From Burkholderiaceae bacterium (GTDB lineage: Bacteria; Pseudomonadota; Gammaproteobacteria; Burkholderiales; Burkholderiaceae_C): a stretch of DNA of 64,000 nt. The DNA lies in NCBI GenBank assembly GCA_030654805.1, contig JAURWR010000127.1, forward strand, positions 26,944 through 90,943, in the 5' to 3' direction. Positions within the stretch are counted from its first letter, which is position 1; the number at the start of each line of letters is the position of its first letter. This document shows, in pieces, positions 1 to 64,000 of this stretch. The notes beneath the pieces are model-generated. The model was not told where the DNA came from and ran no database searches. It was given only the letters and a program-made list of their open reading frames with translations. The position numbers and the translations under genes are program-made.

Positions 1-46
1 TCAGGCGAGTCCATGGGGCCTTCGACCCATGAAGGACTGCGGATGA
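1..46 (+). CDS. ccmC: CcmC heme exporter, C-terminal fragment (partial at window edge)
   Basis: Frame open from the window edge ends at TGA 44-46, overlapping the ccmD ATG (ATGA). Assigned only by its position upstream of ccmDEFGHI. Confidence 0.3.
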
Positions 47-225
47 TCTGGAACAACTGGGCCGAGTTTGTGGCCATGGGCGGCTACGGGCTCTACGTGT
101 GGGGTTCGTTCGGTGTCACCGCGGCCGTGATCGCCGCCGAGATCTGGGCGGTTGCCGCGCGCCGGCGTGCACTGACCCGACACCAACAAAGCGCCAATGG
201 CGTCGACCTGGGAGAGACTTCATGA
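43..225 (+). CDS. ccmD: heme exporter protein CcmD
   Basis: ATG at 43 preceded by GAAGGA. The small single-TM protein [24 protein letters not shown] is typical of CcmD. Sits directly upstream of ccmE with a 4-nt overlap. Confidence 0.8.
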
Positions 226-710
226 AACCCAGAACCAAGCGAGGCTTGGCCATCGTCGTCGGTCTGGCCACCCTCGGCATTGCCAGCGCACTGGTGCTCA
301 ACGCGTTCAAGAGCAACATGGTGTTCTTCTTCAGTCCGTCGCAGGTCGCGGCCGACGAGGCGCCTCGTGAGCGCAACTTCCGCATCGGCGGGCTGGTCGA
401 GCAAGGCAGCATCGTGCGAGACGACAAGACACTGCAGGTCCGCTTCGTGGTGACCGATCTGGCGAAGAACGTTCCGGTGACCTACACCGGCTTGCTGCCC
501 GATCTGTTCCGCGAAGGAAAGGGGGTCGTCGCCCAGGGCAAGATGGGCCCCGATGGCGTGTTCCACGCCGAACAAGTACTGGCCAAACACGATGAGAACT
601 ACATGCCTCCCGAAGCCGCCGACGCATTGGCCAAGGCACGCAAGGGCGACATGCCCGGCGGCACGATGACCACTTCGGTCGACTCGAAGAACCCCGGAGC
701 CCGGCCATGA
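222..710 (+). CDS. ccmE: cytochrome c-type biogenesis heme chaperone CcmE
   Basis: Internal ATG of track ORF 99..710. N-terminal TM anchor [15 protein letters not shown] and the conserved heme-binding motif [12 protein letters not shown]. Confidence 0.95.
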
Positions 711-2740
711 TTCCTGAACTGGGGCACGTGGCCCTGATCCTGGCGCTGTCGATGGCGCTTGCGCAAAGCGTGCTGCCGCTGATCGGCGCACAGACCGGCA
801 ATGCGGCATGGATGTCGCTGGCCCGGCCCTCGGCTCGCGGGCAGTTCATCTTTGTCGTGATCGCCTACGGGTGCCTGACGTATGCGTTCGTCAACAACGA
901 CTTCTCGGTGCTGCTGGCCGCCGAACATTCCAATTCGTCACTGCCGTTGATCTACCGTTTCACTGCGGTGTGGGGCAACCATGAAGGCTCGATCCTGCTG
1001 TGGTCGATGATCTTGTCGGGCTGGACGCTCGCCGTCTCGATCTTCTCGAAGCGGCTCGACGACGTGACCGTCGCCCGCGTGCTCGGCGTGATGGGGCTGG
1101 TGAGTTGCGGCTTCATGCTGTTCACGCTGTTCACCTCGAACCCGTTCGACCGGCTGCTGCCCGCCGCGCCGGACGGCCGCGACCTGAACCCGCTGCTGCA
1201 GGACCCCGGCATGGTGATCCACCCACCGATGCTCTACATGGGCTACGTCGGCTTCGTGGTGGCGTTCGCGTTCGCCATCGCGGCACTGCTGTCGGGCCGG
1301 CTCGATGCCTCCTGGGCGCGCTGGTCGCGGCCCTGGACGACGGTGGCCTGGTGCTTCCTGACCTGCGGCATCGCGCTCGGCAGTTTCTGGGCCTACTACG
1401 AACTGGGCTGGGGCGGCTGGTGGTTCTGGGATCCGGTCGAGAACGCCTCGTTCATGCCCTGGCTGGTCGGCACCGCGCTGATGCATTCGCTGGCCGTCAC
1501 CGAGAAGCGCGGCGGCTTCAAGATGTGGACTGCGCTGCTCGCGATCCTGGCGTTTTCGCTCTCGCTGCTCGGCACCTTCATCGTCCGCTCGGGGGTGCTC
1601 AGTTCGGTGCACGCGTTCGCGTCCGACCCGGCGCGCGGCATCTTCATCCTGTCATTCCTCGTCGTCGTGATCGGCGGCTCGCTGCTGCTGTTCGCATGGC
1701 GCGCACCGAAGGTCGGCCTGGGCGGCAGCTTCGATCTGGTGTCGCGTGAATCGATGCTGCTCGCCAACAACGTGCTGCTCGTGGTGGCCGCTGCGGCGGT
1801 GCTGCTGGGCACGCTGTACCCGCTGGTGCTCGACGCGTTGAACATGGGCAAGATTTCGGTCGGCCCTCCGTACTTCGTCTCGGTGTTCGTGCCGCTGATG
1901 GCGCCGGCGCTCTTCCTCATGGGGGTCGGTCCGATGGCCCGCTGGCGGCAGGCCGGGGTCATCGACCTCGCACGCAAGCTGCACTGGGCCTTCGGTGTCA
2001 GCGCGGCGTCGGCGGTGATCGCGCCGTTCGCGCTCGGCCACTGGACACCGATGATCGGCTTCGGTTTGCTGCTGTCCGCGTGGATCGCCAGCACCGCAGC
2101 GCTCAACCTCGTGACACGGCTGAGCGAGTCCAAGGCCGATTACCTCGGCGGGCGCTTCCTGGCGCAATCGGGCAGCTACTACGGCATGCTGCTGGCGCAC
2201 CTGGGCGTGTCGGTGTTCATCCTGGGCGTCACCGTGGTGAGCGGGTACCAGAGCGAAAGCGACGTGCGCATGCAGGTCGGCGAAACCACGACTGCCGGGG
2301 GATACACCTTCACGATGCAGGGCGTACGAGAAGTCAAGGGACCCAACTACATCGCAGCGCAGGCGTCGATCGCGGTCACCCACGACGGTCAAACCGTGAC
2401 CACGCTGTGGCCCGAGCGCCGCATCTACAACGTGACGCGTTCGCCGATGACCGAGGTCGCGATCGATCGCAATCTGGCGCGTGACCTGTACGTTGCCCTC
2501 GGCGAGCCGGTCAGCCCGACCGCCTGGAGCGTGCGAGTGCATCACAAGCCGCTGGTCAACCTGATCTGGCTGGGCTGCCTGCTGATGGCGGGCGGCGGGT
2601 TCCTGGCCGTGCTGGATCGGCGTTACCGCGTGCGGCGCACCTCGCAGGTGGTCGCGCCGGTGGCAACGGGCTCGGCCGGACTTCCGCCGCGTCCCCTGTC
2701 CCTCATCGGCACGATCGTTCGAAAGCTCCGAACCCGATGA
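707..2740 (+). CDS. ccmF: cytochrome c heme lyase subunit CcmF
   Basis: 677-aa polytopic membrane protein with the [19 protein letters not shown] tryptophan-rich motif. ATGA overlap with ccmE. Confidence 0.97.
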
Positions 2741-3264
2741 AACGCTATCTGCTTCCTCTGCTGGTGTTCGTGTTGCTGGTGGGCTTTCTCGCGATCGGCC
2801 TGAAGCGCGATCCCCGCGAAGTGCCCTCACCGCTGATAGACAAGCCCGCACCCACCTTCAGCCTGCCGCAACTGGACGCACCCGACCAGCAAGTCGCGGC
2901 CAAGGACCTGCTGGGCCAGGTCTGGCTGCTCAATGTCTGGGCCTCGTGGTGCGTGGCGTGCCGGCAGGAGCATCCGCTGCTGGTCGACCTGTCGAAGACC
3001 GGTCAGGTCAAGCTCTACGGGCTGAACTACAAGGACAAGCGCGAGGACGCGCTCGGCTGGCTGCAGAAGTTCGGCAACCCGTACCTGAAGTCGATGTCCG
3101 ACACCGAGGGACTGGTCGGCATCGACTACGGCGTCTACGGCGTGCCGGAGACCTTCGTCATCGACAAGCAGGGCGTCATTCGATACAAGCAGATCGGTCC
3201 GGTGACACCGGAAGCGCTGCGCGACACGCTGCTGCCGCTGGTGGCGAAGCTGGAAAAATCGTGA
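2737..3264 (+). CDS. ccmG: thiol:disulfide oxidoreductase CcmG/DsbE
   Basis: Signal anchor plus thioredoxin fold with WASWCVACRQEHP (CxxC) and GVYGVPETFVID. ATGA overlap with ccmF. Confidence 0.95.
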   Translation: MKRYLLPLLVFVLLVGFLAIGLKRDPREVPSPLIDKPAPTFSLPQLDAPDQQVAAKDLLGQVWLLNVWASWCVACRQEHPLLVDLSKTGQVKLYGLNYKDKREDALGWLQKFGNPYLKSMSDTEGLVGIDYGVYGVPETFVIDKQGVIRYKQIGPVTPEALRDTLLPLVAKLEKS

Positions 3265-3752
3265 GGCGAATCTGGTTGATTGCGCTGGTCTTGGTCAGCG
3301 CCACTTGCAGCGTGCGGGCTGCTCCGGATGCCAGCCCGGCGCCCCATGAGGCCGCCAACAGCGCGGCCGATCCTGCCCTTGAAGCACGGGTGATGAAGGT
3401 CGCCGAAGAGCTGCGCTGCCTGGTCTGCCAGAACGAGACCATCGCCGCGTCGCACGCCGATCTGGCGGTCGACCTGCGCAAGCAGATCCGCATCCAGCTC
3501 AGTCAAGGCCAATCCGAACGCCAGATCCTCGACTTCATGGTCGAGCGCTACGGCGACTTCGTGCTGTACCGCCCTGCCCTCAAGGCCACCACCGTGCTGC
3601 TGTGGGTCGGGCCCTTTGCGCTGCTGCTGGTCGCCGGATTCGCGCTGGCGCGTGCCATACGTGGTCGCCAGCGACAAGCCGCCACCCCGCTCAGCCCCAC
3701 CGATGCCGCCCGCGCGCGGCAGCTACTCGACGAAACACCTTCCGGCTCATGA
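3261..3752 (+). CDS. ccmH: cytochrome c-type biogenesis protein CcmH
   Basis: GTG at 3261 overlaps the ccmG stop. Signal peptide, LRCLVCQNETI motif and a C-terminal TM segment. The upstream part of track ORF 2946..3752 overlaps ccmG and is rejected. Confidence 0.9.
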   Translation: MRRIWLIALVLVSATCSVRAAPDASPAPHEAANSAADPALEARVMKVAEELRCLVCQNETIAASHADLAVDLRKQIRIQLSQGQSERQILDFMVERYGDFVLYRPALKATTVLLWVGPFALLLVAGFALARAIRGRQRQAATPLSPTDAARARQLLDETPSGS

Positions 3753-5053
3753 CAATTTTCTGGATCCTGGTCGCCGCACTGACCCTGCTGGCGCTGACCC
3801 TCGTGTTGCCGGGTCTGATCAAGAGGCGTCCCGTCGCCGACTCGGTCAACGCTGCATCCGCCCGCCTGTCGACGATCGCGATCCTGCGCGATCAGAAGGC
3901 GCAACTCGACGCCGAACTGGCGGCCGGCACCCTCGATGCCGAGCAACACCGCGTCGGTCGCGAGGAGATCGAACGCCGCGTCCTCGATGAAACCGACGGC
4001 ACATCGGGCAGCCTCGACTCTGCTGCGAGCAGTGCGCAAGCCACCGCTCCGCGCGCCTGGAAGACTGCCTTGCTGCTGGCGCTGGGCATGCCACTGCTGG
4101 CCATCGGCATCTACGGCCGTCTGGGCGCACCGCAGGCCCTCGACACGCCACCCGCCGAGGTGGCGACAGGTGGCACCGGTGAAGTCACCCCGGAGCAGGT
4201 CGAAAAGCTCGTCAAGACACTGGCCGAGCGCATGGAGGCGATGCCCGACGACGTGCAGGGCTGGACCCTGCTGGCACGGACCTATGCCACGATGCAACGC
4301 TTCCCCGAGGCCGACAAGGCCTACGCCCGCGCCACCGTGCTGGCGCCACAGAATGCCCAGTTGCTGATCGATCACGCCGATGTGCGTGCCATGCTGCAAG
4401 GGCAGCGGCTGGCCGGGGAGCCAGCCCGGATGATCGCCAGGGCACTCGAACTCGATCCGAAGAACGTGAAGGGGCTGGCCCTCGCCGGGGGCATGGCGTA
4501 CGAGGCCGGCGACAACGCGCAAGCCATCCACTACTGGAAACTGGCGCGCGAGTTGACGCCCCCGGGCAGCGAGTTCGCCGACAACCTGACCAAGGGAATC
4601 GAGCAGGCGCAGGCTGCGACCGCGTCTTCAGCACCCGTCGCAGCGTCTGCGGATGCCTCGGCTTCGACCGGCAGCTCGGCCGCCGCGCCTTCGGCCAACG
4701 CCGGTGCTGCCGCGCGGGTTGCCGGACAAGTGAGCCTGTCGCCTGCCCTGGCATCGAAGGCCGCACCGACCGACACGGTGTTCATCTTCGCGCGTGCTGC
4801 CGAAGGTCCGCGCATGCCGCTGGCGATCGTCCGCCGAACCGTGGCCGACCTCCCGATCACCTTCACGCTGGACGACACGATGGCGATGTCGCCGGAAATG
4901 AAGCTGTCGAAATTCCCGGTGGTCGTGGTCGGGGCGCGGGTATCCAGGTCGGGCAATGCGATGCCGAGCCCGGGCGACCTGTCCGGTCAACTCAATTCGG
5001 TCACGACGGGAACCGAAGGACTCCAGATCGTCATCGACACAGTGCAGCCCTGA
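3749..5053 (+). CDS. ccmI: cytochrome c-type biogenesis protein CcmI (TM + TPR)
   Basis: ATG at 3749 overlaps the ccmH stop. N-terminal TM MTIFWILVAALTLLALTLVL, then a TPR-like region (GWTLLARTYATMQRFPEADKAYARA) and an Ala/Ser-rich linker. Confidence 0.85.
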   Translation: MTIFWILVAALTLLALTLVLPGLIKRRPVADSVNAASARLSTIAILRDQKAQLDAELAAGTLDAEQHRVGREEIERRVLDETDGTSGSLDSAASSAQATAPRAWKTALLLALGMPLLAIGIYGRLGAPQALDTPPAEVATGGTGEVTPEQVEKLVKTLAERMEAMPDDVQGWTLLARTYATMQRFPEADKAYARATVLAPQNAQLLIDHADVRAMLQGQRLAGEPARMIARALELDPKNVKGLALAGGMAYEAGDNAQAIHYWKLARELTPPGSEFADNLTKGIEQAQAATASSAPVAASADASASTGSSAAAPSANAGAAARVAGQVSLSPALASKAAPTDTVFIFARAAEGPRMPLAIVRRTVADLPITFTLDDTMAMSPEMKLSKFPVVVVGARVSRSGNAMPSPGDLSGQLNSVTTGTEGLQIVIDTVQP

Positions 5054-5119
5054 CAGATCGCGGCGTTTGCCGCATCCAGACACCACGCGTTCGCAGCCCG
5101 CAGCGCCACGATTCGGATC

Positions 5120-5132
5120 GGGGTCGCACCCC
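5120..5132. terminator. short GC hairpin between convergent ccmI and DUF3422 genes (possible weak terminator)
   Basis: GGGGT-CGC-ACCCC followed by TTTA on the + strand. Lies immediately beside the DUF3422 stop codon. Confidence 0.3.
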
Positions 5133-5133
5133 T

Positions 5134-6444
5134 TTACAGCTCGCGCGCCGGCGGCTGCCCCGCCTCGGCCGCAGCGATGTGATGCTTGGCCCGGCGAATC
5201 GTCCACAGGGCTCCCAGCGCGACCAGCGGAATCGCGATGCCGACCACCAGATCGGGCTCGACGTGCAATCCCCCGGCCTTCAGCCCTTTCGAGACATAGC
5301 CGATCAGACCGGCGACGTAATAGACGATGGCTGCGACCGACAGGCCTTCCACCGTCTGCTGCAAGCGCAACTGCAATTTGGCGCGACGATCCATCGACGC
5401 CAGCAGCGCCTGGTTCTGGCGCTCGCGCGTGATGTCGACGCGCGTCGACAGTAACGCGCTGGTCTGCGCGACGCGCTCCGACAGATCGTGCAGGCGCTGC
5501 GACACCGTCGTGCAGGTCGCGACGGCGGGCGTGAATCGGCGCGCCATGAATTCCTCGATCGTCTGGATGCCTGGCAGGCGCTGCTCGCGCAATTCGGCGA
5601 TGCGCGTGGTCACCAGTTCGAAATAGGCTCGGCAGGCACCGAAACGGAACTGGCTGGATGCCAGTCCGCTCTCGACCTCGGCGGCCAGTCGTGTCAGCTC
5701 CTGCAGCAGCGACTCGTCGTCGCTGCGCTGATCCTGCGCGATGCTGTCGGTCAGCGCAGCCAGCGCACCCTCGATACCCACGATCCGCGGCGACTGGCGC
5801 CGGGCGATCGGCAGCGCCAGCAGCGCGAGCATTCGGTAGACCTCGATCTCGAACAGTCGCTGCAAGGTGCGCCCCGCCTGGCGCGGCGTCAGGCTGCGGT
5901 CGAACACGACAAAGCGCGCATACCCGTCCGCATGAACCCGAAAGTCGGTGAATGCGAAGCCGGAACCATCGCCGATCTCGGCGCCGACCGCGATGTTTCC
6001 GTCGAAGTGATGGGCAAGCAGCGTCGCCTCGGGCGGGCTCTCGGCGGCTGCAAGCAGCGTGGCATGCGCGGCAACGATCGTCGAGCCGGGTATCTGCTCG
6101 AGCCAGCCTTCAGGCAGCCGCGAGACCGCTGTCTCCTGGAAGGGACCACCGCCGCTGCCGGTGAGGCAGAAGGTGTAGCCGGAAAACTCGCCGTGTCGCT
6201 CCCACTTGAAGCGCAGCGTGTCGAGACCCGTGCTGAAGTGCGTCGAACCCGGCTTGGGCGGCGGCACGCCATACAGCGCGCAGAGTGCTTCGATGTGAGC
6301 CAGCTCCTGCTTGCGAGCTTCGACATCGAACAGCACCGCGACGTAAGTCGCCCGGGCCGGTGTGTCGAGCGGCTCGGGGGGGCGGGCATGGACCTCGCTG
6401 GCGAGTTGCAGTCGGTCGGGGTGATCGGGCGGAAGCACGGCCAT
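5134..6444 (-). CDS. DUF3422 family membrane-anchored protein
   Basis: 436 aa. The N-terminus HPDRLQLASEVHARPPEPL and FKWERHGEFSGYTF match my memory of DUF3422. Two C-terminal TM helices (VAAIVYYVAGLIGYV, VVGIAIPLVALGALW). Confidence 0.8.
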   Translation of the reverse strand: MAVLPPDHPDRLQLASEVHARPPEPLDTPARATYVAVLFDVEARKQELAHIEALCALYGVPPPKPGSTHFSTGLDTLRFKWERHGEFSGYTFCLTGSGGGPFQETAVSRLPEGWLEQIPGSTIVAAHATLLAAAESPPEATLLAHHFDGNIAVGAEIGDGSGFAFTDFRVHADGYARFVVFDRSLTPRQAGRTLQRLFEIEVYRMLALLALPIARRQSPRIVGIEGALAALTDSIAQDQRSDDESLLQELTRLAAEVESGLASSQFRFGACRAYFELVTTRIAELREQRLPGIQTIEEFMARRFTPAVATCTTVSQRLHDLSERVAQTSALLSTRVDITRERQNQALLASMDRRAKLQLRLQQTVEGLSVAAIVYYVAGLIGYVSKGLKAGGLHVEPDLVVGIAIPLVALGALWTIRRAKHHIAAAEAGQPPAREL

Positions 6445-6553
6445 GAGTTGCTTTCAGTGGGTGCCGGGAGCGATGGTCTGGCGCGCATCAGTATGCCGCC
6501 GTGCTGAAGTGCCAGCCGCATCCATCACCGACACCGAGCCGACAGACTGTTCA

Positions 6554-6573
6554 GCCGGGGTTGAAGCCCCGGC
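6554..6573 (-). terminator. GC stem-loop just downstream of the giant ORF stop (no U-tract; possible attenuator or processing site)
   Basis: GCCGGGG-TTGAAG-CCCCGGC, 11 nt past the stop at 6584-6586, inside the 139-bp spacer before the DUF3422 gene. Confidence 0.3.
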
Positions 6574-6583
6574 CGATGAAGCG

Positions 6584-9500
6584 TCAGGCCCCTGCGTCGA
6601 TGTAGGCCTGGACATGCGAAATCAGACCGAGTGCTGCCTCGCGCTCCGTGGCCACACCGCTGGACAACGCGCCCTCCAGAACGAAATCCAGCTGATCGAG
6701 TATCGATTTCCACTTCGGAATGCTCGGCATGCGGACCTGCAACACGTCGTAGTCCCGCTCGATGGCGGCGCGCTGTTCTGCCAGCGAGCCCTGTGCGATG
6801 GCCTCGTACATGCGCAGACCCGTCAGGCCGACCACGCTCCAGAAATCCGGGTCGTCGCGCGTCTTGACGACGAGGGCCTGACGCACCGAGGCAAGCCGAT
6901 CGGCATCGAGTGGCGCGCTCCGGGTCCGACCCGCCGGTTGGCCTTTCGTGTGCAAGCTGCCGAGCGCCACTTCGGCCGCCAGTCGGTTCAGCGCCGGGTA
7001 GTACCAGTCGAGCAGACCCGCATCGCGGCCCAGCCGCTCCGCTTCTGAATAGGAGGCGAGCATCAGGCGCAGCGCCTGCTGCTCGGCCGCGCGGTCGATC
7101 GCAGCGTCGCCCGAGGCACGCTCGATCATCGCCAGCCGCTTGTAGGCCGAGCCGCACAGACTGTGGCGCTCCATCGTGGGCTGCAGGGACACCAGTTGGT
7201 TCAGCAGTTGCAGCGCGCAGCCGATCTCGGTGCGTGCGGTCGGGATGATGTTGGCGAGGTGCGCCCTGGCGGCTTTCTCGGCCGCGCCCTGACCTTTCAC
7301 CTTGCGGAACCGATGCCATGCGGTGACCGCCGGGTCCACGTGCCGCCATGCCTGCTGCACGCGCAGGTTGCCCCACTGCTCGCTGGCCTTGATCGAGGCG
7401 CTGCTGTCGTTGGCCGCCAGCGCTCGCTCGTACCAGGCGATGGCGCTGTCGGCATCGCCGGCCGCATTCCACGCGACGCCAAAGGCCTCGGCGACGGCAC
7501 CGATACCGCCCCAGCGGGGCGCGAACTCGGCTTCGAGGTGGCGGATCCTGGCGCGCTGGATTTCGCTGTTGCGCCCCTGATGCTCGGATTCGATCGCCAG
7601 CGTTTCCAATGCCAGCGCCAACGCCGGTGCGGACATCACGCCCGCGTACTCGTCGGCCAGCGAGGGCGCCGGCCGCTGCGGTGCGCCGTCGGCCGATTTG
7701 AGCTGCCAGTCGGGGTCGCCGTAGCACTGGTAGGCCGCCCAGGTGTTGCTGTCCGGTGCATAGGCAGCAAGACGCGCCTGCGCCACCGCATCGATGAAGC
7801 GGGCGCCCCGCAGCAGCGCACCGTAGAACCCGGTGGCGAACTTCAGCGCCGGTTCGTCCTCGACCGCCCAGCCGGCCGCGACGACGCAGCGCACACCGAT
7901 CTCGATCAACGCTTCGGCGACACCGCTGGCAAACCGCGCGCGGTCGAAGTGCGACTCGACATCCATCACCTGCCCGGGGCTGCGCGCCGCCAGGTGGCAG
8001 CAGTTGACGAAGACCAGCTCGGGCACGATGCGCATGCTGCGGATCTCGCACGGGCCGAGGAAGGTGCCCTTCGACAGCACGACACCACGCGCGTTCTTGA
8101 GTCGCGAGCGGGCGGCCTCGGAGGTCGAGTTGGCCTCGGCGTCCCAGGAGTCCGCATCGACGTCCTCTGGCGCTTCGCCGTGCCCTGCGATGTGGACGAT
8201 GCGCCAGTTGCGCGACATCAATTCGTTGATGATCGTCCGGGCGCCGGGACCCGGTGAGTCAGCGTCGGCTCCGAACAGTCCGACCACCTGACCGTCGAGC
8301 ACACCGCCCTGCTTGAGCAGCAGGTCGTGCACCGCCCTCGCCTCGGCGCGAGCACCGGGCAGCGGGGGGTACTTCGCCGCATCGCACTGCGGCTCGCCGA
8401 TCACCAGCATGTGTGCATCGGGCCGCGCGTCGACGACGCCTCGCCGGTACGCCACCGTGGTCAGCGTGCGGATCAGCTTGGCGCGGATGGCCCACGGGAT
8501 CGAGCTCTCGCGAGGGCGAGCGCCCGGGCCTTGCGCATCGGTGTCGGTGTCCAGCAGTTCCCAGGGAATGCCGGAGGTGGCCCGATCGACCTGCAGCAGC
8601 ATCTCGGTCGTGCCGCCGAGAAACGGTTCGAGCTCCAGCGGCACGAGCAGGTTGAACAGCGTGCGGCCGATGCGGGCGTCCTGGTTGCTGTCGCTCGACG
8701 CCTGGGCCACCAGGTCGCGCAGCAAGCGCTCCTGCACCGGCTGCTCCAGTCGTTCGGTGCGCGCTCGCTTTTTGGTATCGACGGTGTATTCGATCACCGC
8801 TTCGCCGGTCGGTCGCAGCGCCACCGTAGCACGGATGTAGTCGTTGCCGGTGCCCCGGTAACCGCCCTCGAGCGGACGCCGCATCGCCCCGATACCGGAC
8901 TGGATCGTGTCGCTCAAGCGATAGCGGCCCGGCGACGCCTGCGCCTGCGCGTACAGCGCCCGCCAGGCCTCGCTGGCGCGATCGAGGTACAGCTCGATCA
9001 GGTGCACGTGCCCGATGCGCGGCCAGCGACGCCGGTCGGCGCCGCTTCGTGCATCCAGCCGGGCGTTGAGTTCGCCCAGCGCGACATCGGCGTCACGCAC
9101 GCCCTGCACGATCGCCTGTGCTGCCTGCCCCGCACTGATGCCGGCACCGCCGCTGCCGATCAGCGTGGCGGCCAGCTCGCAGGTGGTGATGCCATCGCTC
9201 GGTTGTTCGAAGATGCGCTGCGCCAGCGCCAGCGCACCCATCTGCACCGTGTACGCCAGCTCGCTCGGGCGCAGGTTGCCTTCGCCCCCGAGCCCGGTGA
9301 CCACCACGCATTCGGGCCGAGGCAGCTGCAACGGGTTGCCGTTGTGGGCCCCGCTGTTGGCGAAGAACTGGTGGGTTCCCGGCAGATCGGGGTACTGCCG
9401 CAGCGCCAGCGACTCGGACATCGTGCCGCCGATCAGCCGGTCGACCACGGCCTCGGTGCCGGTGAGGTGCGATGAGTTGTAGTGACCGAGCATCAGCGGA

Positions 9501-12457
9501 TGCCGCACGAACTTCAGATCGCCGTTGACCACAGTGATGTTCAGCGCGACGGACGGCTTCCCTCGCCCGGCCGAACCCGTGTCCGGTTCGATGTCGAGCG
9601 TCGGCGTCAGGTCTGCGTCGAGCGGCGGGCGCGGCGAATTGCCCAGGCGTGCGGGCCGGCTGCGCACAGGGGCTGGCGCCAGAACCGCACCGCGTGTCGA
9701 GCCGATCTCGGCTTGAACCGGCAGGCGCCGGGTGCTGCCTTCGACCAGCAGGTCGAGGTAGGCGTCGTAGGCGCGGCGCTCGGCGGGCAGTGCGCCGTGC
9801 TCGCAGTCGACCTTCCAGGCGGGCACGCCCGGCAGCATCGCGCTCGCCAAGGGCACCCTGCCGTCACCCGCGTCGGGCGCGTTCAGGTAGACCAGCCCCG
9901 CGTCGCCGATCTCGTAGCCATCGGGCGTGAAGGCGGCGCCGCCCACCACCAGCACCAGTTGATCCTTGAATTGCGACAGCACCTGATCGCGCTGTTCGTC
10001 GAGTCGACGCCGCAGCGCGATCGCCTGGTCGAGGATGCCTTGTTCGGGCACGCCCCAGCGGTAGGCGTTGATCTGGCGACCGTCGTCATGCCACCAGTCA
10101 TGCGCGCGCACTTCGGCCAGATCGTTGTCGGCGAGCTTCTGCCAGGTCTCGCTGCGGTCGAGCCGGCGCGGGTCGTCGAGCAGCGCCATCTGCAACTGAA
10201 TGAAGCCGGGAAACTGCGCCATCAGCTGCCGGGTCGAATGGTCCTGGAACGGCGCGCCGAACGCGACCAGCGCATTGCCGAAGGTGTCGTCGCCCGACAG
10301 CACCTGCATCGGGGCCCACGACCCGCCATTGGGCGTGCCGAGCATCAGCAGTCGCGCACCGGGGCGCGCCATCATCTGCGCCCAGGTCGCCGGGCATTCG
10401 AGCTGCATCGTGCGCGCGACCAGGCCCCCCATCGAGTGCGCGACCATGCGCACCGGCTGGCCGCTCTTCTCGCGCGCGGCCATCGCCGCCTCGACCGCCC
10501 GACCCAGCCGCTGCGCTTCGAGCTCGATCGGCTTGCGCCAGTCGTACGAGAACTCGATGACCTCGTGCGTCCGTGAAAGAAACGTCACCAGATCGTCGTA
10601 GCTCGACCCGACCGGACCGTCGGGTTCGACGCTTCGGCCTGCCGGGTCGGGGTAGGCGAGTTTCTTCAGACCGTTGATCAATCGCCAGCCGAGCCAGATG
10701 CGCTTTCCGTCGACCTTGATGTGGCTGCCCAGGATGCCGGGCAGCACGAAGACGGCAGGTTTCTCCGAGGTCGCACCCGATGCGGTCGTCGCGTCTCCCT
10801 GATCTCCACCTCGCTTCGCCGCACCGCGCACGCCGCCCGCTGACTCGCCCGCAGACGACAACGGTCCGATCGCGCGCCAGCCCGTCGGTGCCTCCTGCGT
10901 CAATCCGTTGACCACGGCTTCGGCGGTGCGCTCGTTGGCGAAGTAGTTGAAGTGCGTGACCTGACCGCCCTGATCGAGCATGAAGCTCGCACCGTCGGCG
11001 CGCGGCACGCCGCCATACATCGAACGGGTCTGCACCACCAGATCGTTGTCGGTCCAGTAGAACGCATCGGCCATCAGCGTCTTCAGCCACGAGCCGATGC
11101 TGTCGCCTTCCAGATCGCCGGCAACCACCCGAAGCTGGCCGGGCACCGGCTCGTCGGCCGCATGCAGCCAGCGCACCAGGGGGCTGTCGGGAATCATCGC
11201 GGCGACGCCGGGCAACTGCGTCGGGTCGGCCCGCCGCTGCGCGACGCCGCCGATGAAGTCGACCAGTTCGGGCAGCACCGGAATCTGTGCCAGATCGAGC
11301 GCCCACTTGAAGATCGAGATGTAGGCATCGAAGCGACCGCTGGCCAGCAAGGTGCCGCGCGCCGGACAGGCTGCGCGCACGATGCGGTCGATGCTGATCC
11401 GATGATTCTGCAGGTGCGCGATCAGCAAACCCAGCACGCGCTTTTGCTCATCGAGCGCCCGTTGCAGCTTCTGGCGCGCGGCTGCGCCGAGGCCTTCGAT
11501 CATGTCGTCGGGCAGCTCGCCCACCATGAACAGTTCGGACGCCGCGTCGTCGAGTTGCTTCAAGCCTGCCGCCCGCGCCAGCACCTCGGCCACCAGCCCG
11601 CCGCGCGAATGGGTGACGAGGTGCAGCCGCGCCCCGGGCGGGCAGGCCAGCGCCAGCGTGTACGCGTTCTCTATCGGGCTCTTGCCCAACGTCGCGTGGT
11701 CCAGCGCATAGACGCGGTCGCTGTAATGGCTGAACAAGGTACGCACCCGTTGCGGGTGCTGCTGCCAGAGCTTGCCGAAGCCGCTCGACGTTTCCGAAAA
11801 CGTGCCGTGCACGAACACCAGCGTCGGTCCGCCATCGGCAGCGGCAGCCATCGCATCGACCGGGGTCACGCCCTTCAGCCGCGTCAACGTCTGTGCATTG
11901 AGCGCGTACACGCCCTCGACCACCTGACCGTCGATGCGCTGCACGATCTGATCGGCCGCGAAATCCTGGGCGTGCTCGCGCAGGGGGCCGGTCACGACCT
12001 CGATCGCCGACAGCAACACATCGCCCAGAAAACCACGGCTGGCGCCCCGTGAGCTGACGGCATGGGATTCCAGCCCTTCCCATCGCAACTGGGCTGGCAC
12101 ATTCACTTCACTGGGACCCGCCTCGGGAAGCACCTTGCCGCCAGCAGCGCGTGTGCTGCGCCGAGGGATGCCGGTCTGTGCCAGCATCAGATCGCGTGCG
12201 GTGTGCGGGTGCAGCACCAGCGTGGGCCCGTTCTCGATGTGCAGCACCACCATGTCGGTACCCGGCACGGCTTCGATGCGCAGCAAGTCGCCAGTGCCGC
12301 GCGTCGCGCCGACCCGCACCGATGCCTTGACGGTGCCAGGCAGACCCATGGCAGGCGAAGCAGGTGCAGCAGCCCCCCCTCGCTTCGAACCGCCATCGAG
12401 CCGGTGGCCGGCAACGACGAAAGTGACTGGTGTGCGTTCGTCCAGTGTGGCGGGCAT
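6584..12457 (-). CDS. giant multidomain protein: N-terminal domain, two alpha/beta-hydrolase (lipase-like) modules, macro-like domain, CHAT protease, C-terminal helical/TPR-like repeats
   Basis: Uninterrupted ORF. The track start at 12520 is GTG. The ATG at 12457 has GGAG 8 nt upstream and is preferred. Motifs, numbered from the track M1: LVFVHGTF + THSRGG (S305) + DNDLVVQTRS + THFNY; AVFVLPG + AHSMGG (S696) + GDGRVPLASA + CEHGA; CHAT dyad IVHIAGHG (H1447) and VFVNCCHLA (C1507/1508); TPR-like AIAWYERALAAND. Confidence 0.9.
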   Translation of the reverse strand: MPATLDERTPVTFVVAGHRLDGGSKRGGAAAPASPAMGLPGTVKASVRVGATRGTGDLLRIEAVPGTDMVVLHIENGPTLVLHPHTARDLMLAQTGIPRRSTRAAGGKVLPEAGPSEVNVPAQLRWEGLESHAVSSRGASRGFLGDVLLSAIEVVTGPLREHAQDFAADQIVQRIDGQVVEGVYALNAQTLTRLKGVTPVDAMAAAADGGPTLVFVHGTFSETSSGFGKLWQQHPQRVRTLFSHYSDRVYALDHATLGKSPIENAYTLALACPPGARLHLVTHSRGGLVAEVLARAAGLKQLDDAASELFMVGELPDDMIEGLGAAARQKLQRALDEQKRVLGLLIAHLQNHRISIDRIVRAACPARGTLLASGRFDAYISIFKWALDLAQIPVLPELVDFIGGVAQRRADPTQLPGVAAMIPDSPLVRWLHAADEPVPGQLRVVAGDLEGDSIGSWLKTLMADAFYWTDNDLVVQTRSMYGGVPRADGASFMLDQGGQVTHFNYFANERTAEAVVNGLTQEAPTGWRAIGPLSSAGESAGGVRGAAKRGGDQGDATTASGATSEKPAVFVLPGILGSHIKVDGKRIWLGWRLINGLKKLAYPDPAGRSVEPDGPVGSSYDDLVTFLSRTHEVIEFSYDWRKPIELEAQRLGRAVEAAMAAREKSGQPVRMVAHSMGGLVARTMQLECPATWAQMMARPGARLLMLGTPNGGSWAPMQVLSGDDTFGNALVAFGAPFQDHSTRQLMAQFPGFIQLQMALLDDPRRLDRSETWQKLADNDLAEVRAHDWWHDDGRQINAYRWGVPEQGILDQAIALRRRLDEQRDQVLSQFKDQLVLVVGGAAFTPDGYEIGDAGLVYLNAPDAGDGRVPLASAMLPGVPAWKVDCEHGALPAERRAYDAYLDLLVEGSTRRLPVQAEIGSTRGAVLAPAPVRSRPARLGNSPRPPLDADLTPTLDIEPDTGSAGRGKPSVALNITVVNGDLKFVRHPLMLGHYNSSHLTGTEAVVDRLIGGTMSESLALRQYPDLPGTHQFFANSGAHNGNPLQLPRPECVVVTGLGGEGNLRPSELAYTVQMGALALAQRIFEQPSDGITTCELAATLIGSGGAGISAGQAAQAIVQGVRDADVALGELNARLDARSGADRRRWPRIGHVHLIELYLDRASEAWRALYAQAQASPGRYRLSDTIQSGIGAMRRPLEGGYRGTGNDYIRATVALRPTGEAVIEYTVDTKKRARTERLEQPVQERLLRDLVAQASSDSNQDARIGRTLFNLLVPLELEPFLGGTTEMLLQVDRATSGIPWELLDTDTDAQGPGARPRESSIPWAIRAKLIRTLTTVAYRRGVVDARPDAHMLVIGEPQCDAAKYPPLPGARAEARAVHDLLLKQGGVLDGQVVGLFGADADSPGPGARTIINELMSRNWRIVHIAGHGEAPEDVDADSWDAEANSTSEAARSRLKNARGVVLSKGTFLGPCEIRSMRIVPELVFVNCCHLAARSPGQVMDVESHFDRARFASGVAEALIEIGVRCVVAAGWAVEDEPALKFATGFYGALLRGARFIDAVAQARLAAYAPDSNTWAAYQCYGDPDWQLKSADGAPQRPAPSLADEYAGVMSAPALALALETLAIESEHQGRNSEIQRARIRHLEAEFAPRWGGIGAVAEAFGVAWNAAGDADSAIAWYERALAANDSSASIKASEQWGNLRVQQAWRHVDPAVTAWHRFRKVKGQGAAEKAARAHLANIIPTARTEIGCALQLLNQLVSLQPTMERHSLCGSAYKRLAMIERASGDAAIDRAAEQQALRLMLASYSEAERLGRDAGLLDWYYPALNRLAAEVALGSLHTKGQPAGRTRSAPLDADRLASVRQALVVKTRDDPDFWSVVGLTGLRMYEAIAQGSLAEQRAAIERDYDVLQVRMPSIPKWKSILDQLDFVLEGALSSGVATEREAALGLISHVQAYIDAGA

Positions 12458-12642
12458 CGGAGCATCTCCTGAGCTTGTTGTGGTGCCGGCTTGACCAGCA
12501 GGGCCTTCCCGAGGATCCACCCAACGGCCTCAAGGGGCAAGTGCAGACGGGTTGCGGCTCAGGGATGCAGCGACGATAGATGCCTTCTGGTGCGCTCCAT
12601 CACGGGATTTTCCGGTGTGGCTTGCAGGTCGAACGTTTCCAA

Positions 12643-14484
12643 TCAACGTCCGGAGAACAGCCGAGGAAGTCCGGTGGCAAGGACCGGCACCCACGCAATG
12701 AGCATGGTTCCGATGAAGATCGCGAGCATGGCGGGCATCACCGACGTGGCCACATAGCGAATCGACTTGCCGAACATGGCCGACGCGAAATACAGGTTCA
12801 TGCCCGCCGGGGGACACAGGAATCCCACTTCCATCGCCGCCAGGAAGATGATCCCGAAATGCACCGGGTCGATCCCGTAGCTGAGCGCCAGCGGCAGCAG
12901 CAGCGGCACCAGCACGACGATGGCCGCGAAGATCTCCATCAACGCAGCCGCCGCGAACAGGAAGACGCACAGGGCCAGCATGAAGGCATAGCGATTCGGG
13001 ATCACGCCCCGGACCCACTCCACCGCGAGATCCGGAATCCCCGCGTCGACCAGGAAGTTGGTGAGGGCCAGGGCCATGCCCAGGATCAGCATCACGCCGC
13101 CGATCAACTGCGCGCATTCGGCCAGGCACTTGCCCAGCAGTCGCCGGTCCAGTTCGCGGTGAGCGATGGCCTGAGTCAGCACGGCGTAGGCGGCGGTCAG
13201 CGCTGCGCTTTCGGTGGGCGTGGCCAGGCCTCCCACCAGCGAGCCGATCGCCACCACCGGGGCCATCATTTCCCATTTGGCAGCCCACGCTGCTTTCGCT
13301 GCGTTCCGCAGCCCCGGCGCTGCTGGTAGCGTGGGGGTTGCAGGCCCGGCTGTCGTATCGCGTCGCAGGTACCCGCCGACCAGCAGCAGGCAGGCCACCA
13401 TCACCACGGCTGGCACCAGGCCAGCGAGCAGCATGTCCTTGATGGGCACCCGCGCGATGACGGCGTACATGATCAGCGGTACCGAAGGCGCCAGCAGCAC
13501 GCCCAGGGCGCTGGCGCTGGTGACCAGCCCGATGCCCCGCTGTTCGGGGTAGTTGGCATCTCGCAGCAACGGAAGCAACAGCCCACCCAGTGCCAGGATG
13601 GTGACGCCGCTGCCGCCGGTGACTGCGGTGAATGCCGAGCACAGGACGGCGGTTGCCAGGACCGTTCCCCGCACGCCACCGCCGAACAGCGCGAGAAACA
13701 GCGTCCCCAGCCGCCGTGCGGCTCCGGTGCGCGCAAAGATCAGACCCGCGAGCGTGAACAGCGGCAACGCCGGGAGCGACGGATTGACGGTGATCTGGTA
13801 GTGCGACAACGCGATGGATGCCGCCGGCAAGCCGTCGCCCCAGAACAGCGCCAGTGCCAGGCCGCCCAGTACCGCGAAGATCGGCGCACCTGTCAGCAAC
13901 ACGCACAGCAACCACACGAGGCCGGGCCAGAGCGGCACCGAGCCGCCATCGAAGGCGGTGGCCGCGGCCCAGCCCGCCAGCGGCAATCCCAGCGCGAACA
14001 ACGCTGCCCGTGGCCATGCACGGGCACAACGCGCCCCCAGTTTCACGCCGAGCAAAGCGAAACCCAGCGGCATGGATGCCTGTACCCACCAGACGGGCAC
14101 ACCATAGGCCAGCACCTGACCCGCCTCCATTTCGCTCGCCACGAAGCGCCAGCTGGCAAAGCTCAGCATTCCGCAGATGATCGAGGAGCTGCCCTGGGCG
14201 AATGCCCGGACCACCGACTGCACTCGGGGGTCTCCCCGCAGGCCGATGCCGCTTCCCAGCGTGCTCAGGTGGCCATGCCGTTCAGCGGCCACCGCGCCGA
14301 ACATCGCCAGAACCAGTCCGAGATGCTGAACCAGCACCGGGGCGTTCTCGACGCCTCGACCGTGCAGCGGCCGCAGCGCCATTTCGATCAACGGGATCAG
14401 CGTCATCAGCGCAAGCGCCGCCGCCGACAGCGGCTCGTCCATCCGCGCCCAGCCGCGCAGGCGATCGCGAAGCGAACGCGCCAA
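12643..14484 (-). CDS. TRAP transporter fused small/large permease (DctQ-DctM type)
   Basis: 613-aa polytopic membrane protein with a DctQ-like N-terminal part and a DctM-like remainder. The track start at 14484 is TTG, 1 nt after the dctP-like stop. An alternative ATG lies at 14442. Confidence 0.9.
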   Translation of the reverse strand: MARSLRDRLRGWARMDEPLSAAALALMTLIPLIEMALRPLHGRGVENAPVLVQHLGLVLAMFGAVAAERHGHLSTLGSGIGLRGDPRVQSVVRAFAQGSSSIICGMLSFASWRFVASEMEAGQVLAYGVPVWWVQASMPLGFALLGVKLGARCARAWPRAALFALGLPLAGWAAATAFDGGSVPLWPGLVWLLCVLLTGAPIFAVLGGLALALFWGDGLPAASIALSHYQITVNPSLPALPLFTLAGLIFARTGAARRLGTLFLALFGGGVRGTVLATAVLCSAFTAVTGGSGVTILALGGLLLPLLRDANYPEQRGIGLVTSASALGVLLAPSVPLIMYAVIARVPIKDMLLAGLVPAVVMVACLLLVGGYLRRDTTAGPATPTLPAAPGLRNAAKAAWAAKWEMMAPVVAIGSLVGGLATPTESAALTAAYAVLTQAIAHRELDRRLLGKCLAECAQLIGGVMLILGMALALTNFLVDAGIPDLAVEWVRGVIPNRYAFMLALCVFLFAAAALMEIFAAIVVLVPLLLPLALSYGIDPVHFGIIFLAAMEVGFLCPPAGMNLYFASAMFGKSIRYVATSVMPAMLAIFIGTMLIAWVPVLATGLPRLFSGR

Positions 14485-14485
14485 G

Positions 14486-15505
14486 CTACTGGCCCCGGCT
14501 CGCGCGATAGGCCTTCAGATGCACGAACACCTCGTCAAAGGTCTCCGCCGGAACCATGGTGCCGCGGATGCGCGGATAGAGGCGTTCGGCCAACTCGTTC
14601 CAGGCACGCATCTGGTCGGGGGTTGGTCGGTTCACAACCAGTCCACGCTTCTTCATCGCGGCCACCGCCTCATCGACCTCCTGCCGCGCCTGGCTGCGCA
14701 TCCGGATGCTGGCCTGCTCGCCGGCCACGCGCAGGGCCTGCTGGCCTGCCGGAGACATTTCGTCCCACGCCTTCTTCGTGACCACCAGCGCGCCGACGAT
14801 CGGTGCCCAGTTGAGCTCGAGCATGTTGGATGCCGTGCCGAAGATCTGGCTGGCCAGCGCGAAGTAAGGCGTCGACGGCACCACGTTGATCATGCCGGTC
14901 TGCAACGACGGCAGGATGTCGGCGGTCTCCAGCGGGACCGGCGTGTAACCCAGGCTCTTCATGATGGCCTGCTGCTCGGGTTCGGCGCCCCACGCGAAGA
15001 ACTTCATGCGCTTGTAGTCGTCGGGCAGGAACGCCGGATCCTTCGAGAAGAAGCGCACCCATCCGGCATCGCCCCAGCCGATCACCACGAAGCCGCGATC
15101 CAGGAAGCGCTTCTCCATCGCCGGGCGCATCTTTTCACGCACATGGTCCACCTCGTCCCAATTGCGGAACAGCAATGGAAGGTTCTGCAGCGCGGCAATG
15201 GACGGCTCGATCTCGCGCAGCCCCACCACCGACATCAGCGCCCCCTGAAGCTGCCCGATGCGCATGCGACGCGCCAGTTCGGCTTCGCCTCCCTGACTGC
15301 CATCGGTGAAGACCGCGAAGCGGGTGCTGCCACCCTGCGCGGCCCGCCAGGCCTCACCCAGCTCCAGCAGCTGCTGGTGGTACAGCGAGTTCTTGGGCAC
15401 CAGCGTGCCGATGCGCAGCTGAGTGGTCTGCGCTGCGGCGAGCATCGGCAGTGCAAGTGAGAGGCAGCCCAGCAAGGCGCTGGCGCGACGGCGTTTGATG
15501 TTCAT
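14486..15505 (-). CDS. TRAP transporter periplasmic substrate-binding protein (DctP/TatP type)
   Basis: ATG at 15505 (MNIKRRRASALLGCLSLALPMLAAAQ signal peptide) inside track ORF 14486..15742. DctP-like fold motifs. Confidence 0.9.
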   Translation of the reverse strand: MNIKRRRASALLGCLSLALPMLAAAQTTQLRIGTLVPKNSLYHQQLLELGEAWRAAQGGSTRFAVFTDGSQGGEAELARRMRIGQLQGALMSVVGLREIEPSIAALQNLPLLFRNWDEVDHVREKMRPAMEKRFLDRGFVVIGWGDAGWVRFFSKDPAFLPDDYKRMKFFAWGAEPEQQAIMKSLGYTPVPLETADILPSLQTGMINVVPSTPYFALASQIFGTASNMLELNWAPIVGALVVTKKAWDEMSPAGQQALRVAGEQASIRMRSQARQEVDEAVAAMKKRGLVVNRPTPDQMRAWNELAERLYPRIRGTMVPAETFDEVFVHLKAYRASRGQ

Positions 15506-15542
15506 GCGTGGAGTCGTTCCGGGCAAGATGGATGGGTCGGAT

Positions 15543-16436
15543 TCAGAACCGATCGTCAGCCGTGTCGAGCAGCCACTGCGCCCGTTCGCGCATGACTTCG
15601 TTGCTGAGGTTGCGGTGCAGCGCGCTGATGGCGAGGGCCTGGTGCAGCAGCGCCTCGAAGGCCGCGCGATCGCCCGACGACATCGCCAGCGACTCGGCCT
15701 TGGCCACGAAAACCCCGGCGTTGCGGCCTTGGCCGGCTTCAATGCCCTGGTCGAAATACGCCTCCGCCCTGAGCAGGCTGCCGCCTGGCCGCGCGGCCTC
15801 GAATGAGCCCATCAGCGAAGCCAGAGCACCGCTGCCGTGGCGGGGCTCGCTCAGCCAGGCCAGCGTTGCAAGCCGCGTCGCGAGCGGCAGATCAGCGACC
15901 ACGTCGGGCTTGTCCTTGGACAAGGCAATGCAGGCACCCCAGGAGGCGGCAGCCCAGTAGGCGACACCCACCTGATCCGCAGGCAGTCGCATGACGGGGC
16001 TGTCCCGATCCGCCGGCGTGTTGTTCAGCGCCTTCACCAAATCGGGATGGCTGAGTTCGAGTGCCGTCATGGCGTGTCGATGCGCCCGCCAGTAAAGCCG
16101 GGCCGCGCGATCCCGAAGTCGCTTCGCTGCCTTCGCGTCCTGCGCTTCAGTTCGGTCGGCCTCGAAGGATACGAACGCATAGGCGTATTGCGTGAATCCG
16201 CCGGCCACAGACTCGGCCAGCGGCAAGTGACCGGGCGTCTGGCGCAGCACCGATTCGGACAGCTTGAGATAGAAGGCGCTGGCCTCTCGCGCCAGCAGGA
16301 TGTCGTCCTCTTCTGACTGCCCCTGGATGGCGAGTTCGTCAGCGATGTTCCGGACCAACAGCATTCGGGGAGAGCAGGCACTGAGCAGCGCCACCAGCAA
16401 AGACAACGTGACGACGCGAGCGCAGAAAAAAGTCAA
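15543..16436 (-). CDS. TRAP transporter TatT-component family lipoprotein (TPR-like)
   Basis: Lipobox LLSAC in the signal peptide and a helical-repeat body resembling TatT proteins of TPR-protein-associated TRAP transporters. The start codon is TTG and is uncertain. Confidence 0.75.
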   Translation of the reverse strand: MTFFCARVVTLSLLVALLSACSPRMLLVRNIADELAIQGQSEEDDILLAREASAFYLKLSESVLRQTPGHLPLAESVAGGFTQYAYAFVSFEADRTEAQDAKAAKRLRDRAARLYWRAHRHAMTALELSHPDLVKALNNTPADRDSPVMRLPADQVGVAYWAAASWGACIALSKDKPDVVADLPLATRLATLAWLSEPRHGSGALASLMGSFEAARPGGSLLRAEAYFDQGIEAGQGRNAGVFVAKAESLAMSSGDRAAFEALLHQALAISALHRNLSNEVMRERAQWLLDTADDRF

Positions 16437-16748
16437 ACCTTCACCGTCGCTTTCCGTCGTCGAGCATCAAAGGCGCTATCGAGCTGCCGCACATGCGTAC
16501 GGGGCCATGGGGACTGGGGATGCTGCGTGTTCGTAACATCTCATTCATGGCTGAGGCCACTTCGCAGTTCGTTCAACCTACGCTACCGCGCGTTCGTGAA
16601 TCTGAAGTGACACGAAATCCCGATCTGTGCACAGGCAGTGCGACACATCGCGCGCGCACTGAAAGAGCGGCGGTCATCGGCGCAAGCAACTGTCACGGTC
16701 GGGTGTGCTAATCAGCACCTGCCTGCAGTCCACGAGGTCAACAGCGAC

Positions 16749-17618
16749 ATGCACAGGAAAGCGCTTGACGGAACACAGGGGGCCAGTGACTCCAGATCAC
16801 TGGAGGCAGCGGGCTGGCGGCTCGAGGACATGGATCTCACCGCGATCGACCTCCCCCTCGCGCTCGAGAGCGAGGCCGTCCTGCTGTTGCTGGTCGCTTC
16901 GTCCTTCATCGAGTCGGGCACCCACCTGTATGCGTCCAACCTGGTGGCTCACTTCGAGGGAGACCAGGAGGTGTCGGCGTGGCTTGCACAGCACTGGGAG
17001 CCCGAGGAGCTTCAGCACGGGCGCGCCCTGCGTGCCTACGTCACTTGCGTCTGGCCCGAATTCGACTGGGACCGAGCGCACGCCAGCTTCATCCAAAGTT
17101 ACCGACCGCTGTGCACGATGGGCAAGCTGGAGACGCGCAGGGGACTGGAGATGGCCGCGCGCTGCGTTGTCGAGACCGGCACGACGTCGCTGTACCGCGC
17201 GATCTCCGCTCATGTGCGCGAACCGGTGCTGCGCACGCTCCTTCGTCACATCAGCGAGGACGAGATCAGGCACTACAAGCACTTCTTCCGATATTTCCGA
17301 AAGTATCAAGAGCACGAGCGCAGCAGCCGCGTCGCTGTCTTCGGCGCACTGATCCGCCGGTCGGCCGAAATCAGCCGCGAGGACACCGACATCGGCCTGC
17401 GCTTTGCCTACGCCGAGCGCTGCCTCGGTTCCAGCAATACGGAGCGGACCCTTGACGAGGTGCGAAGCGCTGTCCGCGCGCTCCTTCGCCACAGCGTTCC
17501 CGTTTCCCTGGCCAGTGCAATGTGGCTGCGACCGCTGCAACTGGCTCCGTATGCCGAGCAGCCAGCGCGACGGGTCTTCACGCTCGCTGCGTGGGCTTCC
17601 ATGGCTTGCCTGGCATGA
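16749..17618 (+). CDS. ferritin-like di-iron domain protein
   Basis: Two ExxH motifs (EELQHGRAL, EDEIRHYKHF) in a helical protein. ATG at 16749 follows GAGG. An alternative ATG lies at 16830. Confidence 0.7.
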   Translation: MHRKALDGTQGASDSRSLEAAGWRLEDMDLTAIDLPLALESEAVLLLLVASSFIESGTHLYASNLVAHFEGDQEVSAWLAQHWEPEELQHGRALRAYVTCVWPEFDWDRAHASFIQSYRPLCTMGKLETRRGLEMAARCVVETGTTSLYRAISAHVREPVLRTLLRHISEDEIRHYKHFFRYFRKYQEHERSSRVAVFGALIRRSAEISREDTDIGLRFAYAERCLGSSNTERTLDEVRSAVRALLRHSVPVSLASAMWLRPLQLAPYAEQPARRVFTLAAWASMACLA

Positions 17619-17746
17619 GAGACACCGAGCGAAGCTTGCGACTGGCTGGTTCGCGGTATTGAAGCGGACGCAACGTTCCGGGCTCCGGCTCGTTCGATCG
17701 ACCGATCAGCGCACCCGGGCCATCGTGACCTGCGGCCCCGAGACAG

Positions 17747-17974
17747 TCAGGTCGCTGCAGCGTAATCGCAGACCACCGCAAAGCGCTTGTGCTGCTCCAC
17801 CGTCAGATGGACTCGCTGGCCGGGTTTCAGGGATTCGAGGCCGACTCCGTGCGTGCTCCGCGTCACCGTCCAGTCACGGTGGTCGTCACCCACCAGGTAG
17901 GCCATTCCCAATCCGGGCATCACTCCCTCGACTGTGGCGTCGACGGTCAATGTTGACATTACGCGATGAGGCAT
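17747..17974 (-). CDS. small hypothetical protein (75 aa)
   Basis: ATG at 17974 preceded by AGGAG at 9-nt spacing. No recognisable motif. Confidence 0.4.
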   Translation of the reverse strand: MPHRVMSTLTVDATVEGVMPGLGMAYLVGDDHRDWTVTRSTHGVGLESLKPGQRVHLTVEQHKRFAVVCDYAAAT

Positions 17975-18321
17975 CGTTGGCACTCCTGTACCCATAACTA
18001 GGAACTGCGTGAGTATGAACCCCTATTTGCAGCCCGTCATCAATCCGGTGGGGACCCATGGTCCGCACCGTCGATCGATCACATCGGCCCAGACATCCGG
18101 CATGTTCCCGGCCCTGTCGCACCACCCATAGCCAGCCCGAACGGATCAGTCCCGATGGCATGCCTGCCGTTCGAGATTCATGTGACAAAACGTATGGTCG
18201 CGCCGTCCGTGCCGGGCCTTGTCGAGGCTGCGCACGACCAGAACCAACGAATGTCACGGCCTTCATCGGCTCAATTTGCAATTCAGACTGCTTCTGCGGC
18301 CTCAACTCAATCACGACTCAC

Positions 18322-20436
18322 ATGCTGACGATCCAGTCCACTGCCGCACCCGCCGCGAAAATCCGGCTCCGGGTTCCAACCAGCCTACGACATCGGTTGG
18401 CGGCACCGCGGACCTTCGCGCTCGTGCCCGTGCTGGCAGCGTTCTCGGTCGCCTTGGTCCTCACCGATGCTTCGGCTGCCGATTTCACCATCAGCACCCC
18501 CATCACATCGGGGCAGACGCTGGGTAGCAGCGCTGGCCAGACCGGCACCGTCACTGCGACGGGTACGCTGACGGTGAGCGGCGGCACCAACGCAGTCACC
18601 ATCAGCGGCAACAACGCCACCCTGACGAACCTGGGCACGATCAAGCAGACCGGAACGGGCCGTGTCATTCGAGACAACACGGGCGTGACGGGCTTGACCA
18701 TCACCAACGGCAGCCTGACCAACTCCAGCGCGCTGATGCAATCGGCGGACGCTGACGTCATCCAGATGAATGTGGCGGGCGGCAGCGTCATCCTGCACAA
18801 CTACGGCACGATGTCGTCCCTGAACGCCACGGCCGGCGGTGCGCAGGCCGTCGACTTCAGCGCCATCACGACTGGCGCGAACACGGTCAACAACTATGCC
18901 GGGGGCCTGCTGAAAGCCCTGGAGGCCGATGCGGTGCGCACCGGAGTCAACGGTGTCGTGAACAACCACGGCAGCATCCTCGCCATCACGAGCGTCGGCA
19001 GCAGCAGCGATGGCGTCGACTTCCAGAACAACTCGGGCGCGCAGATCACCAACTACGCCACGGGCACCATCACCGGTGGCCGCCACGGCGTCACCGGCGG
19101 TGCGCTCAACAGCACGGTGAGCTTCATCTCCTCGATCACCAATCAGGCCGGTGGCAGCATCCTCGGCAGCAACGGCTCGGGCATCAACCTCGACGGATTC
19201 AACAACAAGCAGCTGGTCACCATCGTCAACAGCGGCACGATCCGGGGCACCGGCGTCACGGGTGATGGCGACGGCGTCGACGTGGACGGCCTGGTCAACA
19301 TCACCAACAGCGGCATCATCCGTTCGACCAACTCCTTCAGCGCCGTGGCAGCCGGCGTTGCGTACAGCGAAGGCATCACCGTGGGTGGTGGCACGATCAT
19401 CAATTCGGGCACGATCGAAGGCTTGGTCAGCGTCGGCAACACGAATTCGCTGGGCCGCGGCATCACGCTGGCGGGCAACGACATCACGTCAGGCGCGTTC
19501 GCTGGCACGCGCGAAGCGATCTACGGCAACGCCGTCATCACCAACAACAACGGGGGTCTGATCCGCGGCCAGAACGACTCGGCGATCGTGGCGGAAGGTG
19601 CTGCCAGCATCTACACCGTCACCATCAACAACAACGCCGGCGCAACGATCCAGGGCGGAAGCGCTACCGCAGCGGCCATCCGCACCGGCTTCGACAACGA
19701 CACGATCATCAACCACGGAACGATCGACGGTTCCAGCAGCGGCCGGGCCATCGACATGGGCGGCGGCAGCAACACACTGAACATCGTCGGCGGTCAGGCA
19801 ATCGTCCTGGGCAACATCAACGGCGGCACCGGAGGCACCAACGCCGTCGTCATCCACCCAGGCGCGGGCAATGGTTTCAGCTACTCGGGGTCTCTGTCGA
19901 ACTTCAGCACGGTCGAGGTCCAGAGCGGTACCGTCACGTTGTCGGGCATCAGCACGTACAGCGGCAGCACCAACATCAGTGGCGGCAAGCTGGTGCTGGA
20001 CGGATCCAACCGCCTGGCTTCTTCGAGCGCGCTGGCATTGAACGGCGGAACGTTGAAGCTGGCGAATTCTGCTGGCGGCAATGGTCAAACCTTCTCCACC
20101 CTTCTCCTGGGTGCAGATTCGTCGATCGAACTGGGCGGCTCCTCGCTCACGTTCAATGCCCTGGGCACGATCGCGAGCGGTCGGACGCTCACCCTGTTCG
20201 ACTACGTCATGTCGACAACGCCGGGGTATGCGATTCGCATCCTCGGTGACGTCACCGGAAACGGGAACTTTCTGGCGCTGATGTCCGGACTGACGATCGA
20301 TGGCGTGGCGGCTGGCTACCACTTCGACGGCACGTACACCGACATCGCACCCGTGCCATTGCCTCCCAGCATGGTCCTGTTCTTGACGGGACTGGGCCTG
20401 ATCGGCTCGGTTGTCCGGCGCCGCGCCACTGTTTGA
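18322..20436 (+). CDS. PEP-CTERM-anchored beta-helix surface protein with autotransporter-associated beta-strand repeats
   Basis: ATG at 18322 with signal peptide ending ASAADF. Gly/Thr/Asn-rich repeats (GTLTVSGGTNAVTISGNNATLTN; SGTVTLSGISTYSGSTNISGGKLVL). C-terminal PVPLPPSMVLFLTGLGLIGSVVRRR sorting signal. Confidence 0.85.
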   Translation: MLTIQSTAAPAAKIRLRVPTSLRHRLAAPRTFALVPVLAAFSVALVLTDASAADFTISTPITSGQTLGSSAGQTGTVTATGTLTVSGGTNAVTISGNNATLTNLGTIKQTGTGRVIRDNTGVTGLTITNGSLTNSSALMQSADADVIQMNVAGGSVILHNYGTMSSLNATAGGAQAVDFSAITTGANTVNNYAGGLLKALEADAVRTGVNGVVNNHGSILAITSVGSSSDGVDFQNNSGAQITNYATGTITGGRHGVTGGALNSTVSFISSITNQAGGSILGSNGSGINLDGFNNKQLVTIVNSGTIRGTGVTGDGDGVDVDGLVNITNSGIIRSTNSFSAVAAGVAYSEGITVGGGTIINSGTIEGLVSVGNTNSLGRGITLAGNDITSGAFAGTREAIYGNAVITNNNGGLIRGQNDSAIVAEGAASIYTVTINNNAGATIQGGSATAAAIRTGFDNDTIINHGTIDGSSSGRAIDMGGGSNTLNIVGGQAIVLGNINGGTGGTNAVVIHPGAGNGFSYSGSLSNFSTVEVQSGTVTLSGISTYSGSTNISGGKLVLDGSNRLASSSALALNGGTLKLANSAGGNGQTFSTLLLGADSSIELGGSSLTFNALGTIASGRTLTLFDYVMSTTPGYAIRILGDVTGNGNFLALMSGLTIDGVAAGYHFDGTYTDIAPVPLPPSMVLFLTGLGLIGSVVRRRATV

Positions 20437-20958
20437 GCCTGCGGGCGGCGGCCCGTTCCGGGAAGGTCACTTGTGGCCTGCGCGTCGGCGGTCAATGTCT
20501 GGTCGTCGCGCGGGCCGAAGCGACTCGTTTGGTTCTGGCTGCCGATGGCAGTCGCATCGGCACCGCGCTTGGCAGTGCACTGAAGTTGATCGCAAGGTCC
20601 AAAGGAGGTCGACGAAGACAACGCCAACCTGCCGGGCGACGGGCTCACCATCGAGATGGAGTGCGAAGGTTGCGACTCAATCAATACTCGTGCTTGGTAT
20701 CGCTCAACACAAAGGCAGCACGTACTTTTCGTGGCACCGAGTTGAGGCAGCCTTCAACTTTGGGTCTTGCTGCTGCCCGTCTCTTGGCCGTCGTCTCGTG
20801 CTCCACCCTGGCGAGCCCGCAAGGCCTCCTGCGGTCTCCCGATGGAGTTGGAGTTGGAGACCCGCCTCGTCTGAGGTTGAAACAGTGACGCCATCCGCGT
20901 TAGCCAGTTTGACTTGAGCTGACGAGACAACGTACCGTGTCTTGAAAAGGGAGAGCAC

Positions 20959-21669
20959 ATGGCTGCAACCGAAACTGCACGACTGGCGGTCTTGATCGAC
21001 GCGGACAACGCGAGCGCATCGGTCGTCAAGGAATTGTTGGAGGAAGTGGCCAAGTACGGCACGGCGACTGTCAAGCGTGCGTATGGCGACTGGACCACGC
21101 AGAACCTCGTGGGCTGGAAGGAGCACCTGCACCGCCACGCCATTCAGCCGATGCAGCAGTTCGCCTATACCAAGGGCAAAAATTCCACCGACTCGGCATT
21201 CATCATCGATGCGATGGACCTGCTGTATGCCGGCAACGTCGACGGCTTCTGTCTGGTGTCCAGCGACAGCGACTTCACACGCCTGGCCACCCGGATGCGA
21301 GAAGCCGGCAAGGTGGTCTACGGCCTGGGCGAGCGCAAGACGCCGGAACCGTTCATTGCCGCCTGCGACAAGTTCATCTTCTTCGAGGTCTTGAAGCGGC
21401 CCTCAGAAGCTGCTTTGCCAGTTCAGGTGGACGGTATCCCAGACCTCAAGGAGCTTGTCATCCACGCAATCAAGGAAACCTCGCGTGACAGTGGCTGGGC
21501 TGCGCTGTCTTCAGTCGGCTCCTTCATCAACAAGAACAACACCTCGTTCGACCCGCGGAACTACGGCTTCAACAAGCTGAGTGAGCTGGTGCGCAAACAG
21601 ACCTTTTTGGAGGTCAAGGAAACGACGGACACCTCCGGCTTCGTTCATCTGTCGGTGCGAGCGCGCTGA
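20959..21669 (+). CDS. NYN (PIN-like RNase) domain protein with C-terminal OST-HTH/LOTUS domain
   Basis: ATG after AAGGGAGAG. LAVLIDADNAS...KRAYGDW...FCLVSSDSDFTRLATRMREAGKVVYG is typical of NYN/LabA. The C-terminal ~70 aa (GWAALSSVGSFINK...FNKLSELV) looks LOTUS-like. Confidence 0.85.
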   Translation: MAATETARLAVLIDADNASASVVKELLEEVAKYGTATVKRAYGDWTTQNLVGWKEHLHRHAIQPMQQFAYTKGKNSTDSAFIIDAMDLLYAGNVDGFCLVSSDSDFTRLATRMREAGKVVYGLGERKTPEPFIAACDKFIFFEVLKRPSEAALPVQVDGIPDLKELVIHAIKETSRDSGWAALSSVGSFINKNNTSFDPRNYGFNKLSELVRKQTFLEVKETTDTSGFVHLSVRAR

Positions 21670-21913
21670 CCGGTCAGGTGACCGGACGCGGATGCATCAT
21701 CGATGGGCCCGTTTGCCAAGGCTGATCAAGGGCAGGCTCCGCCCGGTGCAGCGAACCCTTGGCTGGGCGAGACAAACCCACCTGCTCCGGGCTAGGCGCG
21801 CTGGCGTCGCTTCGAAAGGCCAGCCGCCGAGCTTGTCCGGCGGCACGGACTCCCAGACTGAGCCGTAGCTAGTTGCTAGCTGGGCCCTGTTTGCCCCACT
21901 TTTGCCCCACTCC

Positions 21914-21948
21914 AAGAAAAAAGCACCTAGCCTTTCGGCTAAGTGCTT
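21914..21948 (-). terminator. rho-independent terminator downstream of tRNA-Val
   Basis: On the minus strand: AAGCACTTAGCC-GAAA-GGCTAGGTGCTT followed by TTTTCTT. Confidence 0.6.
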
Positions 21949-21965
21949 GATCTTCCTACCGAATT

Positions 21966-22042
21966 TGGTAGGCGCGAATGGACTCGAACCATCGACCCCC
22001 ACCATGTCAAGGTGGTGCTCTAACCAGCTGAGCTACGCGCCT
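21966..22042 (-). tRNA. tRNA-Val (anticodon GAC), CCA encoded
   Basis: 77-nt cloverleaf folded by hand. Acceptor AGGCGCG/CGCGCCT, D stem GCTC/GAGC, anticodon stem CCACC/GGTGG with loop TTGACAT, T arm GATGG-TTCGAGT-CCATT, discriminator A + CCA. Confidence 0.95.
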
Positions 22043-22095
22043 AAGCAGCCCAAGACTATATCAGGCTCGGGCTCATTTTTGTGAGCCTGATGCGG

Positions 22096-23337
22096 TCAGA
22101 ACTCGAGCACTTCTGTGCGAACGCCACGTTCTGAAAGCATTGCCTGGGCGACTTTCGCGTCGTCACGATTGCTGAATGGCCACAACACGGCCCGCCATCC
22201 CCCAGCGACCTTCATCAACTCACTGCGCGGCTTGCCTGGCAGCTCGCCAACCGATGCGCTGGACTCCATCAGCAGATGCCCGCGCTCGGCCATGGCGCGG
22301 GTGCGCGTGGAGACCGTCATCACGGCATACACGCGCCCGGTGTCTGGAGCAGCAGCCACTTCCTTGGTCGCAGGCGTGGTGGCTCGCAGGCGTTTGCCTT
22401 CGAGCAATGCGGCCGCGCGAACTTCGCTGCTGAGCTGGGGACGAATGGCCACGGGCGGTGGGCGCTCGCGAGGGACATCGACTGCTGCGCTCCGCTCGAT
22501 GGAAGCCTTCGGCACCGCCGCTGACGCGGTTGGTGATGCAGGCAAGGGCATCGACGCGGCTGAAGCGACAGCTGCCGATGCAGCGCGAACGGAAGCAGGC
22601 GCAACCGGTGATGGCTTCGAAGCCGAAGCTGCGCTCGCAGCAACCGGTGCCTGGTGGATCTTCTCGGTCGTCGCCGCGCTGGCCGCCGCAGGCATTGGCA
22701 ACGGTGCGGACGCAGGGGCTGGCGCAGAAGCTGAAGCCACCGCAGGCCGCGCCGCGATGGCCGCTGAAGACGCAGGGGCAGACGCAGACGCAGACGCAAC
22801 CAAGACCTTCGGCTGTTCCGCCGTGCCGATCAGCAGCGTCGCCATCACCCCACCGACCACCACCGCCGTCGCCGCAGCGGACGCACCGGCAATGCGGGGC
22901 ACGCTCCACGCCCGCGGGCCGATGATTTTCGGGAGCGGCCCGTTGCCAATCAACACACGACAACGATGGTCGCCGAGCTCGATGCTCGCAGTGCGCAGGT
23001 AAATCAACGCCAGTTCGGCCGATTCGTGGCCTGCATCGACGGGCACCACCTTTTGAGACCACGATGCCGCGCCTGGGTGTTCGCGGCTGCCGTTTTTCAC
23101 GGCGAAAGAGGAGACCTGCTTGGCTGTCAGCGGCGGGATGAAATCCTCGCTGAAGGCGGGAAGCAGACCTTTGTCAGGTTTTTTGGCTGGGGCATCTGAC
23201 GCGTCAGGCGAAACAAACGGCAGCACCACCACGCCGATCGAGCGCACGTGCGCAGACGTGATGCGTCGCGCCAACCCATGACGGTTGTGCCATGCCACCA
23301 CCTGGGCGATCAGTTCGTCGATGCGCGGCGTTTCCAT
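22096..23337 (-). CDS. membrane protein with Ala/Ser/Pro-rich linker and C-terminal SPOR-like domain
   Basis: ATG at 23337 (METPRIDELI). The track start at 23406 is TTG. One TM (AAATAVVVGGVMATLLIG), a long low-complexity ASAP region, and a C-terminal region resembling a SPOR fold (VYAVMTVST...GWRAVLWPFSNRDDAKVAQAML). Confidence 0.7.
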   Translation of the reverse strand: METPRIDELIAQVVAWHNRHGLARRITSAHVRSIGVVVLPFVSPDASDAPAKKPDKGLLPAFSEDFIPPLTAKQVSSFAVKNGSREHPGAASWSQKVVPVDAGHESAELALIYLRTASIELGDHRCRVLIGNGPLPKIIGPRAWSVPRIAGASAAATAVVVGGVMATLLIGTAEQPKVLVASASASAPASSAAIAARPAVASASAPAPASAPLPMPAAASAATTEKIHQAPVAASAASASKPSPVAPASVRAASAAVASAASMPLPASPTASAAVPKASIERSAAVDVPRERPPPVAIRPQLSSEVRAAALLEGKRLRATTPATKEVAAAPDTGRVYAVMTVSTRTRAMAERGHLLMESSASVGELPGKPRSELMKVAGGWRAVLWPFSNRDDAKVAQAMLSERGVRTEVLEF

Positions 23338-23406
23338 ACGTAACGACGATTTTCCCGGCGCATGCGCGGGTTCGAACGCGGGAACAGACGGGTTCGGGTC
23401 GCCCAA

Positions 23407-25677
23407 TCACTTGCGCCGGACCGACCTCACCCCTGCGACCTGCCCGACGAGACCGAGCACCTGGGACAGCCGAGCCGCATCGGCCACCTCGACGGTGAAC
23501 GTCATCCAGGCGGTGCCACCGCCGGTGTCCTTGAACGACTGCGTCTTCACGCTGGTGACGTTCATGCGGTCCTTGGAGAACACTTCGGAGATGTCGCGCA
23601 GCAGGCCCTGGCGGTCGGACGCCTCGACGATCACGTCGACCGGGTACATCGCTTCCTTGCCACCGCGTGGTGCGCCCCACGCCACGCTGATCACGCGCTC
23701 GGGCAAGCGCAGCGCCATCTGCTTGAAGTTGGAGCAACCGCGGCGGTGGATCGCAACACCCTTGCCGCGCGTCACATAGCCGCCGATCGCATCGGGCGGC
23801 GCCGGCCGGCAGCAACGCGACAGCGTCGTCAGCAGCGACTCGACCCCGACGACCAGCACGCCGCCCTTCGGAGACTCCCCTTCGGGCCGGCCCTTGCGCA
23901 GCGCTATCAGATCGTCGGCCGTCGGCTGCGGCTCCGGGGGTTTCAACAGCGTCTCGATATTGCGCAGCGAAAACTCGTCCTTGCCGACCACCTCGAACAA
24001 GGCGTCAGCCTGGCGGAAGCCGAGCTGACCCGCCAGATCGTCGAGCTTGACGGCTGTCTTGCCGATGCGTTGCAGCAGCTTCTCGACTGCTTCACGTCCG
24101 CGCGCGATCGTCTCGGCCTGCGCCCTCGCGTTGAACCAGGCGCGCACCTTGGCCTTGGACCGAGCGCTCCGCACATAGCCCAGCTCGGCGTTCAGCCAGT
24201 CCATCGACGGGCCGCCTTCCTTGGCAGCCGTCACCTCGACGGTCTGACCGTTGGCCAGCGGCGTGTTCAGCGGAACCATCGCACCGTCGACCTTGGCGCC
24301 GCGGCAGCGGTGCCCGAGATCGGTGTGCACTGCGTAGGCGAAATCGATCGGCGTCGCGCCGGCGGTCAGCTCGACCACGGCGGCCTGCGGGGTGAAGACG
24401 TAGATGCGGTCGTCAAAGGTTGCGCCGGCATCGGCATCGACCGAGGAGCCTGCGGCCTCCTCCTGCCCAACGAAATCGCGCTCCCAGGCCAGCAGCTGGC
24501 GCAAAACGCCCTTGCGGGCTTCGGCCAGCTGCGCGTCGAAATCGGAATCGGCCGCCACGGCGCCGGCATAGCCCTTGACCCCGGCCTCCTTGTAGGCCCA
24601 GTGCGCGGCCACGCCGTGCTCCGCGTGATCGTGCATCGCCTGCGTGCGGATCTGCACCTCGACCGGACGGTCGGCCTCGTCGAGCACCACGGTGTGCAGC
24701 GACTGGTAGCCGTTGGGCTTGGGTCGCGCGATGTAGTCGTCGAACTCGTCGGCCACCGGCGGCATCAGGTCGTGCACGCGGCTCAACGCGGCGTAGCAGT
24801 CGGGCACGCTGGCGACGATGACGCGCATCGCTCGCACATCGAGCACGCGGTCGAAGTCGAGGCTCTTTCCCTGCATCTTCTTCCAGATGCTGTACAGGTG
24901 CTTCGGCCGCCCCTGCACCTCGGCCGCGATGCCGTGCTCGCGCAACTGCTCGGCCAGCCGCTGGCGGAAGGCTTCGACGTGCTGCACGCGCTCGATGCGC
25001 TTCTCGTCGAGCAGTCGCGCGACGGTCTTGTACTTGTCGGGTTCGAGGAAGCGGAACGCGAGGTCCTCGATCTCCCACTTGATCTGCCAGATGCCGAGTC
25101 GGTTGGCGAGCGGAGCGAACACCTGCATCGACTCCCGGGCCAGCGGCTCCGGACAGGGCTGCTTGCTGGCGGCGTAATGACGCAGCGTCTGCAGACGCGA
25201 CGCCAGGCGCAGCAGCACCACCCGCAGATCGCGCGAGAACGCCAGCAGCATCTTGCGTACCCGTTCGGTCTGCTGCGCCCGCTGCTCGCCTTCGAACTGC
25301 GCTTCGCGTGCAGCCCGCTGGATCTGCACCAGCTTGCGGGTGTGCATGACGAGGCTGGCATGCGACGGACCGAACGCCTTCGCCACCGTCTCTTCCGGCT
25401 TCTGCAGGTAGTCGCCGGCGTAGACGAGGTAGGCCGCAGCGCGCATCGACGGCGCCGCACCGATGCCGTCGAGGATCGCGCTGACGCCGTCGGCATGCTT
25501 CAGAGCGTCTTCGCCGGTGTCGAGCTGCTGGCCAGCCAGCAGCGGTTCGGCAAACACGCGGGCGCGCTGGACCTGCGATTCGAGGTCTTCGTCCGTGTGG
25601 GTGTCGGCCACACCGGCATCGGCCAGCCGAACGATCGGAGCCGCAGTCGGTGGCGAGGAAGGCGCTGCAGTCTTCAT
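23407..25677 (-). CDS. relA: GTP pyrophosphokinase RelA ((p)ppGpp synthetase I)
   Basis: 756 aa with RelA/SpoT synthetase core (YSIWKKM, DVRAMRVIV, PNGYQSLHT), TGS and ACT regions. The N-terminal pseudo-hydrolase lacks the HD motif, so I call it RelA rather than SpoT. Confidence 0.93.
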   Translation of the reverse strand: MKTAAPSSPPTAAPIVRLADAGVADTHTDEDLESQVQRARVFAEPLLAGQQLDTGEDALKHADGVSAILDGIGAAPSMRAAAYLVYAGDYLQKPEETVAKAFGPSHASLVMHTRKLVQIQRAAREAQFEGEQRAQQTERVRKMLLAFSRDLRVVLLRLASRLQTLRHYAASKQPCPEPLARESMQVFAPLANRLGIWQIKWEIEDLAFRFLEPDKYKTVARLLDEKRIERVQHVEAFRQRLAEQLREHGIAAEVQGRPKHLYSIWKKMQGKSLDFDRVLDVRAMRVIVASVPDCYAALSRVHDLMPPVADEFDDYIARPKPNGYQSLHTVVLDEADRPVEVQIRTQAMHDHAEHGVAAHWAYKEAGVKGYAGAVAADSDFDAQLAEARKGVLRQLLAWERDFVGQEEAAGSSVDADAGATFDDRIYVFTPQAAVVELTAGATPIDFAYAVHTDLGHRCRGAKVDGAMVPLNTPLANGQTVEVTAAKEGGPSMDWLNAELGYVRSARSKAKVRAWFNARAQAETIARGREAVEKLLQRIGKTAVKLDDLAGQLGFRQADALFEVVGKDEFSLRNIETLLKPPEPQPTADDLIALRKGRPEGESPKGGVLVVGVESLLTTLSRCCRPAPPDAIGGYVTRGKGVAIHRRGCSNFKQMALRLPERVISVAWGAPRGGKEAMYPVDVIVEASDRQGLLRDISEVFSKDRMNVTSVKTQSFKDTGGGTAWMTFTVEVADAARLSQVLGLVGQVAGVRSVRRK

Positions 25678-26555
25678 TCGGCCAGCAGAAACTCCCTCAC
25701 GACCCGGACCTGGTCGGCCGACACCAGCGTCGGCGCGTGACCCACGCCATCGAACCGATGCAGTTGTGCACGCGGACCGCGGCCGGACATGGCCTGTGCG
25801 GTATCGGCTGTGAGCAGGTCGGAGTCGGCGCCGCGCAGCAGCAAGGTGGGGCAGGTGATCGCGTCATAGGCACGCCACAGCGCGACCTCGCCTGCGGCGG
25901 CCATTTCGGGCGTCGCCACCTTGAACGGCGCGGCCATCGCGGGGTCGTAGTGCAAATGGACACCGCCACCTTCGACGGATCGCAGCATCGGCCGGGTCAA
26001 GGCCAGCCACTGATCGCGGGTGTGTGGCCCGAAGCCCTTCGAGATCGTCAGCAGGTAATCCGCCGCCTGCTCGACGCTGTCCCAGCGCATCGGCAAACCG
26101 AGATAGGCGCCGATGCGCGCAATGGCCTTCGGTTCGAGCACCGGCCCCACGTCGTTCAACACCAGTCGGCCGATGGGCGACGGCGAGGCCCCGGACGCCA
26201 GCGCGGCCACGCCCATGCCGATCAGGCCGCCCATCGACGTGCCGACCCAATGCACCGTCTCGGCATTCACGCGCGCCAGCACCGTGACCATGTCGGCCAC
26301 GTAACGCGGAATGCTGTACTCCATCGCATTCGCCAGCCAGTCCGATTCGCCGCGGCCTGCGATATCTGGGCAGACGACCCGGTAGCGGTCGCACATCGCG
26401 GCCGCCAGCACATCGAAGTCGCGGCCCTGGCGCGTCAGCCCATGCACACACACCAGCACGCGCGGGTTGGCGGGATCGCCCCACTCCCAGTAGGCGACTC
26501 GGTGCAGCCCCTGGGTGTCGAGGCAGGGAACGTGGTGCAGGCGCGGCGTGTTCAT
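25674..26555 (-). CDS. alpha/beta hydrolase
   Basis: VLVCVHGLTRQGRDF and nucleophile elbow GTSMGG. Its stop overlaps the relA start by 4 nt. Confidence 0.85.
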   Translation of the reverse strand: MNTPRLHHVPCLDTQGLHRVAYWEWGDPANPRVLVCVHGLTRQGRDFDVLAAAMCDRYRVVCPDIAGRGESDWLANAMEYSIPRYVADMVTVLARVNAETVHWVGTSMGGLIGMGVAALASGASPSPIGRLVLNDVGPVLEPKAIARIGAYLGLPMRWDSVEQAADYLLTISKGFGPHTRDQWLALTRPMLRSVEGGGVHLHYDPAMAAPFKVATPEMAAAGEVALWRAYDAITCPTLLLRGADSDLLTADTAQAMSGRGPRAQLHRFDGVGHAPTLVSADQVRVVREFLLAE

Positions 26556-26598
26556 CGGGGCATCGTATCAATGCCCCGGGCCCGCCCGCATCGGTCTC

Positions 26599-27336
26599 TC
26601 ACTTCAGCATTTGCACCGTCCCGCTGACGGTCACCGACACGCTGGTCTGCCCGGCTTCGACCGGCAGCGGCGCGTCGGCAGACATCGACATCGCCTTCGC
26701 GCTGGCCAGCATCGGCACCGGTCCGCCGCCCTGATCGTTGTTGCCGACGTTGACCTCGCGGATCACGTAGCTGGCGTAGCCGAACTGCTGGGTCACCTGC
26801 GCCGCCTGCGCGCGATAGCGGCCGATCGCCTGCGCCATCACACTGCCTTCGGCCTTCTCGCGCTGCTCACGCGACAGGCCCTGCGCCACCCGGGCGATCG
26901 TCATCGTCTGGATGCGGCCGGCCAGCTGGCTGATGGCCTGCAGATCGCGACCTTCGATCACCAGCTCGGCCGTGCCTTGCCACCCATTCAGCGTGTTCTT
27001 GGTGGAATAGCGCGGATACATCGAGAAGTTGCCGGTGCGCACATCTACCTGACCCGGCCGCACCACCGGTCTCGATTCGGACAGCGCCGCATCGAGTGCC
27101 TGCTTCAGCGCCGCCTGAACCGCATGGGCATCGGCGCCTTCGCGCGTCGCGGTCAGCGTGACCGACATCAGGTCGCGCGTCACCTCGACGCTGGCCGTGG
27201 CGGTCAGCGCGACCACGCCGGTCGGCATCGTTGGTTCGGCCGCCAGCGCAGCGGTCGCGCACAGCGCTGCCACGGACGCAGGCAGCCAAGCCAGACGGCG
27301 AAGGGACAGGGTCGATCGGACTCGGGTCAGGCTCAT
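26599..27336 (-). CDS. SIMPL/DUF541 domain periplasmic protein
   Basis: Signal peptide followed by the typical layout (ATASVEVTRDLMSVTLT...AALKQALDAA). Confidence 0.8.
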   Translation of the reverse strand: MSLTRVRSTLSLRRLAWLPASVAALCATAALAAEPTMPTGVVALTATASVEVTRDLMSVTLTATREGADAHAVQAALKQALDAALSESRPVVRPGQVDVRTGNFSMYPRYSTKNTLNGWQGTAELVIEGRDLQAISQLAGRIQTMTIARVAQGLSREQREKAEGSVMAQAIGRYRAQAAQVTQQFGYASYVIREVNVGNNDQGGGPVPMLASAKAMSMSADAPLPVEAGQTSVSVTVSGTVQMLK

Positions 27337-27523
27337 GGTGTCGATTCGATTTCAGCGCGGACTGCGCCCGTGCAGGCTAACGCGGGTCGCCCGCCCAGGG
27401 ATGACGACCGGGCGCGCGGACCGGCGCTGCCACCCGACGGATATTTGTAACAGACGGTCAAAACCGACCCAATGGGCCTGCGAAGCCCCGCAGAATCTCG
27501 CTTGTTACAAATCGGAGAGTGCC

Positions 27524-28258
27524 ATGAACGCTGCCACCCCAGCCCGTGCCGACCGCGTGGTCGTCGTCGACGACGACGCCCGCATTCGCGACCTGCTGCG
27601 CCGCTACCTCACGCAAGAAGGCTTCGAAGTCCTGCTGGCCGAAGACGCCAAGGCGCTGAACCGGGTGCTGACCCGCGAGACCATCGATCTGATCGTGCTC
27701 GACCTGATGCTGCCCGGCGAAGACGGCCTGTCGATCTGCCGCCGGCTGCGCGCGGCCAACGACCTGACGCCCATCATCATGTTGACCGCCAAGGTCGAGG
27801 ATGTCGACCGCATCGTCGGCCTGGAGGTCGGCGCCGACGACTACCTGCCCAAGCCGTTCAACCCGCGCGAGCTGCTCGCGCGCATTCATGCCGTGCTGCG
27901 TCGACGCCCGTCACTCGAAGCGCCCGGCGCACCGGCCAAGGAAGCGCTGACCGTGACCTTCGGCCCGTTCGAGTTCGACCTGGCGCTGCGCCGCCTGTCG
28001 AAGGAAGGCGAGCAGATGGCGCTGACCACCGGCGAGTTCTCGATGCTGAAGGCGCTGGTGCGCCACCCGCGTCAGCCGCTGTCGCGCGACAAGCTGGCGC
28101 AACTGGCGCGCGGCCGCGAGTTCGAGCCTTTCGACCGCAGCCTCGACGTGCAGATCTCTCGCCTGCGCAAGATGATCGAACCGGATCCGGCACAGCCCCG
28201 CTACATCCAGACGGTGTGGGGCGTGGGCTACGTCTTCGTACCCGATGAGGCGACGTGA
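27524..28258 (+). CDS. ompR: two-component response regulator OmpR
   Basis: ATG at 27524 inside track ORF 27158..28258. Receiver VVVDDD...LIVLDLMLPGEDG...DDYLPKPF and winged helix YIQTVWGVGYVFVP. Confidence 0.95.
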   Translation: MNAATPARADRVVVVDDDARIRDLLRRYLTQEGFEVLLAEDAKALNRVLTRETIDLIVLDLMLPGEDGLSICRRLRAANDLTPIIMLTAKVEDVDRIVGLEVGADDYLPKPFNPRELLARIHAVLRRRPSLEAPGAPAKEALTVTFGPFEFDLALRRLSKEGEQMALTTGEFSMLKALVRHPRQPLSRDKLAQLARGREFEPFDRSLDVQISRLRKMIEPDPAQPRYIQTVWGVGYVFVPDEAT

Positions 28259-28356
28259 CGCCACTTTCTGTTGAGCCGCGCCTGCCCGGGATTGGCAGGC
28301 GCGGCCCTCTGCGCGTCGCTCGCATGCGACCCTGAGCGCCGCTTCCGGCTTTCCCC

Positions 28357-29685
28357 ATGTCTCGCAAACACCTCGAACTCAGCCTGTTCTGGCGCACTTT
28401 CGTGCTGCTGGCGCTGCTGCTTGCCGGTGGGGTGTTCGCCTGGACACAGACCTTTCGTGCGCTGGAGTTCGAGCCGCGCGCCGTGCAGGCAGCGCAGCAG
28501 ATCGCGAGTCTGGTGAATCTGGCCCGGGCGGCGTTGAGCGGTCCCGACGGCATCCAGCGACTGACCCTGATCAAGAGCGTGCCCGGCGACGGCGCGGTGA
28601 GGCTCGCACCGCGGGAGCCGGGCGACCGATGGAAGCCGTATGAAGTCGATCGCTTTTCGCGTGCGATCGGCGCCGAGTTGCGCTCTCGGCTGGGCGGAGA
28701 CACATTGGTGGCGAGCGAGGTCAACGGTGCCCCCGGCCTGTGGGTCGGTTTCCTGATCGACCACGATCACTACTGGTTGCAGGCCGATCCGACTCGCTTG
28801 GGACCGATGGCCACCAGCACGCTGCTGATCTGGGGCGGCATCGCGTTCATCGCCACCGTGCTCGGTTCGGTGGTGATCGCGCGCGCCATCAACAAGCCGC
28901 TGGCCGACCTGTCGTTTGCCGCCAGCCGGATCCGCGAAGGCGAGTTCGATTCAAGGCTCGACGAGACCACGCTGACCAGCGAGATCCGCCAGGTCAACAT
29001 GGGTTTCAACCGCATGGCACGCGAACTCGCCAAGCTCGAGGAGGACCGCGCGGTGATGCTGGCCGGCATCTCGCACGACCTGCGCACGCCACTGGCGCGC
29101 CTGCGGCTCGAAACCGAGATGAGCGTGCAGGACGAGGAAGCCAAAGCCAACATGGCGCTCGACATCGACCAGCTCGACGCGATCATCGACAAGTTCATGG
29201 ACTACTCGCGGCCGGGCGAGGTGCGCCTGCTGCCGGTGCACCTGAGCGGCGTGGTCGACCGGGAGATCGCATCGTTCCGCGACCCGAGCAGCATCCAGAT
29301 CACCTCGCGCGTGGCGATCGACACCCAGGTGCTGGCCGACGACACCGAACTCGGTCGCGTGCTGCAAAACCTGTTCGAGAACGCGCGCCGCTATGGCCGC
29401 AGCGCCGACACCGGCATCGCGTGCGTCGAGGTCAGTTATGCGCGCGAGGGTCCCTGGGTGTCGCTGAGCATCCGCGACCACGGACCGGGAGTCGACATCA
29501 AGAAGCTGCCGCAGCTGACCACGCCGTTCTTTCGCGGCGATGCGGCGCGCACGGCGGCGACCGGTGCGGGTCTGGGACTGGCCATCGTCGAGAAGGCGTT
29601 GCAGCGCATGGGCGGCACGCTCGAATTGGCCAACGCCTCTCAAGGTGGCCTGGTTGCGCGCATCCGGTTGAAGCGGGCGATCTGA
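28357..29685 (+). CDS. envZ: osmolarity-type sensor histidine kinase (EnvZ-like)
   Basis: Two TM segments, HAMP, H-box GISHDLRTPLARLRL, N-box LFENARRYG, G-boxes DHGPGV and GAGLGLAIV. Confidence 0.9.
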   Translation: MSRKHLELSLFWRTFVLLALLLAGGVFAWTQTFRALEFEPRAVQAAQQIASLVNLARAALSGPDGIQRLTLIKSVPGDGAVRLAPREPGDRWKPYEVDRFSRAIGAELRSRLGGDTLVASEVNGAPGLWVGFLIDHDHYWLQADPTRLGPMATSTLLIWGGIAFIATVLGSVVIARAINKPLADLSFAASRIREGEFDSRLDETTLTSEIRQVNMGFNRMARELAKLEEDRAVMLAGISHDLRTPLARLRLETEMSVQDEEAKANMALDIDQLDAIIDKFMDYSRPGEVRLLPVHLSGVVDREIASFRDPSSIQITSRVAIDTQVLADDTELGRVLQNLFENARRYGRSADTGIACVEVSYAREGPWVSLSIRDHGPGVDIKKLPQLTTPFFRGDAARTAATGAGLGLAIVEKALQRMGGTLELANASQGGLVARIRLKRAI

Positions 29686-29697
29686 TGTGCGGCACGC

Positions 29698-30195
29698 TCA
29701 GCGGTGCAGCAGGCAGACCGCCCGAGTCTCGATCGATTCACCGCGTCCGACCGGACCCATGCCCTCAGCGGTCTTGGCCTTGATGTTGATCTGATCGAGT
29801 TCAAGCGCCAGCGCCTGCGCGAGTCGCAACCGCATGCCGAGGATGTGCGGCGCCATCTTCGGTGCCTGCGCCACGATCGTGCTGTCGATGTTGCCGATCT
29901 TCCAGCCGGCCGCGCGCACACGACGCGCCGCCTCGGCCAGCAGCGCAACCGAATCGGCGCCGCGGAACTGCTCGTCGGTGTCGGGAAAGTGCTTGCCGAT
30001 GTCGCCCATCCCGATCGCGCCGAACAGCGCATCGATGATCGCGTGCGTCAGCGCGTCGGCGTCCGAGTGGCCCAGAAGACCGTGGGTGTGCGGAATGAGC
30101 ACGCCGCCGAGGATCAAGGCCCGGCCTGCCACCAGTGCGTGCGTGTCCCAGCCTTCGCCGATGCGAAGGCTCTGGAATGAAGTCGGATTGGCCAT
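29698..30195 (-). CDS. ispF: 2-C-methyl-D-erythritol 2,4-cyclodiphosphate synthase
   Basis: [11 protein letters not shown]...[12 protein letters not shown]...HFPDTD motifs. Confidence 0.95.
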
Positions 30196-30216
30196 CGCTC
30201 GTCTTTCCAGATCGGG

Positions 30217-30942
30217 TCAGCGGGTTCGCAACAGGCGCTCGGCCAGTTCGAAGTCGGGGGGGAATGTCACCTTGAAATTCTCGAGATGGCCGCGCACCAG
30301 ACGCGGGGCACGGCCCGTGGCTTCGATCGCGCTGGCCTCGTCGGTGACGGAGATGCCGCGCTCTGCCGCTGTGGCGAGCGCATCACGCAACATGCCGAGG
30401 CGGAACATCTGCGGCGTCTGCGCCTGCCACATCCGGGCGCGGTCGACGGTGGCACTCACACGCGCGGCCTCTTCACGCTTCAGCGTATCGGCCACCGGCA
30501 GCGCGAGCAGGCCGCCTACATCGTCTTCAAGGCAGTCATCGATCAGCGCATCGACCCATTCGGGGCGGATCAGGCAGCGTGCCGCGTCGTGCACCAGAAC
30601 CCAGTCGGAGGCGCTCGCACCGCGATCGATCAGTTCCTGCAGCCCGGTAGCCACGGTGTCGGCCCGGGTCGCCCCGCCGCAACGCGCGACCCAACCGGAA
30701 AATCCGGCGGCGCGATCCTCGAACAACGCATCGATCGGGCTGAGCACCACCAGCACGCGATGCAGCCGGGAGACCTGGATCAAGGCGGTCAGCGTGTGAC
30801 CGACCACCGTGCTGCCTGCCAGTGCTTCGTACTGCTTCGGGCCCGCAGTGCCGGCCCGCTCGCCGAATCCGGCGCAAGGTACCAGCGCGTACAGACGAGG
30901 CGTCGTTCGGGGCGGTTCGGTGGGGGTTTCGGCGTGAGGCAT
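30217..30942 (-). CDS. ispD: 2-C-methyl-D-erythritol 4-phosphate cytidylyltransferase
   Basis: ALVPCAGFGERAG...PKQY and VLVHDAARC motifs. Sits upstream of ispF. Confidence 0.95.
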   Translation of the reverse strand: MPHAETPTEPPRTTPRLYALVPCAGFGERAGTAGPKQYEALAGSTVVGHTLTALIQVSRLHRVLVVLSPIDALFEDRAAGFSGWVARCGGATRADTVATGLQELIDRGASASDWVLVHDAARCLIRPEWVDALIDDCLEDDVGGLLALPVADTLKREEAARVSATVDRARMWQAQTPQMFRLGMLRDALATAAERGISVTDEASAIEATGRAPRLVRGHLENFKVTFPPDFELAERLLRTR

Positions 30943-31024
30943 GGGGGGCGAGAAGCAGCGTGAATTCTATAATTCGGGCCTGCATCGCCCCGTGGGTATC
31001 CGCTCCCGGGGCGCTTTGCTTTTC

Positions 31025-34000
31025 ATGATGCAGACACCCTCGATCGCACCCGGCAAACGCCACACCCTGCCCCGCCCTCTCGGGTCCGCCGATTCGCTGC
31101 TGCTGGCGCGACATGCACAGGCGCAAGCCGCGCAGAAGCGCCTGACCGCCATCGTCACCGCCGAGCCCGCCGACACGCAGCGCCTCGAAGGCGAACTGGC
31201 GTTCTTCGCGCCCGAGCTGCGCATCGCCGTGTTCCCGGACTGGGAAACGCTGCCGTACGACACCTTCTCGCCGCACCAGGACCTGATCTCGGAGAGGCTG
31301 GCCACGCTGTGGCGCATCCTGCAATCGCACAAGAACGGCGACCTCGACGTGGTGCTGATGCCGGCGTCGACCGCGCTGGTGCGCCTGGCACCGCCGAGCT
31401 TCCTGGCGGCGTACACCTTCCACTTCAAGCAGAAGGAAAAGCTCAACGAGGCGGCGCTGAAGTCGCAGTTGACGCTGGCCGGGTACCAGCATGTCAGCCA
31501 GGTCGTGTCGCCCGGTGAATACGCGGTGCGCGGCGGGTTGATCGACCTGTTCCCGATGGGCTCGCTGGTGCCGTACCGCGTCGACCTGTTCGGCGACGAG
31601 GTCGATTCGATCCGCACCTTCGACCCCGACAGCCAGCGCAGCCTGTACCCGGTGCCCGAGGTGCGGCTGCTGCCGGGCCGCGAGTTCCCGATGGACGAGG
31701 AGGCACGCACCGCGTTCCGCGCCCGCTGGCGCGAACGCGTCGACGGCGACCCGACCAAGGTGCGTCTGTACAAGGACATCGCCACCGGCATCGCGACCGC
31801 CGGCATCGAGTACTACCTGCCACTGTTCTTCGACCAGACATCGACGATCTTCGAGTACCTGAAGTCAGGCACCGACCAAGCGGCCGCGCTGGTGCTGCAC
31901 GGCGAGGTCGACGAAGCGCTGAAACGCTTCTGGACCGACACCCGCGAGCGCCACCGCTTCCTGCAGCACGACCGCGAGCGGCCGATCCTGCCGCCGGAAG
32001 ACCTGTTCCTGAAATCGGATGATTTTTTCACGCTGGCCGGCAGCCATGCGACGCTGAGCCTGCGCGGCCGCAGCAACGAAGGCGCAGCCGACACGCCGTG
32101 GGCGCGACCGCTGCCCGACCTCGGCGTCGACCGCGGCGCGCCCGAGCCGCTGAAGAAACTGCAGGTCCACGTCGGCACGACGAGCCACCGCGTGCTGATC
32201 GTCGCCGAGACGCAGGGCCGCCGCGAGAGCCTGCTCGAACTGCTGCGCGACAGCCGCATCGAGCCGCCGAGCGTAGCGTCGCTGGCCGAGTTCCAGGCCG
32301 GCGACGAGCGTTTCGCGATCGCGGTCGCGCCGCTGGCCGAAGGCTTCTTCTGGACCGAGCCAGACGACCAGGTCGCGATCGAGTTCGTCACCGAAACCGA
32401 ACTGTTCGCCACGTCGCCCACCGCGCGTCGGCGCCGCAAGCAGGAACAGGTCAGCGATGTCAACGCGCTGATCAAGGACCTGTCCGAGCTGAAGGTCGGC
32501 GACCCGGTGGTGCACATCAACCACGGCATCGGACGCTACGTGGGCTTGCGAATCATCGATCTCGGGGATGACGCAAGAGAGGGCGACAGCGAGTTCCTGC
32601 ACCTCGAGTACGCCGACAAGGCGACGCTGTACGTGCCGGTCGCGCAACTGCACCTGATCAGCCGCTACACCGGCGTCAGCGCCGAAGAGGCGCCGCTGCA
32701 CCGCCTGGGCTCGGGCCAGTGGGAAAAGGCCAAGCGCAAGGCCGCCGAGCAGGTGCGCGACACCGCCGCCGAGCTGCTGAACCTGTACGCCCGCCGCGCC
32801 GCACGCGAAGGCTATGCGTTCCGTTTCTCAGCGCACGATTACGAGGCCTTCGCGGCCAGCTTCGGCTTCGAGGAGACACCCGACCAGAAGGCGGCGATCC
32901 ACGCGGTGATCCAGGACATGGTGAGCCCGAAGCCGATGGATCGGCTGGTCTGCGGCGATGTCGGGTTCGGCAAGACCGAGGTCGCGCTTCGCGCGGCATT
33001 CGTCGCGGTCACCGGCGGCAAGCAGGTCGCGATCCTGGCGCCGACCACGCTGCTCGCCGAGCAGCATTTCCAGAACATCTCCGATCGCTTCGGCAAGTGG
33101 CCGATCAAGGTCGCCGAGATGTCGCGCTTCCGCTCGGCCAAGGAGATCAAGCAGGCGCTCGAAGGCCTGGAAGACGGCACGATCGACATCGTCGTCGGCA
33201 CACACAAGCTGCTGAGCCAGAACACCAAGTTCAAGCGCCTCGGCCTGCTGGTGATCGACGAGGAACACCGCTTCGGCGTGCGCCACAAGGAGGCGATGAA
33301 GGCACTGCGCGCCGAGGTCGACGTGCTGACGCTCACCGCGACGCCGATTCCGCGCACGCTGGGCATGGCGCTGGAAGGCCTGCGCGACCTGAGCGTCATC
33401 GCGACCGCGCCGCAGCGGCGGCTGGCCATCAAGACCTTCGTGCGCAGCGAGTCCAGCGGCACGATCCGCGAGGCGGTGCTGCGCGAGCTGAAGCGTGGCG
33501 GGCAGGTGTACTTCCTGCACAACGAGGTCGAGACGATCGAGAACCGGCGCCAGAAGCTGGAAGAACTCGTCCCCGAAGCGCGCATCGCGATCGCCCACGG
33601 CCAGATGCCCGAGCGAGAGCTGGAAAAGGTGATGCGCGATTTCGTTGCGCAACGCCACAACGTGCTGCTGTGCTCGACCATCATCGAGACCGGCATCGAC
33701 GTGCCGAGCGCCAACACCATCGTGATGAGCCGCGCCGACAAGTTCGGCTTGGCGCAATTGCATCAGTTGCGCGGCCGCGTCGGGCGCTCGCACCACCAGG
33801 CCTATGCGTATTTGCTGGTGCCCGATGTCGAAGGACTGACCAAGCAGGCGCAGCAGCGATTGCAGGCCATCCAGGACATGGAGGAGCTCGGTTCCGGCTT
33901 CTACCTCGCGATGCACGACCTGGAAATCCGCGGCGCTGGCGAGGTGCTCGGCGAGAACCAGAGCGGCAACATGATGGAGGTCGGCTTCCAGCTCTACAAC

Positions 34001-34522
34001 GAGATGCTGGCCGAGGCGGTGCGGTCGTTGAAGGCGGGCAAGGAGCCCGATCTGCTGTCACCACTGAGCGTGACGACCGAGATCAACCTGCACGCCCCAG
34101 CGCTGCTGACCACCGACTACTGCGGCGACGTGCACACCCGCCTGAGCCTGTACAAGCGCCTCGCGTCGGCCAGCAAGAACGAGCAGATCGACGCGATGCT
34201 CGAGGAGATAACCGACCGCTTCGGCAAGCTGCCGCCGCAGGGCCAGACGCTGTTCGACGTGCACCGGCTGCGCGTGCTGGCCAAGCCGTTCGGCGTATCC
34301 AAGATCGACGCCGCGCCCAACCTGATGGTGATCAGCTTCCGCCCGAACCCACCGATCGACGCGATCAAGATCATCGAGCTGGTGCAAAAGAACCGCCACA
34401 TCAAGCTGGCCGGCAACGACAAGCTGCGCATCGAGCGCGCCACGCCCGAAGCCAAGGACCGCGCACAGCTGATCCGCGAGGTGTTGCGGGCACTGGGCAA
34501 GCCGACACCAACGGACGCGTGA
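31025..34522 (+). CDS. mfd: transcription-repair coupling factor Mfd
   Basis: ATG at 31025. UvrB-homology N-terminus, CarD-like region (VGDPVVHINHGIGRY), helicase motifs GDVGFGKTEV, VIDEEHRFGV, LTATPIPRT, LRGRVGRS. Confidence 0.97.
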   Translation: MMQTPSIAPGKRHTLPRPLGSADSLLLARHAQAQAAQKRLTAIVTAEPADTQRLEGELAFFAPELRIAVFPDWETLPYDTFSPHQDLISERLATLWRILQSHKNGDLDVVLMPASTALVRLAPPSFLAAYTFHFKQKEKLNEAALKSQLTLAGYQHVSQVVSPGEYAVRGGLIDLFPMGSLVPYRVDLFGDEVDSIRTFDPDSQRSLYPVPEVRLLPGREFPMDEEARTAFRARWRERVDGDPTKVRLYKDIATGIATAGIEYYLPLFFDQTSTIFEYLKSGTDQAAALVLHGEVDEALKRFWTDTRERHRFLQHDRERPILPPEDLFLKSDDFFTLAGSHATLSLRGRSNEGAADTPWARPLPDLGVDRGAPEPLKKLQVHVGTTSHRVLIVAETQGRRESLLELLRDSRIEPPSVASLAEFQAGDERFAIAVAPLAEGFFWTEPDDQVAIEFVTETELFATSPTARRRRKQEQVSDVNALIKDLSELKVGDPVVHINHGIGRYVGLRIIDLGDDAREGDSEFLHLEYADKATLYVPVAQLHLISRYTGVSAEEAPLHRLGSGQWEKAKRKAAEQVRDTAAELLNLYARRAAREGYAFRFSAHDYEAFAASFGFEETPDQKAAIHAVIQDMVSPKPMDRLVCGDVGFGKTEVALRAAFVAVTGGKQVAILAPTTLLAEQHFQNISDRFGKWPIKVAEMSRFRSAKEIKQALEGLEDGTIDIVVGTHKLLSQNTKFKRLGLLVIDEEHRFGVRHKEAMKALRAEVDVLTLTATPIPRTLGMALEGLRDLSVIATAPQRRLAIKTFVRSESSGTIREAVLRELKRGGQVYFLHNEVETIENRRQKLEELVPEARIAIAHGQMPERELEKVMRDFVAQRHNVLLCSTIIETGIDVPSANTIVMSRADKFGLAQLHQLRGRVGRSHHQAYAYLLVPDVEGLTKQAQQRLQAIQDMEELGSGFYLAMHDLEIRGAGEVLGENQSGNMMEVGFQLYNEMLAEAVRSLKAGKEPDLLSPLSVTTEINLHAPALLTTDYCGDVHTRLSLYKRLASASKNEQIDAMLEEITDRFGKLPPQGQTLFDVHRLRVLAKPFGVSKIDAAPNLMVISFRPNPPIDAIKIIELVQKNRHIKLAGNDKLRIERATPEAKDRAQLIREVLRALGKPTPTDA

Positions 34523-34654
34523 GCCGCTGAGGACCGAAGGTTTCCGCCCCGTTCACGGGTAAACCCGTGAGCAACGGCGACTCAACCTTGGTATGGAGTT
34601 GCCGATACCCCAATTGGGGTTGGTCCATTTACCGACCTTCAAGGCGTGCTGCCC

Positions 34655-35491
34655 ATGAACCCTGAATCACGATTCCTGACGCGACCGTTGCGCGACGTGG
34701 ATGCATGGGTGCGTTTCTTTTGCAACGCCGAAATCCCGGTGCTGGCCTCTACAGCCCAGTGCATCGACGAGATGGCGATCGACGAGGATTCGGCGGACGT
34801 CAACGTGCTGGCGGACACGATCAACGACGATCCGCTGATGACGTTGAGCCTGCTGCGCCACGTGTCCAAGCAGCGCCGCGGCCATCAGGTGTCGGCTCCG
34901 GAGACCGTGCTGGAAGCCTTGGTGCTGATCGGTGTGTGCCCGCTGTTCCGTGCGTTCGCACACTTGCCGACCGTGCAGGACTGGTTGTCGGACTCACCCG
35001 AGGCACTCGACGGACTCAATCACGTGATCGCGCAGGGTTATCGAGCCGCGCGCTTCGCTCAGGGCTTCGCGGCGCACCGGAGCGATCCTGACGCATCGGT
35101 CATCCACGAGGTGGCACTGCTGCATCACGTGGTCGAGATGCTGTTCTGGCTGCACGCACCCGCGTTGGCGCTGGAGATCATCCAGCGCCAGGCGGCGCAG
35201 CCCGGACTGCGCACGATCCAGGCGCAGAAAGAGGTGCTCGGCATCGATTTTCGCGAGCTGCGACTGGCCCTGATGAAGGAATGGAAACTGCCTGAGCTCC
35301 TGGTGCAGCTGGTGGACGACGGGCGGTCCAGCAACGCACAGGTTCAAAGCGTGTTGCTGGCCGTCAGACTGGCACGTCACACGACCCATGGCTGGGATCA
35401 CCCGGCCCTGAATGACGACATACGAGACATCGCCGAGCTTCTTCATCTCGGCATCGAGCCGACACGCCGACTGCTTCCACAGTTGGCCTGA
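34655..35491 (+). CDS. HDOD domain protein
   Basis: ATG at 34655 (the track start at 34646 is GTG). Pattern LADTINDDPLMTLSLLRHV...LIGV...HEVALLH is typical of HDOD. Confidence 0.8.
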   Translation: MNPESRFLTRPLRDVDAWVRFFCNAEIPVLASTAQCIDEMAIDEDSADVNVLADTINDDPLMTLSLLRHVSKQRRGHQVSAPETVLEALVLIGVCPLFRAFAHLPTVQDWLSDSPEALDGLNHVIAQGYRAARFAQGFAAHRSDPDASVIHEVALLHHVVEMLFWLHAPALALEIIQRQAAQPGLRTIQAQKEVLGIDFRELRLALMKEWKLPELLVQLVDDGRSSNAQVQSVLLAVRLARHTTHGWDHPALNDDIRDIAELLHLGIEPTRRLLPQLA

Positions 35492-35620
35492 CGCGAACCG
35501 GCTCCGGCTCCGGCTCCGAAACTGACATCTTTCGGCGCGTCGTTCTCGCCGGCCCCAGGTTCTGGACAATACCCAGATGACCCGATCAGCGGTCACCTCG
35601 CGACTGTCACCTTGCATCCC

Positions 35621-36346
35621 ATGAATCACATCTCTGTTGCTCCCGGCCTGGCCTGCCGCGGTTTCCTGCCCCCCTTGCGCCTGGGCGATTTCAAGTTGAT
35701 CGCGTTCGACATGGACTCGACGCTGATCAATATCGAATGCGTCGACGAGATCGCCGACGCCGCCGGGCGCAAGGCCGAGGTATCGGCGATCACCGAGGCC
35801 GCGATGCGCGGCGAGATCACCGACTACAAGGAAAGTCTGCGCCAGCGCGTCGCGCTGTTGCGCGGCGTCACCGTGGCCCACATGGAGCAGGTCTACACGG
35901 AGCGCTTGCGTTTGAACCCGGGCGCCGAGCGGCTGGTTTCCGCGTGCCAGGCCGCCGGCATGAGGGTGCTGCTGGTATCGGGCGGATTCACCTTTTTCAC
36001 CGACCGCATTTGCGAGTTGCTGGGCATCGAGTTCGCACGATCCAACGTGCTGGAAATCGAATCCGGACCCAACTGCGGCCAGCTCACCGGCCGCATGGTG
36101 GATCAGCCCTGGGGCGACATCTGCGATGGCGCCGAGAAGCGAACGATGCTGCTGCAAACCTGCGCGCAACTCGGAATCGACCCGAAACAGGCCATCGCGA
36201 TGGGGGATGGTGCCAACGACCTGCCCATGATGGGCGAGGCCGGCCTGTCGGTGGCCTATCACGCCAAGCCGCGGGTGCGTGAACAGGCGATGGTCGCCAT
36301 CGACACCGGCGGGCTCGACCGGCTGCTGGAAGTGGTTCGCCCGTGA
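35621..36346 (+). CDS. serB: phosphoserine phosphatase SerB
   Basis: HAD motifs FDMDSTLI, LVSGGF, GDGANDLPM. ATG at 35621 (the track start at 35612 is TTG). Confidence 0.9.
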   Translation: MNHISVAPGLACRGFLPPLRLGDFKLIAFDMDSTLINIECVDEIADAAGRKAEVSAITEAAMRGEITDYKESLRQRVALLRGVTVAHMEQVYTERLRLNPGAERLVSACQAAGMRVLLVSGGFTFFTDRICELLGIEFARSNVLEIESGPNCGQLTGRMVDQPWGDICDGAEKRTMLLQTCAQLGIDPKQAIAMGDGANDLPMMGEAGLSVAYHAKPRVREQAMVAIDTGGLDRLLEVVRP

Positions 36347-36485
36347 CACGCGAGGTGGTCGCGGCCTGGGCCGACGACCGCGTGTTCTCGTCAGGCCGTT
36401 GGCATTTCGAAGGTCACGACGATCTCACTGGACGTTGAACCTGCGACGGTCATTCCACGGTTTCGTGGTGAACGACCTCGTCCGC

Positions 36486-37001
36486 TCAGGGTTGGCTCGG
36501 CAGCACGACAATGCCGTCCTCGTCTGCCACCAGCCATTCACCGGGGCGCACGGTGACGCCCTGGATCAGCAGCACGCCGTCGCGCAGGCCCTGGTTCTTG
36601 CGATCGGTGGGCAGCGGAACCAGCGCGAGGGCACGGATGCCGACATCCGATTCGGCCAGCTCGGCGCTGTCGCGCACGCAGCCGTCGATGACGACGCCGG
36701 CCCAGCCGTTCTTCGCGGCCGACGCAGCGATGTTGCCCCCCACCAGCGCGCGCCGCAGCGAGCCTCCGCCGTCAACCACCAGCACGCGTCCCAGGCCGGG
36801 CTCTTCGAGCGCAGCCTTGACGGCCGTGTTGTCCTCGAAGCACTTGACGGTGCTGATCGGGCCGGCAAAGCGGATGCGCTTGCCGTAGTCCTGGAACACC
36901 GGTGGAAGAACGCGGAACGAGCCGGTGCTGTCGTTCTTGTGCATGTCACACAGATCGCAGGTGCTCGTGCTCGATGGAGTGGGACTGGCAGAAGAGCTCA
37001 T
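36486..37001 (-). CDS. rraA: ribonuclease E activity regulator RraA
   Basis: TCDLCDMHKND...VLPPVFQDYGG...VLVVDGGGSLRRALVGGNIA...GVVIDGCVRD aligns with E. coli RraA by eye. ATG at 37001. Confidence 0.9.
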   Translation of the reverse strand: MSSSASPTPSSTSTCDLCDMHKNDSTGSFRVLPPVFQDYGKRIRFAGPISTVKCFEDNTAVKAALEEPGLGRVLVVDGGGSLRRALVGGNIAASAAKNGWAGVVIDGCVRDSAELAESDVGIRALALVPLPTDRKNQGLRDGVLLIQGVTVRPGEWLVADEDGIVVLPSQP

Positions 37002-37092
37002 GGTGGGCGGTCGTTTGAAGGAAGCCGACACTGTGCCACGCCGATGCGATCGTCGGCAACGGCAGCGGGAGTACGGCGAAGCCCCGAACCGT

Positions 37093-38397
37093 TCAGGTCG
37101 CCCGAGTCGACGCTTGGGCCGCAGGCGTCGAACGCTGACGCTGGATGCCCAGCCCCACGGCTGCGGCGGATGCCACGGCCACCGTCAGCGTCAGCGCCGA
37201 TCCATAGAAGACCCCTGAAGGCCATCCATGGTCGAGCATGGCACCGAACACCGGCGCGCCCAACGCAAAGCCGAGGTCCAGCCCGGAATACACCATGCCG
37301 TAGACACGACCGGTGGCTCCGGGCGGCGCGGCTTGCTTGATCAGCATGTCGCGCGACGGGCCGGCCAAACCCGTTCCGAAGCCGGACACCGCCGTCAGAA
37401 CTGCAGCAGCAACGCCGGGCACCCAGCCGGTACCGACCAGCACCAACATCGCGGCCGACAGCAAGAGGCAGCTTGCAATGATCTTTTCGAGCCGCTCACT
37501 CTGCGCCACGAGAAAACCGCCGATCACGATGCCGACTGCGCCGAACAGCATGTAGCCGGTGACCACCAGCGAGGTCACCGACAACGGCAAACCGACCAAC
37601 TGCTGCAATGCCGGGCTGGAGAAGCTCTGGATCGCGCTCAGCGCCGAAGTCGACCAGAAAAAGAACGAGAAGCACAACCAAACCGAGGGTGAACGCATGA
37701 AGTTCATCGGGTGCTCGGCTGTGGTGCCGGCACCGGCACGCGCGAACCTGCCCGAACTCTGCGACGACACGGCATCGCCTTGCCGATCGTCGATGGCATC
37801 ACGGTTGATCCACAGGACAACCATCACCACCACCGCCCACAGCGAAGCACAGGCGCTGGCCAGCCGCCAAGATCCGAACACAGCCGTCAGTCCGGTCAGA
37901 AACAGCGGGGCAGCAGCCCAGCCCAGGTTGCCCGCGAGGCCGTGGACGCTGAACGCATGCCCGAGTCGGGGCCCGGAGACCCGCCGGTTCAGGATCGTGA
38001 AGTCGGCAGGATGGAACGGACAATTTCCGAGCCCGGCAAGCGCGGCCCCGAGCATCAATCCACCGTACCCTGTGGACAGCGAGACCGTGACGCCGGCCAG
38101 TGCAAAGCAACCCAGCGCAGCGAACAGCACCGGCCGCGCGCCGATGCGGTCAACGACGAAGCCCGCCAGCGCCTGACCGATGCCCGAAATCGCGAAAAAG
38201 AGCGTCAGCAGCAGCCCCAGTTCGGCATAGCTGGACCCGAAGTCGCGGATGAACAGTGGAAACAGTGGCGGCAACAGCAGGTGAAAGAAGTGCGATGTGC
38301 CGTGCGCCAGGCCGACCACCGCGATCGTCCGGGCGTCTTGGCGCATGAGCACAGGGGCACCGGTTTCGGCGGTGGCGGCCGCAGTGGACGAGTTCAT
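37093..38397 (-). CDS. MFS transporter
   Basis: ATG at 38397 (MNSSTAAATAE). About 12 predicted TM helices, GxxxDRxGxR-like FVVDRIGARP. Confidence 0.85.
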   Translation of the reverse strand: MNSSTAAATAETGAPVLMRQDARTIAVVGLAHGTSHFFHLLLPPLFPLFIRDFGSSYAELGLLLTLFFAISGIGQALAGFVVDRIGARPVLFAALGCFALAGVTVSLSTGYGGLMLGAALAGLGNCPFHPADFTILNRRVSGPRLGHAFSVHGLAGNLGWAAAPLFLTGLTAVFGSWRLASACASLWAVVVMVVLWINRDAIDDRQGDAVSSQSSGRFARAGAGTTAEHPMNFMRSPSVWLCFSFFFWSTSALSAIQSFSSPALQQLVGLPLSVTSLVVTGYMLFGAVGIVIGGFLVAQSERLEKIIASCLLLSAAMLVLVGTGWVPGVAAAVLTAVSGFGTGLAGPSRDMLIKQAAPPGATGRVYGMVYSGLDLGFALGAPVFGAMLDHGWPSGVFYGSALTLTVAVASAAAVGLGIQRQRSTPAAQASTRAT

Positions 38398-38536
38398 CGA
38401 CAGGTTCCGATTCAGCTGCTGGGTGCGGACGAGACGGGCCAATGTAGTGGCGTCCGCTGCGTCGCAGTGACGATAGTCGGACAATGACTGTCGCGAAACA
38501 GACAACACCGCCCGGCGGTTCAGAAAGGTTCCGATC

Positions 38537-39391
38537 GTGAAGAGCCACCCTGCCCTGCATCGCGCCGACCCCGATCGGCGGCATCGCACCAGCGTGCCGC
38601 CAATCGACCCGCAGATCTACGCACCGACGGCGCTGCGTCCGTTGCGCGCCAAGCTGCGTCATCTGGCAGCCGACACGCGCGTGGACCCGCACCACCACCC
38701 GTGGGCGCAGGTCGCCATGTCGAGCAAGGGCGTGATCCGCATGACCGCCGGAAACAGCACCTACCTCGTGCCGCCGCAGCGTGCGCTGTGGATTCCGCCC
38801 GGCGTCGAGCACGTGGTCACGGTCGTCGAGGATGCCGACCTGCACACGCTGTACATCCATCAGGACGATGAGCAGACCGGTCCGCTGCGCAACCACGATG
38901 CGAGCGGCGCCTGGCATCAGTGCCAGGTGCTCGAGGTATCCAGCCTGCTGCGCGAGCTGGTGCAGCACCTGCCGCTCGAACCCGGCAGCGACCCGCCGAC
39001 CGAGCGCGAGCGCTGCATCGGCCAGCTGGTGCTGGACGAGCTGGCGCAGGCTCGCCCGGTGCGTCTGGGCGTCGACCTGCCGCAGGACAAGCGACTGCGC
39101 GCTCTGTGTGAAACCGTGCTGGAAGATCCGGCCCGCTGGGCCACGCTGGACGAAGCTGCGCGCCACGCCGGCGCCAGCGCGCGCACCGTCGCGCGCCTGT
39201 TCCGATCCGAACTGGACACGACCTTTGTCCAGTGGCGCCAGCAGGTTCTGCTGGCCCGGGCCCTGTCGATGGCCGCCCGCAAGCTGCCCATGGGCACGAT
39301 CGCGGCCGAACTGGGCTACGCCAGCGCCAGCGCCTTCAGCGCGATGGTCCGGCGCTCGGTCGGCATGCCGCCGAGTCGGTTCCTGGGCTGA
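38537..39391 (+). CDS. AraC family transcriptional regulator (cupin + HTH)
   Basis: GTG start after GAAAGG. Cupin-like ALWIPPGVEHVV and AraC HTH AARHAGASARTVARLFRSELDTTFVQWRQQVLLARAL...ELGYASASAFSAMVRR. Divergent from the MFS gene. Confidence 0.85.
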   Translation: MKSHPALHRADPDRRHRTSVPPIDPQIYAPTALRPLRAKLRHLAADTRVDPHHHPWAQVAMSSKGVIRMTAGNSTYLVPPQRALWIPPGVEHVVTVVEDADLHTLYIHQDDEQTGPLRNHDASGAWHQCQVLEVSSLLRELVQHLPLEPGSDPPTERERCIGQLVLDELAQARPVRLGVDLPQDKRLRALCETVLEDPARWATLDEAARHAGASARTVARLFRSELDTTFVQWRQQVLLARALSMAARKLPMGTIAAELGYASASAFSAMVRRSVGMPPSRFLG

Positions 39392-39481
39392 TCACCACGA
39401 AGCACCGGACTGCTTTTCTGACCCCGAACCATAATGTCGCCCGCGGCGCGCTCCGCCACTCCCAATTCAGCAAGGAATCCC

Positions 39482-39934
39482 ATGCAACCCCTCACCCCAT
39501 TCGAGCAGCAGGTGCTCGAAGCCGCCCTGCAGGGCCCGCAGCCCGTATTGGCTGCCCTGCGTTCGCAGATTGCCCACGCCAAGGTGTCCGCTCGCACGCA
39601 CACCGGTGTCGGCTCGTACATCGATTTCTCGATGCCGCAGTCGGTCCCCCGGGTCAGCCCGACCGAGATGGTCTTCGGCGACCTCGACGTCCAGGTCGAA
39701 GGCGTGTCGGCCGAGGTCTCGACGATCCTGTACGTCGTCAGCGGCCACCTGCATTTCCTCGAGTTCGCGGCGCTGTCCGGCGAGTGGCCGAAGGAGCCGG
39801 TGATCACCAAGATCGGCTACCTGCGCTCGGAAAAAATCGGTCGGGATGAGTACAAGGCGGTTCAGGTGGACGAACGCGATCCCGAGACCCTTGAGCGCTC
39901 GCTCGCCGGTCCGGCGGTCAAGAAAAAAGTCTGA
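39482..39934 (+). CDS. hypothetical protein (150 aa)
   Basis: ATG at 39482 preceded by AAGGAA (alternative ATG at 39434). No motif I can name. Confidence 0.5.
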   Translation: MQPLTPFEQQVLEAALQGPQPVLAALRSQIAHAKVSARTHTGVGSYIDFSMPQSVPRVSPTEMVFGDLDVQVEGVSAEVSTILYVVSGHLHFLEFAALSGEWPKEPVITKIGYLRSEKIGRDEYKAVQVDERDPETLERSLAGPAVKKKV

Positions 39935-39978
39935 CGGTCCGCCGCACCGACTGACTCCACGTCCACAACGAAGTGCCC

Positions 39979-41085
39979 ATGACCCAGGTCTTGTTCGACT
40001 ACACGCGCCAGGACGCACGCGGCGCAAGCTGCACCGCGCAGGCCTGGGCCCAGGTGCCGCCGACGCTGACGCCGCCCGAACGCGCCGCGTTGAAGACCCG
40101 GGCTGCTGCGCTGCTGAAGCAGCACAACGCGGTGCTGGTCGCGCACTACTACGTCGACGGCGATCTGCAGGATCTGGCGCTCGAGACCGGTGGCTGCGTC
40201 GCCGATTCGCTGGAGATGGCGCGCTTCGGCCGCGACCATTCGAGCCGCACGCTGGTGGTCGCCGGCGTGCGCTTCATGGGCGAAAGCGCCAAGATCCTGA
40301 GCCCGGACAAGCGGGTGCTGATGCCCGATCTGGAAGCCACCTGCTCGCTCGACCTCGGCTGCCCGCCGGACGCGTTCGCGCAGTTCTGCGACGCGCATCC
40401 CGACCGCACCGTGGTCGTCTACGCGAACACCAGCGCCGCGGTGAAGGCCCGCGCCGACTGGATGGTGACCAGCTCGTGCGCGCTGGCGATCGTCCAGCAC
40501 CTGAAAGACCAGGGGAAAAAGGTGCTGTGGGCGCCCGACCGCCACCTCGGCCGCTACATCCAGCAGCAGACTGGCGCCGACATGCTGATGTGGAACGGCG
40601 AGTGCATCGTGCACGACGAGTTCAAGGGCGTGGAACTGGCCCTGCTGAAGGCGCAGTACCCCGACGCGAAGGTGCTGGTGCACCCCGAGTCGCCCGAGGC
40701 GGTGGTGAAGCTCGCCGATGTGGTCGGATCGACCACGCAGCTGTTGAATGCGGTAACCACACTCGACGCACAGACCTTCATCGTCGCCACCGACAACGGT
40801 CTGATGCACCGCATGCGTCAGCTGGCGCCGACCAAGACGCTGCTCGAAGCACCCACCGCCGGCGACAGCGCCACCTGCAAGAGCTGCGCGCACTGCCCGT
40901 GGATGGCGATGAACGCGCTGCAGGGCGTGGTCGATTGCCTGGAAACCGGCCGTGGCGAGATTCACGTTGCCGAGCCGATTCGCAGTCAGGCGCTCGGTTG
41001 CATCGACCGGATGCTCGATTTCGTCAAGGCGAATCCGGCCACGACGCAGAAGCCCGGCTTGGTGCCGCATATCGGCGCCGCCTGA
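39979..41085 (+). CDS. nadA: quinolinate synthase NadA
   Basis: VLVAHYYVD...GESAKIL...CSLDLGCP...VVYANTSA...PESP...[13 protein letters not shown] are typical NadA motifs. Confidence 0.95.
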
Positions 41086-41093
41086 GCTCATTC

Positions 41094-41960
41094 ATGTTCG
41101 ACACCAACGAAGGCCTGGAAGCGGCCCGCGCGCGCAACGTGCGCGATGCGCTGATGGAAGACATCGGCCAGCGCGACTGGACCTCCGAGCTGGTGCCGGC
41201 CGGCCAGCGGGTCGCGGCGCGGGTGCTGGTGCGCGAGGAGGCCGTGCTGTGCGGTCGCGACTGGTTCGATGCCTGCATCGCCACGCTCGACCCCGACGCC
41301 CGCGTCGACTGGCATGTCGCCGAAGGCGCGCTGATGGTCCCCGACACGCTCGTCTGCCACATTGAATCCAACGCCCGCGCGCTGCTGTCGGCCGAGCGCC
41401 CTGCCCTCAATTTCCTGCAACTGCTGTCGGCCACCGCGACCTTGACCCGCCGCCACGTCGATGCCATCGCCGGGGCCTCGCCGAACCCGCGCGGCTGCGT
41501 GATCCTCGACACCCGCAAGACGCTGCCCGGTCTGCGCCAAGCGCAGAAATATGCGGTGCGAATCGGTGGCGGACGCAACCAGCGGCTGGCGCTGTGGCAT
41601 GGCATCCTGATCAAAGAAAACCACATCGCAGCAGCCGGCGGCATCTCCGCCGTGCTGCGCAACGCATCAGCGTTGAATGCGGGCGTCGACATCCAGATCG
41701 AGGTCGAGACGCTGGCGCAGCTGAGCGAAGCGCTGGCAGCAGGGGCCGTCAGCGTGCTGCTCGACAACTTCGACCTGGACGGCATGCGCGCGGCGGTCGC
41801 GCTGAACGCCGGACGCGCGCTGCTCGAAGTATCGGGCGGGGTGCGACTCGACCAGGTGCGCGAGATCGCCGCCACCGGCGTCGATCGCATCTCGATCGGC
41901 CGACTGACCAAGGATGTCCGGGCGACCGACTATTCGATGCGGGTGCTGTCGACCCTGTGA
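41094..41960 (+). CDS. nadC: nicotinate-nucleotide diphosphorylase (carboxylating) NadC
   Basis: ATG at 41094 inside the chimeric track ORF 39846..41960. ERPALNFLQLLSATAT...ILDTRKTLPGLR...KYAVRIGGGRNQR...ILIKENH. Confidence 0.95.
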   Translation: MFDTNEGLEAARARNVRDALMEDIGQRDWTSELVPAGQRVAARVLVREEAVLCGRDWFDACIATLDPDARVDWHVAEGALMVPDTLVCHIESNARALLSAERPALNFLQLLSATATLTRRHVDAIAGASPNPRGCVILDTRKTLPGLRQAQKYAVRIGGGRNQRLALWHGILIKENHIAAAGGISAVLRNASALNAGVDIQIEVETLAQLSEALAAGAVSVLLDNFDLDGMRAAVALNAGRALLEVSGGVRLDQVREIAATGVDRISIGRLTKDVRATDYSMRVLSTL

Positions 41961-42084
41961 CCAGCCACCGTTCCGAGGTGGGCTGAGCATCTGGACCGCA
42001 GTTCGGGTTCTATTCCGGGCCTCACCTCGACGCCAGCGGCCGGAAACTGCAGGTTCAGAGCTCCACAGGGGAGCGGAGACTGCC

Positions 42085-42372
42085 ATGAGCACCGTGTTCG
42101 ATACGATCCACAACCACCACGAGCGTTCGGTGTTCGACGCCGTGCTCACCGCTTCAACGCGCTTCAGCCACCTCAGCGACCCGCACATCCTGGCCGATGT
42201 GGCCTGCGTGGCGCTGAACCGGCTGCCGCCGCGCTACATCCGCCACGATGTCGATTTTTCGTTCTACCTGACCGAGCGCGAGCGAGCCGAGAACGAACAG
42301 GCCATCACCGAAGCGGTCGAATATTCCTTCCAGTTCGTGCAGGCCAAGGTGGCCATGCGCGCGAGGCGTTGA
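42085..42372 (+). CDS. ComFB (late competence development protein) family protein
   Basis: ATG at 42085. NHHERSVFDAVL...DVACVALNRLPPRYIRH matches the ComFB pattern as I remember it. Confidence 0.7.
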   Translation: MSTVFDTIHNHHERSVFDAVLTASTRFSHLSDPHILADVACVALNRLPPRYIRHDVDFSFYLTERERAENEQAITEAVEYSFQFVQAKVAMRARR

Positions 42373-42384
42373 ACCGTGCCGGCC

Positions 42385-44025
42385 TCAGACGCTCAGTCGG
42401 TGCGTCTTGGGCTTCTTGCCAGCGCGTGTGCATCGCATCAGCACCGTCGGGAAGCTGACGGGCAGCGACTGCGGGTAGTCGCGGCTGTAGTGCAGACCCC
42501 GGCTCTCGTGCCGCATCAAAGCAGATCTCACGATCAGTTCGGCGCAATCGACCAGGTTGCGCAGCTCCAGCAGGTCGCGGTTGACGCGGAAGCTGCCGTA
42601 GTAGTCATCGATCTCGCTGCGCAGCAGCTTGATGCGATGCAGCGCCCGTTCGAGCCGCTTGGTCGTGCGCACGATGCCGACGTAGTTCCACATCAGCAGG
42701 CGAAGTTCGTCCCAGTTGTGCGCGATGACGACCTGTTCGTCGGCATTCTCGACCTGGCTTTCGTCCCAGGCAGGCAGAGCCGGGTCCACACGGGCGCCCA
42801 GTTCGTGGATGTCCAGCGCGCAGGTGCGACCGAGCACCACGCATTCGAGCAGCGAGTTGCTGGCCAGACGGTTGGCGCCGTGCAGGCCGGTGTAGGTGGT
42901 CTCGCCGACCGCGTACAGCCCCGGCAGGTCGGTGCGGCCGTGCAGGTCGGTGACGACGCCACCGCAGGTGTAGTGCGCAGCCGGTACCACCGGGATCGGC
43001 TGCCTGGCGATGTCGATTCCGAGCGCCAGACAGCGCGCATGGATCGTTGGGAAATGTTCCTTCAGGAACGCCTCGCCCAGGTGAGCGGCATCCAGCCAGA
43101 CGTGATCGATGCCGTGCTTCTTCATCTCGAAATCGATCGCGCGGGCAACGATGTCGCGCGGCGCCAGCTCCATGCGCTCATCGTGCGCGGCCATGAAGCG
43201 CGTACCGTCCGGCAGCTTGAGGTATCCGCCCTCACCGCGCAGCGCCTCGGTGATCAGGAAGCTGCGTTCCTGCGGGTGGTACAGGCAGGTCGGGTGGAAC
43301 TGGATGAATTCCATGTTGCCGATGCGGCAGCCGGCGCGCCACGCCATCGCGATGCCGTCGCCGGTGGCGGTGTCGGGGTTGCTGGTGTAGCGGTAGACCT
43401 TGCCGACACCGCCCGTCGCCAGCACCACCGCGCGAGCCGGCAGCGTCTCGACGCGCTGGTGATCGATGTCGAGCGCATAGACACCGTAGCAGCGGGACTG
43501 TTCGTCGCGCTTGAGATGTCGCGAGGTGATCACGTCGACCGCCATCCAGCGCTCGCGCATCTCGATGTTGGGGTGGCGCTTGACTTCATCGAGCAGCACG
43601 TTGTGGATCGCCTTCCCGGTCGCGTCGGCCGCATGCGCGATGCGGCGCACCGCATGGCCACCCTCTTTCGTCAGGTGCAGGCCCAGCGGACCTTCGGGGT
43701 CCGCCGAAAACGGCACGCCTCGGGCCACCAGCCAGCTGATCGCCTCGGCGCTGTGCTGCGCAATGAAACGCGCGGTGTGCTCGTCGACCAGCCCGGCGCC
43801 GGCATCCTGCGTGTCGCGCACATGCGAGTCGATGCTGTCGTCGTCGCCCAGCACACCGACGATGCCGCCTTGGGCCCACGCGGTCGCGGCTTCGTCGAGA
43901 CCGCGCTTGGCCAGAACGATCACGGGATGTTCCGCCGCCAGATGCAGCGCCACCGTCAGGCCAGCCAGCCCGGCCCCGATGATCACGACCGGAAGTTGCC
44001 CGCGCACCGGATCAATCTGCGGCAT
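42385..44025 (-). CDS. nadB: L-aspartate oxidase NadB
   Basis: FAD motif [11 protein letters not shown] plus QGGI, HYTCGGV, GLYAVGE and RHESRGLHY motifs. Confidence 0.95.
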
Positions 44026-44249
44026 GGCGTCGAGGCACGGAGCAAGAGGCTTCAGTCATCGATCGATTCTATCGACGCGCTCCGCAGCGGAAGTCCGACG
44101 GGCCGGGCGCTTCACGCCGCGCGCCGGGTCGCTGTCGTAGGGATGGTGCAGTGCGATCGACTGTGCCAGCATGGAGCTTCCATGCGTCGAGGCTCGACGC
44201 ATCGCCTACGGCAACGCCGCCAACCACAAGAAATCGCGACGAGGGCCCC

Positions 44250-45605
44250 ATGAGCAACTACACCAGCCGCACCGGCAGTCCCTATCTGGAACGTCCTGCG
44301 CCGCCACCGATCGAGAACGACGGGTGGGAATCGACGCGCGCCCTGACTGCGCTGGCGACCCAAATCATGGATCGCGAAGGAGAAGAGCGCACCGCACATC
44401 GGCAGGAAATCGGCCGCCCGGTCGGCAACGGCGTGCGAGAGCTGTTCGTGGCGTGCGCGCCCGGCGAGGCGCTGCAGCAACAGTTCGAGCACCTGCATCC
44501 TGAGTTCATCGCCGTGCACGACCTGGCGACACGTTCGTCGCGCCAGCTGTTGCGTGGTATCGCGGCGGCCAGCAATCGTGCGGTCCAGAAGCTGGTGCTC
44601 CGCCGCCAGGGGGGCGGGGCTCCAGTCGCCACGATCGAATTCATCGAGGTACCGGTGAGTCCGCAGGAGGTGCTGCGGATCTATTCGACCGACATCGATG
44701 ACACCACCGACGCGGTCGCGCGCCACGCGGTCGCGCGCACCTTGATGGCTTACAGCCAGCTCGGCGTGATGATGGTGGGCTCGGTGCCCGCCGAGAACAT
44801 CCACGCCACGCTGAGGCCCTGGCACGAGGAAGTCATCCGCAGCCCGTGGCTGAACCGCAACCTGCTGCTGCTGCCGCTGACCAACAGCACGACGCTGATG
44901 ACGAACGGCCAGAACATGGTGCGCGGCACCTCGATCACGCTGCGCACCACGCCGGTGGTCACGCGTCCGGCCGATGCCTGGAACTTCATCAACGGCACCT
45001 GGAGCCGCCTGCGCGGTTCCGTCGCCCCGATGGCCGCCCCTTCGGCCCCGGCCAGAAGCCAGGCACCAACCGCCGGCACCAATTCAGCGTCGACTCCGAA
45101 CCACGCAGCGGCGCGGGTCGGTGCACAGATCGATGCAGGGTACCGGCCGCCAGCGACCCCAGTCGATCCGTCCGGTTTCGCGCCCACCAACATGCTTCCG
45201 CTGCGCCCGATGCCCGACGTGATGACGCGGCCGGTGCCGATGCAGGACGAAGTGCTCGAGGTCTACGTGCATCAAGTCTGCGAGCTCAACGGCGTGGTCG
45301 GCTGCTGCGTGTTCGACATCGGTTCGGGCCTGCCCGTGGCTCACGGTGGTGCAGGCGCGCCTCCCGAGGAGCTGGCACGCCACGGCCGCGCCTTGTTGTC
45401 GGCGATGGGCACCGCCAGCCGCTCGCTCGGCCTCGGCCACACGATGCCCGATGCCGCCATCACGCTGGGCTCGCATCACCTGCTGCTGCGCTCGGTCGCC
45501 AAGCACAGCGGGATGGCATTGCTGACCGTGCTGGACCGGACGAACGCCAACCTGACGCTCGCCCGGTTGCAGATCGAGCGGCTCGATCCGTTGCTGGACC
45601 GCTGA
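44250..45605 (+). CDS. hypothetical protein with Pro/Ala-rich linker and Roadblock/LC7-like C-terminal domain
   Basis: ATG at 44250 (MSNYTSRTG). About 270-aa N-terminal domain with no recognised motif. The C-terminal ~110 aa (GVVGCCVFDIGSGLPVAHGG...ITLGSHHLLLRSV...ALLTVLDR) resembles Roadblock/LC7. Confidence 0.7.
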   Translation: MSNYTSRTGSPYLERPAPPPIENDGWESTRALTALATQIMDREGEERTAHRQEIGRPVGNGVRELFVACAPGEALQQQFEHLHPEFIAVHDLATRSSRQLLRGIAAASNRAVQKLVLRRQGGGAPVATIEFIEVPVSPQEVLRIYSTDIDDTTDAVARHAVARTLMAYSQLGVMMVGSVPAENIHATLRPWHEEVIRSPWLNRNLLLLPLTNSTTLMTNGQNMVRGTSITLRTTPVVTRPADAWNFINGTWSRLRGSVAPMAAPSAPARSQAPTAGTNSASTPNHAAARVGAQIDAGYRPPATPVDPSGFAPTNMLPLRPMPDVMTRPVPMQDEVLEVYVHQVCELNGVVGCCVFDIGSGLPVAHGGAGAPPEELARHGRALLSAMGTASRSLGLGHTMPDAAITLGSHHLLLRSVAKHSGMALLTVLDRTNANLTLARLQIERLDPLLDR

Positions 45606-45619
45606 GCCGCTCCGGTTCT

Positions 45620-48220
<2,601 letters not shown>

Positions 48221-48244
48221 GGAAATGTCCTCCTATTCCCTGCA

Positions 48245-48272
48245 ATCTGAGGGGGTACAGGCGCATTTCAAG
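48245..48272 (-). promoter_or_regulatory. candidate sigma-32 (heat shock) promoter of clpB
   Basis: Minus strand reads CTTGAAA - 11/12 nt - CCCCCTCAGAT, about 25 nt upstream of the clpB ATG. It resembles the CTTGAA/CCCCAT consensus, but the spacer is slightly short. Confidence 0.4.
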
Positions 48273-48288
48273 GCATACCTGCGGCTGT

Positions 48289-48306
48289 CGCTTGATCGAG
48301 ATCAAG
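48289..48306. promoter_or_regulatory. perfect 18-bp palindrome GCTTGATCGAGATCAAGC in the clpB divergent intergenic region
   Basis: Read directly from the sequence. It is not the CIRCE element. Function unknown. Confidence 0.6.
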
Positions 48307-48374
48307 CCACCGACCATCTTCGGTTTGCTGACACTTGACGATTCATTCCCGGCAAATCGGGAGAGACTCTGCCC

Positions 48375-48674
48375 ATGAACATGAAATTGACTGCGACTCC
48401 TCTGACCGCCGCACTGGCCGGTGCCTTTTCCGCCGGTACCTGGCCACTGCTGTGGCCACTGTTTTCCGATACGAGCACGTCGAACAGTGTTTGGCTGGTG
48501 GTCGGCACGCTCGTACTGATCGCCTTGCCTGCCCACGCCTTCGTCGTCGGCTTCAAGCAAGGCCAGATGGCCGGATCCCGGGCGATAGACACAGCGCTTC
48601 TGAAGCGGATCGTCGTCTGGCTCCTGGCTGCGGCTGCGACCACCGCCGTCATCACCTTGTTTCGCTCCGCGTGA
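48375..48674 (+). CDS. small hypothetical membrane protein (99 aa)
   Basis: ATG after GGGAGAG. Three hydrophobic segments. No recognised family. Confidence 0.5.
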   Translation: MNMKLTATPLTAALAGAFSAGTWPLLWPLFSDTSTSNSVWLVVGTLVLIALPAHAFVVGFKQGQMAGSRAIDTALLKRIVVWLLAAAATTAVITLFRSA

Positions 48675-48717
48675 TCCCAGGCCGGGAAACGCATGCGGCT
48701 GGCGGGCCCGCGCGAAT

Positions 48718-49785
48718 TCAGTCCTCCCGGACGCTCAGCTGAAACGGTATGGCGCCCTGGCTGCGATCGAGCAACGGGCGCAGCAGCAACGATGTCAGTT
48801 CGGGGCTGAGCGCCAGGTCGAACTGACCGTTGCTCTGGGCTTGCAGCCGCAGGTAGCGGCTTTCCCGCTCGAAATCGTTGCGAACGATCACGGTGATCAC
48901 CTTCTCGGAGGTGCTGATGAACACGCGGTACCTGAACCGGTCCGATGCCAGTTCGGCCTTGATCCGGCGGAGCCAGGCGGCGTCCCTGGAACGGCAGCGC
49001 AACATCGATGCCGGTGACGCAAACACGCGGGTCAAGTCGTTGTCAGAGGAATGCACGACGAGTTCGTCGTCGCGCGCCAACGCACAGACGTGGGTGCTGG
49101 ATGCGAAAGCCTGGTCGTACAGAACCACCAACGTGTCTTCCTGCCAGGTGACCGTTCCGCCTTCCGTACGCAAGCCGAAGATCAGCCCCTCGACATTCAT
49201 GTCGATCGTGCAGTCGCGCGCCCCCCGCGACTGCACGATCGCGGTGAGGACGGGGAGCACACGATCGGATGTCAGATCGCCTGATGCCAGGATGGCCCGC
49301 AGTTCGGGAGAAAGTGCCTCGTGATACGGCGTCTTGCTGCCGATCTCGAAGAAGTCCGATCCGCTCTGGTCGAGACCTTCCGCCGCAGTCCAGCGCAGCA
49401 ACTCGGCGTGCCCGTCGCTGCCAGACGACACGACCAGCAACGCGACGGCACTGTCGGCACTGTCGGCACTGTCGGCACTGAAGGGAACGATGCGGCTTTC
49501 CAGCCTGGCAAGCAGTTCGGCATTGCTGGCCGAACCACCCTGTTCACCTCGCAGAAACTCGATGACCTTCATCGCCTGTTCGCTGTCGCCGGTGCAGGCG
49601 ACCACCGTGCCGGGCGCAATACAGTGCAATTTCAGTGACACCTCTTCGACCGGCTCCTCGCGATACGCGGTGAGAAGTTCACCCAGGCTCAGCTGCCGCC
49701 GGTTCGGCGGGATCGACACAGCCGCCACCGTGTCGGCCAGCAGGTAGATCGATCCCTTGTGCTTCCAACCGGCGCAGTAGGACAC
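48718..49785 (-). CDS. proteasome/HslV-fold Ntn-hydrolase homologue with Ser1 and a C-terminal extension (possible BPH-family member)
   Basis: GTG at 49785 lies 7 nt after the crcB stop. The longer track ORF to 49893 overlaps crcB. The product begins (M)SYCAGWKHKGSIYLLADT, with Ser1, Gly10 and Asp17 spaced as in HslV TTIVSVRRNGHVVIAGD. SLKLHCIAPGTVVACTGDSEQAMKVIEFL matches the Lys33 strand plus helix. ALLVVSSGSDGHAELLRW and FEIGSKTPYH match AIGSGGPYA of HslV. Confidence 0.65.
   Translation of the reverse strand: MSYCAGWKHKGSIYLLADTVAAVSIPPNRRQLSLGELLTAYREEPVEEVSLKLHCIAPGTVVACTGDSEQAMKVIEFLRGEQGGSASNAELLARLESRIVPFSADSADSADSAVALLVVSSGSDGHAELLRWTAAEGLDQSGSDFFEIGSKTPYHEALSPELRAILASGDLTSDRVLPVLTAIVQSRGARDCTIDMNVEGLIFGLRTEGGTVTWQEDTLVVLYDQAFASSTHVCALARDDELVVHSSDNDLTRVFASPASMLRCRSRDAAWLRRIKAELASDRFRYRVFISTSEKVITVIVRNDFERESRYLRLQAQSNGQFDLALSPELTSLLLRPLLDRSQGAIPFQLSVRED
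49447..49480. repeat. in-frame 9-bp tandem repeat (GGCACTGTC x about 3.8) encoding SADSADSADSA
   Basis: Read directly from the sequence. Lies inside the proteasome-like CDS in a predicted loop. Confidence 0.9.
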
Positions 49786-49792
49786 GGATCGC

Positions 49793-50182
49793 TCAGGCCA
49801 GCAGCGTCTTCGCGAGGCGAAATCCGATCGCGCAGAACGCCAGCGCCCCCAGCAGGTGCGCCAGTGTGTGCACCATCGCCCAGCCGACATCACCTCGTTG
49901 CAGCAGCGTCAGCGATTCGCCAGTGAACGCAGAGAACGTCGTCAGTCCCCCGAGGAAACCGGTCACGAGCAAGAGGCGCATCAACTCGTTCGGCGTGCGC
50001 GCAAACCACGCCAGCGCGATGCCGATCAGCAGACCACCGACGCAGTTGACCATCAACGTGCCGAGAGGAAAACCGGCCCAGCGTGCATTCAGCCAGAGCT
50101 GCACGGCCCAGCGCAACACGCCGCCAAGCGCCGATCCGAGCGCGACGGCAAGCATCTGTGCCCAAGGCATGCCCTGGTTCAT
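49793..50182 (-). CDS. crcB: fluoride channel CrcB/FluC
   Basis: 129 aa, 4 TM, with GTLMVNCVGGLLIG and GFLGGLTTFSAF motifs. ATGA overlap with moaE. Confidence 0.9.
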   Translation of the reverse strand: MNQGMPWAQMLAVALGSALGGVLRWAVQLWLNARWAGFPLGTLMVNCVGGLLIGIALAWFARTPNELMRLLLVTGFLGGLTTFSAFTGESLTLLQRGDVGWAMVHTLAHLLGALAFCAIGFRLAKTLLA

Positions 50183-50664
50183 CGGTGCGCGCCTGCGGTC
50201 TGGTCGGGTGCCGCCTGCTGCCAGCGCGCCATCGCCTCGTCGTCGCTGACCCGGGCATCGACCCAGCGGGCGCCTTCGGGCGTGGTCTCCTTCTTCCAGA
50301 ACGGCGCCTGCGTCTTCAGGTAGTCCATCAGGAATTCGCAGGCCTGGAACGCGGTGCCACGGTGCGACGACGTCACGGCAACTAGCACGATCTGGTCCTT
50401 CGGATGCAGCAGGCCGACACGGTGGATCACCCGCACGCCGCGGATGTCGAACCGCGCGCGGGCAGCCTCGATCATCGATTCGATCGACGTTTCGGTCATG
50501 CCGGGGTAGTGCTCGAGCTCCATCGCGCTGACCCCGGAGCCGTCGTTGCGATCGCGCACACAGCCAACGAAGGTTGCGACCGCACCGACACCGGGATCGG
50601 CCGCGCGCAAGGCAGCCACCTCGGCGCTGAGGTCGAAGTCGGCGGTCTGGATGCTGACGGTCAT
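50179..50664 (-). CDS. moaE: molybdopterin synthase catalytic subunit MoaE
   Basis: ATG at 50664 after GAGGG (the track start at 50694 is GTG and overlaps moaD). GAVATFVGCVRD...MELEHYPGM...APFWKKE. Confidence 0.9.
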   Translation of the reverse strand: MTVSIQTADFDLSAEVAALRAADPGVGAVATFVGCVRDRNDGSGVSAMELEHYPGMTETSIESMIEAARARFDIRGVRVIHRVGLLHPKDQIVLVAVTSSHRGTAFQACEFLMDYLKTQAPFWKKETTPEGARWVDARVSDDEAMARWQQAAPDQTAGAHR

Positions 50665-50686
50665 GTCGTTGCCCTCGTTCTGCCGT

Positions 50687-50938
50687 TCAGCCACCCGTCA
50701 CCGGCGGGAAGAACGCGACTTCGGCGTCGCCCGTGACCACGGTCGACTCATCGCACAGCGCCTGGTTCAACGCACTGCGCAGCGCCCGGCCACGCGCCAG
50801 GGCCGTCGCGTGGGCAGCGCTGGAGGCGATCAAACGGTCGCGGACCTCGCCGACCGTCGTTTCCGCCGCCACCTCGATCGACTCGCCGGCGCCCAGCACC
50901 TCGCGGATCGATGCGAAATAACGCACCTGAATCTTCAT
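50687..50938 (-). CDS. moaD: molybdopterin synthase sulfur carrier MoaD
   Basis: 83 aa, ubiquitin-like, C-terminal FFPPVTGG. ATGA overlap with moeA. Confidence 0.9.
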   Translation of the reverse strand: MKIQVRYFASIREVLGAGESIEVAAETTVGEVRDRLIASSAAHATALARGRALRSALNQALCDESTVVTGDAEVAFFPPVTGG

Positions 50939-52242
50939 GACAGCAACTCCGAGAACGCCAGGTAGCTGACCGTGTCTCCGACGCGGATGGCCTGGCCGGG
51001 CGGGTTGTCGATCACACCGTCACCCCAGACGGCCGAGGTCAGCACGCCCGAACTCTGGTTGGCGAACAGGTCGAGTCCGCCCGCCGCGTTGCGGCGCACG
51101 CGCAGAAACTCGCGGCGCTTGTCGGGCTTCGGCCAGTCGAAATCGGCGCGCAGCGGCAGGCTGCGTGGCTGCCAATCCACCACGCCCTGCAGATGCAGCA
51201 GCACCGGGCGCACGACCAGCAGGAAGGTGATGAAGCTAGACACCGGGTTGCCCGGCAGTCCGAGGAAGTAGGCATGGCCCGGCGTTGACGGGCCGTCACG
51301 CCGCACCTGGCCAAATGCCAGCGGCTTGCCCGGCTTGATCGCCATCTGCCACAGGTCGACGTGGCCTTCGGCTTCGACGGCGGGCTTGATGTGGTCTTCC
51401 TCGCCGACCGACACGCCGCCGCTGGTGACGATCAGATCGTGATCCAGCGCAGCGCGACGCAGCGCATCACGCGTGGCGTCGAGCCGGTCAGGAACGATGC
51501 CGAAATCGGTGCATTCGCAGCCCAGCGCCTGCACCAGCGCGCGCAGCGTGAACCGGTTGGAGTTGTAGATCGCGCCGGGTTTCAGCGGCTCGCCCGGCAT
51601 CACCAGCTCGTCGCCGGTCGAGAACAGCGCGACCCGAGGCCGACGCGACACCGAAAGCGTTGCGGCGCCGACGGAAGCAGCCAGCCCCAGCGCCTGCGGC
51701 GTCAGGCGCGTGCCGGTCGAAAGCACGACCGATCCGGCGCGCACGTCTTCGCCGCGACGGCGTATCCATTGGCCGGGCTGGGGCACGGCGTCGATGCGAA
51801 CCGAGCCGCTGGCGGTGGCGTCGCTCACCGCTGCGCACTGCTCCTGCATCACGACTGCGTCGGCGCCGGCCGGAACCTGGGCTCCCGTGAAGATGCGCGC
51901 GGCCGTTCCGGGCACGAGAGGCGCACCGGCCACGCCGGCCGGGATGCGCTGGCTGACCGGCAAAGTGGCGCCGATCGCAGGCACATCGGTGCATCGCATC
52001 GCGTAGCCGTCCATCGAGGTGTTGTCGGCCGGAGGCACGTCAACCGCCGACCGCACGTCCTCCGCAAGCACGCGTCCGAGCGCATCGAAGGTCGAAACCC
52101 GCTGCGCCTGCGCAGCGCCGAAAGGCTGCACCGCCTGCGTCAACCGGTCCAGCGCCTCGTCGAGGCTCAGCAACGGAGCACGCACTGCCGGAGCAGGCGG
52201 GTCAGCGATCGGGGGAGTCGAGGTGGGGTGGTTGGTACTCAT
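50935..52242 (-). CDS. moeA: molybdopterin molybdotransferase MoeA
   Basis: LLSLDEALDRL...DNTSMDGYA...VSVGEEDH...GLPGNPVS. ATG at 52242 overlaps mobB by 41 nt. GTG 52185 and TTG 52173 are alternative starts. Confidence 0.9.
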   Translation of the reverse strand: MSTNHPTSTPPIADPPAPAVRAPLLSLDEALDRLTQAVQPFGAAQAQRVSTFDALGRVLAEDVRSAVDVPPADNTSMDGYAMRCTDVPAIGATLPVSQRIPAGVAGAPLVPGTAARIFTGAQVPAGADAVVMQEQCAAVSDATASGSVRIDAVPQPGQWIRRRGEDVRAGSVVLSTGTRLTPQALGLAASVGAATLSVSRRPRVALFSTGDELVMPGEPLKPGAIYNSNRFTLRALVQALGCECTDFGIVPDRLDATRDALRRAALDHDLIVTSGGVSVGEEDHIKPAVEAEGHVDLWQMAIKPGKPLAFGQVRRDGPSTPGHAYFLGLPGNPVSSFITFLLVVRPVLLHLQGVVDWQPRSLPLRADFDWPKPDKRREFLRVRRNAAGGLDLFANQSSGVLTSAVWGDGVIDNPPGQAIRVGDTVSYLAFSELLS

Positions 52243-52741
52243 AGCGAGCCGAATCGGACAACAGGAAGTTTGCCACCGCACCCACATCGTTGAGGTCGAG
52301 CACGGGCAGATCGGTCGGCACCGGCAGCGGGGCGCTGTCGGTGCACACCGCAACGATGAACGGGTCTTGCGGATACTGCACCGGCTTGCCGGTCGCCGCC
52401 CGCCACACCTCGATCTTTTGCAGATCGGCGCGCTTGAAGCCCTCCACCAGCACCCAGTCGCAGCCGCTGAGCTCGGCGATCAATTCGTGCACCGTCGGCG
52501 CGGCAATCGCCTCGTACTCGCGAATCAGGGCGAGTCGGCGGTTCGAGGCGACGACAACCTCGTATGCACCCGCCTGCCGATGTCGCCACGAGTCCTTGCC
52601 CGCATGGTCGATGTCGAACGCGTGATGCGCATGCTTGACGACCGACACCCGCAGCCCGCGCCCGCGCAATTGACCTATCAGCTGCTCGACCAGCGTCGTC
52701 TTGCCCGAACCCGAGTAGCCGCAGAAACCGATGACCTTCAC
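52202..52741 (-). CDS. mobB: molybdopterin-guanine dinucleotide biosynthesis adaptor MobB
   Basis: P-loop VIGFCGYSGSGKTTL and VKHAHHAFDID...GKDSWRH. GTG at 52741 lies 29 nt after the thrC stop. The track start at 52810 overlaps thrC. Confidence 0.85.
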   Translation of the reverse strand: MKVIGFCGYSGSGKTTLVEQLIGQLRGRGLRVSVVKHAHHAFDIDHAGKDSWRHRQAGAYEVVVASNRRLALIREYEAIAAPTVHELIAELSGCDWVLVEGFKRADLQKIEVWRAATGKPVQYPQDPFIVAVCTDSAPLPVPTDLPVLDLNDVGAVANFLLSDSARYEYQPPHLDSPDR

Positions 52742-52769
52742 GCGGCGATCGCCATCAGGCCGCGAGCCG

Positions 52770-54196
52770 TCACACGTTCGCGCTGAGGTAGGTCTTGACC
52801 GCCTGCGCATCCGCCGGCATCACGACGAACCGCTTGGGCAGATCCTCGATGCCGCGCATCGCGGACGGCCGGTCGGGCTGCACGCCGATGGCTTCGACGA
52901 TGGTCTCGGCGAACTTGGCCGGCAAGGCGGTTTCCAGCACCAGCATCGGGATGCCCCAGTCGAGGTGTTCGCGGCCGACCTTCAGGCCGTCGGCGGTGTG
53001 GGTGTCGATCACGACGCCGAAGCGCTTGTAGGTGTCGCGGATGGTGGCGAGACGGTCGGCATGCGTGCTGGTACCCGACACGAAGCCGAAGCTCGAAGTG
53101 TTCGCGAATTCGTCGTCGCTGACGGTGAACGCGCCGTGCTGTTCGACCTCGGTCTTGAACAGCTGCTTCGTGCGCGCCGCATCGCGGCCCAGCAGATCGA
53201 ACACGAAGCGCTCGAAGTTCGACGCCTTCGAGATGTCCATCGACGGGCTCGAGGTCTCGTGCGTCTCGGCGCTGCCGCGCACGCGATACGTGCCGGTGCG
53301 GAAAAACTCGTCGAGCACGTTGTTCTCGTTGGTGGCCAACACCAGATAGCGGATCGGCAGGCCCATCATCCGCGCGACGTGCCCGGCGCAGATGTTGCCG
53401 AAGTTGCCCGAAGGCACTGCGAAGCTGACTTGCTGATCGTTCGACCACGTGGCCTGGAAGTAGCCCGCGAAGTAATAGACGACCTGCGCCAGCAGACGCG
53501 CCCAGTTGATCGAGTTGACGGTGCCGATGTGGTGACGGCGCTTGAACTCGAGGTCGTTCGACACCGCCTTGACGATGTCCTGGCACTCGTCGAACACGCC
53601 GTCGATCGCGATGTTGTGAATGTTGGCGTCCTGCAGGCTGAACATCTGCGCCTGCTGAAACGGGCTCATGCGGCCGTTCGGGCTCAGCATGAAGACGTTG
53701 ACGCCCTGCTTGCCGCGCATCGCGTACTCGGCGGCGCTGCCGGTGTCGCCCGACGTGGCCCCGAGGATGTTCAGCGTTTCGCCGCGGCGCGCCAGTTCGT
53801 ACTCGAACAGGTTGCCGAGCAACTGCATCGCCATGTCCTTGAAGGCCAGCGTCGGGCCGTTGGACAGCGCCTGCAGGTAGACATCGGCTCCCTCGGGCGT
53901 GCTGGCAGCCCGGTCGAGCGACTTCAGCGGCGTGATCTCGGGCGTGCCGAAGATCGCGGGCGTGTAGGTCTTGTTGACCAGCGTGCGCAGGTCGCCTGCC
54001 GGGATGTCGGTGATGTAGAGCGACAGGATCTCGAACGCAAGGTCGGCGTAGCTCAGGCCGCGCCAGCGGGTCAGCGTCGCGTCGTCGATCTTCGGGTACG
54101 ACTCGGGCAGGTAGAGGCCGCCATCGGGCGCCAGACCTTCGAGCAGGATGTCGGAAAAGCCGCGTGGGGTGAGGTCACCCCGGGTGCTGAGGTAGT

Positions 54197-54200
<4 letters not shown>
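52770..54200 (-). CDS. thrC: threonine synthase
   Basis: N-terminus (M)NYLSTRG and PLP-lysine region LSNGPTLAFKDMAMQ. The TTG start overlaps the hom TGA (TTGA). Confidence 0.95.
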
Positions 54201-55525
<1,325 letters not shown>

Positions 55526-55592
55526 CTTGTGTGCCCCTGAGGGCTTCTGGATTGCGAGAAAAGAATCAGGTCAAGCACCACGCGTGGATCGC

Positions 55593-56819
55593 TCACTGCG
55601 AGTGGCGCTTGCGGTACTGGCCTAGGAAATGGGCGATGCGCCCGATCGCCTCGGTCAGGTCGTCGCAGTTCGGCAGGAAGACCAGCCGGAAGTGATCCGG
55701 GTTCGGCCAGTTGAAGCCGGTGCCCTGAACGATCAGCACCTTCTCGGCGGCCAGCAGGTCGTAGGCGAACTGCTGATCGTCCTCGATCGGGTACATCTTC
55801 GGATCGAGGCGCGGGAACATGTACAGCGCGGCCTTCGGCTTGACGACGCTGACGCCCGGGATCTGGCTCAGCAGCTCGTAAGCCAGGTCGCGCTGGCGGC
55901 ACAGGCGGCCGCTCGGGGCGACCAGGTCCTTGATGCTCTGGTAGCCGCCGAGCGCAGTCTGGATCGCGAGCTGGCCCGGCGTGTTCGAGCACAGGCGCAT
56001 CGAGGCCAGCATGTTCAGGCCCTCGATGTAGTCGCGTGCGTGCGCCTTCGCGCCCGAGACCACCATCCACCCAGCGCGGTAGCCACACGAGCGGTAGTTC
56101 TTGCTCAGTCCGTTGTAGGTGACGAACAAGACATCGTCGGCCAGCGAAGCGATGCTGGTGTGCACATTGCCGTCGAACAGCGTCTTGTCGTAGATCTCGT
56201 CGGCGAACACGATCAGCTGGTGCTGGCGCGCCACTTCGACGATGTCGCGAAGCACGCTCTCCGGGTACAGCGCACCGGTCGGGTTGTTCGGGTTGATGAC
56301 GACGATGGCCTTGGTGTTCGGCGTGATCTTCTTGCGGATGTCGGCGATGTCTGGCGTCCAGTCCGCCTGCTCGTCGCAGATGTAGTGCACCGGCGTTCCG
56401 CCCGACAGCGCGACCGATGCAGTCCACAGCGGATAGTCCGGGGCAGGCACCAGCACCTCGTCACCGTCGTTGAGCAGGCCGTTCATGCTCATGGTGATGA
56501 GTTCGGACGCACCGTTGCCGAGATAAACGTCGTCGATGGTCACGCCCTGGACGTGCTTTTCCTGCATGTAATGCACCACCGCCTTGCGCGGCGCGAACAG
56601 GCCCTTGCTGTCGGTGTAGCCGGCACTGTGGGGCAGATTGCGGATCATGTCCTGCACGATCTCGTCGGGCGGCTCAAGCCCGAACACGGCAAGGTTGCCA
56701 ATGTTCAGCTTGATGATCTTCTGCCCCTCTTCCTCCATCTGCCGGGCCTTGTCGAGCACCGGACCACGGATGTCGTAGCAGACGTTGGCGAGCTTGCTCG
56801 ACTTGGCAACAGGTTTCAA
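55593..56819 (-). CDS. alaA: PLP-dependent aminotransferase (alanine transaminase AlaA/AlaC type)
   Basis: (M)KPVAKSSKLANVCYDIRGPVL aligns with E. coli AlaA MSPIEKSSKLENVCYDIRGPVL. SKNYRSCGYR is the PLP-lysine region. TTG start with GGAGAG 6 nt upstream. Confidence 0.9.
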   Translation of the reverse strand: MKPVAKSSKLANVCYDIRGPVLDKARQMEEEGQKIIKLNIGNLAVFGLEPPDEIVQDMIRNLPHSAGYTDSKGLFAPRKAVVHYMQEKHVQGVTIDDVYLGNGASELITMSMNGLLNDGDEVLVPAPDYPLWTASVALSGGTPVHYICDEQADWTPDIADIRKKITPNTKAIVVINPNNPTGALYPESVLRDIVEVARQHQLIVFADEIYDKTLFDGNVHTSIASLADDVLFVTYNGLSKNYRSCGYRAGWMVVSGAKAHARDYIEGLNMLASMRLCSNTPGQLAIQTALGGYQSIKDLVAPSGRLCRQRDLAYELLSQIPGVSVVKPKAALYMFPRLDPKMYPIEDDQQFAYDLLAAEKVLIVQGTGFNWPNPDHFRLVFLPNCDDLTEAIGRIAHFLGQYRKRHSQ

Positions 56820-56979
56820 GGGGCTCTCCAGCTACGCGACCGCGCAGCGCAAAGCCTACAATTTTACGCCCTCAAGGAAACGCTGGGCCGCTCCCAAGTT
56901 TCCTTGACCCCCTTGGGGGCCTGTCGTTTTGCGACAGGTTTGGGGGCACTCAGAACACCCGGAGCCCGCGACCTTGAAA

Positions 56980-57348
56980 ATGCACGCAGAACGGATCGAA
57001 GGTACCAACGCGATCGCGCGCCACGGCAAGGACGGCGTGATGGTCAACGGCACGCAGTTCACGACCAGCGTCGTGGTGCCCTGGACCGGTCTCGTCACAG
57101 CCTGGAACGTGGCGCGTTTCGCCGACCTGAACGCCGATCATTTCGCTGCGCTGGCGCAGTACGAACCCGAACTGGTTCTCTTCGGCAGCGGCGACACACT
57201 GCGCTTCCCGCCGGCTGGCCTGCTCAGGTCACTCATCGAGCGCCGCATTGGCTTCGAGACGATGGACAGCGCTGCCGCGTGCCGCACTTACAACGTGCTT
57301 CTTTCAGAGGGTCGAAACGTGGTGGCCGGCCTGCTGTTCGAACGATGA
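56980..57348 (+). CDS. Mth938-like (DUF498) domain protein
   Basis: ATG at 56980. LVLFGSGDTLRFPP...GFETMDSAAACRTYNVLLSEGRNVVA is the typical family pattern. Confidence 0.75.
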   Translation: MHAERIEGTNAIARHGKDGVMVNGTQFTTSVVVPWTGLVTAWNVARFADLNADHFAALAQYEPELVLFGSGDTLRFPPAGLLRSLIERRIGFETMDSAAACRTYNVLLSEGRNVVAGLLFER

Positions 57349-57448
57349 ACCAGTGCGTGTGACGCTCGCCGCCCTCACCGGCAACCGCCATGGTCAGCCC
57401 CTATAATTGCGGGCTACGCCAACGACGGCGCAACACTAACAAGACTCC

Positions 57449-57925
57449 ATGACGCCAGCCCTCAACAAACCCCTCCCGGAATTTGAAGCGCTCGCCACCA
57501 GTGGAGTGAAGTTCACGCCGCAGGCTTACGCCGGTCAATCCATCGTGTTGTATTTCTATCCGAAAGACAACACCCCCGGCTGCACCACCGAAGCGATGCA
57601 GTTTCGTGACCACCACAAGGACTTCATCGCCGCTGGCGCCGTGGTTTTCGGGGTGTCTCGCGACAACATGGCTTCCCACGAGAAATTCAAGCAGAACCTG
57701 GAACTGCCATTCGAGCTGATCGCCGACACGGAAGAGAAGCTGTGCCACATGTTCGGCGTGGTCAAGAACAAGATCATGTACGGCAAGAAGGTCAAGGGCA
57801 TCGAGCGCAGCACCTTCCTGATCGATGGCGCGGGTGTGCTCCGTGGCGAGTGGAGGGGCCTGAAGGTGGCCGGCCACGTCGAAGAAGTACTCAAGACCGT
57901 CAAATCCTTGAAGGACGATGCCTGA
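57449..57925 (+). CDS. bcp: thioredoxin-dependent thiol peroxidase (Bcp peroxiredoxin)
   Basis: VLYFYPKDNTPGCTTEA active-site motif. Confidence 0.95.
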   Translation: MTPALNKPLPEFEALATSGVKFTPQAYAGQSIVLYFYPKDNTPGCTTEAMQFRDHHKDFIAAGAVVFGVSRDNMASHEKFKQNLELPFELIADTEEKLCHMFGVVKNKIMYGKKVKGIERSTFLIDGAGVLRGEWRGLKVAGHVEEVLKTVKSLKDDA

Positions 57926-57974
57926 TTGGTGCGAAGCTTGCACACCAGCGCGTCACGTCGCCCTGTTCAAATGG

Positions 57975-58009
57975 AAGCCGCACAGGACCCTGCGCGGCTT
58001 TTTTGTTTT
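57975..58009 (+). terminator. rho-independent terminator after bcp
   Basis: AAGCCGCACAGG-ACC-CTGCGCGGCTT followed by TTTTGTTTT. Confidence 0.7.
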
Positions 58010-58058
58010 CCAGCCTGACTCCTGTCGTCTAACGCCCGTCACTCACCGTCCACCGCCC

Positions 58059-59726
58059 ATGCCACTGCCCAAGCCGCCTGCCAAACGAGCCTCCCTGCTG
58101 TCCGTCACCGACTTCGAGTCCCAGGCTGCACCCAAGCCGGCCAAGCGATCGCCCCGCGCCGCCGCCGAGCCGGCGGCGCCGGCCGAGCTGAACCTGTACG
58201 ACCCGGCGGCACTCGCGCCGACACCTCCGGCGCGCGCCCCGCTCGTCGCCACAGCCTCGGATGCGGCGGCCACGGTGATCAAGCGTCCCGAACCGAAGCC
58301 GCGTGTGGCCAAACCTCGCGGCACCGGGCCGGCCAAGCTGTTCGTGCTCGACACCAACGTGTTGATGCACGACCCGATGAGCCTGTTCCGCTTCGACGAG
58401 CACGACATCTACCTGCCGATGATCACGCTCGAAGAACTCGACGATCACAAGAAAGGCATGACCGAAGTGGCACGCAATGCGCGTCAGGTCAGTCGTGATC
58501 TCGACGCGCTGGCAGCCAACCTGGCCACGCGCGACATCAATGGCATGACCGAAGGCCTGTCCCTGGCGCGTACCGGGCACCGCGAGGCCGGCGGCAAGCT
58601 GTTCTTCCAGACCAACCTCGTCAACGTGACGCTGCCGGCCGGCCTGCCGCAAGGCAAGGCCGACAACCAGATCCTCGGTGTGGTGCAGGCACTGCGCGAT
58701 CAGCAACCCGGTCGCGACGTGGTGCTGGTGTCGAAAGACATCAACATGCGCATCAAGGCGCGCGCACTGGGCCTGCCGGCAGAGGACTACTTCAACGACA
58801 AGACGCTCGAGGACGGTGATCTGCTCTACACCGGCGTGCTGCAACTGCCCGCTGACTTCTGGGATCGCCACGGCAAGACGATGGAAAGCTGGAACCAGGG
58901 TGGTTTCACGTTCTATCGCATCAGCGGTCCGATGGTTCCGGCGCTGCTGATCAATCAGTTCGTCTACCTCGAAGCCGCCGGCGCTGCGCCGCTGCACGCC
59001 AAGGTGACCGAGATCACCGGCAAGACTGCGGTGCTGCGCACGCTGCGCGAGTACACCCACGCCAAGAACGCGGTGTGGGGCGTGACCGCGCGCAACCGCG
59101 AGCAGAACTTCGCGCTGAACCTGCTGATGGACCCGGACTGCGACTTCATCACGCTGACCGGTACCGCAGGCACCGGCAAGACGCTGATGACGCTGGCCGC
59201 CGGTCTGAGCCAGGTGATGGACGACCGCCGCTACACCGAAATCATCGTGACCCGTGTGACGGTACCGGTGGGTGAAGACATCGGCTTCCTGCCCGGCACC
59301 GAGGAAGAAAAGATGGGCCCGTGGATGGGCGCGCTCGACGACAACCTCGAAGTGCTGTCGAAGACCGACGGCGGTGCCGGTGAATGGGGCCGTGCGGCCA
59401 CCAACGACCTGGTGCGCAGCAAGATCAAGATCAAGAGCCTGAATTTCATGCGCGGGCGCACTTTCCTGAACAAGTTCGTGCTGATCGACGAAGCTCAGAA
59501 CCTGACGCCGAAGCAGATGAAGACCTTGATCACCCGCGCCGGCCCGGGCACCAAGATCGTCTGCCTGGGCAACCTGGCGCAGATCGACACGCCCTACCTG
59601 ACCGAGGGCAGCTCGGGCCTGACCTACGCGGTGGACCGATTCAAGGGCTGGCCGCACAGCGGGCACGTGACGCTGGCGCGGGGCGAACGTTCGCGGCTGG
59701 CGGACTTTGCCAGCGAGGTGCTCTGA
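58059..59726 (+). CDS. PhoH-family ATPase with N-terminal PIN domain (YlaK type)
   Basis: ATG at 58059. PIN region LFVLDTNVLMHDP, Walker A LTGTAGTGKT, Walker B FVLIDEAQNL. Confidence 0.9.
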   Translation: MPLPKPPAKRASLLSVTDFESQAAPKPAKRSPRAAAEPAAPAELNLYDPAALAPTPPARAPLVATASDAAATVIKRPEPKPRVAKPRGTGPAKLFVLDTNVLMHDPMSLFRFDEHDIYLPMITLEELDDHKKGMTEVARNARQVSRDLDALAANLATRDINGMTEGLSLARTGHREAGGKLFFQTNLVNVTLPAGLPQGKADNQILGVVQALRDQQPGRDVVLVSKDINMRIKARALGLPAEDYFNDKTLEDGDLLYTGVLQLPADFWDRHGKTMESWNQGGFTFYRISGPMVPALLINQFVYLEAAGAAPLHAKVTEITGKTAVLRTLREYTHAKNAVWGVTARNREQNFALNLLMDPDCDFITLTGTAGTGKTLMTLAAGLSQVMDDRRYTEIIVTRVTVPVGEDIGFLPGTEEEKMGPWMGALDDNLEVLSKTDGGAGEWGRAATNDLVRSKIKIKSLNFMRGRTFLNKFVLIDEAQNLTPKQMKTLITRAGPGTKIVCLGNLAQIDTPYLTEGSSGLTYAVDRFKGWPHSGHVTLARGERSRLADFASEVL

Positions 59727-59730
59727 CGCT

Positions 59731-60615
59731 TCACAGTTCGGCGTCGTGCGGGCGCAGGTAGCTTGCGAAACGCGGAACGCCCGTCGGGGTCAGTCCTCGG
59801 TGTGTGTAGGTGATCCAGCTGCCCAAAGGTGGCGGTTGACGGCGTTGTTCGTCGCTGAATCCGCTGCCGACGCGGAACTCGACGCCGTCGACGGTGCGCA
59901 CACGCAACGCGCCCATCACATCAGCCAATCGCCCGCGGCCGCGCTCGTGCGCCAGCACTTTCGCTTCAGCGTCCTGCACGGGTTTGAGTTTCAGCAAGGC
60001 CTGGCTGCGCCCCGGCGCCCACAGCGCATCCGCACGGTGCAGCACCAGACCTTCGCCGCCGCCGCGCACCACTGAATCGAGTCGCCGTTGCAGCGCGGCG
60101 TGGTCGGGCAGCAGCGTTTGCTCGATGGCGCTCAAGACCGCTGACGAGGCGCCGCGCACCGCATCGGTGATCTGCGCGGCACGGGTTGCGAAATCGCCTG
60201 CCGCGCCAGGCAGGTCGAACACCATCAGGCGCAGCGCGCGCCAGCCCGCATCGTCAGGTGCCGAGCGCCGCACCGTGCCGGACACCACATCGAATCGGCC
60301 CCGACCACCCCAGAGTTCGCCGTCGAGCGCGATCGGCGGCAAGGCCTGGATGAACCACGCCGGCGCCGGGACCGGTCGCCCGCTGCGAAAACGCAGTTGG
60401 CGGCCGTCCCAGAAGGCCCGCACGCCATCGAGCTTTTCGCTGACGAGGTAGCCACTGGGATCGATGTCGGCTGGCGCTGGCGACAGCAGCGCCAGCGCAG
60501 GGGCGTTCGACGCCGGGACGGTCCCGCGCGCGGCGGCGCACCGGGCAGCAGGCCAGGTCAAGGCGACGCAGGCCATCGCGCGACGGCGTGAGCAAAGGGT
60601 GTCGAACACAGTCAT
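59731..60615 (-). CDS. minimal ATP-dependent DNA ligase with N-terminal signal peptide (LigE type)
   Basis: Adenylation motif SEKLDGVRAF, motifs LDGELW and EGLVLH, OB-fold tail. N-terminal SRRRAMACVALTWPAARCAAA looks like an export signal. Confidence 0.85.
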   Translation of the reverse strand: MTVFDTLCSRRRAMACVALTWPAARCAAARGTVPASNAPALALLSPAPADIDPSGYLVSEKLDGVRAFWDGRQLRFRSGRPVPAPAWFIQALPPIALDGELWGGRGRFDVVSGTVRRSAPDDAGWRALRLMVFDLPGAAGDFATRAAQITDAVRGASSAVLSAIEQTLLPDHAALQRRLDSVVRGGGEGLVLHRADALWAPGRSQALLKLKPVQDAEAKVLAHERGRGRLADVMGALRVRTVDGVEFRVGSGFSDEQRRQPPPLGSWITYTHRGLTPTGVPRFASYLRPHDAEL

Positions 60616-60722
60616 GGCGAAAGCTCCGGTCGTTGAGGAGCCGCCAGTCTGTGCAGGGTTCGACGCGCCGTCATCCCCCGGAGGATGGACGAGACGCGTC
60701 GAGTCGTCGAAGCCGACGGGTC

Positions 60723-62618
60723 TCAGACGGCCAGCACGTCCTTGATCTGCTGCAACGAGCTCGGATCGTCGATCGTGGTCAGATCGCCCGGATCACGTTG
60801 TTCGCACACCGCCTGGATCGCGCGCCGCAGCAGCTTGCCTGAGCGTGTCTTCGGCAAGGCGCCGACGAAGCGCACGCGCGCCGGTCGGGCCAGCGCGCCG
60901 AGCTGCGTGTCGACGACCTTCATGACCTCGGCTTCGAGCCGCGATGCATCGGCCTCGGTCGCGGCCTTCGACGCGTCCTTCAACACCACGAAGGCCATCG
61001 CCACCTGTCCCTTGAGTGAGTCCGCCACGCCGACCACCGCCACTTCGGCGACGCCGGGATGGCTGGAGATGCTCTCCTCGATCTCGCGTGTGCCCAGGCG
61101 GTGGCCGGCGACGTTGATCACGTCGTCGGTGCGGCCCAGGATGAAGAAGTAGCCATCCTCGTCGCGAATGCCCCAGTCGAAGGTGCTGTAGACCTGCTTG
61201 CCGGGCTGGCCGCTCCAGTAGGTCTTGACGAACCGCTCGTCGTCGCGCCAGACGGTCTGCATGCATCCCGGCGGCAGCGGGCCCTCGATGACCAGCACCC
61301 CCTTCTGGTTCGGTGCGGTGACTTCTTCGCCCGACAATTCGTCCATCACCTTGACGTCGTAGCCGTACATCGCGAAGCCCGGGCTGCCCAGCTTGGCAGG
61401 CGACTTCTCGACGCCGTTGGCGATCGTCAGGATCGGCCAGCCGGTCTCGGTCTGCCAGTAGTTGTCGATGATGGGCTTGCCCAGCGACTCGGAAATCCAC
61501 TTCGACGTCGGCTCGTCGAGCGGCTCGCCGGCCAGGAACAGCGCGCGCAACGACGACAGATCGTATTGGGCCAGGTACTTCGGGTCGGCCTTCTTCAGCA
61601 CGCGGATTGCGGTGGGCGAGCTGAACATCACCGACACGCGGTACTTCTCGACCAGGCTCCACCAGATGCCGGCGTCGGGCCGCGTCGGCAGGCCTTCGTA
61701 GAGGATCGTCGCCATGCCGTTGATCAGCGGACCGTAAACGATGTAGCTGTGGCCGACGACCCAGCCGATGTCGCTGCCGCAAAAGAAGGTTTCGCCCGGG
61801 TTGCCGCAGTAGATGTGCTTCATGCTGGCGGCCAGCGCGACCGCGTAGCCGCCGGTGTCGCGCTGGACGCCCTTGGGCTTGCCCGTGGTTCCGCTGGTGT
61901 ACAGCGTGTAGCTCGGGTGGGTGGCATCGACCCAGGTGCAGGGCACCACGGCGTTCAGGTATTGCTGGCGCAACTCGGCGTAATCGACATCGCGTCCGGC
62001 CACCCGCTCCATCGGGCTCAACCCGCGATCGACCAACAGCACCCTCGACGGCTTGTGCTCGGCGAGGCGAATGGCTTCGTCGAGCAGCGGCTTGTACGGC
62101 AGCACCTTGCCGGAGCGGCTGCCCGCATCGGCGCTGACGATCACCGTCGGCTGCGCATCGTCGATGCGGCTCGCCAGGCTGACGCTCGCGAAACCGCCGA
62201 ACACCACCGAGTGGATCGCACCGATGCGTGCGCAGGCCAGCATAGCGAACACCGCCTGCGGCACCATCGGCATGTAGACCAGCACGCGGTCGCCCTGCTT
62301 CACGCCCAGCGACAGCAGGATCGCCGCCATGCGCTGCACCTCGACGTGCAGGTCGCGGAAGCTGTAGGTGTGCTCGGTGTCAGTTTCGGTGGACACGCAG
62401 ATCAACGCTGGTTGGTCCGCACGCGCAGCCAGATGGCGGTCGACGGCGTTGTGGCACAGGTTGGTCTGACCACCGACGAACCAGCGCGCAAAGGGTGGGG
62501 TGCTGTGGTCGCAGACCTGGTCGAACGGCCGGTGCCAGTCGATCAGCGCGGCCTGTTCGGTCCAGAAACCATCGCGGTCGGTGAGAGATCGTTGGTGAAA
62601 GTCTGTGTAGCGGGTCAT
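60723..62618 (-). CDS. prpE: propionate--CoA ligase
   Basis: The N-terminus FHQRSLTDRDGFWTEQAALIDWHRPFDQVCDHSTPPFARWFVGGQTNLCHNAVDRHL aligns closely with E. coli PrpE. AMP-binding motif YTSGTTGKPKG. Confidence 0.85.
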   Translation of the reverse strand: MTRYTDFHQRSLTDRDGFWTEQAALIDWHRPFDQVCDHSTPPFARWFVGGQTNLCHNAVDRHLAARADQPALICVSTETDTEHTYSFRDLHVEVQRMAAILLSLGVKQGDRVLVYMPMVPQAVFAMLACARIGAIHSVVFGGFASVSLASRIDDAQPTVIVSADAGSRSGKVLPYKPLLDEAIRLAEHKPSRVLLVDRGLSPMERVAGRDVDYAELRQQYLNAVVPCTWVDATHPSYTLYTSGTTGKPKGVQRDTGGYAVALAASMKHIYCGNPGETFFCGSDIGWVVGHSYIVYGPLINGMATILYEGLPTRPDAGIWWSLVEKYRVSVMFSSPTAIRVLKKADPKYLAQYDLSSLRALFLAGEPLDEPTSKWISESLGKPIIDNYWQTETGWPILTIANGVEKSPAKLGSPGFAMYGYDVKVMDELSGEEVTAPNQKGVLVIEGPLPPGCMQTVWRDDERFVKTYWSGQPGKQVYSTFDWGIRDEDGYFFILGRTDDVINVAGHRLGTREIEESISSHPGVAEVAVVGVADSLKGQVAMAFVVLKDASKAATEADASRLEAEVMKVVDTQLGALARPARVRFVGALPKTRSGKLLRRAIQAVCEQRDPGDLTTIDDPSSLQQIKDVLAV

Positions 62619-62661
62619 GGGTTGGTCTCCGTCATTTCTTGTTTGAATCGGTCTGCCGGTC

Positions 62662-63642
62662 TCAGGCGATGGTCACCACCAGCCGTCCTCGCACCTTGCC
62701 ATCGATCAGGTCCTGGGCGCGTGCCACGCAGTCGCCCAAAGCGATGTCTTCGACCATCTCTTCCAGCAGAGTCAGGTCGATGTCGCGTGCCAGCCGCGCC
62801 CAGGCCTGCTGGCGCAGCGGCAGTGGCACCACCACGCTCTCGACCCCGGCCAGCGTGACGCCGCGCAGGATGAACGGCATCACCGTGGCCGGCAAGTCAG
62901 CGCCCTGCGCCAGCCCGCACGCCGCCACGACGCCGTTGTAGCGCGTCTGCGCCAGCGCATTGGCCAGCGTGTGGCTGCCGACCGCATCGACGACCGCCGC
63001 CCAGCGCTCCTTCTGCAGCGGCTTGCCGGGCGACGACAGCTCGGCGCGGTCGATCACCGTGGTCGCACCCAGCCGCTTCAGGTAATCGGCCTCGGCTGCC
63101 TTGCCCGTGGCGGCAACCACGGTGTGGCCGAGCTTCGACAGCAACATCGTCGCCACGCTGCCGACGCCACCGGTGGCGCCGGTGACCAGCACCTCGCCAT
63201 CGCCCGGCTTCACGCCGTGACGTTCCAGTGCCAGCACGCACAGCATCGCCGTGTAACCGGCGGTACCCAATGCCATCGCCTGCCGGGTCGTGAATGCAGC
63301 GGGCAGCTTGACGAGCCAGTCTCCCTTCAGCCGCGCCATTTCGGCCAGACAACCCCAGCGGGTCTCGCCGAGACCCCAGCCGTTGTGGATGAAGCGGTCA
63401 CCCGGCTTCCACTGCGGGTGGCTGCTCTCGATCACGGTGCCCGCGCCGTCGATGCCGGCAACCATCGGCCACGCACGCACGACCGGTCCGCGCTGGGTGA
63501 TGGCCAGACCGTCCTTGTAGTTGAGCGTCGAATGCGCAATGCGCGCCAGCACATCACCTTCAGGCAACTGGGCTTCATCGACCGATTTCACCGAAGCCGT
63601 GAAACCGGCGTCGGATTTTTCAAGCAACAGCGCTTTGAACAT
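62662..63642 (-). CDS. acuI: YhdH/AcuI-type MDR oxidoreductase (acrylyl-CoA reductase-like)
   Basis: MFKALLLEK...[17 protein letters not shown]...[12 protein letters not shown]. Sits upstream of prpE. Confidence 0.85.
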
Positions 63643-63772
63643 GGTGGTTTCTCATGGATGGCATGGGTCATAGAGCATCGCTTAATTTTCTGTCGGGGTT
63701 CTGACTCGGACCCTCCGAGGTGCCCCTGATGCGCAATTGACGTGCTTCGGGGCGTCACCTATCCTGCGCCGC

Positions 63773-64000
63773 ATGCTAAAGCCGCCCCCTGCCCGCCCTC
63801 GGACCCCGCACCGCGCTGCGGCTTTCTCCAGGGTGATCGGGATCATCGGCCTCGCAATCGCCGCGATCTGCTGGCAGCCCCTGGCAGAGGCAGCACCCGA
63901 CGACAGCCCTGACGCGGTGACCCGCCTGCTGATCGAACGCGGTCTGCTGCCGCCTGCGGTCGCTGACTTCGCGAGCGACTCGCCCACCCTCGTGCAGCGC
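63773..64000 (+). CDS. hypothetical exported protein, N-terminal fragment (runs off the window)
   Basis: ATG at 63773 is open to the window end. MLKPPPARPRTPHR then hydrophobic VIGIIGLAIAAICW and AEAA resembles a signal peptide. Not in the ORF track and has no identifiable domain. Confidence 0.3.
   Translation, partial: MLKPPPARPRTPHRAAAFSRVIGIIGLAIAAICWQPLAEAAPDDSPDAVTRLLIERGLLPPAVADFASDSPTLVQR

Follow-up and report, generated by a model that had tools for sequence, protein, structure and literature searches.

A single 5.9-kb gene that joins two lipase-type hydrolases, a caspase-like CHAT protease and a helical repeat tail, and that is lodged among core genes of a Burkholderiaceae genome, raises the question of what such a protein might do. 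A preliminary description of the 64,000-nucleotide stretch of DNA that carries this gene (hereafter the window) had proposed a self-contained sense-and-kill or self-processing effector. Here, we analysed the gene, its protein domains, its homologues and their gene neighbourhoods. Judging from domain content and the context of relatives, we consider it reasonably probable that the protein belongs to a conflict system, of the anti-phage/abortive infection or the programmed cell death type, whose CHAT protease is gated by a signal and governs the lipid hydrolases joined to it in cis.

The ORF was intact from 6584 to 12520 on the reverse strand, as originally described, and comprises 1978 codons counted from a GTG (ORF list and translation); residue numbers are counted from this GTG, which matches the earlier numbering. 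The GTG start itself did not hold and is 21 codons too long: these leading codons were missing from 27 of 28 homologues in the alignment and a Shine-Dalgarno-like AGGAG, read from the sequence at 12466..12470 (reverse strand), lies 8 nt upstream of an ATG at 12457. The most likely CDS is therefore 6584..12457 on the reverse strand (stop codon at 6584–6586) and the real product most likely has 1,957 aa, identical to GenBank MDO9316407.1, which is annotated as 'CHAT domain-containing protein' and derives from a Burkholderiaceae MAG. Kyte-Doolittle hydropathy did not reach 1.6 in any 19-residue window of the protein, thus no transmembrane segment or signal peptide is visible and the product looks cytoplasmic, as had been suggested. 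Promoter and terminator scans at the gene gave nothing above chance, an NCBIfam search of the protein gave nothing useful, and 0 families of the PADLOC-DB v2 protein models matched it at E up to 1.

The protein begins with a conserved beta-rich domain (aa 22–230, 11831..12457; all domain coordinates on the reverse strand) that is kept in homologues and was modelled by AF2 with a pLDDT of 75, for which Foldseek returned no PDB match below E = 1 and Pfam no match. It is followed by hydrolase 1, an alpha/beta hydrolase of the DUF7379 family (aa 231–560, 10841..11830; Pfam PF24096, E = 1.3e-30, 107.2 bits against a curated cut-off of 33), with the triad S305 (in THSRGG), D493 and H523 in the canonical Ser-Asp-His order. 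This triad was complete in 61/61 representatives of 50%-identity clusters, and the dN/dS of the domain was 0.10. Linker 1 (aa 561–585, 10766..10840) is variable and Gly/Ala/Arg-rich in the conservation profile and alignment, with G563 and R565 invariant. Hydrolase 2, an LCAT/PGAP1-like alpha/beta hydrolase (aa 586–935, 9716..10765; Pfam LCAT, E = 2.6e-6), carries the triad S696 (in AHSMGG), D886 and H908, of which the Ser was retained in 49 of 58 cluster representatives and the Asp and His in 58/58 each. Its match to LCAT (PF02450; 27.4 bits, cut-off 21) was partial, aligning only model positions 84–181 of 392, while PGAP1 (22 against 24.3) and DUF676 (12.9 against 20.3) both stayed below their Pfam thresholds; a family profile matched LCAT and LPLA2 structures in the PDB at E values of 6e-5 to 0.1. 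Identity between the two hydrolases (~33%) was confined to the surroundings of the nucleophile elbow. The resemblance to LCAT, lysosomal phospholipase A2 and PGAP1-like lipases lies in the GHSMGG-type elbow and the Ser-Asp-His order, but only ~100 of the 392 positions of the LCAT model, around the elbow, are matched by hydrolase 2. It is this LCAT/PGAP1-type similarity at the elbow, and only this, that makes membrane lipids the most likely substrate.

Linker 2 (aa 936–992, 9545..9715) showed low conservation and many gaps, and its dN/dS was 0.62 compared to 0.10–0.25 for the domains. Within it, an Arg-rich island, RSRP[A/S]R (aa 953–958, 9647..9664), was conserved in the alignment of 28 homologues, and one might speculate that the protein is processed there. 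A role as a general cleavage site was rejected, because the motif was restricted to homologues that carry hydrolase 2 and was missing from the single-hydrolase and short forms; the island may be no more than the C-terminus of the hydrolase 2 domain.

The middle of the protein (aa 993–1265, 8726..9544) was assigned from an AF2 model of aa 975–1290 (pLDDT 84), which Foldseek matched to macro domains and the PepA N-domain at E ~2e-6 with TM-scores (target) of 0.64–0.76; the macro-domain matches included TTHA0132, YmdB, macroH2A1.1, MacroD2 and PARP14 (E 2e-6 to 1e-4, TM-score (target) 0.57–0.76). As modelled, the domain has a macro fold, that is, a three-layer alpha/beta/alpha arrangement. Conserved positions across ~111 representatives were H1013, E1023, E1080 and S1123, together with the Gly loops GHY, GxE, GxGxE and SGG. 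Up to an E value of 10, Pfam Macro matched 0/52 family members and Peptidase_M17_N was weakly matched by 23/52 (best E 0.0037, Pfam), which makes ligand sensing by this domain uncertain, as we know of no ADP-ribose binding in the Peptidase_M17_N branch of the macro fold. A word-index search with the domain alone as the query retrieved nothing but incomplete or frameshifted pieces of members of this family.

The CHAT caspase-like protease domain (aa 1283–1605, 7706..8674; Pfam PF12770, E = 1.2e-27) scored 97.6 bits against a cut-off of 24, with model positions 2–289 of 289 aligned to aa 1283–1602. Its dyad consists of H1447 (in GHG) and C1507/C1508, and among cluster representatives the His was present in 106/107 and C1508 in 104/107; the family profile gave no sequence-level match to solved CHAT structures. 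The C-terminal helical TPR tail (aa 1620–1978, 6587..7663), for which the family profile matched consensus TPR structures, includes a TPR-S domain at aa 1731–1848 (Pfam PF20308, E = 2.4e-8; 34.9 bits, cut-off 27.6) that is also annotated in most homologues. The five domains of the preliminary description are thus supported, by Pfam for DUF7379, the LCAT-like hydrolase, CHAT and TPR-S and by AF2 with Foldseek for the macro fold. Every motif named there is present, and each of the nine catalytic residues (the two triads plus H1447, C1507 and C1508) was invariant in 28 full-length homologues of 53–86% identity. Compared pairwise to the 84%-identical relative, the gene had a dN/dS of 0.18, with values of 0.10–0.25 across every domain (the window's own branch is inseparable in this comparison), and is under purifying selection.

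Database searches revealed ~2,000 near-full-length homologues, mostly from Burkholderiales and all named only 'CHAT domain-containing protein'. Although no characterised protein with this layout was found, in keeping with what had been claimed, the layout is not a rarity, since it belongs to a large database family that already bears Pfam domain labels. The literature searches returned no paper on CHAT with macro or CHAT with lipase domains in bacteria, nothing on DUF7379 and nothing useful on TPR-S, and the architecture appears to be without a published description. Among 185,579 species representatives, at least 516 (~0.3%) carried a member of the family; they were patchily distributed over phyla, with an enrichment in Burkholderiales that form filaments or sheaths, such as relatives of Leptothrix and Rubrivivax. 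On sequence comparison, the constant core of the family is macro-CHAT-TPR-S. This core occurred as a stand-alone protein with a true Met start (the short form; 32 representatives of 50%-identity clusters), with a single hydrolase (11 representatives), and in the full layout of N-terminal domain, two hydrolases, macro, CHAT and TPR (47 representatives), and in some representatives (P0255 and P0266) an nSTAND1 NTPase was fused N-terminally to the core.

Genes neighbouring the homologues were scored as six-frame ORFs against iteratively built HMMs, and partners were counted over the 55 loci whose flanks extended for 3 kb or more on either side. A total of 41 of these 55 loci had at least one of TIR, Peptidase_C14 (C14), DPBB-SPOR, Amidase_2, TPR-S, CHAT and Tle1, while 14 had none; TIR genes adjoined the homologue at 16 loci and C14 genes at 25, and proteins consisting of TPR-S only were also found as neighbours. 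Distance served as an internal control: at 0–3, 3–6 and 6–10 kb from the homologues there were 27, 1 and 1 TIR ORFs, 27, 3 and 1 C14 ORFs, and 9, 0 and 0 Amidase_2 ORFs, so that these three gene types were ~30-fold denser within 3 kb than at 3–10 kb. The neighbouring amidases lack a signal peptide and are cytoplasmic. At one locus (L087), the gene order was Peptidase_C14, gasdermin (E 3e-35 to PDB 8sl0/7n51), an unknown gene and a short-form macro-CHAT-TPR-S protein (P0195), which was the only place where a gasdermin was seen beside the family. At another (L088), five TIR genes lay immediately upstream and TerB, BrxC/D-like and helicase genes downstream, and neighbours at L082/L083 were C14, Amidase_2, BIG, TIR and Astacin. 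Two further loci, L084 and L081, were also counted among the supporting ones. DPBB-SPOR was downgraded as a partner: the neighbours in question look like ordinary RlpA lipoproteins (the example read has a lipobox), and the association is therefore probably an insertion-site effect. Because the family usually adjoins TIR and caspase genes, it probably has a sense-and-kill role in defence or cell death. The TIR, C14, amidase, TPR-S, gasdermin and STAND context of the relatives thus backs this part of the original proposal, whereas 'self-contained' is doubtful, as most relatives sit in multi-gene arrangements and the window copy lacks the TIR cassette of its closest relative.

In the window, the neighbours of the gene were ccmF/G/I, DUF3422 and a TRAP transporter, confirmed by Pfam as the core genes that had been reported, and Mfd, RelA and ClpB are encoded elsewhere in the window. 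TIR genes were absent from the 64 kb (tblastn with four TIR seeds; Pfam of neighbours), as were C14 and gasdermin genes. The closest relative (L090; 84% nucleotide identity) holds a 2.9-kb cassette, encoding a TIR_2 protein of 642 aa and a 274-aa protein, at the junction between the large gene and DUF3422 that in the window is an empty stretch of ~80 bp (6502..6582; L090 gene table and blastn of the window against L090). L086 also carries a TIR cassette, L085 and L001 keep the large gene without one, and flanks differed even between close relatives. DUF3422, which had been put forward as a possible constant companion of the orthologues, adjoined the gene at only 1 of 80 genome loci (tblastn); it is a syntenic neighbour and not a partner, since the arrangement is limited to the closest clade and the two genes are split by the TIR cassette in L090. 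Overall, the gene in this genome is probably an accessory, defence-type gene that is lodged in a core region and lacks the TIR partner of its nearest relative.

The TIR_2 cassette that the closest relative holds exactly at the 80-bp junction, together with the absence of TIR and C14 from the entire window, would also fit an orphaned remnant, in which a former TIR (and caspase) partner was lost in this lineage and the gene is now functionless or decaying. We regard this as unlikely, as the 5.9-kb ORF is unbroken and keeps all nine catalytic residues, dN/dS is 0.10–0.25 in every domain (a pairwise value that does not single out the branch of the window), L085 and L001 retain the gene without a cassette, 14 of the 55 loci lack partner genes altogether, and a TIR gene could lie elsewhere in the genome. 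The core-gene surroundings in the window, the RlpA-type lipoprotein gene that often adjoins homologues and the LCAT-like second hydrolase could instead point to an enzyme with a housekeeping role in the turnover of membrane lipids or the cell envelope, tuned by the attached protease and TPR module. A housekeeping role is quite improbable for a family confined to ~0.3% of species representatives and scattered over phyla, whose flanks change even among close relatives and which is tightly linked to TIR, caspase, gasdermin and STAND genes; moreover, no transmembrane segment or signal peptide would place the protein at the envelope.

Export as an anti-competitor toxin, for example as a secretion-system lipase effector akin to the T6SS Tle lipases, would be consistent with the lipase-type domains and with the Tle1-like gene near one relative, but seems very improbable to us: the protein has no signal peptide, none of the surveyed neighbourhoods showed a T6SS, PAAR, VgrG or immunity-gene pattern, and C-terminal modules of the CHAT and TPR-S kind typically belong to intracellular sensors. 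There is similarly little to be expected of a developmental or regulatory protease acting in the manner of HetF, after which the CHAT family is named, with the hydrolases as scaffolds or in a non-lethal metabolic role. That name and the enrichment in filamentous or sheath-forming Burkholderiales (Leptothrix and Rubrivivax relatives) speak for such a protease; however, the strict conservation of both hydrolase triads argues for catalysis, and the neighbours are immune-type and not developmental genes.

If the protein is a conflict-system component, as we prefer, then macro-fold, CHAT and TPR-S would form the constant regulatory and protease module, and the DUF7379 and LCAT-like hydrolases would be add-on effector domains that most likely act on membrane lipids. 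The TPR-S and/or the macro-fold domain would perceive a signal, which in relatives is probably a nucleotide-derived product of the adjacent TIR protein; we infer a trigger for the TIR-less copy in the window as well. The CHAT protease would thereby be switched on and would activate the hydrolases, either allosterically or by cutting within the variable linkers, and where a stand-alone Peptidase_C14 caspase lies nearby it may be activated too. The membrane would then be breached, which would kill the cell and, in some relatives, also let the amidase without a signal peptide reach the cell wall. A two-tier cascade from CHAT to C14 caspase is plausible in the family because C14 genes were adjacent at 25 of the 55 well-flanked loci.

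More tentatively, macro-CHAT-TPR-S could be the receiving hub of an undescribed TIR/caspase immune family, in which a TIR-derived nucleotide binds TPR-S or the macro-fold domain and CHAT fires, either starting a C14-caspase/gasdermin cascade (short form) or unleashing two cis-fused lipases (long form, as in the window); we find this possible but doubtful. Were it true, the lipases would stand in for the gasdermin, and bacteria would have a counterpart of plant immunity, in which TIR signals are received by the lipase-like proteins EDS1/PAD4. Should the broader conflict-system reading hold, a large protein family with immune or cell-death functions in bacteria (~2,000 members from at least 516 species) would tie TIR signalling to caspase-family protease switches and to membrane destruction, themes so far studied separately, and would suggest that lipases can fill the executioner role of gasdermins in related operons. 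The modular series of core, core with one hydrolase, core with two hydrolases and core with STAND NTPase offers a natural construct set for CHAT gating and release.

Several known systems share parts of this architecture. Gasdermin activation is carried out by neighbouring C14 or CHAT proteases, a subset of which contain TPRs (Johnson et al., 10.1101/2021.06.07.447441). The family resembles these proteases in its CHAT His/Cys protease with a TPR tail, in a predicted outcome of membrane damage, and in the short form P0195, which shares an operon with Peptidase_C14 and a bona fide gasdermin; in contrast, the window protein has no gasdermin nearby but two lipase-type hydrolases in its own chain. 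The characterised Runella protease, a Roc-COR-CHAT protein, also differs in architecture (10.1101/2021.06.07.447441). In Thoeris systems, TIR products activate a caspase-like effector (type IV), a Macro domain senses the TIR product (type II), and the TPR domain of ThsI is presumed to perceive cADPR (10.64898/2025.12.03.692087; 10.1101/2024.10.24.620036). Type IV Thoeris, in which TIR makes N7-cADPR that activates the caspase-like ThsE, has in common with the family a caspase-family protease as executor and the tight linkage of TIR and Peptidase_C14 genes, but the protease in the window protein is CHAT and not C14, is part of a protein ~7x larger with extra domains, and has no TIR gene in the window. 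The macro-fold and TPR-S domains recall the effectors of type II (Macro, sensing His-ADPR) and type VIII (ThsI, whose TPR we take to be of the same family as PF20308); however, the macro-fold domain here has no Pfam Macro match and leans to Peptidase_M17_N, and those effectors are a transmembrane pore or a CMP hydrolase whereas the window protein combines lipases and a protease.

The CRISPR-linked CHAT proteins (TPR-CHAT/Csx29 of the type III-E Craspase; SAVED-CHAT acting on PCaspase in type III-B) are partner- or ligand-gated proteases, as we infer for the protein studied here, but their TPRs are N-terminal and not C-terminal, and neither cas genes nor SAVED were seen here when the protein and the adjacent genes were searched with Pfam. 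An obligatory pairing of caspase with alpha/beta-hydrolase genes is known from the VMAP ternary conflict systems (Kaur et al. 2020, PMC7159879). The VMAP/MoxR-vWA systems likewise couple a caspase-superfamily protease to an alpha/beta hydrolase and draw on the same domain vocabulary (nSTAND1, TPR-S), while the window protein fuses both activities in one chain, has two hydrolases and lacks a VMAP component. A MoxR/vWA pair, absent from the window, was seen near L085 and L090 and looks like chromosomal synteny.

The minus-strand ORF at 6584..12520 was uninterrupted and comprised 1978 codons counted from its GTG, bearing out the single intact reading frame of the preliminary description. Numbering from this GTG matched the residues quoted there and is kept here, but the start itself had been placed 21 codons too early. 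Because the first 21 codons lacked a counterpart in 27 of 28 aligned homologues and an AGGAG lies 8 nt 5' of the ATG at 12457, the product most likely starts at this ATG and has 1,957 aa; it was identical to GenBank MDO9316407.1, a 'CHAT domain-containing protein' from a Burkholderiaceae MAG. The codons between the GTG and the probable ATG (12458-12520, minus strand) were not conserved, a typical high-GC ORF over-extension. No 19-residue window over the whole protein had a mean Kyte-Doolittle value reaching 1.6, and the protein is therefore most likely cytoplasmic, as had been supposed.

Domain limits (GTG numbering) were drawn from the conservation profile, which delineated an N-terminal domain (aa 22-230), hydrolase 1 (aa 231-560), linker 1 (aa 561-585), hydrolase 2 (aa 586-935), linker 2 (aa 936-992), a middle domain (aa 993-1265), CHAT (aa 1283-1605) and a helical tail (aa 1620-1978). 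Four Pfam families exceeded their curated cut-offs: the alpha/beta hydrolase family DUF7379 (from aa 234; 107 bits, cut-off 33), LCAT (aa 651-750; 27.4 bits, cut-off 21, covering the nucleophile-elbow region only), CHAT (aa 1283-1602; 97.6 bits, cut-off 24, full model length) and TPR-S (aa 1731-1848; 34.9 bits, cut-off 27.6). A profile of the family matched structures of LCAT and lysosomal phospholipase A2 (E 6e-5) and also consensus TPR proteins. By these matches, the protein can be assigned to CHAT, DUF7379 and TPR-S, and appears LCAT-like around the nucleophile elbow only. The ~33% identity between the two hydrolases was confined to the surroundings of the elbow, which makes them two different enzymes and not the product of a recent duplication. 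All motifs previously quoted were found in the protein, and S305, D493 and H523 (hydrolase 1), S696, D886 and H908 (hydrolase 2) and H1447, C1507 and C1508 (CHAT) were invariant in 28 full-length homologues (53-86% identity). Among representatives of 50%-identity clusters, a much more diverse set, the hydrolase 1 triad was kept in 61/61, the hydrolase 2 Asp and His in 58/58 and its Ser in 49/58, the CHAT His in 106/107 and C1508 in 104/107. Judged by sequence, both Ser hydrolases and the CHAT dyad appear intact.

Structure models were made for the two segments without a Pfam label. The middle-domain model (mean pLDDT 84) matched macro domains in the PDB by Foldseek (TTHA0132, YmdB, macroH2A1.1, MacroD2, PARP14 and PARP9), as well as the macro-fold N-domain of the leucine aminopeptidase PepA, with E-values of 2e-6 to 1e-4 and TM-scores (target) of up to 0.76; the earlier 'macro-like' call was thus right at the level of fold. 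Pfam Macro matched none of the 52 family members examined, and Peptidase_M17_N was matched weakly by 23 of them, so the domain is predicted to be macro by fold, not by sequence family. H1013, E1023, E1080, S1123 and three Gly-rich loops were essentially invariant in ~111 representatives, which points to a conserved pocket. The N-terminal model was beta-rich and of moderate quality (pLDDT 75), and a Foldseek search found no structural neighbour for it. Inside the otherwise variable linker 2, an RSRP[A/S]R island was conserved. It is a possible Arg-type processing site; since it was restricted to forms carrying hydrolase 2, it may instead be part of that domain.

A word-index search with an E-value limit of 1e-5 retrieved 1,983 proteins; nearly all of the best 120 were 1,830-1,990 aa long, with the same Pfam set and generic names only. 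In a scan that took one genome for each species, at least 516 loci were confirmed; the majority of those listed belonged to Burkholderiales, and other carriers listed included Bradyrhizobium, Ralstonia, Caballeronia, Myxococcales, Acidobacteriota, Cyanobacteriota, Gemmatimonadales and Desulfobacterales. The gene is thus a patchy accessory gene, present in at least ~0.3% of species, and not core. With the macro-fold domain alone as query, an exhaustive HMMER search gave 1,151 cluster representatives. The family formed a modular series: a short form, macro-CHAT-TPR-S (~930-990 aa), seen in 32 complete proteins that begin with a true Met; this core joined to the N-domain and hydrolase 1 (~1,430-1,530 aa; 11 examples); the two-hydrolase form of the window (47 examples); and the latter with an N-terminal nSTAND1 NTPase (~2,230-2,290 aa). 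From this series, macro-CHAT-TPR-S is the invariant unit, with the hydrolases as optional N-terminal additions. Two paralogous copies seem to be adjacent in a Ralstonia pickettii genome (CP158805.1; locus L036), as a second macro-like domain (3115-3984) lies ~6 kb upstream of the main homologue (10001-15697).

Homologues were embedded in immune-type neighbourhoods. Two relatives (L082/L083) had the gene order Peptidase_C14, Amidase_2, BIG, TIR_2, Astacin, and a third (L084) had the order RlpA-like, BIG, a 195-aa protein without assignment, TIR_2, C14. Locus L081 showed TIR/AAA/WD40 upstream and a TPR-S protein, a Tle1-like protein, a second CHAT and C14 downstream, while an nSTAND1 form (L088) was directly adjoined upstream by five TIR genes and LD_cluster3 and followed by TerB, BrxC/D-like and helicase genes. 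One short form (L087) came last in the order C14, a gasdermin (E 3e-35 to PDB 8sl0/7n51), an unassigned gene, macro-CHAT-TPR-S. Neighbours were counted from six-frame ORFs and iteratively built HMMs at 55 loci flanked by 3 kb or more on either side; 41 had at least one counted gene type, including C14 (25 loci), DPBB-SPOR (21), TIR (16), TPR-S (10) and Amidase_2 (7). As an internal control, ORFs were binned at 0-3, 3-6 and 6-10 kb from the gene, and partner-type density dropped steeply with distance (TIR, 27/1/1; C14, 27/3/1; Amidase_2, 9/0/0). The Amidase_2 example inspected lacked a signal peptide and, as with an endolysin, could reach the cell wall only once the membrane was damaged. DPBB-SPOR was given less weight as a partner, its example having a lipobox and looking like an ordinary RlpA, and its association was treated as a probable insertion-site effect.

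Directly upstream of one homologue (L016), 1,130 codons without a stop (6526-9915, plus strand) held Peptidase_C14, DPBB (RlpA-like) and SPOR domains in one frame; this is a fusion of caspase and RlpA or else an artefact of high-GC sequence in which stops are scarce. A ~195-aa domain without a Pfam match occurred alone beside TIR or fused before TPR-S in neighbours of 630-680 aa (L084 15676-16263; L081 15710-17758; L050 7619-9526), and one such neighbour additionally matched MAP3K_TRAF_bd. Its TPR-S fusions may be akin to the ThsI-type effectors ('hydrolase + TPR') known from type VIII Thoeris.

In the window, the gene is flanked upstream by a TRAP transporter and downstream by DUF3422 and the end of the ccm operon, core neighbours as originally described; elsewhere the 64-kb stretch consists of core chromosomal genes (among them Mfd, RelA/SpoT, ClpB, NadC, PhoH and Acs), and no TIR, caspase, amidase or TPR-S gene was found anywhere in the window. 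The closest relative (L090; 84% DNA identity) has the order BIG, a convergent unit made up of a 274-aa protein and a TIR_2 protein of 642 aa, DUF3422, MoxR/vWA/hydrolase and ccmI. Compared with it by blastn, the window lacked exactly the 2.9-kb TIR cassette (junction 6502-6582; L090 12272-15173) and a 4-kb MoxR-AAA/vWA/alpha-beta-hydrolase block (junction 5054-5095; L090 16573-20610), both indels being clean, and upstream homology stopped at 12529. At 68% aa identity, L086 had the TIR cassette and no DUF3422; at 73%, L085 had DUF3422 and no cassette. From these differences, the gene occupies a small indel-prone spot by the end of the ccm operon, where genes are readily gained and lost, and the window copy is TIR-less. 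The dN/dS ratio against L090 was 0.18 overall (0.10-0.25 per domain; 0.62 in linker 2), which argues that the gene is not decaying.

The suggested pairing with DUF3422 did not hold: it was present at 1 of 80 genome loci, the closest one. Because it stays beside the ccm operon in relatives with or without the TIR cassette, it is a syntenic neighbour, not a partner. The DUF3422 protein (5134-6444, minus strand) is 436 aa long; its N-terminal part is large and soluble, and two TM helices are predicted towards the C-terminus (aa 367-385 and 395-417). In the clade of L090 and L086, a conserved 268-274-aa protein without a Pfam match (L090 12296-13120 and L086 9144-9950, both minus strand) always accompanies the 630-640-aa TIR_2 protein and may be a second component of the cassette; its motifs, such as INLHENERTS, FDPNRIFSD and ALHNN, resemble the active site of a metal-dependent amidohydrolase or peptidase.

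Gene association is what leads us to infer a function: the protein probably belongs to a biological-conflict system, and a specific chain from TIR signal through CHAT to lipase is proposed only tentatively. In such a chain, TPR-S and/or the macro-fold domain would receive a signal, in many relatives probably a TIR-derived nucleotide, and the CHAT protease would be switched on. CHAT could then activate the cis-fused hydrolases, either allosterically or by cutting the variable linkers, and might activate a partner C14 caspase as well. The hydrolases would attack membrane lipids and so stand in for the gasdermin found next to the short form; in some operons, this would also open the way to the wall for the cytoplasmic amidase. 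Adjacent C14 or CHAT proteases, some with TPRs, release bacterial gasdermins (10.1101/2021.06.07.447441). In Thoeris systems, TIR products switch on a caspase-like effector (type IV) or are sensed by a Macro domain (type II), and ThsI, the effector of type VIII, presumably perceives cADPR through its TPR domain. Within a type III-B CRISPR system, the caspase that acts downstream is processed by a SAVED-CHAT protease, and VMAP ternary conflict systems invariably pair a caspase-superfamily domain with an alpha/beta-hydrolase gene (PMC7159879). The big protein would couple a protease switch of the caspase family to an effector that damages membranes, and would be nearest in its proposed working to gasdermin-associated and Thoeris-type caspase systems; in the window, however, there is no gasdermin gene near it and no TIR gene, nor, unlike CRISPR-associated CHAT, are there cas genes nearby.

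The window instance itself lies in a core region and has no partner; its missing TIR cassette would fit an orphaned remnant, which we consider unlikely given the intact ORF and purifying selection. A housekeeping lipid or envelope enzyme is less probable still, as the distribution is patchy and the flanks shift among relatives. We give very little credence to an exported toxin, for which there is neither a signal peptide nor a secretion-system context, and equally little to a HetF-like developmental protease. Read as a conflict system, the family is a promising candidate for a new system of defence or cell death, and its modular forms are a natural construct series. No PADLOC model matched the protein and no paper on its architecture or on the macro-CHAT-TPR-S core was found in the literature; thousands of copies, generically named, are already in databases.

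The sole tRNA of the window, tRNA-Val (GAC) at 21966-22042 (minus strand), lies ~9.5 kb from the gene, with no integrase noted near it. Two plus-strand ORFs (18058-20436 and 23362-25740) are each exactly 792 aa, probably by coincidence; the former has a weak autotransporter PATR repeat match, and the latter, probably a shadow ORF, overlaps relA/spoT, which is encoded on the other strand.

Follow-up and report, generated by a model that had tools for sequence, protein, structure and literature searches.

[quoted passage not shown] In the 20S beta subunits and HslV (family T1, PF00227) an alpha-beta-beta-alpha Ntn fold with the helices H1–H4 carries the N-terminal Thr/Ser, Asp17, Lys33, Gly47 and Gly128-Ser129, and the HslV protomer, about 175 aa, is encoded beside hslU. 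Methionine aminopeptidase exposes Thr1 without any propeptide in Anbu (PMC5666114) and in BPH, the betaproteobacterial proteasome homologue (PMC5777263), and the same is presumed in connectase; Ser1 variants are known from BPH (PMC5777263) and connectase (PMC7980362). BPH has neither propeptide nor AAA+ partner and forms 14-mers with a long acidic pore loop, and its protomers, of about 21.6 kDa, consist of a single domain; they have Thr1 in Betaproteobacteria, and Ser1 is found only outside this group (PMC5777263). Anbu, about 240 aa, ends in a long coiled-coil helix H5, has no linkage to an AAA+ ATPase and usually shares its operon with genes for transglutaminase, ATP-grasp and Alpha-E proteins (PMC5666114). 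Both BPH (PMC5777263) and Anbu (PMC5666114) are inert on standard substrates with their active sites intact, so an intact triad is no guarantee of detectable protease activity. Connectase (6ZVZ) is a monomeric protein ligase found only in methanogenic archaea (PMC8665760, PMC7980362); it lacks the helices H1 and H2 and carries a two-helix insertion, its lid, at the S3/S4 site (PMC8665760), and it has further structure at the C-terminus, no AAA+ partner and no need to form a ring (PMC7980362, PMC8665760). Fuchs, Alva and Lupas in 2021 searched nr exhaustively for divergent homologues that retain the active-site residues and catalogued 22 proteasome-homologue families, which include C-terminal domains without known structure and no conserved gene context (PMC8665760).

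The gene described here lies in a stretch of 64,000 nucleotides, in full called the window below, from a Burkholderiaceae MAG. It belongs to a two-domain proteasome-like family, probably a distinct one, whose members would act as propeptide-free, AAA+-independent Ntn Ser/Thr hydrolases or transpeptidases. Positions are those of the window, and genes and protein features are on the minus strand unless stated otherwise. The coding sequence is complete (48718–49785, 355 aa plus stop), and the NCBI record MDO9316437.1, a 'hypothetical protein' of a Burkholderiaceae MAG, is exactly the same protein, 355 aa with an identical start. The stop codon of crcB, TGA at 49795–49793, is followed by 7 nt, GCGATCC, and then by the GTG start codon at 49785–49783. 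The mechanical ORF reaches further upstream, to GTG 49893, and overlaps crcB. GTG 49785 is taken to be the start since the N-terminus M/V/L-[T/S]-[Y/F]-C is conserved at its position in 137 full-length homologues, and these homologues, together with the NCBI record, back the reading frame, the start and the 7-nt distance that were given for this gene in a preliminary description of the locus. There is no propeptide, the conserved sequence beginning with Met-Thr/Ser in 137 of 137 full-length members. A scan for promoters and terminators around the gene gave nothing above background.

The relationship to proteasome and HslV is visible only at the profile and structure level. The window protein gave no match in Pfam even at E <= 10, no meaningful match in Pfam, NCBIfam or PADLOC, and none among the PDB sequences with phmmer, and a narrow profile of 33 sequences retrieved only noise from the PDB (L21, a bacteriocin). 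The AF2 model (pLDDT 72, pTM 0.73), Foldseek and profile matches delimit an N-terminal proteasome-beta/HslV-like Ntn domain, residues 1–225 (49111–49785). All four helices H1–H4 are present in the model, H1 at residues 68–81 and H2 at 88–98, with a gap of about 5 residues between H3 and H4. The best 50 PDB matches of the model listed by Foldseek were all 20S subunits (E 9e-8 to 1e-6, prob 1.0, TM(target) 0.5–0.71), and its BFVD matches were phage proteasome/HslV-like proteins. The family profile matched HslV 4hnz (E 1.3e-4) and the A. fulgidus beta subunit 1j2q (E 4.7e-4) in the PDB, hhalign against E. coli HslV gave E 3e-4, and PF00227 was matched weakly by 25 of 129 members, the best at 1e-4. 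The best 60 PDB matches that the family profile gave were equally weak for HslV and for the alpha and beta subunits of 20S, with no Anbu and no BPH among them, although 5OVS is in the PDB (PMC8665760). The proteasome/HslV-fold identity that had been read from the gene is thereby borne out by the Foldseek and profile comparison which had been proposed as its check.

The active-site residues follow the same order as in the proteasome. In the profile alignments LK(L) lies over Lys33, AG(D) over Gly47 and IGS over GSG. Ser1 (codon 49780–49782), the predicted N-terminal nucleophile equivalent to Thr1, Gly10 and Asp17 (49732–49734) are found in mature numbering where they had been placed before, and Lys51 (49630–49632), after an insertion of about 18 aa, is in register as the Lys33 equivalent. 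The later segments also keep the order that had been read, with Gly65 (49588–49590), in A-x-G-D, as the equivalent of the oxyanion-hole Gly47, and Gly148-Ser149 (49336–49341) as Gly128-Ser129 of the GSG motif. Of the 137 members, 124 carry Thr and 13 carry Ser at position 1, and 133 keep Asp17. Ser1 had been considered a BPH-like hallmark, but it is a minority state concentrated in the Burkholderiales clade of the window protein, and for a Burkholderiales gene it points away from BPH, because betaproteobacterial BPH has Thr1 and not, as stated earlier, Ser1 (PMC5777263). In proteasomes Ser1 is a poorer nucleophile than Thr1 (cited in PMC5777263). Judged by residue identities, the catalytic triad is essentially invariant outside this clade and eroding inside it. 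Of the 104 members outside, 101 have Thr and 3 have Ser at position 1; all of them keep Asp17 and the Lys33 equivalent, and the equivalents of Gly47, Gly128 and Ser129 are present in 100, 102 and 88, respectively. Cys4 was also considered as a nucleophile and was rejected, as it does not stand at the N-terminus and 35 of the 137 members have Ile or Val in its place.

The segment inserted after Asp17 and before the Lys33 equivalent (residues 23–45, 49651–49719, VSIPPNRRQLSLGELLTAYREEP) has the motif S-[SL]-[FL]-G-E, which is SLGE in the window protein and SSFGE in the family. It is located at S3/S4, the site of the connectase lid, but compared to the two helices of connectase (PMC8665760) it is a loop of low pLDDT in the AF2 model and is not predicted to be helical. 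Because the confidence of the model is low there, a role as lid can be suggested by analogy only. The C-terminal alpha/beta domain, residues 226–355 (48721–49110), is modelled with a pLDDT of 88. That an extra C-terminal region exists had been noticed from the start, but its length is about 130 aa and not about 115, and it is conserved among the homologues, as relatives of 340–390 aa align end to end. The near-invariant Arg238 (49072–49074) is within this domain, and another near-invariant motif, W-Q-E-D-T with W214 and D217 (49132–49146), is specific to the family. No Pfam family corresponds to the C-terminal domain, and Foldseek found no credible match for its model in the PDB, connectase included (best E 0.045, TM < 0.2, OsmC/Ohr and ribosomal protein noise). 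A profile search with this domain only, in an index of 5.8 billion proteins, gave a single match, a truncated family member.

We propose that translation starts at GTG 49785 and that methionine aminopeptidase, which tolerates Ser or Thr as the second residue, would take off the initiator Met and leave a free Ser1. The amine and hydroxyl of Ser1, together with Asp17, Lys51, Gly65 and Ser149, would then make up an active site of the proteasome type, at which an amide bond is cleaved or transferred. Access to this site is probably limited, and the substrate chosen, by the S3/S4 insertion together with the C-terminal domain, and for that reason the enzyme to be expected is not a bulk-degradation barrel but a specific peptidase, amidase or transpeptidase that would work with no AAA+ unfoldase. 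The gene itself would be an accessory gene, horizontally acquired and since ameliorated in this lineage.

None of BPH, Anbu, HslV and connectase fits the window protein. The protein shares the fold, the helices and the active-site residues, in register, with the 20S beta subunits and HslV, but the family differs from them in having no propeptide, an insertion between Asp17 and Lys33 and a C-terminal domain, it falls below the Pfam threshold, and the gene has no partner of the hslU, PAN or Mpa type; with 355 aa the protein is also much longer than HslV. Connectase has in common with it a Thr1/Ser1 presumably exposed by Met removal, an insertion at S3/S4, extra structure at the C-terminus and the lack of an AAA+ partner (PMC7980362, PMC8665760), whereas the window's family has both H1 and H2 and its hosts are bacterial. 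The lack of a propeptide and of an AAA+ linkage is shared with Anbu as well, but in place of the helix H5 there is a mixed alpha/beta domain of 130 aa. Transglutaminase, ATP-grasp and Alpha-E genes are absent from the window and from 20 related loci, and a profile of the N-terminal 80 residues retrieved none of the Anbu chains in the PDB at E <= 10.

At 50% identity the family falls into at least 518 clusters, mostly of the length given above and aligned over all of it. It is without a Pfam or NCBIfam model, and all members looked up are annotated 'hypothetical'. Hosts are found in Proteobacteria, Cyanobacteria, Chloroflexi, Bacteroidetes and other phyla, a list that is a lower bound, because the genome scan relied on the pattern MTYC[AIV]GWK alone. 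The gene spreads horizontally between phyla as a single-gene unit. Nucleotide identity between delta-, beta- and gammaproteobacterial genomes is 78–88% and confined to the ORF, and the GC of the gene is far under that of its flanks, for example 0.478 as compared to 0.631 in Azonexus. There is no sign of carriage by phages or plasmids, as tblastn of a central family member gave no match in 50,697 phage records and none in a plasmid collection. The travel of a single gene between phyla suggests a conditionally useful function, in stress, conflict or defence.

One alternative, which would be compatible with the proposed mechanism, is that the family is among the 22 of the 2021 catalogue, and we consider this a serious possibility, although somewhat short of an even chance. 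The likeliest would then be the families with uncharacterised C-terminal domains, DAH, RPC and 'DGH'/GPH, which have a divergent proteasome-like fold, a conserved triad and an uninformative gene context in common with the window's family (PMC8665760). The catalogue came from an exhaustive search, at least one member (OYY62900.1, assembly deposited 2017) was already in nr at that time, and a C-terminal domain without known structure and a lack of conserved context, both included in the catalogue, are found here too. However, in a comparison by the published descriptions no single family fits every feature. RPC is without helix H2, which is present here; PMI-5 and PMI-6 have insertions both at S3/S4 and at H3/H4, where the gap is only about 5 residues here, and no C-terminal domain is reported for them; DAH includes phage members, whereas none of the window's family was found in the phage records searched with tblastn; and GPH is described as gammaproteobacterial, in contrast to hosts in Cyanobacteria, Chloroflexi, Bacteroidetes and others. 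None of the accessions listed for the clusters of Fuchs 2021 was among the members looked up.

A wider reading can be put forward with considerable reservation. It holds that the family is outside the 2021 catalogue and consists of stand-alone, probably non-ring, sequence-specific peptidases or transpeptidases, whose substrate would be chosen by the SSFGE lid together with a C-terminal domain of novel fold. The family would be a functional counterpart, in bacteria, of the archaeal connectase and would travel between phyla as a naked single gene, with one lineage turning it into a pseudo-enzyme. No long-standing question is resolved by this family alone, and many such divergent homologues were reported in 2021. 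With its at least 518 clusters, a near-invariant triad, an insertion at the connectase site and a well-folded extra domain without structural relative it is nevertheless a candidate both for a novel fold and for new specificity or chemistry in the superfamily. The sharp transfer of a single gene is also a natural experiment on what is selected, as is a triad that decays in one clade.

Proteasome alpha subunits keep the fold without the function of the nucleophile, and it is conceivable, but in our opinion unlikely, that the protein of the Burkholderiales clade is in the same way a catalytically inactive pseudo-enzyme, kept for binding or scaffolding. Inside the clade the Lys33 equivalent is Lys in 18 of 33 members and Arg, Ala or Pro in the other 15, Asp17 is changed to Asn or Ser in 4, position 1 is Ser in 10, and the Ser129 equivalent is present in just 16. 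The insertion has been deleted in one Burkholderiales subclade, and the Thr21 equivalent is lost in the window protein, which has Ala there. The non-catalytic residues W214, Q215, D217, T218 and Q185 are at the same time invariant, and 32 of the 33 members keep R238. Since the catalytic set decays while the non-catalytic residues are maintained, the alignment suggests that something other than proteolysis may be under selection in this clade. Against a pseudo-enzyme stands that position 1 is Thr or Ser in all 33 members, which would be unexpected were the N-terminus irrelevant, and that the window protein itself retains Ser1, Asp17, Lys51, Gly65 and Gly148-Ser149.

The gene neighbourhood was also compared between relatives. 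Directly upstream is crcB (49793–50182), which encodes a fluoride channel and follows moeA-moaD-moaE, and 497 nt downstream on the same strand is clpB (45620–48220), which encodes an AAA+ disaggregase, with an ORF of 99 aa on the opposite strand in between. hslU is not adjacent, and no HslV-like sequence was found elsewhere in the window. The preliminary description was right that there is no hslU, no Anbu-type gene and no dedicated partner, but not that an AAA+ gene is missing from the vicinity. The order thrC-mobB-moeA-moaDE-crcB...clpB is common to the loci of close relatives, the closest of which has three extra genes before the gene, and the arrangement of the gene with clpB persists down to about 55% identity. 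Distant members are in unrelated contexts without clpB, flanked by unrelated housekeeping genes. As no neighbour was found to be conserved across the 20 related loci, functional links to molybdopterin synthesis, to fluoride export and to ClpB are rejected. The position at the end of a biosynthetic operon, which had been pointed out earlier, is not kept even in the closest relative and says nothing about function.

The location of clpB, so close and on the same strand, and the persistence of the pair in relatives could be taken to mean that the window protein is the proteolytic partner of ClpB in a two-component protease like HslUV, but this is very improbable, with distant members having no clpB nearby and the opposite-strand ORF separating the two genes. 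Vertical synteny is enough to explain the adjacency, because the whole gene order is common to the loci of close relatives, and ClpB, a disaggregase, is not known to dock onto peptidases. The evidence indicates that the adjacency reads as synteny and not as a demonstrated partnership. Least credible of all is the candidate first proposed, that the protein is BPH in its 14-mer double ring, for although a proteasome fold, a betaproteobacterial (Burkholderiales) host, the lack of propeptide and AAA+ partner and the occurrence of Ser1 variants are common to both (PMC5777263), the window protein has two domains and 355 aa, with a 130-aa extra domain and the S3/S4 insertion, as compared to the small single-domain protomers of BPH, its family is spread over many phyla, and its best profile matches in the PDB are HslV and 20S subunits.

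The gene had been thought to be slightly more A/T-rich than its neighbours, which turns out to be marginal; its GC is 0.632 as compared to a mean of 0.661 for the window, at the 11th percentile of 1-kb segments of the stretch, and its GC3, 0.795, is lower than in the moa genes and clpB (0.83–0.88) and equal to that of crcB. The coding sequence also contains a perfect tandem repeat of 9 bp in 3.9 copies (49446–49480, no strand assigned), which encodes SADSADSAD, an insertion of 6 aa that is unique to the window protein and is located in the loop after helix H2, at the pore-loop position.

The gene at 48718-49785 on the minus strand, which encodes 355 aa, belongs to a large family of two-domain proteasome-like Ntn hydrolases that is unannotated and moves horizontally. 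The longest mechanical ORF extends to a GTG at 49893, within crcB. The start is established as the GTG at 49785-49783, 7 nt (GCGATCC) past the crcB TGA, because all of 137 full-length homologues open with M/V/L-[T/S]-[Y/F]-C-x-G-W-K at the equivalent position, and the NCBI entry for the identical protein, MDO9316437.1 (355 aa, Burkholderiaceae MAG), has the same start. The ORF given in the preliminary description is thus real, and in mature numbering Ser1, Gly10, Asp17 and Lys51, together with Gly65 and Gly148-Ser149, are located exactly where that description put them.

Single-sequence searches of Pfam, NCBIfam, PADLOC and PDB sequences gave no meaningful match to the protein. An AlphaFold2 model was built from 33 homologues (pLDDT 72, pTM 0.73) and compared by Foldseek, one of the checks proposed in the preliminary description. 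The best 50 PDB matches listed were all 20S proteasome subunits (E 9e-8 to 1e-6, probability 1.0, ~225 aligned columns, target TM at most 0.71), and in a viral library the model matched phage proteasome/HslV-like proteins. A profile of 129 diverse members reached HslV (4hnz, E 1.3e-4), the Archaeoglobus beta subunit (1j2q, E 4.7e-4) and many 20S alpha and beta subunits in the PDB, with L-K-L over Lys33, A-x-G-D over Gly47 and I-G-S over the GSG motif. The same region was aligned by hhalign with E. coli HslV (E 3e-4), and PF00227 matched 25 of the 129 members weakly. Independent methods therefore confirm both the proteasome/HslV fold and the register of the motifs, and the original reading of the fold was correct.

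The extra region past the protease fold, described as having no recognisable motif, is also there, ~130 residues long and covered by no Pfam family. Modelled alone from 50 sequences, residues 226-355 form a confident mixed alpha/beta domain (pLDDT 88, pTM 0.79). As modelled, this domain is without a known fold relative; Foldseek against the PDB gave no credible one (best E 0.045, probability 0.14, TM <0.2), and a profile made from the domain by itself retrieved only a truncated family member. Inside the N-terminal domain a perfect tandem repeat (3.9 copies of 9 bp) at 49446-49480, unit CGGCACTGT on the plus strand, encodes SADSADSAD, a 6-aa in-frame expansion (SADSAD added) in the loop after helix H2, which is carried by none of the 32 closest homologues. 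This loop is the pore-loop position in ring-forming proteasome homologues.

An exhaustive profile search of 1.84 billion representatives found 518 clusters at E ≤0.001, 75 of them at ≤1e-30, nearly all 340-390 aa long and aligned from residue 1 through the C-terminus. Every member looked up is annotated as a hypothetical protein. A genome scan restricted to the pattern MTYC[AIV]GWK places members in at least the Burkholderiales, Azonexus, Methylomicrobium, other Gammaproteobacteria, a Syntrophus MAG, Cyanobium, Anabaena, Nostoc, Anaerolineales, Bacteroidetes and Patescibacteria. Features of the family's own are an ~18-residue insertion between Asp17 and the Lys33 equivalent with the motif S-S-F-G-E (SLGE in the window protein), the near-invariant Gln185, Gly200, Gly204, Trp214-Gln-x-Asp217-Thr and Arg238, and the C-terminal region. 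Two proteins, P0141 (589 aa) and P0164 (597 aa), have ~240 additional C-terminal residues past the two-domain core, and P0171 (234 aa) begins at the residue-138 equivalent, without the nucleophile half.

The family is real and well defined, and could be taken into experiments as it stands; many divergent proteasome homologues of this kind are already on record. Fuchs, Alva and Lupas (2021) catalogued 22 further uncharacterised ones, with C-terminal domains of unknown structure in DAH, RPC and 'DGH' and S3/S4 insertions in PMI-5 and PMI-6 (PMC8665760). That our family already lies within this catalogue is possible and somewhat short of probable, the catalogued families having been compared by published description only. 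By those descriptions no single one fits: H2 is missing from RPC, the PMI families carry an insertion at H3/H4, phage members occur in DAH, and GPH is gammaproteobacterial. Connectase has the same insertion site, extra C-terminal structure and no partner; helices H1 and H2 are missing from it, and it is found in methanogens only. HslV has neither the extra domain nor the insertion, and is accompanied by hslU. The ~240-aa size, coiled-coil H5 and characteristic operon of Anbu (PMC5666114) are all absent here, and the N-terminal profile of the family matched none of the Anbu chains in the PDB. The BPH assignment proposed in the preliminary description, and the argument from Ser1 with it, fail because BPH is a single-domain protein of ~21.6 kDa, forming 14-mers, with Thr1 in Betaproteobacteria and Ser1 only outside them (PMC5777263).

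Beyond the window's clade the proteasome catalytic set is practically invariant: Thr1 in 101/104 (Ser in 3/104), Asp17 and the Lys33 equivalent each in 104/104, and the equivalents of Gly47 in 100/104, Gly128 in 102/104 and Ser129 in 88/104. The Thr21 equivalent is mostly retained as well; in the window protein it is Ala. Within the clade itself, 33 Burkholderiales clusters, the set is eroding. Position 1 is Ser instead of Thr in 10/33, the window protein among them, Asp17 is Asn or Ser in 4/33, and the Ser129 equivalent is retained in only 16/33. Arg, Ala or Pro takes the place of the Lys33 equivalent in 15/33, roughly half of the clade (P0013 and P0019-P0034; loci L001, L004 and L006), and one subclade, P0028-P0034, has also deleted the S3/S4 insertion. 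W214, Q215, D217, T218 and Q185 are invariant throughout and R238 is kept in 32/33. The pattern may reflect a shift of this subclade towards a non-catalytic or altered function. The window protein retains the complete triad.

Since a propeptide is absent and Ser or Thr follows the initiator Met, methionine aminopeptidase should uncover the nucleophile co-translationally. Such exposure is demonstrated in Anbu and BPH and presumed in connectase (PMC5666114, PMC5777263, PMC7980362). Ser1, Asp17, Lys51, Gly65 and Ser149 would then make up a proteasome-type active site. The ~18-residue insertion occupies the S3/S4 site, where a mobile lid confers sequence specificity on connectase (PMC8665760). Taken with the additional domain and the lack of an unfoldase partner, this points to a putative peptidase, amidase or transpeptidase of narrow specificity, and away from a bulk protease. 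As BPH and Anbu illustrate, an active site can be intact and yet inert in standard assays (PMC5777263, PMC5666114).

Five members (L011:3484-4570, L012:5992-7076, L013:279-1365, L014:5999-7048 and L015:4304-5364), from a Syntrophus MAG, a complete Azonexus genome, a Rhodoferax MAG and two gammaproteobacterial MAGs, share 75-90% protein identity and 78-88% DNA identity. At the DNA level the resemblance ends within ~10 nt before the ATG and ~26 nt past the stop, with no shared flanks and no recognisable mobile-element ends. In most of these hosts the gene is far below its flanks in GC (0.478 against 0.631 in Azonexus). The family gene of an Anaerolineales MAG is a low-GC island too, at 0.346 against 0.532. 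The gene in the five genomes looks like a single-gene horizontal-transfer unit; bin contamination is possible where the source is a MAG, whereas the Azonexus copy comes from a complete genome. Searches of phage and plasmid collections found no copy. The window gene had been called slightly A/T-rich. The contrast there is small (GC 0.632 against 0.661 for the window; GC3 0.795, with the moa genes and clpB at 0.83-0.88), consistent with an older, ameliorated acquisition.

The gene order is moeA-moaD-moaE-crcB, our gene, a 99-aa opposite-strand ORF and clpB. The AAA+ disaggregase gene clpB (45620-48220, minus strand) lies 497 nt downstream on the same strand and was overlooked when no AAA+ gene was said to be adjacent. 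Relatives down to ~55% identity share the position between crcB and clpB, and the closest relative (75% identity) has three other genes between crcB and the family gene. The neighbours of distant members are an amidase, a periplasmic binding protein, an FAA hydrolase, a TonB receptor, SMC, UvrD, PhoD and BrkB, and an all-against-all neighbour comparison of 20 loci found no recurrent partner, in line with the earlier view that there is no dedicated partner gene. The place at the end of a biosynthetic operon, which the preliminary description stressed, and the adjacency of clpB are thus local synteny and not function. The hydrophobic 99-aa ORF (48375-48674, plus strand), probably a small membrane protein, matches no Pfam family and has counterparts, 72-76% identical, at the same place in L005:9085-9384 and L008:7093-7386. 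The moeA, moaD, moaE and crcB frames overlap by 4-8 nt (50179-50182, 50687-50694 and 50935-50938), as is typical of translational coupling, ATGA being the overlap of the moaE stop and the crcB start. It appears that crcB is embedded in the molybdopterin operon in the window's lineage, and the order moeA-moaD-moaE-crcB is also found in the related loci L005, L007 and L008.
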